From assembly GCA_951406725.2 (NCBI GenBank), contig OX597815.1:128712001-128776000 (forward strand): 64,000 nucleotides of DNA. The letters are read 5' to 3'. Both the position numbers and the translations under genes were made by a program. This DNA comes from Octopus vulgaris. Taxonomy: Eukaryota. The first letter of the stretch is position 1, and each line of letters begins with the position of its first letter. This document shows, one piece after another, positions 1-64,000 of the stretch. Under the pieces are notes generated by a model. The model made no database searches and had not been told where the DNA came from. It worked only from the letters and a program-made list of their open reading frames with translations.

Positions 1-149
1 ATTTTTCACACCAGAGTAATAGATTTGATGCTCAAATTTTCTAAAGCTTTTTGTTTGCAAAATAAACCAATCACTTTTTACAAGTAAATAATGGTAAAAT
101 ATAATTATTTTCCTGTTTGTTAATTGCATACAACAGCCACAATAAAAAT

Positions 150-840
150 AATTGTTTCTAATTTGGGCACAAGAGCAGTAGTTTGAGGGAAGGGGTGTAG
201 TTCATTAAATTGACCCTGATACATGACTGGTACTTTATTTCATCAACCTTGAAACAATAAATAGCAAAATTGACTTCGGTGTGATTTGAACACAGAACGC
301 AATGTCAAAACAAAGGCCAAAAAGCATTTTTAGCGATACTTTTACAATTCTACCCATCCATTGCTCTGACGATGAAAGTAATAATAGTTTCAAATTTTAG
401 CAGAAGGTCAGCTATTTTGGGGGAGGAGATAAGTCGATCACATTGACCCCGGTGCTCAATTGGTATTCATTTTACTGACCCCAAAAAGATGAAAGGCAAA
501 GTCAACCTTGGAAGAATTTGAACTGAGAGCAAAAGCAGATGAAAAGCTGCTAAGCACATTACCTGGTATGCTAATGATTCTACCAGGTCATTGTTTTAAT
601 AATAATAATAATAATAATAGCAGCAATAATAATTCTTTTTAACTTTAGTCACAAGGCCAGCACTGTTAGTAGGAGAGGATTAATCAATTATATCAAACCC
701 CAGTATTTAACTGGTACTCTATTTTATTTATTCTGAAAGGCTGAAAAGGTTAAGTTGGCCTTGGCAGAATTTGAACTCAGAACTTATAAGCAAAAACACT
801 GCTAACCATTTCTTCTGATGCTGTAATATTTCTGCCAAAA
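150..840 (-). mobile_element. Three head-to-tail copies of a tRNA-derived SINE (family A)
   Basis: Three copies of ggcacaaggcc...ctggtact...gatgaaaggcaaagtc...atttgaactcagaa, the reverse complement of the family-A copy at 16594. Separated by (AAT)n. Confidence 0.85.
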
Positions 841-1539
841 AAATTCAAGAGGAAGAAAGATACACACAGTCCCTTTTAGGTTCTGTTTAACTAGGGAGTA
901 GGGATGATAACTGCTAGTACAGTTGTTCTCTTGATGTGTTCAGTAATTTGAATTGTAGCAGACTTGAGTTAGAGCAGAGTGAGGGGAATAGAAGGTAGGG
1001 ATTTCCTGCGAGGGTTGGGTAAAAAGTGTTTAAACAAAATGTTTTATTATGGTCGGGAGGGCTCTGCGGGATTAAATACCATGACGGTCACACTAACAGA
1101 TAAGGTGGGTGCACCAAGAGGGGATTTAGGTTAGCAGTCATGTAGTTTGTTGTATTGAGTAATTGCCACTATTAAACAATATGGCTGAGGGAAAATACCT
1201 CTGGGGAGCATGCTGCATACTAAATACAAATACAGTATTGACTTTGTTAGTGCAGTTTTCACCATGGTTTAGCATAGGCATCTGCAACTACAGTATGTGT
1301 GTGTAGTTGTGCATGCTGTTTGCATTCATGTGTCTGCATAAATGTCTCTGTGTATGTGTGTATTTGTCTGCAAGTATATGTGTGTCATTGAGTGTGTCTG
1401 CATACGTGTATGTGTGTCTGCATGACTGTGTACGTGCTAATGTATGCAGGAGTGTATAAATGAATCTGTATATAACTGAGAAGGGTTTATAGCATTGCAC
1501 TATTTGTATGATTATATATTTGGTATAAAGCCATGCATA

Positions 1540-1890
1540 CAAGCATGCATGATTTTGTCTGCTATTAAATTGTCTACTTGCATACTCTTGCACCCCAAAG
1601 GATGCATGTATTTCTTTGTATAAATGAATTCTTAAACTGTGTATGCACACCCATGAACTCATGCATCTTTTTGTCTGCTCTTAAATTATTGTGCACACAC
1701 ACCTGCATATATATGCATGCTGTTTGTATTAGTGTTCTTAAATTGTGTATGTATGTACACTAGTTTGCATACACAGTTATTCATCTGTTTGCTCTTAAAT
1801 TGTATTTGCGTACACATACACATACATTGTGCGTGATTTTGTCTGCATTACTTTGCACTTAAATTGTATGTGTGTATACATCCATTCTCT

Positions 1891-1926
<36 letters not shown>

Positions 1927-2365
1927 CTTGTCTTTGTTAATGTGATCCTAAGGTGTGTATGTGCATTATTTTGCTCTTAAATTGTGTGCATACACTCATG
2001 CATACATATGCATGATTTTGACTGCATTACTTCATAAATTGTATATGCATACACTGATGCATATATATTCTTGGTTTTGTCAGTCTAGTATGATCATAAA
2101 TTGTGTATCTTTTGTGCACATTTACATGCATGTTTCTGTGTTGGCATACTCTTAAATTGTATGCGCATATACTTGTGCACGCATTTTTCAGTTAGTATGC
2201 TCTTAAAAATTGTATATATACACATGTACTCTTGTGCACTTACACATTTTTTTGTCTGTGTTAGCATTCTCTTAAATTGTGGGCATGTACACTTGGGTGG
2301 ATGGTCTTTTTATTTCATGTCTGTGCTGTGGTGGTAGGCGCCTAAACTGTTTGCGCATACACATC
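1540..2365. repeat. Degenerate tandem repeat of about 55-65 bp anchored on (C)TTAAATTGT
   Basis: The anchor recurs near 1565, 1631, 1680, 1737, 1794, 1858, 1975, 2033, 2096, 2152, 2202, 2272 and 2343, with divergent TGCA/TACA-rich units between. Confidence 0.7.
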
Positions 2366-2767
2366 GTTTTTGCCTGTTTGTATTTTTTTTTTAGTAGTTA
2401 GATGAATATTATAGCTTGAACATTGTACATTTATGTGCACATAGATGTGTGTGTATGTATTCAGTTTATCAGTTACACTTTGAGTGTGCGTGTATGCATA
2501 TCTCTATTTTGTATGTATGCAAAGGTGTGTGTTTGTGGTTTAGTGAGTTTATTTGTGCATAAGTATTACTATGACTATATATACACACATAGAGTTTCTG
2601 TATATTTAGTTTTTGAATACATTGTCTGCTCTGCACATATAGTTTTTAGTGTATAGAATATATATATGCATAACACATACATACAGCTTCTGTATATATA
2701 TATATATAGTTTTTGAATACATTGTCTGCTCTGTACATGCAGTTTTTAGTGTATAGAATCTATCTAT

Positions 2768-2794
<27 letters not shown>

Positions 2795-2798
<4 letters not shown>

Positions 2799-2998
2799 GA
2801 GGTTCTGAAAAGTTCCTGGCTTTAAGGGTATCACAAAAGGCCTGGTTGGAGGCCCCACCTTCTGAGTTCTTTTACAGAGCTTAGAAAACCTGAAGGCCAA
2901 CAGCAATAAGTGTGTGAATCTGAGAGGGAAATACGTTGGATAAAATCATAATTATATTTTCTTTTACCCAAAGCCAAGAAATTTTCAGCACCCCCTTG
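2795..2998 (+). mobile_element. Mariner-derived MITE
   Basis: Imperfect TIRs (gaggttctgaaaagttcctggcttt / aaagccaagaaattttcagcaccccc). Internal aataagtgtgtgaatctgagagggaaatacgttggataa = NKCVNLRGKYVG*, resembling the mariner transposase C-terminus (KCxxxxGxYVE*). Confidence 0.75.
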
Positions 2999-3454
2999 TG
3001 TGTGTGTGTGTGTGTGTATTCTATGTTTGTATGTTTTGTATGTATACATTCTGTGTGTATACATGTGTGTGATTTTACATATATGTATGTATGTTGTATA
3101 CCCATTATTACATAAATTTCTGTGGACATGCATTAATTACTTCAGTGACACAGAAGCAAACCCTGTAAAGGAGTCACTGTGTAATTTCGTAACATGCTAG
3201 AAATAGCAACCCAGTTCACCTCAAATCACACCCCCCCATCTTAAAAGAAGGCAGGCTGGAATGCCTTTGATCTTAGAGGTCTGTTCAATCAGGACTGTCA
3301 AGTTTCTAAATGAGGATCGCACACAGATCCATGCATGCATACATTACTTAAAGTTTTTCTAGCACACCTTTTTATTGTGCATCATTCTACATACATATGT
3401 GTGTTTATATATGTTTCTATACATTTGTATACACAGTGTCTGTCTGAATGTATT

Positions 3455-4060
3455 ATGTCCTTTTTTTCCTTCACTTTCTCCCTCTTTTTCTGTATTTCTC
3501 TTAGTCTTGTTTCTGAACCTCTCTTATCTGTTGTCCCCCTCTTTCTCTCTCTCCTTTTTTTATTTTTCTATCTCTTTCTCATCCCCCTTATTGCTCTACC
3601 TCTTTCACCTTGCTTCTATTTCTCTTTCTCTTTGTCTCTCTCTTTCTTCTCCCTACCCTGTCTTTTTCTGAATATCTTTCTTTATCTTTCTCTTTGCTGC
3701 TCCTATTCCCTTTATCTGTATCTCTTGTTTTCTCACTCTTTCACCTTGTCCCTCTGTCTATCTCTTCCTCTTTGTCACTCTCTCCTCTCTTTCTTCTCTG
3801 TCTGTCTGTCTCTCCTTGTGTCTTTTACTTTTTCTTTGGCCTTCTCTCTCCTACTTTATTCTTTTTCTCCGTGTCTTTGACTCTTTCTTTTCCTAGTCTT
3901 TCTTGTGTGTCTTTCAAATGTTTAAATAAATTGCATCTTGTTCACCTCACTCCATCACCTACACCACTCTCACTACTACCTCCACCATCACCTCCATCTT
4001 AACCACCACCATTATTACTACCATCATCACAACCACCACCTACCTACCTACCTATCCAGA
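3455..4060. repeat. Polypyrimidine (TC-rich) low-complexity tract grading into (CCA)n/(CCTA)n
   Basis: About 450 nt almost entirely T/C on the + strand, followed by C/A-rich simple repeats. Confidence 0.9.
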
Positions 4061-4358
4061 CACTGTCGTCTGCCATAAAATACAGCCATAGCTATTTAAA
4101 CAGTTTTTCCTTCCTCAACAACAGACATGACATAACAGCAGTAGTCTGGCTATTTCCCCACTTTGCCCTCCATACACACACGTTCTCACTCTCTCTCTTT
4201 CTCTCTCTCCTCCCTCCTCAAACCACTATCACGCTATCATCGATGTATTTTACACTTATATAATGTTGTCATTGCAGGAAAAATTCAATAACTGGTCTTG
4301 TGATATAGTTATTGGTTATACCTTATGTTGCTTAACACTTTTTTCTTTTTGTCTGTCA

Positions 4359-4372
4359 TGACCCAATGACCT
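4359..4372 (-). promoter_or_regulatory. Candidate DR2 nuclear-receptor response element
   Basis: The + strand TGACCCAATGACCT reads AGGTCA-TT-GGGTCA on the minus strand: two perfect RGGTCA half-sites spaced by 2 nt. Confidence 0.35.
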
Positions 4373-4689
4373 CTGCTGACTTCTTTCTGTTTACTATGTC
4401 TGGTTCTAATTGCTCTTTTCGAAACTTTTTCCCCTTCATTTCTTCCTTTTCTCTTTCTTTTCTCCTTCTTGTTTTTCTCCCCCCACCTCTTTTTATGCAA
4501 TGTCATGGTTAACTGCTTTCTTTCTCTCTTTTTTTTATGATGTCTGTGTAAAACGTATGTGCCTATGTATGTATGCACAGTTATGCATACATACACTCTA
4601 TTGGTATTATATAGCTAATGTGTGCATACATATATACATAAACTGTAATATAAATGAGTATGTGGTTATGTATGTGTGTATGTACAAGC

Positions 4690-4810
4690 ACAAGGATACA
4701 TGTGTGAGTGCGCATACATACATGCACACGCGTGCGCACACACATATATATATATACATTCGTCTATATTTACACACACATACACATATATTCCTATATA
4801 TACATTCATA

Positions 4811-4841
<31 letters not shown>

Positions 4842-4890
4842 TCCTATATATACATTCATATATATACACACACACACATACATACATATA

Positions 4891-4957
<67 letters not shown>

Positions 4958-4969
4958 GTATATATATAT

Positions 4970-5020
<51 letters not shown>

Positions 5021-5060
5021 TACATATGTGCGCACACATATACGCACACACACATAATAT
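4690..5060. repeat. Compound (TA)n/(CA)n microsatellite with internal duplications
   Basis: Directly visible. It is the source of the HT/YI/CV-repeat ORFs. Confidence 0.95.
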
Positions 5061-5830
5061 TCATTCATTCATACTCCTCTATTACTTGACTCTTCTCTTG
5101 CATATATAGTCGACAGCATTTTTATTCTTTCTCCACCTACACCTTTCTCTCTCCCTCTCTTTCTTTCTACCTATCTGTCTACCCACCTATCCATCTACCT
5201 TTCTAGCTATCTATCCATCTACTCACCTACCTATCTATCTCACTGCCTGTTTTTCTCACTATACACACATGCACACACACATACACATTCATATTCATGT
5301 GCATACACATACATACCCTACATTCTCTTGCACTGTCGCATTCTATGCTCTCATTCTTTGCCTACTATATTCTCACTTCCTACTATACTCTCATTCCCTT
5401 CCTGCCACATTCTTATACTCTCCCTGCTGCACTCTGTGTTCCCATTCCACTCTACATATACTCTCGTTTTTTTCACCTAGCTGCACCCTTATAATACTCT
5501 TACCTATTTGTTCTTATACTTAGCATTGTTATATTAGCTTTTACTTAATTGGTAATATATTCAAGCTCATTTACTAATCATTGTCATCATTGTTGCCACC
5601 ACTAGTTGTAGTCATAGTTTAAAATCTTTTTAGCTATGCAAAATTAATAATGATAACAGTTCAACAACATTGTCTCCTTTTAATTTGTACTCTCACTTTT
5701 TTCACACTGAATTCCTTTGGTACTGTTACAACACTCCTTTATCACTCCCTGACTGAACTTACCTTTTCCTTCCATACTAATTCATCATCATCATCATCAT
5801 TTAGCGTCCGTTTTCCATGCTAGCATGGGT

Positions 5831-5878
<48 letters not shown>

Positions 5879-6037
5879 CATATATGAAGAAGCATGACTT
5901 CTCTATCTTTTACTATTCTCATATATATATAGATAGATACATAGAGAGAGAAATGCACCCATTTACCACTATGCTCTTATACTCTTTTTTTTTTGTATTT
6001 TTCAGTTTTATGTATCTGTATCTATCACATATATATG

Positions 6038-6080
<43 letters not shown>

Positions 6081-6262
6081 GTGTGTATGTGTGTGTATAT
6101 ATATATATCTACCTATCTGTCTACCCACCTATCCATCTACCTTTCTAGCTATCTATCCATCTACTCACCTACCTATCTATCTCACTGACTGTTTTTCTCA
6201 CTATACACGCATGCACACACACACACACACACAGAGTTAACCACTTAGCGGTAACTCTCTTA

Positions 6263-6304
<42 letters not shown>

Positions 6305-6729
6305 CATACATATGCACACATATACATACTTACTGATACACATTCATTTACCACTACACCCTTACATTCATTTTTGTATTCGCTTTACAATTTTTTATGT
6401 GTGTGTGCATGCGTGTGTATAGGTTTGCAGTACAAGCAAGAGAAAACATACCTCAGTACATGAAGTCAAGTTGTAGCTTATTTATTCAGAAGAAGCTGAT
6501 GATTCACTCTATCGCTTCTCAGTTTCTAGTTGTGTGCAGTCATTCAGACAGCAGAAAGATTAATATTTGTGTTGTCTTAATGATCACACATAATGAGAAA
6601 CTCTGAGTAACAATGAAGTAGATTATCTTCCAGTAAACATACATGATCGCAATACTCAACCAAGGCTTTCTATACACCTTTTATTCACCGTTGTTTACGA
6701 TACATATCCTCATCTTCCCCTATTAACAC

Positions 6730-6778
<49 letters not shown>

Positions 6779-8679
6779 CTCAATGTGCACCCTTTTACGA
6801 TTGTGTTCAATATGTTCTTTCACATACCATTTAACCACTTCACTCCTGACATACCATTACACACTTTCTTGCTGCTGTCAAGCCAAGGAGGAAGCCTTAA
6901 TGTGGTCACTCTCCTAGATTTAGCAGCCTAATCTCTCTTAAATAAATCACATACTACCACTTTAAAACAAAATAAAAATTGAAGCAGAAATATACTATAG
7001 ATAATATAGTCCTAGCTACACCGAAGCAAAGACAAAATGAACATATATTTGATAATAAATCTGCTCAATAAGGCTTGATCAGGGTCTAAATAACAACTAT
7101 CCTTTCCACTGTACTGGATATATACTGTTGCACACCTTTTATTAACATTGCATCCCTTTACATATTTCTCGCACCTCTCTGACATTGTTATATGCACATT
7201 GTCTTTTATATTTGTTGACGCTATTGACCATAAATTTTAGTTAAAAAACAGTTTACTTTTTAATCCATCAAAATTAAATTTAATCCATATTTAGAATTGA
7301 TTTCATTAAGCTATGATCATAGGTGAAGTAGGATAGATTCAGCCGATTTTGCTGTGTGGTTCTGAATCAATAATTCCAGAACTTGATGTTCATATTATAA
7401 CTGCTGCTAATTATCACCCTCATTAGCTGTAAACATATTATTTCATAAGAAACCCTCCCACTTTTTATGAGATCTACAAAAATTATTGTTATAAGATCAA
7501 TCTGAAAAATGTTTGCTGTTGTTATTGTTGTTGACTATCACCAGTTGAGGTATAATCAAGACATATGATAGACATTCTCATCCGTGACTATCCTGTCTTC
7601 TTTCTCTCTGACAATATGTAAGCTAGGACTAAAGAAGTTAGGATATAATTTGAGGGAGATTTTGTTGCTTTTTCTAGAAGTTTCAGTGACAGTATAGAGG
7701 CTCTTAGAGGCTCCCTGGTTGGTTTCAACATCTATTTATATGTGCTTATGTTACATCAATAATGTCCTCATTCATAACAGTTTTATTTTATTTTATTTTT
7801 TTTACTTGCTGTTGTGGGTTGGATAGGTTTGCAGTTTAACATTTTGCCCATCTTCGTGACCACTTGGTATCTTATCTGAGACCTGTGATTCTTAGATCTG
7901 ATGTCATTCCTTCTCCCTGTATCTACAACTAACTTCTAATATTGGGGCATTGTAGCTTTTCATGCAGCTGGTTGGTGTCCTCCCTGGTTCTTTCTTTGTG
8001 TGTGCTTGCGTGTTTGTGTGTTCAAGTAAAAGTTTCACAAAAATATCTAATCATATTTTGCTGATAACGTGTGTTTTTCACACTTGTAGTGCAATGAACA
8101 AGATACAAATATACCACATTTCTTGCTGTTAGATTGGTTCAATGAGTCGTGTTAATAAATGCATTTTTATTAAAAACAGATATCTGCACATGTCTCATGT
8201 GTAGATTATCAAATACTGAAATGGTTACAAAGGAACCTATTATTATAAATGAAAAATATTCAACAGCTGCAGGAAATGTCATGAAAGAATAAAAAGATTA
8301 TAGAAGAAAACTAAATTTGCTGACAACAAAGTTAAGCCAAGGAGGAGAAGGCAGCTGTTTCCACACTGGCAATTTGTCAACAGCTGAAGATTGAAGATCT
8401 TATAGAATCTGTATGAAATGCAATATATAAAATATGAACCTGGCATTAATTAGCTTCTCTTGCAGGTAATATATCTATCTGAAAGTGAATCAGCATTTTA
8501 AATTCCACTGACAGTGGTTTATTTTATGACAGTTGTTATAATGACAGTTGCTCTGAGAATCTGTCCTTTGTTGTAGTTTATAGATGAAGCTGTCATATTC
8601 TTTAAGTCTTACCATAATTTATTTTCCTCTGGATCTCCTTAACCTTTTTGTTACCATCTATCTTTGTTTCAATTAAAGT

Positions 8680-9275
8680 ACTTGTCTGGTACGTTTTTTA
8701 GAAAGGATGAAAATTGAAGTTAACCTTGGTAGGATTTGAACTTAGAATGTAAAGAGTTGGAACAAATGTTGCAGACCATTTATTTCAATGCTTTAATGAT
8801 TCTGCTAATTCACTATCCTAATAATAATAATCCTTTCTATTAAAGACACAAGGCCTGAAATTTTAGGGGAGGGGACTAGTCAATTACATTAACCCCCAGT
8901 GTTTCACTGGTACTCGGTTTATCAACCTCGAAAGGATGAAAGGCAAAGTCATCCCTGGCAGAATTTGAAGTCAAGGTGGACAAAATATTGCTAAGCATTT
9001 TGCCCAGCATGCTAATGATTTTTGCCAGTTTGCCACCTTTAATAATAATAATAATCTTTTCTACAATAGGCACAAGGCCTGAAACTTGGGGGGAAAGGCA
9101 CCAGTCAATTACATCAACCCCAGTGCTCAACTGGTACTTATTTCATCAAGCCTGAAAGAATGAAAGGCAAAAATCAACCTCAGGTGAATTTGAACTCAGA
9201 ACATAGAGATCCAGAAGAAATGCTGCTAAGTATTTTGTTGGATGCACTAATGATTCTGTCAGCTTGCCACTTTAA
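8680..9275 (-). mobile_element. Three head-to-tail family-A SINE copies
   Basis: Repeated acaaggcctgaaa...ctggtact...gatgaaaggcaaa...atttgaactcagaa...gctaagcatttt, with (AAT)n spacers. Confidence 0.85.
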
Positions 9276-11310
9276 TAATGATAATAATAAATGAGTAGTA
9301 TAGAAAATGAATTCATACAACAAATAAGAAATCAAAATCTTGATGAGGCTGGATCACTACCAGAGGGTTTTGATTTACTATAAATTTTAAATATTCAAGA
9401 AGTTAACCACAAGATACAGTTGAAACACATCTTTTCCACATAAATTTACCTAAGATCAAAGTTTCGCATTGTTCATCCTGTTTTGATCCATTCTTTCCAT
9501 ATTTTTTCCATAATACCTGACCATTTCATTTTTATCACTGACAATATTGCATATATTAACTATATTAATTCTTTTGTTATCATATTTCCTTTGAAATATG
9601 ATTTTGTTACAATGAATTTTTAAAATGATGATGAATTTAATAAAATTATTTTGTAATTATTTATCTGGAATTTTGGTATGTGAATTAACTTGAAATATTG
9701 TTGTAAAGATTTAATCTACTACATTTGATGGTATATACAAGGCGCACTTTTTTTCAAAAAGATATCTCCTGATCCTGTATGTAAAGTTGGGCCTATATTA
9801 CATGCTTTAATACCCTAAAATCATTTTTTAAAATCATTTTCCCTGGACATACACTGCTGACATTGGAATGCATCTAATTTGCCACATGTCTTTGATGCTA
9901 TCAAATACAGTCTTGGGAAAGTTGGTATCAAAAGAGTTTAAAATATACATCTTATCTTTGTCTAATTTTTGTGTAGGTACTGAAAACTGTGATATAAGTA
10001 TCACTTGGCATTGATTAAAGTTCTTTCTCTCTAATTTCATTTTCACTAGTTTTGACATGAGGAATATTAATGTCTGCCTGTGCTTGTTATATGAGAGTTA
10101 GAACATTTTCTCTCACTTATTTTCTGTATTCTAACAGAGAAAATCTTAAAATTCTTCTTCAGTGTTTGTTTTGTCAGTCATATTGGATGTGTCATTTTTG
10201 AAAAATGTATGTGTATGGGAGAAATTCTCTAATTATTGTATACTTACAGTAGTTTTTAAATTGTACACCAAGAGTTACTAACATTTAATTGTAAAATGTT
10301 TTTTATTCAGTCAGTATAAGAAATTTCTCTGACAAATAGATATTTGAATAAAAATTTATTACAGTTTTAAGAAATTTGTTTGTGGCCATGTTATTTTGGG
10401 TTCAGTTCCACTGTGCAATACCCTGGGGTATTTCTACTATAGAGGCATGTTTGGTTATGTGGTTTAGAAGTTCTCTTTGCAACCATGGGGTTTTGGGTTC
10501 AATCTCATTATATGTATCTTGGACAAATGTCTTCTGCTATAGCTCTGGACTAACCAAGGCTTTGTTAGAGAACATATTTGATAGAAACTGAAAAGAAACC
10601 CCTTGCGTGCATGCACGTGTGTGAGAGACCTTATCTTAACATGCATGCTAATTGTAAACAAAACTGTCATCTTACAAGCAGTGATGTTTGTATGTAGTTT
10701 TCCAGTCAGTGGTCCCCATTTTTGATACTCACCTTCCTGATGAAATTTATAAAAGCAAAGTAATGTCAATCTATACAAATTTATGTATGCCAATTTTTCT
10801 ACAGCATAAATTTACAGTTTACCCACTGTAGTAAAGTTAGTTTGTTAAACACTGAGTGAGCACCCTGTGTTGTGTAAGTTTATCATACCATATAAGTTTA
10901 ATACCACACCACTACGAACAACAACAACAACATGATTTTTTAATGCCTTTGGTCGACATGTTTAGCTCCAGGTTATCTCTCATTGAGCACACTTAAGATC
11001 AAAGACACTCCATTTGCAGCCATCAACTTTTAAGATGGCAAGTTGTGATCTGAGGGAAATTTGGTTACATATTTCTAATAAGTCAACCAACTTAGCTACA
11101 TATTTCTAATAAGTCAACCAGAGGTGCACCCTCATCTATATACTGTAACTTTTATTGCATGTATTTGTTTTAACATTGCCACAAATATCCACTTTCCTTC
11201 CTGATGGGGATACTGTCCAGAGAATTAAATCTGGTTCTTGAGCTGGTTGCAGTTTCACCACTTAAAAACTATCATGGCTTCACACTGTTGAAAATATCTT
11301 GTGTTCGTTT

Positions 11311-11355
<45 letters not shown>

Positions 11356-12093
11356 TGTATTAAGGCTAATTTCATCAATATTAGTCTGGGAATCCTGCAG
11401 AAGGGTACTACTCGTTCTCTCAACTCTTTGTTACCATATTTCAGATCATTTTACAACAAACTTTTATTTCATATAATTCAGTGTGGTTTCTGGCAGGATG
11501 GTATCAAGAGGGTTAACTTATTGGACAAAAAAAATGCTTGTGAATCTTGTTTTATATTTTTAGCTGCTTTTGAACTTGTAAAAACAAATAAGTTACAAGC
11601 TTCACACCCGTAATACATCTGAAGATTCCAACTTATTTTTATCAGGAATGTATTCTTGTTTACATCTATTGTTTACTAACCTTGCTCTCTGTCGGGGAGT
11701 TATATTGGGAATATGTTCTTGTTTATTAACCTTGTTCTGTGGAGTTTTAACATTTTTTAATGAAAAAGCCCTGCCCCAAAAAATTGGAATTTTTTTTCCC
11801 ACAACATATTTCATTCTTTGTCGTCACTGAATTGACTTGTGCTAAAACAGAATTCCGACATTTTCCTCAAATTCTAATGTTTCTTCTTGATAGAATGTGT
11901 AATAATCTGCCATAATTAATTACAATTAACAATCATACAAAATGACTGCAGATATTAATGAATGTTTCTTTTGTTTTTTTTCTTTTCACACACATACTCA
12001 TAGACAGAGACACATATACACACACCTTCATATACATACATACACACAAATATATTTCTATATAATTTCTCTCATCTTCTTTGGTATTTTCAG

Positions 12094-12191
12094 TATCAGA
12101 CAATTCCAAGCAATCTTATCTGAAATGTTTGGTGTGTGGAGATAAATCATCTGGAATCCATTATGGCGTGTTGGCATGTGAAGGTTGCAAG
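12094..12191 (+). CDS. Nuclear receptor exon A: first zinc finger and P-box
   Basis: tttcag|TA..., translates [32 protein letters not shown], then |gtaaga donor. The phase-0 intron after CEGCK is a common nuclear-receptor intron position. Not present in the ORF track in this frame. Confidence 0.95.
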
Positions 12192-12787
12192 GTAAGAATT
12201 TAAGAATTTTCAAACAAAAAAAAAAGAAAAGAAAGAAAGAAAGAAAGAAAAGAAAATGGCAACAAGGTAGCAACTTAGTTTCAAGTTACACATGAATTAG
12301 AGATTTTTTAGTGCTGGGCTGAAATCAGTTAAAAACTATGTACACACCTATGTGTTTGTGTGTGTGTCTGCATGCATGCACATATGCATAGTTTTATTTG
12401 ATAATAATTCTTTACTTTATGACACAGCTCTTTGAATACTTTTGTTCATTTCTTCATCATCTTCATTTAACATCCTACTTCCATGTTGGTTTGGGTTGAA
12501 CAGTTTAACAAGTTCTGACAAGTTGGACTGCATTGTATGCCAAAGTCTGCCTTGACATGATTTCTGCAGTTGGATGCCCTTCCTAAAGTCAACCACATTA
12601 CATGTTCTGGATGTTTTTGTTTTCATGGCACCAAAACTTGCCATAGTGATGTAAAGAAATGCAAGGTGTTAGTATCTTTCTCTGAGATACTGTGTAGCCA
12701 TCATTGAAATATACACAAATTTCATTTTTTTCAAGTAGACAAGAATATGATGCCATAAATTTTTCAACCCATTCTACCCACAACCAA

Positions 12788-12885
12788 CACTGCATCCTTC
12801 AAAACTTCCATGCTTCCTGAGATTCACCAACACTACACCTGATTTTCTCCCTTCCATACACATGCAAGCATGTATCTGACTCATG
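12788..12885 (+). mobile_element. CR1/L2-like LINE 3' end fragment
   Basis: cactgcatccttcaaaacttccatgcttcctgagatt...caacactacacctgattttctccc (TASFKTSML...). The same sequence occurs in reverse at about 28125-28220. Confidence 0.55.
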
Positions 12886-14495
12886 CATGCGCGTGCACAC
12901 ACACACACACACACACACATAGTGGTTTCATCTACCAAATCCACTCACAAGGCTTTGGTCAGCTTGAGGCTATAGTAGAAGATTCTCATGCAATGGAATT
13001 GAACCCAAAACCATGTGGTTGGCAATCAAACTTCTTATCTCACTGTCAAACCTCTCTGTGTGTGTGTGTGTGTGGTGACAGGAGGGATTTAAACTCAGAA
13101 CAGAAAGTTAGAGCAAATATACTGCAAGCATTCCATCCAATATTCTAATGACTATACCAGTTCACTACCTATTGATAAGGTTACCTATTATAAATTGGTT
13201 GGCATACCATTTAAAGAGAGGTTTCTCTCATTTACATCAGATCTATAGGAGATAAACACCAACATAGCGTACTGCAAAGGGTCATTAGAGGATATCTCTG
13301 TAAACATAAACATTACAGTTTCCTTGAACTATTGTCTTTTTTTTCTGTTTTTGTATATGTTGTTTAGCCTTAATGACACAGACCTATGATCAAAAGAATT
13401 CCAACTGTTATCTTCCTACCATCTTTTCAGACTTAGTGAATGTTAGGACTACATTATCCAATATAACTCCACCCTCTCCTTTTTTTATGGTAAGGTATGA
13501 TATGAGGTTAAATTGGTTGCTTATTTTAAAGCCACCATGTAGAGCCGTCTTCTTTAATTTGACTTTAGTATGTGATGAAATGGTAAATGTACATGTAGAA
13601 TATGAGTTCATTTCTCAGCAAGCAGAAATACCTTAAAAAGAGTTGTTTATTCAAATGTTCATAGCGTCTTTACTTGTGGTCAGATTATTGTGAAAATTGG
13701 CATTATTGCAGAAATGACTAAAATGAATTCTATCCTATGTTTTCTGAATATTTAGCAAAGCCACTTTCCAAATAGTAACAGAATTTGTAATCTTCCTTGA
13801 TAGCTAAAACTTTTCTCTTTGCTAGATTTACTTCTGATTCTCTGCTTTCACTTGTGTGTTTAGAAGTTTTCCTCTAATTTTTTTTTTTATCTGATTCTGT
13901 TATGAGAACTACATCTGCATATAAGAGTGTCTACTGGTAGTCAGTTAAACTCCTTTATTACTGGGTTGGAGACCTATTAATAAACAGTAGGTGCTGAGAT
14001 CTGAGCCCTGATGATCACCTGTTTGTAAATTAATGCTTTGGATACCAACCCACCTAAGACTCTCCTTGGGTCTATGATTACAAGCTACATGATTTTTAGC
14101 TACCTAAATTAAAGCTTCCTTGAAAATTTCATGTTCATTTAGTTTCCAGATAACAGTTTAATAACAACAAAACAATTCATTAAACTTGTTTTTATTTTCA
14201 AAGTTAACTGAAACAAAGGCAGTGTATTTCCAGAAAATATGATTACAAATTGAGCTAAATTCCTTATTAATTTCATTCCAATATTCATTTTTGCCAGTGC
14301 CTCATGTTGACACAGCTTGTGTGGCTCTCACAAGCTATTCATCTTGGCTCAGTTTTCTTGGAAACCACCAAAGTACAGACATTTAGAAATATTTGCTTGG
14401 ATTAAATGTCAAAGATGATAGAAAATGAAATTTATCATTCATGCATAATATACTTCTGTTTATTTGCTTCTTATGTTGTTTTTATCATTTATTAG

Positions 14496-14646
14496 GGATT
14501 TTTTAGACGTGCTTTGCAAGATATTGGTGACCCAACTCGGAAGAAGTGTTTTTATAATAAGAACTGTGAAATAACAGTGCAAACAAGGAACCGTTGTCAG
14601 TACTGCCGTCTGCAGAAATGTTTGGCATTGGGCATGTCGAGAACAG
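14496..14646 (+). CDS. Nuclear receptor exon B: second zinc finger
   Basis: attag|GGA..., translates [50 protein letters not shown] plus 1 nt, then |gttagt. 151 nt. Confidence 0.96.
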
Positions 14647-14915
14647 GTTAGTTTAATCATGGTTCCTTGATGGAAATGCTGAAATTTCATCCTTTAGCAA
14701 ATGTATTTTTTCTTTGTTTAATCATTGAAGACTAAATGTAAAGCTGATCCTATTTCACACTCAGCTTTATTTTTAACTTATACATAATTAAAAAACATGA
14801 CATGTTATTATATATGTTACATGTACAAAGTTGTCTTGATTTATTCTTCCAATGATTAAAAATAGCTCAGACCACTTTTGTCATTATCTAATTGTATTCT
14901 CTGTTTCCATTGCAG

Positions 14916-16285
14916 CTGCCAAACTTGGCCGGCGTTCTCGAAAGATGCGAGAGATGATAAAGACAATTGAAGATACTCAGACTCAACAAGCATTACATGG
15001 TTTATTAAGCTTACAGTCAGAGATGACTCCTGAGATGCTACCAGCATTTGTCCAAGCTCCCAGCCCCAGCAACTCAGATCTGTCACCTCTAGTTTCTTCA
15101 ACAGCTGCTGTCACATCATCCATACCTATTGACTCAGAGGCAAACTCTGTCAACAGATCTTCTGTCACTGCGCTTTCCCTTCTTCTGAAGAACAGAGCTG
15201 TCAGCACTTGTGTCCCTAAGATGGCAGTTGAAGAGCATAAACTACTTGCTAATGGAGATAATTCTCATATCACTAACATATCAGATGCTGAGTCTGATGA
15301 GGGCTCAAAGTTACCTGAGCCTGTTGATGACAGTCCTTATCCCAAATCCATTGCCGTTGAACGCAGTCCTATATCTGTTCCTTCAACAGCGCACAAACCT
15401 GCTGTACAGTCGATTGTTAGTTCTATCTTAAGTATTCCTTCTAGTGTCTCATTTGGTGTTCAACAATCCTCGTTTGTATTGAAACCCAGCACCGATATTC
15501 GGCCAACTTCCCATGCAATCACTACAGTATCTCCTTCAACACAACGCTTTCATAACTCCTATATAAATCGAACGTCGTCAGTGCAGCTTATGAACCCGGT
15601 GAGCACCAACTCAGTTGTTGTCAACAAGCACACTGACCGCGCTCTGTCCACAACTGTCAGTACTATAACTACTACTACACAGCCATCTGTAATCGTAGCC
15701 AACACTTCATTAGATCTGCGTAAGACTTTCAAGCATGACAAACCGGTGAATCGAAGTCCAATTAAAAAGCGACCCTACATGATTTCTGAACAAGAGGAGA
15801 GCTGTAATAGTATTCAGCCAAGTAAACACATCAAGCAAGAGGTGAAGGACAGTGACAGCTGTTTCAATAATCTGTCACCTAAGGAGACTGTGTCTCCAGA
15901 ACCGGTGAATCTATCCTGTAATATGACATCTACTCCCTGGCATCGAATGGAACAGCAGATACCTGACACGACATCCCCTAGTTTAACTGTAGTCAAACAA
16001 GAACGGCTCAGTTATCGGTCATCTGCTGACCATGTGATGACTTTGCCATCTGCAGCTCATGATAATGCTGCTGGTGCAAGCATTAGTGGACACCATTTGA
16101 ATAATTTGCGTAGAAGTGAGGATGAAACCATTCCAAACATGACAATGATAATAGAAGAAGCTTTCAGCAACAGCTTCGGTTGCCAAGAAAGTCGAATGAC
16201 AGCCATTCAAATGCGTTATCAGGAGCTGAAGCCAAGCAAATTATTGGACAGTATGATAGGAAAACGTCTTAATGAGGATATACAG
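14916..16285 (+). CDS. Nuclear receptor exon C: C-terminal extension/T-box plus long Ser/Thr/Pro-rich hinge and start of LBD
   Basis: ttgcag|CT GCC AAA..., AAKLGRRSRK...KRLNEDIQ, then |gtaagt. 1370 nt with no stop. It is the internal part of ORF 14852..16420. Phase 1 in and phase 0 out match the neighbouring exons. Confidence 0.92.
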
Positions 16286-16373
16286 GTAAGTGATCCAAGT
16301 AACAAATGGTGGTTGTGTTCATTTTTTTTTGTTTTTACTCAGCATTGCTTTTATGATGATTTTAAATTTTCTT

Positions 16374-16847
16374 TTAACCCTTTAGCATGTATACTGGCTA
16401 TATACAACCCAAATATTTGACCTTTTATGTTCAATCTGACCAGATCCTGCCTCTCACACCTACCCTATAATGTGAATCTAAAATAAACAATGATATCATC
16501 AAGATCTCAGAACTTCAAGATAATGCATAATTAATTCAAAACAGTTAAACTAAATAAGCATTACATTTAACAGAGTAATATGAATGCTAAAGGAGAGTGG
16601 CAAACTGGCAGAATAGTTAGCACGCCAGGCAAAATGACTAGCGGTATTTCATCTACCATTACGTTCTGAGTTCAAATTCTGCCGAGGTCAATTTTGCCTT
16701 TCATCCTTTTGGGGTCGATTAAATAAGTACCAGTTAAGCACTGGGGTCGATGTATCGACTTAATCTCTTTGTCTGTCCTTGTTTGTCCCCTCTATGTTTA
16801 GCCCCCTGTGGGCAATAAAGAAATAAATATGAATGCTAAAGGGTTAA
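16374..16847. mobile_element. piggyBac-type MITE with nested SINE
   Basis: TTAA|CCCTTTAGCAT ... ATGCTAAAGGG|TTAA. The internal sequence is homologous to the copy at 19889-20117. Confidence 0.85.
16594..16825 (+). mobile_element. Full-length tRNA-derived SINE (family A) with 17-bp target-site duplication
   Basis: A-box-like tggcagaatagtt, B-box gagttcaaattc, central gcctttcatccttttggggtcgattaaataagtaccag domain (Meta/MESC-like), A-rich tail. TSD AATATGAATGCTAAAGG at 16577-16593 and 16826-16842. Confidence 0.9.
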
Positions 16848-18094
16848 GCATATTTGTTATCAATTTCAGAGAGCAGTGGATTGGTAGGACCATTAGTGTT
16901 GGGAAAAATATGAAGTACCAGTGAAGTACTGGAATCAATGATATTGACTAACCCTTCCTTTAAAAAAATTCTGACCTGTACTTTAATTAGAAACAACTAT
17001 TAACAATGTTTCAGGATATGTATTGTTTATATCAATAGTTCAGTTATTTTCCTTAAATGATATACATGATATAATCTACCCACATGTGTGAAGATGATGT
17101 TATAATCAGTTGGTCTTATTGATAATCATTTTATCAATGCTATACTGATTAGAAATAATGTGAATATTGCACTGGGATTTGAACCAGAACAGTAAAATTT
17201 TTCCATTGGCTTGTTTCCACTGTCATTATCACCATTCATCAGTTTTGCATCCACTTTTTACATGCTAGCAATTGTTGAAGGATACTTCTTGACAAAGTAT
17301 TTCTATGATCAAATGCTCTACCTAAAGCCAACTCATATTTGTTTTCAGGTAAGGTACTTTACTTCATGCTTTTGTTTATCAAACTGCCAAGCCATTGGAC
17401 ATTTTGTTTCTGTGGGACATAAGCAATGTGACTGCTACCCAAGTAGTGTCATTGTGATATTTCATGGGGGTGCTTCCACCCTCACATCCTTGTGCATGTG
17501 TAATCTTCAGGCCCTGAAATACTGTGTGACATCTTGAATTTCGTCTTACTTGATGTTGCCAGCTAATTGTAAAGAAAGGACACAAGCATAAAATCGTTTG
17601 TAAAACTGTGTTTAGCTGAAAGCAAAATTTTACCATGCTTGGACGCTGGTGAGAGTTGGCAGCAGGAAAAGCATCTGCTCTTAAAAAATCTGTTTGACTT
17701 AATTTTGTCTGACCCATGCAACCATAGAAAAGTAAACATTAACATACAGCTTCCATCTACCAGATTTAATTTCAGTGCAACACAAGGCTATAGTAGAAGG
17801 TACTTGCCCTGAGTGCCACATTGTGGAGTTGAACCTGAAACCATATGATTGTAAAATGAACTTTTTAACTACACCTGCATCTATGTATTTAAACTGTCAG
17901 TTCAGTCTGAATAGTTTGATTTCTACTCATAGATTCCCACTATGTATAAGCAATGTTTTAAGACTAGTTCACTGTCAAGCCTGCCCTGGTCTTTCTAGAT
18001 GGGAAACAGATAACTAATTAAATAGTGTAAGCAAAGTTGTCTAATTATACAATATCCATAGGAATCCTGGGAAAATTTTCCAATATCAAAAATA

Positions 18095-18410
18095 TGTGGT
18101 AAGAAGTTTGCTTCCCAACCACATGGTTCTGGGTTCAGTCCCACTATGTGGCATTTGGGCAAGTGTCTGTTACTATAGCCTTAGGCTGACCAAAGCTTGT
18201 GACTTGATTTGGTAGACAGAAACTGAAAGAAGCCTCTGTGTGTGTCCAGCCACCACTTAAAACCAGTGTTGGTGTGTTTATCTCCATGTAACTTAATGGT
18301 TTCGCAAATTAGACTGATAAAATAAGTACCAGGCTTAAAAAACAATAAGTATTACAATCAATTCATTAAACTAAAATTTCTTCAAGGCAATGTCCTACCA
18401 TGTCTGCATT
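18095..18410 (+). mobile_element. tRNA-derived CORE-type SINE (family B)
   Basis: gtggtaagaagtttgc...gggttcagtccc...tgggcaagtgtct...actatagcc; homologous to 61733-62132. Confidence 0.75.
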
Positions 18411-19888
18411 TGCATCATCATCATCATCATTATTTTTTTGGTCCGTTACTCCATGCTGGCATGGGTTAGATGAAACTTAATCAGGTAAAATTTCTGTGGC
18501 CGGATGCTCTTCCTGTCACCAAACCTCATTTGTTTTACAAGTCAAGTATTTTTCATTCCGTTGACCTCCACTGAAATGCAGGACATTTGATTACTAGACA
18601 ATATAAACAATGTCATCATTTTTAGTTCAGATGGCATTATATCTATGAAGGCATACAAAATTAATGTATTCTCTCTCTCTCTCTCTCTCCTTCTCTCTCT
18701 CTTTCTCTCTCACACACATACACACACACTTGCTATCAAATACACAACAGCCTTGCATTTGAAAGCAAAGCTGTTCTATTTACAGAAAACCAAGCAAGTA
18801 AAGATGGACGAAACACACACTCATACGCATCTCAATCAATTAGCTTTCTCTGTTTATGTTAGGTTATCAATTTGTAATAATAAATATCCTACTATAAATC
18901 TACCATACACTTAACTGAAATCACCAACAACAATTCTTAAAATGTCAAATCAAACTGTAAACCAAACTAAGTGGAACCTGCTCCAATTCCCTCCACCCAC
19001 CCGCACAGTTTCCTTTATATCTGAAATAGCCAACATCATCATTTAACATCCATTGTCCCGTAATCCACCATTCATTGTATTCATGCTTCTTTACAATTGT
19101 TACTTACCTTCCTCATCTTATCCATCCCCTCATCTGTCACTCTCCTATACACTATTGCAGCTCCCCTCACACACACCTCGTTCGTCTCTCCCCACTCTAC
19201 TTCTACTCATCTTAAATCTTATGGGACCACCTGAATACCTCATCACCACTTTATTATCTCTCTCCAGTTTCACTCAAACATTCTCAATCTTCCTTCTAAA
19301 TGTGAGTAGCCATGTAGCTTCTCGACAGCAAAAAATCCTATTCAGCCCCCCCTTCCTCTCATACTTTAATCCTTTATCTCCTACCACAAGATCCCCACTC
19401 TTCCTTGGGGCTCATTGTCTTGCTTGCTGCATGGCATCCTCACCAGAGCTGGCAGCATGCAAAAGCACCCAGTACATGCTGTAAAGAGGTTAGCATTAGG
19501 AAGGGCATCTAGCCATAGAAACCATGTCAAAGCAGACACTGGAACATTCGATCCCATCAAACCATCCAACACATGCCAGCATAGAAGATGGTTGGTAGAT
19601 GATGATGATGAGGAGGAGGAGGCAGAAGAGGAAATGATTTATCTGATCAAAAGTTTTGTTTTCAAAATCGACTTGAAGTTTTATTGTGTTTGAACAATGC
19701 CCTATTCTATAAGTGAATATAAACAAGGCTTCTAGTACCTTTCAGGAAGAGAAAATCTTGTGTATTATGGTTTTGAATGAAAAGTGGCTGAGTGTTAAGT
19801 GGTTAATATGTTACATTTCTAGTACAGATTTAATGATTACCAATTTCTGTGTCACAGTTACTTTATTTTATTTTATTTACTGACTCAC

Positions 19889-20117
19889 TTAACCCTTTAG
19901 TGTTTAAACCGGCCAAATCCGGCCCAATATATTCTACATGTTTTATATTCAAACTGGCGATATCTAGCCTCTCACTCCTAACCTACAATGCCATTCTGAA
20001 AATAAGCAATCACATCATTGAAACCTCAAAGCAATAAGATAATGCATGATTAATTTAAAACAATTTGAGTGAAAAAGTATTACATTTAACAGAGTATTCT
20101 GAACACTAAAGGGTTAA
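19889..20117. mobile_element. piggyBac-type MITE
   Basis: TTAA|CCCTTTAGTGTT ... AACACTAAAGGG|TTAA: perfect 12-bp TIR with TTAA TSD. Confidence 0.88.
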
Positions 20118-20399
20118 GTAGCAGTGTGTTGTAACACTTCTATTTTGATGTAGATGTCAGTGGTGTATGAGGATTATTTTATATTTATACTATAATTTTG
20201 AGCTTAGTATCAGGGAGGATATTACTGTTTGAAGGTTAACCTTGACAATTCTTACAAATATCTAAATTTTCTAAACTATGCTGTGATAGCATATTCTATC
20301 ACAAGATATAGATATGATTGTGTGTGTGTGTGTGTGTTATATTTCTTGTTGAAGGGGATTTAGCTGCTGACAATAGACATTTAAGGGCCTGGCTAAATA

Positions 20400-20503
20400 C
20401 TTTGGCAAGGTACTTAAAGTCATTAACCTCCTTCAGTTGTGTGCCATCATTGTAGTAAAATGGCAGGTGGTTCTCACCTGCATTAATGGTCATGTTATCA
20501 GTT
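20400..20503 (-). mobile_element. RTE-clade LINE RT fragment (inverted)
   Basis: The minus strand reads TDNMTINAGENHLPFYYNDGTQLKEVNDFKYL, matching the LINE RT xGxxLxEVxDFKYLG motif. Confidence 0.6.
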
Positions 20504-20599
20504 TCTTTTTTTTTTTCTTTTTTTTTTTTTGAGAAAAAGCTCTTACTTATGCTACAACATTCTCAGGAGATGTTAATAAGTTTTATACATTGCACAGTT

Positions 20600-21030
20600 G
20601 AGCTGAGAGGGCAAGATTCTCAGCCTGGTCAAAACATATGACAATCACATATTTCTAAGACAACAAGGCAGGTCTTCTGGGAATGTGTAGAGATCATATT
20701 TCTTTATCGAGTCAAAACCTGGACTATGAAGAAGAATCTTCAAAGATTACCTTGGTGGTACATAGACCAAGTTTCTCATCAGGGTTTGAAACATCTCAGG
20801 GTGTGAGCACAAGACCAAAGAAGTGATTTATAGACAAATTCCACTCATCTCTACTTTATTGCTCAACACAAGCAAGGCTTTGCTGGCCACTGCTATCATA
20901 CTGAGAACCAGACTGTATCAGGTGTTCTATTTTGGAAACTTCCATACCCAATTATAGGACAAAGACCACTCAACTACGTGAATGTTATGAAACTGAGGAA
21001 CTATCAAAGCCAGTGGGTGACCAAGATTCC
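20600..21030 (+). mobile_element. Decayed RTE-clade LINE C-terminal region
   Basis: Frameshifted remnants CVEIIFLYRVKTWTMKK, EHKTKEVIY and GFAGHCY match the RTE pattern VESVLLYGxETWT...NxxLY...FAGHC. Confidence 0.65.
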
Positions 21031-21209
21031 TGACCTAGTTTTTGAAGAAGTAAAAGCAATACTTTGCAATATTTCTTTCTGATCCATTCAGGCAGGATAT
21101 TTTCTTTTTTCTTTTACTTTCATCTATTTATAGCTGATAAATAGGTATTGCCCAAGTATTAGAGTTAATTTAATCAACTGTTTCCCACCTGCCTAAATAT
21201 CCAGTATCA

Positions 21210-21500
21210 TTATTACCTCTGCCTTGGCGGAGGTATTGTTTTCAGTTGTGTTTGTTTGTCTATGGATAAGATATCTCAAGAACCGCTGGATGGATTCAGA
21301 TGAAACTTTCAGGGCTGTCTGGCCTCATGACTGGCACAAACTGATTAGATTTTGGGATCAATCCGGTACCAGACAAGGATTCTGGATTATTTTTCCTGTT
21401 TTTTATTTAATTTTTGAGAGTAGTCGGGTTCATTTTTAGTATTCTCATTTGTTAGAACAGTTGAGTTTATTTCAGATATTCTCATTTTAAAAATCATCTC
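21210..21500 (+). mobile_element. Non-autonomous Helentron/DINE-like element (3' truncated)
   Basis: Starts ttatTACCTCTGCC-tt-GGCGGAGGTA (subterminal palindrome), then a gtttgtttgtct microsatellite and tggatggattcagatgaaacttt, a typical HINE layout. Confidence 0.6.
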
Positions 21501-22290
21501 TGGCTCCTGGAGTCTTGCATGCATAACGGACTTACTACCTGCAGCCTATGGCACCATGCTATTCGTTCTTTTCAGCTATCTAATACTTTCCTGATTATTC
21601 TGCCTGTACCAAGGAGGCAAACCTTTTGTAACAGTTCTACTAGGCACTCTATTCCCAGTAGATGCCTTCTGGTACTGTTCCCAAGGACCCAACAATAATT
21701 GGCACTATCTTCACCTTCATTTTCCATAGCTATTTTGCACTTAAGAGTGTTGTATCTATCTATTATCTTTTCACTTTACTTCTTGACTATTCGTGGGTCA
21801 AAGGGGCATGCAACGTCAACTATATAGCATATGTGGTGCATCTTGTCCTCCACCATGATGTCTGGTCTGTTATGCTCTAGCACCTGATCTGTTTGGATTG
21901 GGAATTCCTAGAGGATTTTGCTAGTCTCCAACTCTACCAATCTCTGCGGTTTGTGCTCCTGCCTCTCTAGCCCCCACTTTTCGCACAGTTGCTAATGTAG
22001 CACTTTCACTACCTGGTTGTGTTGCCACAACTTATAGTGGTTTGGGGCAAGTCTAGGGCATTCATTCATTGCAGATGCAGCACATTGGTGACATTTGCTC
22101 ATTCCTCAGGTCGACCTTCGAGTTTGTAGCCAGAGCTCGGTCCTGCGCTGCCCATATAATACTCTTGGTCTCTTTTTTTAGGGTTCCTTTCATCAGCCAA
22201 TCCCATTTACTTTTTCCAGCAACTTCTGCTGTGGCTAATTGGAATTGATTGTGTAGTCCCTTCTTTTGTAATTCTTCATGTCCTTTTTGT
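21490..22290 (-). mobile_element. R4/Dong-like (restriction-like endonuclease) non-LTR retrotransposon 3' fragment
   Basis: The minus strand reads KIL*EFPIQTDQVLEHNRPDIMVEDKMHHICYIVDVACPFDPRI ... KIVPIIVGSLGTVP ... ELLQKVCLLGTGRIIRKVLDS*. Has the PD..D nuclease motif, with stops and frameshifts. The 5' junction abuts (TTA)n. Confidence 0.85.
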
Positions 22291-22314
22291 ACTTATTATT
22301 ATTATTATTATTAA

Positions 22315-24300
22315 GACTGAGCTGGCAAAATTGTTAGTGCATTAGACAAAATGCTTAGCAACATTTCTTCTGGCTCTTTACATTTTGTGTCCAAGTTTTG
22401 TTGTGGTTGACTTTGAGATCAAGCTTATTTTATCATCCTTTCAGGGCCAATAAAGTACCAGAAAAATACTGTAATCTATTTGATTGACTAATCCTTTCTC
22501 CAAATTTCCCACCTTGCATCTATGTTAGAATGATTATTTATTGTTGTTGTTATTGTTGTTAACATCAGTGGATCAAGGAATCAATGAAATACTAGTTGTA
22601 TTTCATTGTTCTGAACCTGTATCCCACAACACCCACCTTGTCCTCCTATACTAATTAATTACTAGGATGGGTTTCATCAACTGTACTTACCTCTAAATTG
22701 TGCCAGTACTAAAAATCATTATTGTAGATGGCAGAATTGATATCAAACAAAATTTTTTGGTATTCAGTTACATCTCATCATCACCATTCTCAGTATCAAT
22801 TACTAGAGGCAGTGTAAAAATAAGTTATTTCCTAAATATTTATAGCTTTGCACCAGTTAATTCATTATTTTTGAAGGTCATTTTTTTTCTCTAGCTTATT
22901 TAATGTTTTGTTTTGGGATCATTTACAAATGTTATAAATAATTTTTAGCTTGAAAAATCATTGTTATTACTAAAGAGTGGTGATGGTTAAATTGGTTGAG
23001 CATCAAGCACATTACTTTGTAGAATTTTGATTTATCTTTTCATATTTTGAGTTCAAACCCAATAAAGTACTGGCCAGGTACTGGGGTTGTTGTAATCAAC
23101 TTAGCAACTTCTCTAAAACTTGCTGGCCTTGTGCCAAAATTTGAAAGTCTTATTAGTGAAGCAGTCAGCTAGCAGAAACATTAGAGTGGCAAATAAAATA
23201 CCTTGTGGTATTTCTTCCCATTTCTGAGTTCAAATCCTGCTGAGGTCAAGTTTGCCTTTCATTCTTGTGAAGTCAATAAAATAGATGTGTCAAGTAATGG
23301 GATTGGTGGTATTGACTAATTCCCCTTCCTCAAAATCATCAGACTTGTGCCTAAATGTTTAGTGGCATTCCATCCGTCGTTACATTCTGAGTTCAAATTC
23401 CACCAAGATTTACTTTACCTTTCGTCCTTTCAGGGTCAATGAAATAAGTACCAGCTACGCACTGGGGTCAATGTAACTGACTATCCCCTTTCCTCAAAGT
23501 TTCAGGCTTTGTGTCTATAATAGAAAGGATTATTATTATTATTTAAGAATTTTGTATGTTACGCATGTGTCCCTTCTTTTTCAGTGTATACAATGTATAC
23601 GTGTTTCATTTTTTTTCCCCCATCATTTCATTATATATAAACCCCACACTTTATGTCTGTCTTTGTATTGCCCCTCCCATCATCCTTCACCCTTGTGGCA
23701 AATAAATGAAATTATTATTATTAAGGCAGAATCATTAACACGCTGGACAAAATAATTAGCAGTATTTTGCCCATCGCTACATTCTGAGTTCAAATTCCAC
23801 TGGGGTTGATAAATGAAGTACCGGTGAAACACTGGGGTTGACGTAATCGACTAGTCCCCTCCTCCAAAATTTCAGGCCTTGTGCCTTTAGTAGAAAGGAT
23901 TATTATTATTATTATTATCATTATTATTATTATTATTATTATTATTAGCTTATTTTGGCTGTTATATTTCTTTCTACTGCAGATACAAGGCCTGAAATTT
24001 TGGGGGATGGGGCAAGTTGGTTATATCTATGTAATCAACTAAATTGCCTTTAAATGACATTATTATGATTATTGTTGTTGTTGTTAAGACAGTGAGCTAG
24101 CAGAATTGTTTTCACACTGGACAAAATGCTTAGTGGCATTTCGTCAACCTTTATGCTCTGAGTTAAAATTCTGCCAAGGTTGACTTCACCTTTCATCCTT
24201 TTTGGGGTTGATAAATGAAGTACCAGTCAAGTACTGGGATCAATGTGGTCAACTTTCCTCATCCCCAAAATTTCAGGCCTTGTGCATATAGTAGAAAGGA
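22315..24300 (+). mobile_element. Chain of at least 5 family-A SINE copies (sense)
   Basis: Repeated tgagttcaaat...cctttcatcc...aagtaccag...ggccttgtgcc, joined by (TTA)n. Confidence 0.85.
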
Positions 24301-24329
24301 TTATTATTATAATTATTGTTTTATTTCTA

Positions 24330-24790
24330 ATTTAGGCACAAGGCCAGCAATTTTGTGAGGTGGAGATTAGTCAATCCCATTGACTCTAGTACTATGCCCT
24401 TTACTTTATTAACCCTGGAGTGATGAAAAGTAGAGTTGACCTCAACAGGATCTGAATCAGCAATGTGCCAAATCTTGCTAAGGCTAACTTTGTCTTTCAT
24501 CCTTTCAGGGTTTTTAAAACAGTAAAGGACCAGTCAAGTACTGGAACTGATGGTATCAACTTATCCTCTCCCCTTTAATTTGCCCCAAAATAATAATAAT
24601 CCTTTCTATTATAGGCACAAAGCCTGAAATTTTGTAGAAGGGAGCTAGTTGATTACATTAAACCCTAGTACTCAATTGGTACTTATTTTATCAACCCCAG
24701 ATGGATGAAAGTTAAATTCAACCTCAGTAGAATTTGAATTGAGAAAGTAAAGCAGGAAGATATCCTGCTAAGCATTTTGCCCAGCTTGCT
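24330..24790 (-). mobile_element. Family-A SINE copies (antisense) next to the sense chain
   Basis: aggcacaaggcc...gatgaaaa (24335-24450) and ataggcacaaagcctgaaa...gctaagcattttgcc (24610-24785), with a short sense fragment between them. Confidence 0.8.
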
Positions 24791-25463
24791 GCCTCCTAAA
24801 AATAATACTAATAAGGTTTCTTAACATCATTATTGTTTTGGGGTACATGGCTAAATACTTTACAATTTTTAGTTTTATTTATTTTGGTTGTTAATGTTAT
24901 ATATATATATATATATAATTTATTTATTCAGTCATTGTCTGCTCACATGTTTATTGTTGGTGTATTGGTACATTGTATTTTTGTCATACTTGTAAATAAT
25001 TTAACCTATCATTGTTTTACTAAACACCTTTTCATAAGCCTCTGTATTTTCAATATTCCAAGTTCTGTATGAATACATGTCTGAATATTTCTTCAGATTT
25101 TTGTATATGCATGCATTTTCTTCTGTGCTTGTATTGTCTTCTGTATTTTAAGTATTAACTGATTTGATACCATATTTCTGTTAAAATAAAATGCCTTTGT
25201 TTCAATTAATTTTTAAAATAATGAAGAATTTAATTAAAAAAGAAACCTTGTCATTATTAAGATGGAATTTGAAATTTTGATTATAATGAAAATTTAAAGA
25301 ATAGTTTTAATTTAAATTACATTAAAAAGGAAGTTTGTATCACAAAAGCAAGGACAGTCTCAAGAGGGTTGCTGTCATAAATATTTCTGTCTATATATGT
25401 TTTGTGTGTCAGAAAACGTGTTAAATATTTCATATCTAAATTTCAATCCTTTTTGTCTTTCAG

Positions 25464-25640
25464 AATGGTCCCTCATTGTCTTCTAGAACTGAAAAGTTAG
25501 GCGATCTTTGCTGGCAAAGTTTTCAACACCGTATTAACAAAACCATACAAGATGTAATAGTATTTGCTAAAAAAATCCCTGGCTTTACATCATTAGAACA
25601 AGACAGTCAGATTAAATTAATAAAAGGGGGTTGTTTTGAG
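25464..25640 (+). CDS. Nuclear receptor exon D: LBD helices 3-5
   Basis: tttcag|AAT..., NGPSLSSRTEKLGDLCWQSFQHRINKTIQDVIVFAKKIPGFTSLEQDSQIKLIKGGCFE, then |gtaaat. Contains the LBD signature FAKxIPGFxxLxxDxQIxL. Confidence 0.95.
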
Positions 25641-26333
25641 GTAAATATTGTTTATATTATTTTTTGATTGGGGTGGGAGCAGGGATCTTTTTCCTCCCTG
25701 ACTCTATTGTAGTGTTCATTATTTCTGTAATTTAAATTGTGCAATATTACTAAATTTGTAAAAGAATGCTTCTTTAATCTTCCATAACTGAAATCCTCTC
25801 AAACTAATGATGAGACGTTTTGGTGCTGTCTGTTTTACATTGCTGATTCAACACATATTTGACATGAAAAGTTAAATATATTGTAAAAAAAAAATATATA
25901 TATATATTTATATATGTAATTATTTTTACATTAAATATGTAAAAATAAAGGTATTATTCAGTAAGAACGTTTTGGTTGTAAATGGTGGTGCTTAGCAGAC
26001 CTCTATGATCAAAGGCTTTCCAACTGTAACCATCCAGTCTTATTACATATATATGACTACATTATCTGATTTATTATTAACTTATTTGTGAAGAATATTT
26101 CTAATATTTATAGCAAGAACACTGAGAAACCACATGAAGCACTGTTACTGGTTCAAATTCTGACTTGCACTCCTTCACTGCTTCATAATTTTTCATGACG
26201 GTCATATAAGTTGTAATAGTATTAATGCTACTTAACTACACATTTAATGATGCTATGTGTATGGTAAATGTTGTTAAATATTTGCTTAATGTTTCTGGTT
26301 ACACATTTATTTATTTATATTTCTTTTATTCAG

Positions 26334-26553
26334 ATTGCTTGTGTAGTTCATTCCAATTTGGTTGATGGGGACAGCAATACCATTATAGCCTCAGACTCTG
26401 GGTTGCTAATGAGCCGAGATGACATGAAAGCTGGATTTCCTCTTGGAGAACATTTTGTTGACTTTCTCTTTAACTTCTGTACCCGCTTCAATGCCTTTAA
26501 TTTGCGTGACATAGAAACAGCATTGTTCAGTTCTCTGGTGCTAATATCTCCAG
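26334..26553 (+). CDS. Nuclear receptor exon E: LBD helices 5-8
   Basis: ttcag|ATT..., IACVVHSNL...FNFCTRFNAFNLRDIETALFSSLVLISP plus G, then |gtaact. Matches the NR1 pattern LxDxExALFSxxVLISPD. Confidence 0.95.
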
Positions 26554-26844
26554 GTAACTTCTTAACACTATTTAATTTTCTTTTGTTTTTCTTCACTAAT
26601 GTACTTATATCTTTTTATCTATGTATTTGTTCATCATTGTTTTAACATTTACTTGTTCATACCTTCATGGATCAGACAAAATTTGTTGTGATAGATTTTT
26701 CTATAGATACTCTTCATGTCACCAATTCTCACAGGTTTCCAAGCAAGGTGATATTTCCTGTAATCTGAAAGTTAGCAACCAAGTGACATTTGCTGACAAT
26801 TAGCACAGTGTCAATACAAACATACACGCACATTCGCATGTAAA

Positions 26845-27008
26845 AGCATCCATTACACTCTCAGAGTGGTTGGCATTAAGAAGAGCATCCAGCTTTAGAA
26901 AACCATGCCAAATCAGACTGAAGTATAGTGCAGCCTTCCAGCTTACCAGCCCTGGTCAAACCATCCAAATCATGCCAGCATGGACAATGGATGTTAAGTG
27001 ATGATGAT
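26845..27008 (+). mobile_element. Short retroposon (family C) ending in (GAT)n, probably RTE-mobilised
   Basis: gtggttggcattaagaagagcatccagc...aaccatgcc...catgccagcatgga...gatgatgat. Homologues near 5783, 12460, 18415, 19480, 39330, 46190, 47565 and 60940. Confidence 0.6.
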
Positions 27009-27356
27009 ATTGTCTATTTGCAGTTTTCTGTGAAAAACATGTTTCATGTTCAAAGGACTTTGGGAAATTTATCCTTGCTTGGAAACTATTGAGAGTTTGT
27101 GACAGAAATGGCACCTAGCTGCATAAATCTGACTCAAGGAATTTCATCTGACCTATGCAAGCATGGAAATGTGAATATTAAAACAATGATGATGATCCCG
27201 GAAACATAATTCTCAACAGAATTGTTAGTCCTCTTTAAGTATATCTACTGAGTAGAGCAGTCTTGAAGTAACTGTCATTTTACATTATTTTCATTTGAAA
27301 GATATTAAAAATCATCTCTGGCTCCTGGAGTCTTGCATGCATAATGGGCTTACTAC

Positions 27357-27662
27357 CTTAACCACTATGCCATATACTTGTGGGCATATGGCATAGTGGT
27401 TAAGAGCACGGGCTTTTAACCCCAAGATTCCGAGTTCAATTCCAGACAGTGACCTGAATAATAATAATAATAATAATAATAACAACAACATCGAAAAATA
27501 CCTTAGGAATGAGAACCCAGGTTCGAAATTTCCCCAAGACACCTGATGAAGGCTCGAGGATATATCAGCCAAAACGTTCTGTTAACAAAAAACAAGATGA
27601 GGACAAATATCCATCAAATGTAAATAATGTACATAATTCCTCATCTCTTAAATATAGAACTG
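27357..27662 (+). mobile_element. tRNA-headed element with 5' fold-back, (AAT)n and decayed hammerhead-like motif
   Basis: A-box TGGCATAGTGG and B-box GAGTTCAATTCC. Perfect 19-bp inverted repeat at 27357-27375/27386-27404. gacac-CTGATGA-a-GGCT...AGCC-aAAACGTT at 27538-27578. Confidence 0.65.
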
Positions 27663-28034
27663 TAACTGTCGTTTTGTTAAACCTTTGTGATTTTAAATAA
27701 CCCAACCTGAACTGGATTGTTGTTATAACAACAACTAGGGTAGTTGCTTTGGGTATCTCAGACTTTGAGGGGTCACATCATATGTTAGAGATTTTTTTAA
27801 AATAAAAGGCAAGTGCAGAATGGAAATAGATAAAATATTAGCATTATTCTTATATTTTATAAATTGTGATAATTTTTTCCCTACATTTAAAAGTTTTACT
27901 CCTTGTAAAAATTTTAAAATGTATATGTGTATACTCTAAAGTCACTAAAATTGAGGTTGTTTGGGGTGCCAGTAACTTTGGGCTGGTTCTAAATCCAGTT
28001 ATACGATTGTGAATTTTAGCATTATAAAAAAAAA

Positions 28035-28250
28035 TAATAATGAAATTATTGTATACAGTGCTCAGGTGCACCACAACTTGTCAGCAAGTGCGTATAGAGT
28101 ATATGCAGTAATGTACAAATGTCTGAGTCAGATACATGCTTGTGTGTGTATGTGGGGGAGAAAATCGGGTGTAGTGTTGGCTAATCTCAGAAAGCATGGA
28201 AGTTTTGAAGGATGCAGTGCTCCGACAACTAACAACTGATGCCGGAAGTT
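28035..28250 (-). mobile_element. CR1/L2-like LINE 3' end
   Basis: The minus strand reads LPASVVSCRSTASFKTSML, followed by a 3' UTR ending in (TTA)n/T-run. Matches 12788-12885. Confidence 0.6.
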
Positions 28251-30612
28251 TCATTCTCAGTACTTTCTGTTGATTTGGGAAAGTTCAATAAAGAAAAATC
28301 CAACTGCATGTTGTTGCTACTCTGCTTATATTGTGCGTCTCCTGACAAGGTATATAACTCTTACTTGGCTGAGTTGCCAATAATTGGTGTATTGTATGTA
28401 GTTGTACATACTCTCTCGTATATTATAACCGTCGTTGATTCAACATTCTTGTTCGTATAATCATACAAGTTGAACAGGTTTGCAATAAAGTATCTTTCCA
28501 TCTAACTGAATATAATTTGTTCTGAAAGTTTCTCTCGAGATTTACTTTCATCTTCTATTACGAGAACCTTCCAAAACTAATTCATTAATATATAGTTATC
28601 AATATCTATGGGCCAAATAAAATGAAAAAATTCCTATATTGGCACTACAAAATGGCTATAAGGAAATAATGATTCTTGTTTTCATTTTACAAGAAATACA
28701 ATCTCGATACTTATCAAGGTTTTCTAAAATATAATCACGAGGAATGACGGGATTTTTTTTACTAAAACCTTTACATTTATTTTTATTTGAATGAAAGAAA
28801 TATCTATTTTCAAAGTAAGTATTCGATTTATAATATTCATGATGTCACACATATTGTTCTCTCCAACTTAAAGACAGGAATCAATTGTTTAATTACATCT
28901 TGTGGATTTTGTATTCGTTTTGATATTTGATTTCATGATTATAAAAATGAAATGACGTTTGCACATTTGGATTATCTCCCTTACATATATTTTTAACAGA
29001 TTTTTAAAAAATATACGGCAACTACATAATTCCATTTTGCGGGCTTTATTAAACTGACGTTTACTGACCACCAGTTTTCTAGGAAATTAATGAAGTACTT
29101 TTGATTTCAATTATTTAATTGCTCAATGCAGATTACATAGGTGCTATAATTTAATTTCTGATTCTTTCAGTTGAATAATAAAAAAACCACTTCATACAAT
29201 CCTTAAAATACACATTGCAACTTTTTTTTTTTTAATCATTGTAAAATTATATATTATTTCACTGGTTTTACTCATTGGATTGTGGCCATGCTGGGGCACT
29301 ACCTTGAAGTGTTTTTAGTAGATCAAAACAATCCCAGTAGTTATTCTTTCAAGTTTGGTACTTTATCTGATGGATTCCTTTCTGACAAACCAATGAAAAA
29401 AAAAACAGGATCAGAAGCAAATAAAAGCTAGTTATCATGTAGTGTTGCATAAAGACAAGATATGGAGAGAAACACTCTCACATAATCATGAATTTTTCCC
29501 TGCCAGCATGGGTTAGATAAATGTTTACTGAGATATTGACAGCTGAATGCCTTTGTTGCCACTAGCCCTTACCTGTTTTTCAAATAAGGGTTTTCACCTG
29601 TCTTCAAAGGAACAAAGCCACTAGATGATTTGTTGACAGGAGAGCTGACGACAACATTGCTATTTTTGCTTGCATTTTTCAGAAAAAAATCAATTGTAAA
29701 CAAATACACATACGTATAACAGACTTCTTTCAGCTTGCACTTACTCGCGAGATTTTGGTCAGTGTAAGACACTAGTCCAAGGTAATGTGCAGTGGAAGCA
29801 ATTCCAAAAACCATATGATTAGGAAGTGAAATTCTGAACCACACAGCCATGCCTACCCCCAAAGTCAGGTCAGGTGTGGAAGCATGCACCATTGCAGTAA
29901 GTTGCTGCAATCACCATTTTTTTTGGTATATTCCTGAGCCCTCCTGGGCAATCTGTCAAGCAGAATCCCAGTCAGTCTTCATCTTTGCATTTCTGCAAGA
30001 TACCTCCTCATCTTCTGTGTCCATGTAGCATGTGGCCAACCAACAAGAGCAGTCAACCCAGCTGGATCTGCAGTTAAGAGAACATAGTAAGCAGGGTCTA
30101 ACTCAGCAGATCATACAACATTGCTATACTGTCTGAATTGGTGCTCCTGAATCATTGAAGACGCATCTCAGTTCCTGAGTAGAGTTGTTGGTTGGATATA
30201 AAGTCTGACCAATAGTAACCCATAATGTTGTAAAACATACACAGGAGTTTGGGCAACTCCTGCACACACACACACACATGTATTTATGCACATATGATGG
30301 GCTTTCATATAGCTTCCATCATTTAGATTCATTCACAAGGCATTGGTTAGCCCATGGCTATAGTAGAAAACATTTATACTGCACAGTGGGACTGAAGCAC
30401 TTCATTTATCATAAATTTGAACTAAATAGTCTCTATTGATTGATGCCATATTAATTTTTGTGTTAAATACTAAAGTGATTAGATTTATGCAACTATTGTT
30501 TTAGTTTGATGTTTAAATATTTCCTATGAAATATTTAAAATTAAAAAAAAAAACATTGTGAAATAAAATGAAGTAAAAAATATTTATTTACATATTATTT
30601 TTCCTTTTTCAG

Positions 30613-30854
30613 ATCGTCATGGTCTTGAACGTAGTGATAAAATTAACCGGCTTCAAGAACTTTTAATCCAGGCTTTGCAGCATGAAATTAATGCTGCTCA
30701 TCCTGATGAAGTGGGACTTTTTCCACGATTGCTAATGAGTATCTCCAGTCTGAGGGAGCTTGGTGTTGAACACCGTAAAATGTTGGAATCGCTGAAAGGA
30801 CAAATACACTTCCAGCATGACCTCTATGCTGAAACATTTGATCTGATAACTTAA
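30613..30854 (+). CDS. Nuclear receptor exon F (last coding exon): LBD helices 9-12/AF-2
   Basis: tttcag|AT CGT..., DRHGLERSDKINRLQELLIQALQHEINAAHPDEVGLFPRLLMSISSLRELGVEHRKMLESLKGQIHFQHDLYAETFDLIT*. Missed by the ORF track. Confidence 0.95.
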
Positions 30855-32111
30855 CTCCATTCTTTCATCTCTTAGAATTGATCACCTGGCTCTGTATTTG
30901 ATACTTTCTATCGTTCAGCCTCCCTCCCCCCCACTGTTCCCCCTGCCCCCCTCTACCTTCGGCCTCTGATTGAGATTGTTTCCGTAGTGACAAAAACGAA
31001 ATGGTAGAAGTTGCTGCTAACGCATCTTCATGCACACTTTTTCTCTGTGTGGTTGTGCTTGTATTGTATTTGAACTCTAGCTCTCCATGTGCAAACAGTT
31101 GAAACCTGTTGTTCATATTAAAAGCACTGACAAAGTTCCTGAAACTAAATCACTGCTAACAAGGCTGTTGTATAAATAAGGTTTGCAGACTGTTGATGCA
31201 GATACCATGGAGATGAATCTCTTTCATCCTGTCTTGGAGCATGTTTATTATCATTATTATTATTATAATGTTATTTTTTATTTATCTTAGTTTATTTAAA
31301 AAAATTTTTTCATTGTTGAATTCAGTGAGAGCCAATTGTCTTTTTTTTTTTTTTTTTATCAGTAGGGGATGAATCTTTTATTTTGGAACTGTCTGCACTC
31401 ATGATTACTAGCTTAATTGAAATTACAAAGAAGAGTAAAAAAAAAAATTATTATTAATTAATGAAAAATGAAGAATTTAAAATTTTTTTTTCCTCTCATT
31501 TTCCTTGCCAATAATAAGTCTGTTTGTTTATGTCTGTCATTGCTTGGCAGGTATCCTGCCATTTGAGGTTATGAAATAACAACCCACATTCAATATAATG
31601 GTTTGCTTTAATACAATATATGATTCTCATTCGGTGTAATTTTTAACAGATCATGAGATAAAAAAACAAAAAACAGAAATGAAAAAAGCAAAAAATACTT
31701 CCATTTTTTTACCATCTTGACAAATTATTTTTTAAAAAATGCAGAATATTTGCCCTCCTCTCTGTCTCCTCATTTTTTTGGTATAATTTAATTTTTTTTA
31801 GAATTTTTAAAATTTATTTATTTTTATTCGCTCTTTCAGATTCTTTCACACATTGTTTCTGTTTATGTCCTGTTTATTCTTTAGGTCTTATATTTGTTAA
31901 GGAATTCTGAAAACATATCTGAAGGCATTATGGAATTATAAATAAAAACTTTTATTACTTTTCTAATTAATAATATGCTGCTGAAAAAAATCTCATTCCA
32001 AATAGTTTTTCCCCCCTCTTCCCCAAATGAGGACAACTTTTGCTACTATCACCATCAACATGACCATCACCACTATTACAAATACTTCTACTACTATTTT
32101 ATCATTATTAT

Positions 32112-32335
32112 TAAGATGGTGAGTTGGAAGAGTTGTTAGTGCATCAGACAAAATGCTTTACAGCATTTCATCCAGCTCTTTACATGCTATGCTCAAATCC
32201 TTCTGAGGTCAACTTTGCCTTTCATCCCTCCAAGGTCGATAAAAAAAGTACCAGTCAAGTACTGGGGTCAATGTAATTGACTTCCTCCACCCCATAAAAT
32301 TGCTGGCCTTGTGCCAAAATTTGTAAGAATTATTA
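32112..32335 (+). mobile_element. Family-A SINE
   Basis: aagatggtgagttgg...aaaatgctta...ctttgcctttcatcc...aagtaccagtcaagtactggggtcaat...ggccttgtgcc, flanked by (TTA)n. Confidence 0.85.
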
Positions 32336-35300
32336 TTACTATTAGTTGTAGTATTGGCACATTATAAATCTTAAATATTGGCGTTTCAGTTTTATGACGA
32401 TGGGTTTTTGTTGTTGTTGTTTTTTTAATATCCTGACTAGTATCTCTGGTCCTTTTCTAATTCTTATTTTAGGATCCACCCTGGTAAGAATGGATTCTAA
32501 AATGACACATTCATTTCACAGTCTGTTCAGTCATTCCTGGTATTGTTTAGAAAACCAATAATGCCAGAAATCATCAGCGCCCCTGTCATTTCTCTTATAA
32601 GCCTTCATCTGTTCCTTAAACACATTTAAGTAACTTAGGTAGTTACAATTTAATGGTTTTCTTACTCCATCACTCAACTCCCAAGCCCTCTCCCCCTCAA
32701 TATGTCCTTCAGTATTGTAGCACATGATTTGTTTCATTGATCTTGCTTTCTGTCTGTGTTATAAATACATTAGTTTTGTTTTGGTTTTTTTCTAGATCTT
32801 CTGCATCCAGTATCTGGATCTTTTCTCAATATAACATTCTCTTTGTTTTTCATGGAACAGTCATGCTGCCAATACATTTAATGTTGTGTGGATTTGAACA
32901 TGATATAGACAATCATTTGATAAAATAATTAATAAAAGGGCATCTTTTTAAAATTGGATAAATGTTAAAATATCGAGTCATTGAAAAAGTTCATTACTAA
33001 ATTACAATTACAAATTACTATACTGTTGGAATCTAATTACTAATGCCATAACTGGCTGGTTTTAGTAATGGTTCTAAAGGCATTTACCAAAATGTCTAAA
33101 TTTTCAAACTCATCTAAGCCACTCAGTCCGACATGGAATTATGGGCGTACAGTAAAGATGATGTGAATGTAAGAACATGTCTTTAAATGACAATATTTAT
33201 CTGTGAAATGGCAAATACTGTAGAATTGTGTCAAGCTCCCGGTGAGACAAGTCTTTGATCCAAATTCAATTCTCGGTTTTAATTCTTTTACTTTATGTTG
33301 CTAATGCCTTTGCTTAAAAGGCATCAATGTCACAAAATCGCATTCCCAACCAATTTTACTACTACTACTTTTACTTTTCATATATCACAGGCATTGTGCC
33401 TACTTGGAAAAAGAAATTCAGTTTACAAGCAAAGCAAAATATATGTTTCTCTGTTTCTTTTAAGCCACATTTTCTTTTGTTTTTTCTTAGTTATTCCTTC
33501 TTGCTTGTTGCCTTTTGGCTGCTGCAATATTTTGTCAAAGTTATACTTTAACTAAATACTGATACTTCCAAAAGAAAATGAGTGATCATCCTTCCTCTTT
33601 TCTTTGAAGTCTGTATTTGTCTACAGTCAATTTTGGTAATGTCTATTAATTGCATGTTATCATTTTCTTTGACTGATATTGCTGTGTGCCAGGTAGTTGT
33701 GCTATTTTGATTAAGTCCAAGTATCCTATATCTAAGTATGATTCCTCATGTTCTAATTAATTAGTGCAACCTAGCTCCAAGTATAGACTTTGGGATAGTC
33801 TTTTTCTTTTTGGAACTGTACTTGTGTAGCAGATGACTAGAGCTGAGACTGTATATTGAAACTGAAGCAAACTACATTGTAGAGGAGTCATTTTAGCCAT
33901 TTAATAACACAGATCTGTTAAATTCAATTTGAATTTAAATTATCTCATGGGATGTCAAAGTTTTTATCACACAACTGTAACTTGGTCAGTAACACTTTGA
34001 TCCATGTCAGTGACTGGGTCAGAGATGTATGATGAAGGTTTTAATTCTTCATGAAATATATTTAAAGTGAATTTAACAGCTTTGCATGTTGTTAACTGGC
34101 TAGAATGACTCTCTCATGATGTAATTGTTATTAACTTTAAAATTTCTTAAAAGTCGCTTTTTCATGACAATCTTCATTTCTCTGAATTAATTACCTATTA
34201 ACTAACAACATGCTTAATCATATGTTTATCTTGTAAATAATTATTTCCTTTATTTCTGAATTAATTCACAAATTCTTCAATTTTTTTTATTATTTTGTTC
34301 ATTAAAACCTAACCAGGTTGCTTTTCAATCAATACCAGTGATTAATCCATACAGAAATATACATTTTTTTTAACCCACCTTTTCTCTAAATCTTTTCCTT
34401 GTTGTCCAAAATAATTTGGTTTGATCCTTCAAAGACATTGTTCCTTCTAACAGTTTTGTTACAGAGATACTAAATAAATATCTCTTTCTCTTAGAAAAAT
34501 AATAGTTAAACTTCGAATACCTTCATTTGTTGCTTAGTTTGTTTTCATAATTAATAGATTTCATCAATGATTAATCAACTATTTTGATAGGTATTGCAAA
34601 GTTGCTTGTAGCTTAAATCTATGTCTTTTTATTCATTTATAGATATTCACATCAACTCTGTTTTTATTCCTCATTGTCAAGCCACTCTTTGGTTAGGGTA
34701 ATGATGTTGTTCTTGATGATTCTCATAAATTCTGTGCATTCCATTTTCCAAGAATAAGGAGCAATATCATAGCTGTGTTATAGTTTATCTATGTTATAGC
34801 TTAATATGTGTGTATCAATAACTTACATCTCTTTGGTTCCTGGTGACTTTCATAACCTTGTTGTTTCTTAGGAATGAAATCATTACCAAACATAGATATA
34901 GTGAGGCTTTTATTTTCTCTTTCTTGGCTTCCCTTTTAGCCCTTTACAAAAAACTGTCATGGGCTTGATTCTGAAGTCGGGTGGCATGTTGTACTTTTGG
35001 GTAAGGCACATCATTTCATGTTGCTCCAGTTTACTCAGCTGAAAATGTGTACCTGCCAGCTGTTGGTGCAACCTTCTCTTCTTCCAGCTGTCACATCCTT
35101 GATGTTCTGCTGGATCAAGTGTGAGAGGGCCAAGAGGGTGCCTGATTACACAGGCACCTACAACAATTGGTAAATACAACATACTGACTACTGAGTCATC
35201 TATGCTTGCATGTGATGGCTATGTTCATACCAGTACAGGTCTGTTTATGTACCTAAATCGGTTAACATTCCATGTAGTATATTCCAGACCTTGATTCAAA

Positions 35301-38300
35301 ATCATATTATATGGAAAAATTTTATTCTCCATATGAGCATGTATTTGCATTTCCAGTCAGTGAGTTGTCTTGAAGCAAGAGTTGATATAATTTTGAAGAA
35401 TTGTACTTGGTTACCTATCTGTTGTTAGGAAGAATAATTTTGTTCTTAATCCCAAATTCTTGAATAACTTCTAATATCAGAAATTTTGCTGATTGGAACA
35501 TTACTTAACAATGCTTTCAGTTTAATGACTGATGTGAATTTTAATGCAGTTTTGTCTTCAATTTTGACTTAGACTTTTCTTTTTACTTGTGATCTATATT
35601 ATTAGATTTAACTTACAAATCATCTAAATATGATTGATTATTCATTCTGTGTATGCTATAAAAATCTGTTAATTGTTTGTTACATCTGTTGATTTCTTTT
35701 AGTTAGCTTTGACTAAGCTTTATTTGTAACAATATCTTGATTAAATTTCCAGCTTGTAGATTCTGTCCCTTACCCATTCATATATCTCCTATAATTTTCA
35801 TTCAGTTCTTTCAAATTTATTATTACCCAATTTGTGTGGGGAATTTTTTAACCCTAGTTGTGTCCCATTTCTCTTGTCTCTGATGCTTCTGACAAAGGTG
35901 TGAACCTCATAATATTGCTTTCCACTTAACTAGAACAAGTTTTTGTTTTTTTGATAAATATTTATGGCTTTGTGTAAGCCATCAACACTCTTGAATTTCA
36001 TGTTTATTTTTATGATTTAAACAATTCTGCACCTTAATGAATGGTTGCAATTTTTTTTTTTTTTTACTTCATTTCTTTTTTTTTAAAGTTTTATTAAAAC
36101 ATTTTCTAAATCTTTTTTTTTCTTCTTACTTTTGCTATTTCATTCTGATGTTTAGAATACATTTTCATGTGATTTACTTCCATGATAATAATAATAACCA
36201 CAATAATAATAATGATGATGTATTATCATGTTCTATAATTTCTTCTCTCAAATTCCTGTTTCATCAACATTATCTGACATGTTATGATTTTTCAGACTTT
36301 TACCAACCATCTATAATATTTTCTTCGTCTTCATCATTTGCTAATTTTTCTCTTTACTTCTTTTATTATTATTATTTCCTCTATTGATTCATATCTTCCC
36401 TTTACACCAGTGTCTGTTATCAAACAAATATTAGATATTCTATGATCTTGTATCAAGTACTTTTCCTCATCTTTTTTTTTTATATATATATATATTTTTA
36501 CCTTCTGGTAACTGTGAACTGTTGATTAGATCCCTGTTGAACTTCCATACTCATATTTAATCTTTGTCACTGCAGCAACTTCAAAACACAACACTGAAAT
36601 TAAGTGTCATTCATATTTCTGTTGTTGCTTTCTACAGCTTTACTTGTTTACAATATCAAAGGGTGACAAATTCTGCTGATCTTGATCATATCAGAATCTC
36701 TTGGTAAAAATAAACTGGAGTAGTTTTCTCATTGCTTATACCAGGCCCAAGCAAAGACTTTAATCAAGCTTGCAAAGTAACAAATAGTGTTTATTACTTT
36801 TATAGTGCCCTTGCTGCCGGCTTACAGCAGTGAGATGTACTTGTGTACATCTAAGGTGACCAGCAAACTTTAACTATCTTGGCCAAGGTCCCGGTGTAGA
36901 ACCAGTGAATGGGAACATATTGTTGACCTTTTTATTTATTTTTCATGTAAATCTGATTCTAAGAAAATCATATTTAAACCGGTGCTTTTGGTTCTGTAAG
37001 AACTATTTCCTCTGCTACGTAAGTGTGTGTATTTTGGAACTGTTAAAAAACATCTAGTACAACATATCTATGGAGTAACAAATTTATATTGATGTGAATT
37101 GTATTATCTTCTAAATATTAAGTAGCTATAGTAGTTCTTATTATAATGTTAATTCGGTGTTAATTTCTACTTCTCATCCCCCTCCCTTGCTCATTTTCTT
37201 GGATTACTCATAAGTACCAGAATTATTTTTGTTTTACCATTCAACTGCAGTCTACAAATTACATATCTTTCACAAATGGCTTCCTTTATACTTTATGTGT
37301 AGTGTTTGGTGTTTCCTCTCATAAATCTCATAACTCTTTCTTTGGGGTGAGCGACTCCTTTCAAATGTAAGTTTGCAATCATTAATGCAACTTTTGATTC
37401 TAAATGATTTTTTTTAAATTTTAGAATTCATACATAAACCGGTGCTTTTGATTCTGCAAGAACCACTTATACTATCACATCTTCCCCAATGTCTGATCAA
37501 ATATTGTCTGCAACTCTTGAAAACAATGCTCTGTTTTTAATTTTTTCTCTTTTTGTTCCGGTTTTGATTTTTTTTTTTTTTTTATTGTCTTCTCAAAATA
37601 CATTTCATAAATACAATCTTTTCAATATATTTCATGTCTTTACAATAACATCATCCTCCTGGTGGGTTGTCTTCAATTTTAGTTAAACATTTACACTTTT
37701 TTCCTCAGTGGTTTATTTAATCAACATTTACTAAAATTACTTGCCAGCTTCCTTTCCTTTGCTACACTTTTTCTCAGAATGCTTGATACAAATGTTCTGA
37801 GTTTTTCCCTTGTCCTTCTGCCGAAATATGTTTCCTTATTATGCCAAGCATTCTAATAACTAACTGTTTTGTCTTTTAGCTAAATATCAGTTTTAACAAT
37901 TTACTCTATTCAGGATACTGTAAAAATTACACACCTCTTTGACAGCATTTATTATGAATTTTAACAATTTAATATATAAGGAGAATCATATTAAAAATAT
38001 TTGCTGTCTTGTACTTTACCTACTAGAGAGAAGGAGTTTAAACACTTTTAGTAAATATTTTACTTACAATATATTACTCTGATTAATTATGGGATGTAGA
38101 TATAACCTCTTGGTTAAGAAGTTTGCTTCACAATTATATGGTTTTAGATTTAATGTTACTATGTGGTATCTTAGACGTGTCTTCTATCAGAGCCTCAAGT
38201 TGACCAGTGTCTTGTGAATGAAATATGGTAGACAGAAACCATGTGAAAAATCATTGGTGTAACCATTCCTATTCTTGTTTGATAAACTTAGTCTGGCCTG

Positions 38301-38774
38301 TGACTGCCACAGAGTTTGCTCTGCTGCAAGCATTCTGGTTAAGTTACAAGGCTAAAGACAACTTCCTTCCAAAAGTCTTTGAGGCTTTGAAAAGTGTCAC
38401 AGGTGGTGCCCTTCCCTCTTTAACAACAACAACAATAATAATAATAATAATAATAATAGATGTGTTTGGCACAATGTTGGAATTGAGACATATTGTTGAC
38501 CTACAGAAAAGTACTATCTGGTATTCTGCATGAATCCTAAGGATAAATTTTGTGATTAAAGAGGCTTGTCACCAAACCTCAGGATAACCTCTCTTCTAAA
38601 CATTTTTTACCTTGCTCTAACTAAAGTTAAAGAGGAATTAATAAACATTACTGCCTTGAATGCAACACAAGATGTTACATACACTCAGTGTCTGGTGCTG
38701 TCACCTTATAATTATTGTTGAAGTTTATAAATTATGGCATTTTTAGTGAAATAGGTTGGTAAACTTTTTTATTT

Positions 38775-39900
38775 TTCTGGTGGGGCAGAGGACAAAATGC
38801 TTAGTTGCATTTCATCTGTCTTCATGTTCTGAGTTCAAATTCCTCCAAGGTCAACTTTATGTTTCATCCTTTTGGGGTTAATAAAATAAGTACCAGTCAA
38901 ATGCTAGGGTTGATGTAATCAATTGGTTTTCACTCCCAAAATTTCAGTCTTGTGCCTGTTGTAGAAAAGGATCATTATTATTACGGCAGTGAGCTGGTAG
39001 AAACATTACCATGGTGGACAAAATACTGTCTTTACATTCTCAGTTCAAATTCCACTGAGATCGACTTTGCCTTTCATTCTTTTGGGGTTGATAAATTAAG
39101 TATGAGTTGTGTGCTGGGGTTGATCTAATCAATTGGCCCCCTCCCCAAAAATTTTGGGCCTTGTACCTAGGGTAGAAAAGATTATTATTATTATTAAAGC
39201 AACAAACTGGCAGAATCATTAGCAAGCTTTGCTTTTCATCTTATGAGGTCAATAAACTAAAATACCATTCAAGTACTTCAGGCCTTGTAGGTTAAAAACA
39301 GTTAGTATTAGTAGTATACACTGTGAAGTAGTTGACATTAGGAAAGGCATCAAGTCATAGAAACCAAAGCAGACATTGGTGCTTGACACAGCTCTACAGC
39401 TTGTCAGAGCCTTCATGCCAGCATGGAAAACAAACGTTAAATGATTATTATTATTAATATGGCAAGCTGGCAGATTCACTAGCATGTCAGATAAAATCCT
39501 TAGCAGTATTTCATCATTCTTTATGTTCTGAATTCAAATTCTGCCGTGGTTGACTTTATCTTTCATCCTTTTGGGGTCTATAAAATAAGTACCAGTTGAC
39601 CACTGGGGCCAATGTAATTAACTTACCCACTCCCCAAAATTGTTGGCCTTGTGCCAAAATAGTATGATGATAATTATTATTATTATCAAAGCGGCGAGAT
39701 GGCAGAATCGTTAGCATGCTGGGTGAAATATTTAGCAGTATTTTGTCTGTCGCTATGTTCTGAGTCCAAATTCTGTTGAGGTCAACTTAGCCTTTCATCC
39801 TTTCAAGATTGATAAAATAAGTACCAGTTGAACTGGGGTGGATGTAATCAACTCATCCCCTTCCCCAAAATTGCTGCCCTTGTGGCAAAATTTGAAACCA
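38775..39900 (+). mobile_element. Chain of 4-5 family-A SINE copies, all sense, with a nested family-C piece
   Basis: Repeated gttcaaattc...tttcatcctt...taaaataagtaccag...cttgtgcc, separated by (TTA)n. Confidence 0.85.
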
Positions 39901-40680
39901 TTAGTATTATTATTATTTTAATTTTAATATATTCCAACTTTAGTTGGCTTTTAAAAAAAATTCAACAAACATCCAGTACAGTGATGATGTCAAACTTTGA
40001 AAATTTGACATCAAATTAAAGTTTATAAAGAACTAAAATCTCTTGTTTTTAGATTCATTTACTTGCAATAGTTACATCTTTTTAATGAGAAAGTCAATAA
40101 TGGCACATTCCATTTCTTGATTTTAGTATCACAAACGAGAGTTTTCATAAAAAAAAAGAAAAGGCAAAAAGTTAAACCAACAGAATGTAGATGTGAATGA
40201 ATGAAGGAAAATTTTAATTAGAGGCACAGTGCCTATGTGGTTAAGGTACTGCACTATTTGTTAACCACAAGGTCATGATTTCAAACCTCCTTCATAGTTA
40301 CTGTTGAAAGAGCTTTCAGTTGTAAGAAAAAGCAACTGCTCAAATAATAGACATTTCCTACTTGTATTTGAGCAGGGAAATACAGAAAGAAAGAAAATAT
40401 TTTGATTGACATTAAATGTACAATAGGAAAGTGTTTGTGAGGAAAGAAAAGAGAATGACAACATTAATTGCTTGCACTTCAAAAAACAGTCTTATGAGAT
40501 GTAAATATTTAATGTTAATGGGATAAAACTAGCAGCTTAGAAAATCTGAACAACATTATTCAAGACTTAAGGTTTATACTGTGCTAATAACAATGTTCTT
40601 AATATAGCCATGTTCATGCAGTCATCATTATTATCAGGAATATTTATTTTTATTACAATGATAAAGCAAATATTATTATT

Positions 40681-41112
40681 AAGGTGATCAGCTGGCAGAA
40701 ACATTAGTGCATCAAATAAAATGCTTAGTGGCATTTTTCCCCACACTTTCAAATTCTGGTTTCAAATTCTGTCAAGTCAGCTTTACCTTTCACCTTTTCA
40801 GGATCAATAAAATAAGTACCAGTTGAGCACTGGGGGTCAATGTAATTGACTAACTCCTTCCCTTAAAATTGCTGACCTTATGCCAAAATTTGAAGCAATT
40901 ATTAAAGATGGTGAGCTGGCAGAATTGTTAGGATTTTGGGAAAAAATTGCTTAGTGGCATTTCTTCTAACACTTTACATTCAGGGTTCAAATTCTGTTGA
41001 GGTCAGCTTTGCTTTTCATCCTTTCAGGGTCAATAAAATAAATACCAGTTGAGTGCTGGGGTCAACTAGCACCTTCCCCCAAAATTCCAGGCCTTATGCC
41101 TATAGTAGAAAG
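40681..41112 (+). mobile_element. Two tandem family-A SINE copies
   Basis: Both start aag(g/a)tg..agctggcagaa and contain B-box and central-domain motifs. Confidence 0.85.
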
Positions 41113-44100
41113 AATTATTTTATTGTTTATTATACAGAAAATATATAACTGTTTTTACATTAAAACCCTAAAAACTAGTTTAAGGTCCATCTTTCCTTCT
41201 GAAACATGTTTTCTGAGAATTTCTTTTCATGATCCCAAAAGCTACACAATCTGTACCTTTCAATCCATCATTTTTTTTTTCTTCAAATAGTCTTACCAAT
41301 TCAAATATTTAAATCAATTAAACTGTGCTAAACAAATTATTTACCTTTTTCTTTTTAAAGAAAAACCTGTACATTAGCAACAACCATATTATTTCTTGGT
41401 TTTATCTCCAATTATTTTTTTTTCATCATCATTTTTTTTTTTTAGTTGTGAAAATTATTTTTTAAAATTTTCTGCTAATGGGAAAAAATATAAAGAAGAA
41501 AAGAAACACACAAAACAAAAGATATTGACTTCATCTTTAAAAACAAACTGTAAAAACTTTGTATTTTCCTTTTTTAAAGGAATCATATCTGTCCTTATAA
41601 TGAGACATAGTAACCTCTGTTATTAATAATTCGGTAATTCCCTGCGCCTTATAAGCGTTGTCTCAACTCTCTAAGAAACCGGTGCTGACATCTTGCTACT
41701 TTTGGAAGAACTGCTTCTTTGGTTCTTGAATAATAATAAAATAAAAAAAAACCAGTCAAGTTGTCATTTCTAACAAATGACACAGCTTTGTATTGTTTCA
41801 CTCCTTGAGTTTTCTTTTTTTTTTTTTTATTTGCTCCTGTAAGAATGGTAAAAGATATTTAAAAAAAAAAAGCTTCTGGCTACCAGCATTGCTGTAGATC
41901 AGTAGTGCATGATCAGTGACATTGCTTGTTCTTTGATATTCAGTTTGTAAATGGAGCAACCATTTCAATCATGCCAAACTGAAAAAAAAAAAAGAAAGAA
42001 AAACATTAATATTACCCAATTCTCAAAACTGGCAGAGTAGTCTTTATTTATTTTATTTACTCATGCTAGATTTTTCAACACTGAAACAACAACAACAACA
42101 AAAAGCTAGTAATATATATATCTTTTATTGTATATTTCTTATTTAATTTTTAAGCATTCAAACCAACCAACTATGATTGACAAAAACCCTTGTTATTTAT
42201 TTAATCTTTTTTTTTTCTTTTGCTCCTGTTTTTTTATCTTTTTTTTTTTCCAACTTGCTTAGAAGGACAAATTTTTCAAATGGATAACAAGGGTTACTTG
42301 CCCATCAGATGTCAATAAGGAAGCAGGATATTAATGAGATTGTGATCAGCATCACCCAAAATTCTTGACTAGTAAAATTGTGTTAAACAGCATCTATGTC
42401 TTTCTCTCTCTTTCTCTCTCTCTCACTGCTGATCTAACAACATCTATATTACGTCCAAATCATATTATACTTGTGGGGAATTAACTATTTAAATACACTT
42501 TTGGGGTTTTCTTTTATCCTAAATTGGATTTTAAATTTAAAAATTTAACTTGCTTTTTATTTTGTGCATTGTCTTTTTTTAACATTGTTTCATGAAACAC
42601 TCATTATTATTCTTTTTGTTGTTGTTGTGTTAAGTTCATTCAATGTTCCTCTCCTGTTTCTTGTAGCCCCAAACATTTTTGACATTTACCTTACAGTTGT
42701 TTCATTCTCTCTAACTACCTACTACACCTTTTTTTGTTGTTTCTTTTAAACTCAACTGACCTACTCAACTATGATCCCAGTGACTGGTCTTTTTCCTCCT
42801 CTTTCTTTTTTTTTTTTTTTTTAACCTTTCCTCCAAGCAATGAAATTTCTTTTCTTCATTCCCTGAAAACAACAAACAAACAAACAAAAAGAAAAAAGAA
42901 CTGATCTATCTATACCGGTGTGATATATATTAATGCATTATTTCAAATTCAACTTTTTTTGAACGGCTTTTCAATTTTTTTTTTTATGTAACTGTTTTTA
43001 TATTTTACTCATGCTTTCGACAAATTTCTGTCAATGCAGTTTTGGTCTGGGAAGGCATGCTACATTTTTTTTTTTTTGCTTACCTATGAATGTTTAAACA
43101 ACCAGATAGTGTGAGAAATCATTGATCTGTGCTATTAAAAGGAACTTCACAATTTCTTACTTTTATCCTGACTTAATTATTATTTTTTCTTTTATAATTG
43201 ATTGACTTTTAATAAACAAACAAAACAAAAGCAACAAATAATTACTATTAGGTAGGTAGTTCTTCTTTAATGACTAATTACTTTTAACAGTAATAATAAA
43301 TTGACCATTTTGGCCATTGTTTCTCTTCTTTTCTCAAATGTAATTTATGTTTTAATTAATCCAAATTTAAAAGAAAGAAATTAAATTAATATTAGTACAC
43401 GACATAAAGGTAATTATAAAATTAGTATATTGTAAATGACCACTTGGTCATTAAAAGATAATTAATAAAGCTTTTAGTGTATCTTAACACTAAAACATTC
43501 CATTCCTTATACATGAAATCTAAATTCAACACAGGTCTACTTTATCAGCAAACTCTCTTATTTCCAATTTAGTAAAAAAGCATTACTACAGTTTATAGTT
43601 TATAACATGATAGTATTTGTCTCATTCTCTTTCTTTTTTTCTCTCATAAGTTTGGCATTGTTTTATTTTTCATCAAACAATCATTCTGAAATGGTTTTAT
43701 GAAACAAAAATATTCATAAATACCTGTGTTTTGTCGTTCAAAATTTTAAAGTGATAGAGAGAGAGAGACTTAATGTAGTGCCAGACTAATTTACCTTATA
43801 GTCTATAGATTTGTCCCTTGATGTTCTTGTTTCTTGTTCTGAGGAAGTAAACTATCTTCAGGTAAGTCAAATGTAATTTGTGTTAGCAGTCAGTAACACT
43901 AAGAGTAACTATTTAAGGAGTATACCAAACCAGAATACCTAGTTTTGCTACATTCTGTGTATCTGTTGTTATTGAGAAATGGCATTTGGTCAGGTTTTGA
44001 AAGGAATCACAAAAAGAAATTTTGCAAGTCGCAAAAACAAATTTCAGATTTTGCTAAAATGGTCCTACAGGTGCATCAAAATGTTTGAAGATCTTTAGTA

Positions 44101-47100
44101 ATTTCTTTTTATTAATTTTTTAGTCATGGTTATATTAATGTATTCATAAATATACATTCTGAAATATAATTTGAAAATGCAAGAAACCTGCAGAACTCAA
44201 CCACTTCTACTGTTAAAAAATTGCTTAGTCCCCTCAAGTGAGCCAGAATACATAGCATTTTTAAAGCCCTCCTAGATTAGGTGAAAGAGACAACTTGCTG
44301 TTGTAGATATTTGATTTTCACTTTGAAATTCTGCAATGAATAATCTTGAACATATTACTTCAGAATTTATTAAAATATTAACAACTAGATATATTGAATT
44401 ACTAAATACCTGTCATACATTAGGTGCTTTTTGTTTTAAAATTTGTTTGATGTATTCTCATGTAGCCACCTTACATATAACAATATGGCCTTATCTACTT
44501 CAAGCCATTATTTTCACAAACAGAAAATACTTAGCTCCAATCAACTGCTAGGTCTATAAAGCTCCAGTGCAATACAAATGGTGGTACTACTGCTCTTGTA
44601 TTTAAGATCATGCTACACACACACACACTAGAGTATAGTTGATTGGTAAGACTTAATCTCCAATACGCTGCTATCAGAGCAGCAAGTTGTTAGCACTTCA
44701 GACAAATTACTTGGCCTCATTTGATGTGGCTCTTTATGCTCTTAGTTCAATCTCACCAAGGTTTGATTTACTTTTGATCCTTCTGGGGGGTCAATAAAAT
44801 AAAGTTCCGGTCCTGGCAGCAGATAGACGGAATATTTAGAGCTGTGGACAAAATGCTTTCATGGTATTCATTCCAGCTTTTTATGTTCTGAGGTATCTGA
44901 GGCAAATATTCCTGTACCTAGCTGACAAGATGGTGTCTTATAAAAATTTAACTCAAAGGAATCAATGGGAAACCACTTTTGTATCATCAAACAAAAAAAG
45001 ACAAGTAAATAATGCTTATAAAGGATTTCATCAAAAGGCTATCATTCATTAATCTGATGGCATTACAGTTGCTATTTCACAAATATGTGTCTTAGTTCTC
45101 TGAATTATAGCAAGCTGAATACCACCCAATACATATCTATCTTCACTAATTTTGATCCCAGTTCTCTCAACTTCCCCTCAAACTCTCACATTAAACACTT
45201 AGTCCAACTAACCATTCCTTTTTAGGACTGTGTCTCTTTAAAATACTCTCTCGACTGGTATTTTTCTCACAAACATTGGCTTATATGAATTCAAACTGAA
45301 CATCAACCTTGCACTAGTATGGAAGGGCCTACAGTGCTGATAAGAAGCCTGAGCTTTTTCTTTTAATTAATTATCTAAAAATCAAGTTAACTCCAAAATA
45401 AGATTACATCTACAACACCTTAAAAGCACAATTAATATAAAATATTTTCTGTTGCTTACATAGGTCTGCTCTTTTTATTTAATTACCTGAAGCACTCTCT
45501 TACTAAATGCATTAGTCTCTTCCACTTTCTGCTCTGTTGGCAGCCGTATATCTTCTCTCAGCATCTATCCTTACCTCACCGTTCTAGTGTATGCTCTTTC
45601 TCTCAGATCTATATTTTTTACCTCATCCCACTTTCTTTCTTTTTTTCAGTTTTCCACATACACAATTTCATAAACTATGATGAGCTAACATCAACATGTT
45701 CTTTCTAAAGATTCTCTGAAAATAGGCTATAGTGAGTCTAGGCTGTTGTCAGACTTCCATTTATGGTCAGGATATACAATAAGGATTTAAACTCAGCTCT
45801 ACAAACCATCCAAACACTACATTCTTTGGTGAGCTGCACCTGTGCACACTATCAGTAGAAAGCTAGGTAGTAGTCCAAACCAGTTGAGAGTTAAGTGTTT
45901 TTGGTCACAAACAATTCTAGTAGCAAGATACAAAGCGAGCAAGTTCTAAATTTTGGTCTTAGCTTTCTGTTTGATTAGACAGCAATGTTTCTCAAACATT
46001 TTACTCTAGGATACCTTTGAAATACATTTCATATCAAAAGGAACCTCAATGTAATAATTGTTAGTCACCTCTCTTAGTACTACACCCATTGCAGTAGAGG
46101 AATCTTGTCTTGTAAGTTACTTGGTGACCTCACTAGTTCCAGTGCTTCATAAAAAGGATCCAGTATGCTTCATAAAGTGTTTCATGTTAGATAGGGTATC
46201 CAGCCATAGAAACCATGCCAGAGCAGACACTGGAGTTTGCAGTCCTCTTGCTCACTAGCTCTTGTCAAACTGTCCAACCCATGACATTAAATGATGATGA
46301 TCTCTATTAATCATTTTCTTTTTCTTCCACAAATTTAAATTCTGTTAAGGGATTAAACAAGTTGTAAAACTATCTTTGAATTGTTCTATAGTGCTAAGCC
46401 TGTTGGACATCATGGAGATGATTTAAGAAATTTTGTCTTAAGATCATGTTTAAGAGCAAATTTCCCTACTTTAGAAAAGATGATATATATAATAAAATAA
46501 ACTTATGAGTATAGACTTTAAAACAAAAATGACTCAGAAATGCATTTCCATATAATTAACCTATTTATCATTATATAACATCTGTTTTAATTTGTTTCTT
46601 CTCTTTCCATCAGTAACATTATTGTGGTGGAGTTAAGGGCTGGGCAGGGGGTTTATCAGAATTGTTAAAACATCAGGAAAGAAATGCCTTGAGGTATTTC
46701 TTATTTCTATATTCTGAATTTATCCCTTGGAGTACAATTAAGGTACCAGTCAAAAATTGGGGTCAGTGATATTAACTTACTCACCACCACTACTTCCCTT
46801 CAAAATTGCTGGACTTTGTGCCAAAATCCAATACAGATAACTATAATGGAGTTATCCCAGAAAAATTAGAAACAACTACTTTCATTCTTTTGAAACAGTG
46901 TTTACTGGCATCTTTGTGTTTATATATTTATATATATAAAATACAATTAAGATTCAGTTGAATTAGGTTCTTAAATTGAAGCACTTTGTTAGGTCATAAT
47001 AATATGCACACCCAAACAATATTAAGTGAATATCAAACACAGTGCAGAAGTGCTAGCACCTGATATTCTTGCAATGTATGCAAATAATATGACCCAGCTG

Positions 47101-47209
47101 AGTGTAGAGATCTGTTCTTGGCTATTCAGACATGTACTTTATATCAAAATGCCTTCTATAATATTTCCAAAGTGCAGATTCCAGGATAGGTGAATAAAAT
47201 ATAACATAG

Positions 47210-47309
47210 AGGTATAGGTCTTAATTTATTACAGCCATTTCGAGCGACTCCTTTCCATTAATCAAAAGGAGTTGCTTGAAATGGCTGGAATGAATTGATA
47301 CCTGTACCT
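47210..47309 (+). other. 45-bp fold-back hairpin (pre-miRNA-like or MITE remnant)
   Basis: Arms 47210-47254 and 47265-47309: 38 Watson-Crick pairs, 5 G-U pairs, 2 mismatches, 10-nt loop. Confidence 0.8.
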
Positions 47310-50084
47310 TTACATATATATATATAATATAAATTAAGTTTTACAAGGCAAAGGTTGAGAGTAGCTTTGAGGTTTCAGCTTACCAGCTGTCATGAGATTT
47401 AGAAAATATTGAGTTTAATTTTAAATTGTTTTTATATCTAACTTCACATAAAAACAAACATGAATATGAACAATTGCAAAGTAGTACATAGAATTCTGCA
47501 AGTCTGGCTGATTACTGTATTATCTAAGCATGAATCTTTTTGTAGCCCACATTTAAATCCTATCCTATCATCATCTGTTCTTCATGATGGCAAGAGTTGG
47601 ACAGTTTGACAGGAGCTGACCAGCTGGAGAACTGTCCAGGCTCCATTTGTATGTTTTGGCATGGTTTCTGTGACTGGATGCCCTTCTTAATGCCAACCAT
47701 TTTACAGAGTGTATAGGTGTTTTTAATGTGACACAGGTATGCGTGCTTTTTACATGGCACCAGTACCCATGAGCAGACTGTTTATTAAATTACATACACT
47801 AACATATCTTAGAGACATTACCTAAGTGCTGTCACTGACAATGTTACAGCACTGCAGTACTGTGGGTTCAAAATCATTGCATTATGATGGTAAATAAACA
47901 GAGAAATACAGTAGTGTTGAAGATCTAAGTAAGCTACTCAAAATACTTTCAAACTGATAACATTAACAATATATCTAATATTTGCTTCGTTGTATCTTGG
48001 GAGGGTCATTATGCCAATAATAAACACATGCACTGGTTCTATTCCACTTGTTGCTTATTTGTCAATTGGTTAAACATTTAATCACTTAACTAATTGATTG
48101 TTTGATTAATTAATCAGTCAATCAGCTAGGTTTGTCAATGTCCTTTTGTTACCATCACAACCTCGTCAATGACATGCCCTCTCTATTTCTGGTCTGTTTG
48201 TCTTTCTTCTAGTTTACAGGTTTTCTATTTATATTACTCTCCTTTTTGATTACTCTAATATGTAAGTTTTAATTTTATTTACATTAAGTGAAGCTTTCTT
48301 AACCAATAAGACCTTAGTGTTCTGGTTTTAAAGAAACCAATAGGGTTCTCTAAAACTTTTGAACCTCAGCAATAACTGCTTTGATCTAAAGTATGAACAA
48401 AGAAGAAATTACATCAATTTCATTGCTTGTGAGAATTTTTTTGTGTTTTTAAAGGCTTTTAAGAAATTTGTTCATTCCATTTATTTTTCTTTTTTTCTTT
48501 TTCCTAGTTAAAAAATCTTAGTGTCACTAAAACACTTATTGTAAATCATAAGGGACACTGATGCTTTTCTTTACCACAGCAGCTAATTGTTGCAATATAT
48601 ACACACACATATACATATGTGCATGGCCACAGTCTTTTTTATCTGAAACCGGTTAAAGGGTAATATACACACACATCTCTCTCTTTCTCACATATATGTA
48701 TATATATATATATCTATTGTGTATGTTTATATATATATATAGACAAACACACAAGAAATAAAAAGAAAGAGGAAACACTTTTTTACTTAGAAACTCAGAT
48801 AAGGTTTTAACACCATTGGGCCCATTTTCACTGACTATTTAAAATGGCTTTATATAACATTTCAATTTCTTACATGCACACACACATCACGCATATCAGT
48901 GGGTGAAACTGAATTACAGAAGTTAATTTTTTTATATTTTATCATGTCTTAAGCATAGTTCTTGATAGAACTTCTTCAACATCCCTAAACTTAATCTGTC
49001 TGTATCACCAGAATCAACACCATTGCTGCTCATCTCTGGTTTCTGTAATAAAAGCAGATAAAAGGTAAATTCCTTCTTGATAGTCTCAACTCTAACAGCT
49101 TCTGTTTAAGTAAATTCTAGGTTCTAAAGTTAAAGATAATATAAGTAGTAAGCAATTGTCTTAAATTTCTTAATTGATACACTTTTCTTTTCTTTTCTTT
49201 TTTTTTGTTAATCAAATTATTTTAGATTGCACTGAATCAGTGTGGGTTTTTTTTCTTAGTTACTGATTAAATAATTTAAACTACAAAACACAGTAAATTC
49301 TTTTAATTAATAAACTTCAGAATTTGAGGAATGTCATGATAGCATACGTTGGCAAAAATCAGTAAAGTTTACAAATATAAGTTTGTAAAAGTAGAAAGAA
49401 GAGTGTTGGTAGGAATTCTAATGTCTTAATTTTTCATTATATATCTGTTAAATTATGCTGAATTAATGAAGAATTTAAAACATGAAATTTTATTAGGTTT
49501 TATTTTAGACCAAAACAGGAAATTTTGTATCATGAAACCAAAGCTGGTCTCATGCAGGTTAGTATCAAATGGATTAAGCAAGGGTCTTTGAAGTGGGGTG
49601 GAATTGAAATTAAATTTCCCTAAGTTTTATGAATTTGCTTATGTAATCCTAATCCTTTAAAACAGCAGCAATCTATCTTTCCTGTTTACTCTATATAACA
49701 ATGTTTTAATCACTTCTTCCTTTTGTTAAATTTGTTGCATTTCCAGTTTCTATTTTTTAACAATTCTCAATCCTACCACTACCAATCACCTGTACATTTA
49801 GTTATTCCTTTTGTCCACTTAACTTTTTATCATGCAAATATACTCATCAGCTCTTTCACTTAATTATATAAGTTACTCAATATTTAGAAAGAAATTAGGC
49901 CCTTATACACACACACACACACACACACTATTACATTCAATGCCTTGCCTATCTGAATACCACCCGAGTTAACTTTATATTTCTTCTCATTTGAGGAATT
50001 AAGAATTTAACAACTTGATTCAGTCAACTATGAAACCCTTTCATTCATACTTAGAAACAGAAATATATGTGTATATTTTGTATA

Positions 50085-51707
<1,623 letters not shown>

Positions 51708-51734
51708 ATTATTATTACAGCATTGAAAAACTGA

Positions 51735-52590
51735 AATAGTTGGTGGGTTGGTAGAATCGTTAAAGCATTGGACAACTGCATTGCAGTATTTCTTCCACCT
51801 CTTTACATTCTGAGTTCAAATTCAGCTGAGGTCATCTTTGCCTTTCATCCTGATGAGATGAATAAAATAAAGAACCACTCAAGTACAGGTGTCAATGTAA
51901 TCAACTAATCCTCTCCCCTCAAAAATTATTGGCCTAAACTAGATACAGTTATGGCATTGAAAAGGGTGATGAGTTGAGAGAATCTTTAGAGTATCAGATA
52001 AAATGCCCAGCAGTGATTGTTTTGGCTCTTTACATTATGAATTCAAATCTTGCTGAGGTCACTCAACTTTACTTTTCATCTTTCCACAGTTGAGAAAATA
52101 TTTTTCAAATAGCAATCAAATACTGAGGAGCAGTGTAATTAGCTGCTCTCTTTCCCAAAATTTTTTGGTTTGTTGTTTGTTAGAAATTAATATTACAACA
52201 TTGGATATAAAATGCAGTTCTCTACTAAATGCCTAATAGTATTTAGTTTTGGCCCAAAGCATTACAAGTTCAAATCCAAATGTGAATTCAGTTGAATATC
52301 AATATGCTCCTCTCCCTAAACAATAGGTGGCAATGAACCAAAGAATTTTTACCTGGTTCAGATGTATTTTTATTATCTAAAACTTAGATAAGGAAGCAAG
52401 CTGGTAGGATTGTTAATATATTGGACAAAATGCTTAGCAGCATTTCTTCTGACTCATTACATTCCGAGTTCAACTTTACCTTCCATCCTGTTGGAGTCAA
52501 TAAAATAAGTACCAGTTAAACACTGGGAGTCAACGTGATTGACTATCCCAATTCCCCTAAAATTGCAGGCCTTGTACCTAAATTTAAAAC
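51735..52590 (+). mobile_element. Three or more diverged family-A SINE copies
   Basis: tgagttcaaatt...ctttgcctttcatcc near 51810, 52040 and 52465. Confidence 0.75.
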
Positions 52591-53334
52591 CATTATCTAT
52601 AATATAGATATCACCTTCTATCTCTCCTTTCTAGGTCTTATTTAACAGTTTGAAAACTATACCACCAACTCTTTATACCTATAAAGACACTTCAAGTGTT
52701 TCCAGACAAGTGAATTAGTGAATCATATATTATATATATATATGGTTTTCTTCTTTTTTTTTATGACAATTCTTCTAAGAATATATTTGCATTAGCTGCT
52801 GAAATGTTTTGTTAAAAGAGAACTTAACAAAAACGAAATTTAAAAAAAAAAAAGAGAATTGCGAAAACCCAAAAAGAAATTGAACAATTTTTAAAGGAAA
52901 CAATTGTGCTATGAATTTCCTTGAATTTACAATTCTTAAAAATCTTTTATGGTAATGAGTCCGAATGATCTGCCAAAGATCTTTCAGAATTATTTCTAGA
53001 AATTACAATTAGTGCCTATTTACTGTAAGAATATTTTGTATTAGTTCTTCTTGTCATTTTTGTCATTGTTGAATTAACATACATAACATATATATATATA
53101 TATATATATATTCTGCTTTTGATATTTTTTGGGGCTTGTACTTCATTTTTCAGCTTAATGTCCAAAACAATACATATATTCATCTATGTGTTTATGTGTG
53201 TGAGCGTGTGTATGAAAGTATGTTTAATGTAATTTATTAATTACCACAGTGCCTAACTTTTATCTATTCCTGATTTAGGTCTTTTATAGTAGCAGTGAAA
53301 CGATTATCGTATTCTGTGACCAGACATTAAATTA

Positions 53335-53365
<31 letters not shown>

Positions 53366-55259
53366 TATAAAATGCATTAGATATATTATGGGAATGTCAG
53401 TATTTTCAGTTTTTTTTTAATCTTAAATTCAAGAATTACTTCTGATAAATTCCTCTGTTAACAAATGTCACTTTAAAAAATAACAAAAAAAAATCAATGC
53501 TGGTGCTATGTTTGTTTTCTTATGTATTTTTAAATGACTCTCTCTCCCTCCCTAACTCTACTTCACTAACTTCATTTCTCTCAGTTTAAGTGGCAGTTTT
53601 TTAGGTGTTTTTTCATGACTACAATGGAAGGCATACCTGTTGAATTACAAGGTCTTTTCCTTTATTTCATTTAGTTTTTTTTTTCCTTCCAGGATTGCTA
53701 AAATATGTGCCATCATGCCTGGGTTAATTCAAACAACATTTCTTTCCTCCTTTTAATTTGTGGTCTTTGAAGCAAAAGGCAAACGCCATTTTCTGCAGCC
53801 TCAGATTAGCTTGTACCTTGAGTGAAATTGAGAATTGGAGAGACAGAAATGGTATTGAAGCCTATCACAAGGATTATACCCCTGATTGGAAGGCACAGCT
53901 TCGTCACACACACACACACACACTGTGTTGTGCTGATTCTGCCCGAAAATTGCGTAGAAGGTATGTGTGTCTGTGGAATGCTCAGCCACTAACACAATGA
54001 TGCAATTGATCAAACATGCCGAAGAATCATCCATCCTTATATATATATATTCAAAGTTTTTGTGAGTGACTTGGGGGCTGGAATGAGAAACTCCGAGTAA
54101 TTACTCACACAGAATTAAATTATGCTACTCTACCTAGCAATATTAAATACTTTCATTTCACACCAGTGTGATATTACTATCCTATACATATATGTAAGTG
54201 TGTGTGCATGCATATGTATATATATATATATATAATCAAAGCACAATAACCATGGAGTGAATATGACAGAATACTAAGTATAATTCTGTTGTGCTTATTG
54301 TCAAGGCTAATAACTCTGCTCCAGTCTACCTTTCAACACACAAAATTGTCGTCGTTTTTTTTAATAATTCTTGTAAATGTCATGAGTTTCATAAACCATT
54401 GAAACCCCAGGACATCATTGAAGTCTTTGCCATTAAAGCAAGTCAGCCTGATAGAGGTCATTCTCCAAGGGAAGAATTGGCCACAACAATGTAAAGTAAC
54501 AAAATGTTTGTTAATTTTGCAGCTTTGCTTCATAGTAAATACCCAGTGGTACATATTTACAGGTAGGTGGAGTGTCTGTTGAGACTGAAGCATGTTTGGT
54601 CATTAAATACAAAGCAGCACTGATGATAGGAATAGAACTACTCTCCCTTCAGTTGGTAGTCAAACATCCTATCATTTCAACCAGTGACAGCTAGTATGTT
54701 GAAATATTCTAGTCAAAACATTCATACATCTTATGTTTGCTCTCTGATTTACAACCAAGCTCAGTTGAAATAAAAACCATTCGCTTTAGATTATAAATTG
54801 TCTGACAAGTAAAAAGAATTTAATATATGCTCTCCGATGGTTTTGTATTTCTTAGTTTTGATTAGTTGACATTGCATCTGAATGTGTGTGTGTATGTGTG
54901 TGTGTGTGTACAGAGAGAGAGTAGGAAAGAGAGAGAGGGAGTCATCATAAATGACCAATATTGGAAATGAAATTAACATTTTTTGGTGCTGAGGCAATTA
55001 CTATATTGCACAATATTCTAACTGTACACATCACATTATTTTCTGGTTCTGGGCTCCAGTTCATTCTAAATTCCCAGTACATTATGTGACATGTTTTTTT
55101 GTTTGTTTCTTCTTGTTTTTGTGGGGATTTTTGTGTTTTTAGGGGTGTGTGGGTGCCTACTTCAGCTCTTGGTAAAACAAAATGTGCGTCTTTAGTTTTT
55201 GCCATAGACTTTTATACATAACCTACAGCTCAGCTATAGCTTTATCATTGCTAGTCATT

Positions 55260-55293
<34 letters not shown>

Positions 55294-55845
55294 ATGTGAA
55301 AAAGAAATGCTACCTTTCAGCTAATGTATTTACTCAACTAGTTGTCTGTCATATTTATCCATACCTTTCTGTAGTTATCTTGTAAACATTTTAAAAGAAA
55401 GTTGAGTTAATTATTATAAACAAATAATGAAATTTGGAGATTGGCAGTATTTATGCATTTCATAAGGTGTTATTGTTATAATTTTTCTCTTCTTAGTTAC
55501 TCCTCTCAATATGTAATGTCAGTTAATTTCGAATATTTGTTTTCTTACTCTTTGTCTAAATTCCTTTCAATTCTCCCCAAGCAGCTGAAATTTAGTTGCA
55601 CATTGGCCGTGTAACTTAAATGCCAGATTAGGTTTTTAAAATTTAATTCTCCCGCTGTTATCACGCCTAACTTTCATTTATGTTTTCACAATACATAGCT
55701 AAGACTAGCCTTATCCATTTAGCTCAAGTATATTGTTTATTTAGGTTCATGCTTCCAATCTCAACACTAATTTCTTCCCTTTGTCATAAAACCTAAACTG
55801 ATATACTATCCTCATCGCTAAAAGTTACAAAATGTCTGTATAAAA

Positions 55846-56034
55846 TTAACCCTTTTGTTACCATATTGCTGTTGAAATACATTACTTTTGTTTTTAATTT
55901 TGAAAACAATGAATTTAGGGAAATAACTGTCACTTTTAAGCTGGTATTGGAACATAAATTAAATGAAAATTTGGTTGAAGGTTTGAATTTAAATCACTTT
56001 AGTGTAAAACTGGTGGTGGTATTAAAAGGCTTAA
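55846..56034. mobile_element. Second piggyBac-type MITE family
   Basis: TTAA|CCCTTTTGTTACCA ... TGGTATTAAAAGGC|TTAA. Related pieces near 8640, 9565, 25155 and 49440. Confidence 0.65.
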
Positions 56035-56765
56035 GCTCATAACCTATTTTAAATATAAGCTTATTTTCCAGATTAAATTCAAAGAGATACTTTAAAATTA
56101 TATTATTTTCATCTCCCATCCGCATTAAAATATTACCATATAGTTATAAACAATTTAGAAAATACAACTGGTTTTATAACCAAATAACCCAGCTCTATAG
56201 ATATTTACTGCTTTCTTGGAGGTTTCTAATGAAATGTAGAAGCAAAATTTCCTTTTAAATAGGTGCTTTATTTCACAAACATCAGTATAGTTAAAATCTG
56301 TTTACTTTGATAGTTTTGGCTCAAAGCATTTGGTTTTATATCATATCAGAATAATTTGTATCAGCCATCATTTCAAATTAATTACTTCTATTTCCTTAAA
56401 TTTGGGAATTTTAGTTGTAAGCAAGCAATTTGTATTTTAGCATAGTTTTACCAACACTGGCGTCTATTCCTGTTTTTTTTTTTTTTAAATCTTAATTGTA
56501 CATCTGAAATTGTAGATAATTTCGCTTTTTTACTGCATCTGAATTTTGAGATATTTTAAAATTTAAAAAAATTTAAATTTTAATTGTATAATACTGATAT
56601 AGAGCCTTAAATTGACTACATAACTGGAGATGACTGTGTATATAAAGCATTCAAATAGTGTGTCTAGTTTAAATACAATAAGGTATTGAACAATTTTTAT
56701 ACAGCTCATTTACAGTTCTTTTTTTTGTGTGTGTGTATTTTATAAAACCAAGGTGACATTGCAAC

Positions 56766-56776
56766 AAACTAGGTCA
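56766..56776 (+). promoter_or_regulatory. Consensus RORE (monomeric ROR/Rev-erb/HR3/E75 element)
   Basis: AAACTAGGTCA fits WAWNTRGGTCA exactly. Single occurrence, could be chance. Confidence 0.2.
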
Positions 56777-57838
56777 GTTTTAAAAGAAGGAAAATGTAAG
56801 CTAACTTTAAATCTTTTATGATTTCCTTTTAAAATACTTGAAACTTTTAAATCACATAAATAATATTGAGTCAGTTTCAGTTGTTATAATCAGTAGACTA
56901 CACTCTGTAATGATACCTGATATTTTGAGCAGTGACACCTAGTCAAGTTAAAACTATTAGCCAATAAGTCCAGTCAGAGGAATTGAGCAGTAACAATTGA
57001 AGTTCTTACTGGCTCAATGCAGTTCATTGATGTACTGAACACAGTATAACTGAGTGTTTTTTTTTTTAGTATTTCAGTGCTAAGTCTAAGACTTCCTATA
57101 TAGCCAGAGCTATAATTCATAATTGTTTAACCAATTACATCTCTCACCACACTAAAATGATACTGTAGAGATTCTACACTTTCATAATTTTTTAAAATGA
57201 AAATAACATGGTGATTTCATAGATAGAATTAACATTTACAATAGTCACTAATATATTAAAAAATTATCATCTAAAAACTTTTTCAAACAGTTCAAATCAA
57301 GCTTAATATCAACTTAGCATTTCATTGCTCAAGGTTCAATAAAAATAATAAGTACTTAGGTTTAATTTAATTATATATGTTTCCCCTCCTACCCTAAAGG
57401 TAACAATAGGCCTAAGAATGCCTAAATAAAAGAAATAACTGTTCATTTCTATAGAGAAATAAGCTGTAGTCCTTTTCTTCTAGGTAACCCACTTGACCAT
57501 TTAAGCCAGTATTCATTAATTTGTCTCTGTAGTATAAGCACCAATGCTATGCAATGAGGTAGTAATATTTACAAACATTCTGGTTTTGTACAAAAGGGGG
57601 AAAATATTTAAATCAAAGACATGAATTTGATTAAATTAAATGAATTTTGGCAAAATTTCCTAATGGTTGAACAGCAAATATCCATTGTGTTAGTTTAAAG
57701 TGGTTTTCTTTTTTGTTCTTTAGACATCAATTTCTTAGCTATTTTACAAATAAAACACATTAAAAAATCACATCAATAGATAAGTATTTGATTTTACATT
57801 AGACAAACTGTAGCTAACCAATTAATAATAGTTAGGTT

Positions 57839-57884
<46 letters not shown>

Positions 57885-58879
57885 TTAAAATTCCAATGTA
57901 CTTTGAATCATTTCAAATGGGAACTAATAAAAATGCATTATTCAAAATACGTAGAACATATACAATTTTAAATTATTGTCTTCTGTATGTTGTGTGCATA
58001 TGTCTATATTGTAGCCTGAACTGCAGTTGCTTGATACCCTGTTCAACATATACAACAAAAATATAGAGATATTACACCACTTTTTTTTTAAGATGAACTG
58101 TATTGTATTGTAATTTAAGTTTGCTGTGTTTGAATAATTCTGTTCTAACATCATCATCTGTTGTTCAGGAATAAATTAAGCTTCTAATAAAAGCAGTTTC
58201 GGTGGAGAACAAAAACTCCAAATGAAGACAATCTGTATTTGTGAGACCATTTTAATCTAAGCTATGATGCTTTAATTTTCTTTTGATAATCAATATAGCA
58301 ACATGGTATACATTTTCAGTAAAAATGAAACTAAAGAAAAAAAATTTAAAAAAAAACAAAGCAAAAAAGTTTTTAAAAACATTTGTCTTGAAGAATTGTG
58401 TATTTTATACAGAATTTCTTATTAAAAAAATATAAAATGAGACTGAAAAATGGCCAACTTGTCAGTTGAAATTTAATGGGCACTAGTTGAGCTGCTAAGA
58501 TCTTTGGAAATGTTATTTTCACTACCATGATTTTTAGAATGCTCAAATAATTGTATTGGGTTATTTTAAAAGCTGTGAAAGAAAATGTTAGTGGTTCTTT
58601 TTTGTTGTTGTTGTTGTTGTTGTTCCTTGTTTGTTTTGTGTGTGTGTGTGGGTGTGTGTTTCAATTAACAGCTTGAAATTCCTAATTTCTTGAAACCACT
58701 GTTGTACATAAAGGAAAAAAAAGCAAAACAAAAACAAACCCATTTGGACTTTTTAATTTTGTGGATTTTCTTGAAAGTTAACATTCTTTATTAATGTCTG
58801 ACTTCCAAAATTCTCTGTTCTGCAAAGTTTTGGATAATGAAATATTTCTATGTAAACTTCTTGATGATGACAGTATAAT

Positions 58880-59086
58880 ACACTCAGTACATAAATAATA
58901 ATAATATTGATGAGAATGCCTGAGTGTCGAGAACAATGTACTTTGGGGCATATAAAACTCAGTACCTAGTGCATGAGTGAAAAACAGCAATGTTACTTTG
59001 GGCAAACAACACTCTGTACATAGTGCACGAGTATGGAAAAAAAAAAGAAGAAAAAAAAACAGAACAAAAACAATGTACTTTGGACA
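58880..59086 (+). repeat. Three-unit degenerate repeat with hairpins just upstream of AATAAA
   Basis: CAATGT(T)ACTTTGG at 58934, 58988 and 59071; ACTC(A/T)GTAC(A/C)TA at 58882, 58957 and 59011. Confidence 0.7.
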
Positions 59087-59087
59087 A

Positions 59088-59093
59088 AATAAA
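59088..59093 (+). terminator. Candidate distal polyadenylation signal
   Basis: AATAAA preceded by TGTA words (TGTACATA near 58703 and 59015), followed by CA dinucleotides about 15-20 nt downstream and a T-rich tract (ttttgtaagtttttttt). Two more AATAAA at 58170 and 58186. Confidence 0.4.
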
Positions 59094-61029
59094 TTTCTAA
59101 AAATTCTCATATACATTTTGTAAGTTTTTTTTCTTCATTATTTTATTTCATCCTTTAATAACAAACATCATCTCCATTTCTTTGGAGCTTACTTGTTGAT
59201 CTTACTTCTCTAAAACATTTCTCATTGTCATTATCTCTGTGTCTGCTTTTCTTGTATAGATTGGATGGGTTGTCATGGGTTAAGTTGGTTCTTACTGGAA
59301 GTTACTTCCCTCCTGAATGTGTTGAACAGCCATGTTTCACCTTCACTCTAATCAATGATTAATTATTTCTTATAAAAAAAAAAACTTCTGCAGGTTTTGT
59401 TTTTAGTCCAACCAGAATAACACTAACAGGCTTATCAGTTATACTAATTAGTAAACACTAATTTGAGTTAGAATTTTTAACCAAAATTTACAGCTAAATT
59501 TACAAAAAAAAAATCTTGTCTTAAAGAGGGAAACAATATTGAAAAACTTCAATCTAAAAATAAAAGTTGGGAGGAAATTCCCTCAGATAAATGGGAAGGT
59601 CATAGTTGGATGATCAAAAAGTTGACAGAAAATAGGGGTGGGGAATGCTTAAAACCAAGCATGAAAAAAAATTCAAAGGTATCAACTGATCAAGAAATAG
59701 TAAGAACATTAAAAATGTAGGAGTATCCCCATCTTAATCAAGTTTTTTAATGTATTAAATACAATTGGAGAAAGAAGAGTTTGGTTTTGGCAGAAACTAC
59801 TGAAGAAGTAAGGAGAGGCTGGTTAATGACATCCAACTCAACATGGTTGTAATCACATTAGTTATTCTGTGGAAATTTGAACTGATTAGTTAACAGATAA
59901 CACCAGATATCACTGGAAGGAACTATCACATATCACAGAAAATAGAGACAGGTGGAGTATCAGAGTCCACTGCAAGGTTCAGTTCTTGCATTGCAGTGGC
60001 TTGTATGTCCCAATGACTGATAGCTATGCCAGCAGAGCACAAGCACCTGGTAGGATTTCTCATCTGAACAGATCAAAGGACAGAAGCTGGACTAATATGG
60101 ACAATCTCTTACTGGACGTAAAAATAGGCTTTCTTAGGGCCAACACCTCCTACCTCGAAAAAAGTGAAGTTACAAAAGCATCAATGAGAATTAAAGACCA
60201 GCAATCCCTGGGAGAAGGTAAGCCCCACCCCCTCAGGGAAACATCCCCTTTTACTGAAGGAGTGGCCCTGTATAGTCCAGAGTCAAAAACAGTGGAGCAA
60301 AGTCACCAATGGCCTCAGCTCCATAGGGAGCAAAGTGCTTAAGTAAGGAGGATCAGAGTCATGTGAATCTGAGCAAGCTTGACCCAATGATGATGGTGAT
60401 GATTCTAGCATAGAACACATCACAAAGCACCATGAACAAAATCACCCAAACAAACACCGAATCAAAACCAACCTCAACAGTAACCTAAGTATTATTTTTA
60501 TTTTCCTATTACAATCCACAGAGCTAACAAACTTCTAATAAAAACTAAGCGCTTTCTACACAAAGCACATAGCAACAGCCAAGGTAGATGATGTACGTCA
60601 TACAACCATATTACAATCAAAGCTGCATATACAACAATGCATCACTTACAGATTAAAAAGAACTATTTTATTGAACTAAGTAACTTTACCAAATATTTAC
60701 ATAGCATTTTACTATAGACATAGCTACAGAACCAACACAGCACTTAAAATAATTAACTGAACCTGCAACATGCAAGACATACCAAACCATGACAGAGGCC
60801 TCAAAATTATGTGTCCTGTGCTTTGCTTGAATATGTCATGAAAACACTAGAACTGCAAGCTTTCAAAATACAAACCAACACAAACCATATTTAATACTAA
60901 GTCTTGTATTAATATATACATACCACTCCAGCCACTTTCATCATCATCATCATCATCGTTTAATGTCTGTTTTCCATGCTAAGCTATAAAACTTTAACAA
61001 CTGCACAAATATTATCATAGAAAAAGCAC

Positions 61030-61265
61030 AATAATTCCTAATTCAAGTTCAAAACCAACAGTTTGGGAGAGAGTGTCAGTCAATTATATTGATCTCAGTA
61101 TTTGACTAGTAATTGGCTTTTCATCCTTCAAGGATCAATAAATTGAATTTGATCTTAGTGAGATTTGAACTCAGAACATAAAGAATACCACAAGGCATTT
61201 TGTTCAGTGCTCTGATGATTCTGCTAATCTACTGCCCTTAATTCCTGATATAAGCACAAGGCCAG
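61030..61265 (-). mobile_element. Diverged family-A SINE (antisense)
   Basis: gatttgaactcagaac...ggcattttg...gattctgc. Confidence 0.65.
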
Positions 61266-61732
61266 AGAAATAGGAGGAGAATCAGTTTAAATCATCTCCA
61301 ATACTTTTGGTGACAACTAGTCTAAAGACTTCAGCTGTGTTCCTCCAAAACATTTTCACCATCTCAGTTAAATAAGATCCATATGCAGACACCAATAGCC
61401 TTTAAGACTGGCCATGAAAATTGAATCTCTTATATTACTTGACTTGGTTTACCATCTGATATATACGCAAAACTACGTATTGTAGCTTCCTTGAATTGTT
61501 AATCCGCACCACTTTATGTGATGATGGACAGATATGGAAATTTGTCAATTCAGGTGACAAATTTGGTCTGAGGATTTTGAAACAAAGGACAGCAATGATA
61601 AAGCCCTAGGAAACTAAAAAAGAGCAATATGCCAGCTAAGAATCATGGTAATCTTAAATATAGATACAAATTAATGTTTTTAAATGCCTTCAGTTTGTGA
61701 CAAGATTCACTTTTTGATTCTTTCATGAAAAG

Positions 61733-62132
61733 TACTCTTTTACTTGTTTCAGTCATTTGACTGTGGCCATGCTGGAGCACTGCCTTTAGTCAAGCAAATT
61801 GACTCCAGGACTTATTCTTTGTAAGCCTAGTACTTATTCTATTGGTCTCTTTTACCGCACCGATAAGTTACAGGGACATAAACACACCAGCATCGGTTGT
61901 CAAGCGATGTTAGCGGGACAAACACAAACATATACACACACATACATATATATATATATATAAACATGCACATATATACGACAGGCTTCTTTTAGTTTCT
62001 GTCTACCAAATCCACTCACAAAGCTTTGGTCAGCCCGAGGCTATAGTAGAAGACACTTGCCCAAAGTGGCACGCAGTGAGACTGAACCCGGAACCATGTG
62101 GTTCATAAGCTACTTACCACACAGCCACTCCT
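61733..62132 (-). mobile_element. Near full-length tRNA-derived CORE-type SINE (family B)
   Basis: Minus strand AGGAGTGGCTGTGTGGTAAG (A box)...GGGTTCAGTCTC (B box)...TTGGGCAAGTGTCTTCTACTATAGCC (CORE-like), internal (TA/TG)n, tail AAAAGAGTA. Fragments also near 10385, 12920, 17750, 29270, 29720, 30300 and 38110. Confidence 0.85.
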
Positions 62133-62369
62133 CCTATGCCTGATCTACATTTCAATACAGTCATAGAAATCTGTATATTCTTTATTCTGAGATGGTGTTT
62201 TTAGCATTGCTGGCTACATCACATTTCACAAAAACACATTTTATTGTTGTGGAGATCATGTGAAGGTTTGTGTTCATTCAAGCTTTTCAGCAATTCCTTG
62301 TGACTATGTGAACCAGTTGCAATAAGGGCTATTCATATAAATAAGCATATCAAAACTTCTACTTGGAAG

Positions 62370-63385
62370 AGCAGGTTTCTCAAGATTGACAGTAAGGGGT
62401 GGTTATTGTGAATTACTGAATAAGGGCAACCTGGTAGGCATCACATTTTTGTCAGTCCCAAGCAAGGTTGTACAATACTATTGAGAAGGCTGTGACAAGT
62501 TGTGGATTTGTTCTACATGAAGGACAGGCTGGTTTATGAAAGAAACTGGTCATGTTCAGAACAAATCCTCACTCAATGGAACATCATTGATACCAGGAGC
62601 CACTAGTAGTCAACCTCAACTTTCACAAGGCCTTCGACAGTGTACATAAGGAATCCCTCTGAAACATTGTTATGTCTTATGGCATCCCACTGTGCTTTGT
62701 CCACATATTCAAAAGATTGTACAACAACTCAAGATAATGCATAAGAGGGTCAGGCAAGGCTACATCTTGTCTCCTCTACTGTTTATTCATGAGGAGCACA
62801 GTCAGTGGACCCAACAATGGAATCCTGTGGATAGATACAGATAACTGCAAATCTGTAAGAGTTGACAATGTCACTGCAACAGAATGTGGAGAAGCTCAGG
62901 TTAAGGACCAGCACACGCAATGAATGTGAAAGTGATAAAAGCAAGCAATATCATGGACCAAGAAATAGCTATCAACATCATCCAGTATAAGATAGAAGTG
63001 AGCTAGTTCCCCAATCTAGGCAGTGTTGTAAGCACTGGTGATGTAGAACTGGACATAGACTGCAGGACTGGAAAGGCAGCATCAGTGTTCCAGCATATGC
63101 GTTCCATCTGAGCAGCCTCAAACATCAGCATTGATGTGAAATTTCATCTACATAATTCCATTGTTCATCCCACTACAATGCATACCCATGAAGCTTGTAA
63201 GAGCATAGTAAGGACAACTAGTAAACTAAATGTATACCATTAAAGGTGCATCAGAAAGATCCTGAGGGTCAACTGGTAGAATTGTCTGACCAATGAAGAA
63301 ATTCTGAAAAGAACAAGGCCACAACCACTGCAAGAAATTGTAGCAGAGTGCCAACTCAACTTGGTTGGTCACATTTGGTATTTGT
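62370..63385 (+). mobile_element. Decayed RTE-clade LINE reverse transcriptase
   Basis: Remnant motifs in the expected order: LSVPSKV, EGQAG, FHKAFDSVH, YGIP, VRQGYILSPLLF, FPNLGS, RTGKAASVF, RCIRKILRVNW, TNEEIL, LVGHI. Many stops and frameshifts. Confidence 0.88.
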
Positions 63386-64000
63386 AGCACAGAGTGACAG
63401 AAATGAAATTCTTTTCTGAAAATATTTCTGAAGTAGAGAGATAAAGTAGATCCTTAATCTTTCCATAAATCACTGTGATGCAGTATTGGACTACAGTTAC
63501 CATTAAATACATAAAATATACAATATTTTCCTAAATAGGCAACTTTCTTCAAATATACTTTTACCAGAAAAATCTTTCACCTCTTTTAAACAGCTCAATT
63601 AACTGAAGGCATACAGAATTAAATGTCCCGCTCATAGACACCAACAACTGAAACCACAATTCATGAAAAGGAATTTAATACCTTATTCACTAGGTCATTT
63701 CATATCTAAAGGCAAACATTTAATTACTTAAATAGAACCTTCTATTGAATCTTCTTTTAAAAATAATTTTTCATGCTCTTCCAGCAGCAATAATTTTAGA
63801 GTGAAAAAGTATTCTTATTTTCCAATTTTTTATTGAAAGAAAATCAAGTTGTTTGAGCTATAATTTCTCATAGTTTTAAACCTGAGCTCTGATAGTGTTG
63901 TAACTATTGTTTTCTATATTGACAGAATCATTAGGGTGCTGTACAAAATACCTCGCAGTATTTATTCCAACTATTTGTTCCGAGTTCAAATTTGCCTTTC

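Follow-up and report, generated by a model that had tools for sequence, protein, structure and literature searches.

The window (the whole 64-kb stretch of DNA that was analysed) carries on its + strand a nuclear receptor gene of the NR1 subfamily of Octopus vulgaris/sinensis. The exons found match the O. vulgaris/sinensis protein in full (tblastn with P0001/P0033, 100%) and, unless another source is given, were delimited with splice signals. The first zinc finger of the DNA-binding domain is encoded at 12094-12191 and the second at 14496-14646. A large hinge exon at 14916-16285 shares 457 consecutive identical residues with P0033. Two exons encode the ligand-binding domain, at 25464-25640 (Pfam Hormone_recep, E = 6e-6) and 26334-26553, and the last coding exon (30613-30854) ends with the stop codon TAA at 30852-30854. 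No coding exons were detected in the 64-kb window for the ~105 N-terminal residues. Related proteins were found by protein search across molluscs and in one nemertean and one brachiopod. The receptor resembles the mollusc NR1C/D/E/F-related receptors, which appear in databases as NR1D2-like or E75B-like (O. bimaculoides LOC106880133, O. sinensis LOC115232352). The NR1D/E75 label comes from database names, and orthology with insect E75 or vertebrate Rev-erb would be putative. The best solved-structure matches were mixed, namely PPAR-gamma, RAR and the NR1D2 ligand-binding domain. In oyster, NR1D and NR1CDEF are listed as separate genes (PMC4070562). No paper naming the octopus gene was found in the literature searched, and its identifiers were absent from the searchable supplementary files of PMC9712504.

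Downstream of the stop codon, a hidden coding exon was rejected for want of any tblastn match beyond 30900, and coding by six stray ORFs was rejected as well, as they gave one sub-threshold zf-RVT match and nothing else. The T-rich + strand segment 30855-43320 is a candidate 3′ UTR of ~12.4 kb, whose predicted extent takes in AATAAA candidates after the last CCGGTG. Among contig sets guessed to be RNA, the best four contained 0.82-0.85 of the words of 33200-43190, and at least half of these words occurred in thirteen runs guessed to be RNA, from 4 studies; the RNA status of the runs is a guess, no run containing the region being recorded as RNA, and the count does not include four runs of the same species whose shares were 0.00-0.03. 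The sets guessed to be RNA hold 46-199 million letters, fewer than the 208-216 million of a single chromosome-scale contig in these species, and a set of 3828 million letters gave an equal share (0.83). A high word share in sets smaller than one chromosome contig fits transcription of 33.2-43.2 kb. These results suggest that this segment is transcribed, by a measure of word content that carries neither strand nor 3′ end.

Three AATAAA signals lie at 43211, 43295 and 43464 (43211-43469, + strand). The one at 43295 is followed by CA and then a T-rich tract and, judged from its sequence, is a candidate poly(A) site. Earlier AATAAA signals occur from 31941 on, and those at 31941 and 32931 precede the first downstream CCGGTG. 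As the median octopus 3′ UTR is given as 350-380 nt (PMC9699675), a 12-kb 3′ UTR would be extreme. The very long 3′ UTR proposed in the sequence-only reading is supported only indirectly, by the word shares, and the early AATAAA signals and the short median count against it.

That reading was built on a cluster of CCGGTG on the + strand of CpG-poor DNA. We found the six positions exact (33239, 36891, 36979, 37439, 41679 and 42915). CCGG occurs exactly 10 times from 31 to 59 kb and these positions account for 6 of them, the antisense word CACCGG is indeed missing from the whole 64-kb window, and CpG observed/expected in the window is 0.21. However, the count was incomplete. Five further + strand copies lie at 449, 15596, 15743, 15902 and 23821, and the window total is 11 on + and 0 on −. 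Two of these are intronic and stand outside the proposed signal. The copy at 449-454 is in a minus-oriented SINE and that at 23821-23826 in a plus-oriented one; each is a single-base variant of the SINE core (15 and 18 other copies, respectively, cover these sites), and both are SINE point mutations. The G variant was seen in only 1/17 SINE cores at each of the two positions. SINE copies cover 0/9 of the non-intronic sites, and a SINE origin of the nine was rejected. All seven SINE matches in 30855-43300 are plus-oriented.

Against these 11 copies, shuffled sequence averaged 1.86 (sd 1.27, maximum 5; 100 shuffles, both strands). CCGGTG ranked first of 1185 CpG-containing hexamers over the whole window under models of order 1, 2 and 3, with Bonferroni P values over 4096 words of 4e-6, 7e-5 and 0.12, respectively. 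The signal vanished at order 4, at which the model picks up the sites themselves. In a window as T-rich and skewed as this one, the strand bias of 11:0 (P = 0.001) by itself came no higher than 48th among 1548 word pairs, though it was first among the 126 CpG-containing pairs. Within 30855-43300, 6 copies were observed versus 0.11 expected (range 0.1-0.3), and in 0/300 dinucleotide shuffles of this segment did a CpG hexamer reach this level, even with the sites counted as 5. The best CpG-hexamer P value there was 2e-9 (order 1), compared with 2e-4 or weaker in six stretches of real DNA used as controls, namely the bivalve orthologue loci L001 and L002 and four segments of the window, two of which overlap. 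Of the CpGs in 30855-43300, 6/49 lie within CCGGTG, versus 2/242 in intronic and downstream DNA (46.9 kb), both of them the SINE variants (Fisher P = 4e-4; P = 2e-3 with the 36979/37439 duplicate collapsed). Confinement of the sites to the region gave P = 8e-5 with a right boundary that was picked after the sites were known, and P = 0.06 if all downstream DNA was counted. A general effect of CCGG context was rejected, since setting the 11 sites aside leaves 13 CCGG among ~350 CpGs, near expectation. The nine non-intronic CCGGTG are a real sense-strand motif in the receptor gene.

The three coding sites are all in frame in the hinge exon on the + strand. The first (15595-15602) is CCCGGTGA, an 8-mer match to the MIR-36 seed that encodes N-P-V-S (CCG GTG AGC). 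The other two, at 15743-15749 (K-P-V-N) and 15902-15908 (E-P-V-N), are CCGGTGA preceded by A, 7-mer-A1 sites for MIR-36. All 3/3 lie inside the exon matching P0033 and hence in mature mRNA. CCG is the codon of only 3/40 prolines, and each of these three is followed by GTG A to give CCG GTG A. CCT GTT encodes the fourth Pro-Val. At least three such sites appeared in 99 of 100000 synonymous shuffles (P about 0.001). The CACCGG-seed reading gains from these sites, which are an independent, out-of-sample test. Cephalopod-like orthologues preserve the tripeptides in their protein sequences. All three Pro-Val tripeptides are retained in the 70% identical orthologue P0002 and the fourth is not, which is weak support because the background tripeptide conservation is 0.41. 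The coding tripeptides are missing from six non-cephalopod molluscs. Conservation of P-V-N-L-S may have protein-level reasons.

The six downstream sites span 2.4-12.1 kb past the stop codon, again on the + strand. The nearest, 2385 nt past the stop (33238-33245), is a further CCCGGTGA, an 8-mer match to the MIR-36 seed, and that at 36890-36896 is CCCGGTG, a 7-mer-m8 match. The remaining four are 6-mers with A instead of C opposite nucleotide 8, so that 7-8-mers for MIR-36 make up 2/6 here. Three of them share the context ACCGGTGC (36979-36984, 37439-37444 and 41679-41684), and the fourth, 12061 nt past the stop (42915-42920), has the context ACCGGTGT. The sites at 36979 and 37439 belong to the two copies of a 39-nt local duplicate (36965-37003 and 37425-37463), which are 87% identical and both retain the CpG. 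As they go back to one duplication, there are five independent downstream origins rather than six.

The same pattern might have arisen through chance and local history. A few CpG words would then owe their origin to duplication or to an A-to-G change in the core of a relic plus-oriented SINE, and the coding sites would merely coincide with conserved Pro-Val dipeptides. Two of the 11 copies are SINE variants and two come from one duplication; with all 7 regional SINE matches in plus orientation, relic words could lie preferentially on one strand; the word was chosen by eye among many possible ones; and the order-3 Bonferroni value speaks for chance as well. Against this, no SINE copy underlies any of the nine sites, and the coding test is out of sample. 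In addition, the rarity of the G variant in SINE cores matches the CG share of CG+CA in the region (5.6%), whereas 6/11 CCRGTG in the region have G (P = 1e-5). We consider this explanation unlikely, although it is the strongest of the competitors to selected seed sites.

Selection could also act on the RNA through a protein. At all nine non-intronic sites CCGGTG follows A or C, and at none does it follow T, although T is the most frequent base (P about 0.002-0.02). MIR-36 by itself leaves this preference unexplained. In the SINE-masked region CCAGTG has the same pattern, with 5 on + (34335, 36407, 36902, 38204 and 42777) and 0 on − (about 1.2 expected). An RNA-binding protein recognising (A/C)CCRGTG on the mRNA would account for both, and the sense-strand, exon-limited pattern suits any RNA-level factor. 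However, the simpler reading of a six-base CpG word with exact complementarity to a deeply conserved seed is a seed site, and we know of no protein with such a motif. Smaug, one version of this idea, recognises CNGG in a hairpin loop, with other values of N also used. CCGG was wholly inside a hairpin loop in 0/11 local folds, and neither CTGG (37+/33−) nor CAGG (18+/26−) shows a sense bias; the Smaug-type loops that had been raised as an alternative were rejected. The nine sites are not markedly unpaired in local folds (mean 0.29-0.55). Protein binding at the RNA level appears quite improbable, more so than chance.

Still less probable, in our view, are transcription-factor sites in DNA, of the Grainyhead/CP2 family or an octopus C2H2 zinc-finger protein, in a 3′ enhancer and a coding exon, where binding would shield the CpG from methylation. 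The Grainyhead consensus is the palindrome AACCGGTT. Four sites read AAACCGGT and five AACCGGT, near this consensus, and AAACCRGT is found 4 times in the region, while the flanks contain 2 copies in 30.6 kb and 2 in 20.7 kb. According to table S2 of PMC9699675, octopus has a single GRHL gene and a single TFCP gene. However, the full palindrome is found 0 times in the cluster and once in the window (48647). The G is on the same side and the same strand at every site, which a palindromic dimer does not need. Enhancers would be expected in introns and downstream DNA, and these 46.9 kb contain 0 non-SINE sites. The Grainyhead-like alternative of the earlier reading thus failed on both palindrome and orientation.

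A reading in which a CACCGG seed acts at the RNA level fits best, ahead of Smaug and Grainyhead. We give a probability of roughly 55% to the view that the nine are selected seed sites and that the receptor mRNA is a candidate multi-site target of a microRNA with this seed. MIR-36 is placed at the Protostomia node in its row of the MirGeneDB 3.0 table, and octopus is described as being without only MIR-1989 and MIR-242 of 48 expected microRNA families (PMC9699675); its presence in octopus is implied by this node and this inventory. Mir-36 and the seed words are absent from tables S1-S5 and the supplementary PDF of that paper, which give a partial complement. Snail and tapeworm miR-36 start UCACCGGG, and snail libraries held 2 and 5 miR-36 reads. 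Rfam gave 0 matches in the 64-kb window, no mollusc target of MIR-36 was found in the literature searched, and a search for a CACCGGU-type microRNA string returned no relevant paper among the matches listed.

Sites of effective classes for MIR-36 number 5/9 among the non-intronic ones (2 8-mers, 1 7-mer-m8 and 2 7-mer-A1), and the terminal A expected opposite nucleotide 1 is present at 4/9. In comparison, A stands opposite nucleotide 8 at 6/9, so a CACCGGU microRNA fits 6/9 as 7-8-mers against 5/9 for MIR-36 with A1 sites counted. Brennecke et al. (2005, PMC1043860) describe 6-mers without 3′ pairing as weak and largely inactive. In the bivalve orthologue L001, 6881 nt contain a single CCGGTGA (P = 0.13, with 0.14 CCGGTG expected), and L002 has no sense CCGGTG and one antisense copy in 1231 nt; the cluster is missing in 2/2 bivalve loci examined. 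Multi-site targeting of MIR-36 type is partly supported; enrichment, strand and coding sites speak for it, and the four downstream 6-mers and the bivalves against it. TTCGGTG had been added to the signal as a wobble match. Its positions are exact (31630, 37153 and 58198, with one more at 275), but 2 copies versus 0.16-0.48 expected in the SINE-masked region are no significant excess, and the background has 2 on + and 3 on −. G:U pairs within the seed are always detrimental in PMC1043860, which also argues against this set, and we rejected it.

If the seed reading holds, a microRNA with CACCGG at nucleotides 2-7, either MIR-36 or a coleoid microRNA sharing the core, would repress an mRNA with a ~12 kb 3′ UTR through three coding sites and six past the stop. 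The downstream region would be part of the mature mRNA. The CpG in CCGGTG would outlast methylation decay as pairing with the GG of the seed is required, and Argonaute with the microRNA on several weak-to-medium sites may lower translation or mRNA stability. MIR-36 is essential in nematode embryos, and by analogy repression might be set in eggs or embryos.

The embryonic miR-35/MIR-36 family has validated 3′ UTR targets (PMC9413084; PMC4095049) with the same seed complement on the mRNA sense strand. Compared with these, the candidate octopus target is a nuclear receptor with nine sites, three in synonymous codons and six across a putative 12 kb, and its downstream sites are mostly 6-mers. A search for the miR-35 seed with nhr-85 gave nothing relevant in the literature searched. 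Zolotarov et al. (2022, PMC9699675) describe 8-mer microRNA response elements that are conserved in octopus 3′ UTRs. The species group is the same as here, as is the canonical seed mechanism, and the site at 33238 would satisfy their 8-mer definition if inside the UTR. Seed-only (5′ dominant) targets are a further parallel, as weak seed sites are described as working better in several copies (Brennecke et al. 2005, PMC1043860).

A more elaborate scheme is a long shot. Coleoids might have gained a second CACCGG-core microRNA, a MIR-36 paralogue or a novel family reading CACCGGU, and the receptor might be wired to this form and to MIR-36 through sites in the 12-kb 3′ UTR and through synonymous codons in a segment of the hinge that is specific to cephalopods. 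The five sense-only CCAGTG would then be pre-sites that A-to-I editing turns into seed matches, making repression editing-dependent.

If multi-site targeting by a CACCGG-seed microRNA is true, a single transcript carries nine seed matches whose CpG was kept despite strong CpG loss, extending into codon choice. The finding suggests an alignment-free screen, in which sense-strand survival of CpG seed words in methylated, CpG-poor genomes flags selected target sites. For cephalopods, it would offer a testable entry to the role of MIR-36-type microRNAs.

CCGGTG, which is complementary to the MIR-36 seed (CACCGG), occurs on the plus strand downstream of the stop codon of the nuclear receptor gene at 33239, 36891, 36979, 37439, 41679 and 42915. 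The sequence-only reading had placed all six exactly. It was also right that, from 31 to 59 kb, six of the ten CCGG words are CCGGTG and that CACCGG is absent from the window, but it had missed five further plus-strand copies (449, 15596, 15743, 15902 and 23821). Counting against 100 dinucleotide shuffles bore out the enrichment: 11 copies were found in the window, while the shuffles averaged 1.86 and never exceeded 5. Under order-1, -2 and -3 models the word ranked first among 1185 CpG-containing hexamers (Bonferroni P = 4e-6, 7e-5 and 0.12, respectively), and an order-4 model absorbed the signal. In 30855-43300, six copies were observed and 0.11 (order 1) or 0.34 (order 2) expected. None of 300 shuffles had any CpG hexamer at the observed P value there, even at a count of 5, and the best CpG hexamer in six control stretches of real DNA reached 2e-4 or weaker, against 2e-9 for CCGGTG. 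The strand bias alone was modest (P = 0.001; 48th of 1548 word pairs, first of 126 CpG pairs). CCGGTG accounts for 6 of the 49 CpGs after the stop; intronic and distal DNA totalling 46.9 kb has 242 CpGs, of which 2 fall in the word (P = 4e-4). Confinement of the sites gave P = 8e-5 with a right boundary picked after the sites were known and 0.06 without the boundary.

The copies at 449 and 23821 lie within SINEs (15 and 18 other copies cover these positions); each differs from the SINE core at a single base, and each G variant is present in 1 of 17 cores. A SINE origin was rejected for the other nine, none of which is covered by a SINE. Sites 36979 and 37439 belong to a 39-nt local duplicate (36965-37003 and 37425-37463, 87% identical) and have one origin, with the CpG retained in both copies. 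That chance and relic history together account for the CCGGTG sites is unlikely. All seven SINE hits in the candidate UTR (32104-41125) are plus-oriented, with 8 minus and 7 plus upstream; this one-way orientation may reflect double-stranded RNA avoidance or tandem insertion.

Three sites (15596, 15743 and 15902, plus strand) are in frame in the hinge exon. CCG encodes only three of 40 prolines, each time within CCG GTG A; a fourth Pro-Val is written CCT GTT. Synonymous-codon shuffles gave at least three CCGGTG sites in 99 of 100,000 trials, and this test is independent because the word had been fixed beforehand from the downstream region. The three tripeptides are retained in O. bimaculoides and in P0002, a 70% identical orthologue that has lost the fourth Pro-Val tripeptide; none could be aligned in six other molluscs. 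As background tripeptide conservation is 41%, this retention would be weak evidence of conservation, at the protein level only. CCGGTG contains a CpG, is confined to the sense strand, avoids introns and also dictates codon choice.

The receptor is encoded on the plus strand by exons 12094-12191, 14496-14646, 14916-16285 (the hinge exon), 25464-25640, 26334-26553 and 30613-30854. Its protein matches P0033 of O. vulgaris/O. sinensis at every residue over these exons and is 99% identical to O. bimaculoides LOC106880133. Databases name it NR1D2-like or E75B-like. Since its best solved relatives are mixed (PPAR-gamma, RAR and the ligand-binding domain of NR1D2) and NR1D and NR1CDEF are distinct genes in oyster (PMC4070562), we call it NR1C-F-related. 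The search of the window turned up no exons for the first ~105 residues, and 1-12093 is therefore most likely intronic. The hinge exon carries RSPIKKRPY, a motif conserved in molluscs as well as other lophotrochozoans, and PVNLS, which resembles the CtBP-binding PxDLS motif; PLDLS occurs elsewhere in the hinge in several bivalves. A sub-threshold zf-RVT match (22062-22292, minus strand, E = 0.001) is likely an intronic LINE fragment.

Among the sequencing runs listed, none was recorded as RNA; 14 that were guessed to be RNA, drawn from five studies, contained 0.41-0.85 of sampled words of 33200-43190; the best four, from one study, contained 0.82-0.85, and a set of 3828 million letters 0.83. 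The contig sets of these four hold 46-199 million letters, fewer than a single chromosome-scale contig in these species, and from so high a share in such small sets we infer that the region is transcribed. AATAAA occurs just past the last CCGGTG site (43211, 43295, followed by CA and a T-rich tract, and 43464) and also ahead of the first downstream site (31941 and 32931). There is no CCGGTG in the 21 kb beyond the candidate 3′ end. The median octopus 3′ UTR is given as 350-380 nt (PMC9699675), and octopus annotation has permitted cleavage sites lying as far as 60 kb away from a gene (PMC9712504). Farther downstream lie a near-perfect, spacerless inverted repeat of 53 nt (47207-47312, 81% complementary, no Rfam match), possibly a hairpin or MITE, and a 1.6-kb degenerate AT/ATGT microsatellite (50063-51693), the source of long spurious ORFs.

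Snail miR-36 begins UCACCGGG, as does that of tapeworm (PMC7328434, PMC8016320). The family is assigned to the Protostomia node (PMC11701709), and of 48 expected families octopus is described as lacking only MIR-1989 and MIR-242 (PMC9699675); MIR-36 should therefore be present in octopus, and it is unnamed in the accessible supplementary tables and PDF of that paper. On the plus strand, 15595 and 33238 are 8-mers for MIR-36, 36890 is a 7-mer-m8, and 15743 and 15902 are 7-mer-A1 sites; the remaining four of the nine non-SINE sites are 6-mers. Sites that are 6-mers lacking 3′ pairing, or that have G:U in the seed, act weakly (PMC1043860), and TCGGTG, contained in the TTCGGTG wobble match invoked in the sequence-only reading, was not enriched. 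At the position where MIR-36 prefers C, six of the nine sites carry A and none has T or G. A second microRNA with the sequence CACCGGU would thus match six sites as 7-8-mers; a literature text search found no such microRNA. Sites 36979, 37439 and 41679 read CCGGTGCT and hence also contain GGTGCT, a 6-mer match of the miR-29 family (5 plus, 1 minus in the region).

It is quite improbable that an RNA-binding protein reads the word. Smaug, whose element is CNGG in a hairpin loop, had been proposed and was rejected: CCGG was in a loop in none of the local folds, and neither CTGG nor CAGG was sense-biased. A DNA-binding factor is very unlikely. Grainyhead, proposed alongside Smaug, fits poorly, as its palindrome occurs once, outside the cluster, and every site carries G on the same side.

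After SINE masking, CCAGTG, one A-to-G step from CCGGTG, occurs in the candidate UTR five times on the plus strand (34335, 36407, 36902, 38204 and 42777) and never on the minus strand (~1.2 expected; P ~0.01, uncorrected). Each is preceded by A or C, and 36902 lies 11 nt past CCGGTG 36891. Decay of former sites, relics of SINEs or pre-sites open to editing may each explain these words, although PMC9699675 found that edit-created sites lacked genome-wide support.

A metagenome scan based on an alignment of nine last-exon peptides covered 130 candidate stretches, among which two loci were confirmed; for both, the nearest proteins are from bivalves. In L001, a single CCGGTGA (1447-1453, 496 nt past the stop, adjoining an AATAAA) occurs in 6881 nt, with 0.14 expected; non-significant alone, it would fit an older, lone MIR-36 site. 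L002 has no sense CCGGTG and one antisense in 1231 nt. Thus, no cluster was seen in these bivalve loci.

Multi-site microRNA targets are already known as a kind. The literature searched, with most subscription journals outside its scope, held no report on this receptor gene or on a mollusc MIR-36 target, and site 33238 may be listed in Zolotarov data S2/S3. The CCGGTG feature is real, and the receptor is a candidate multi-site microRNA target. Somewhat better than even odds (about 0.55) attach to the reading that selection retains CCGGTG through pairing with a CACCGG seed, and that Argonaute on several sites would damp the receptor mRNA; by analogy with nematode miR-35-42, this could take place in eggs or embryos (PMC4095049, PMC9413084).
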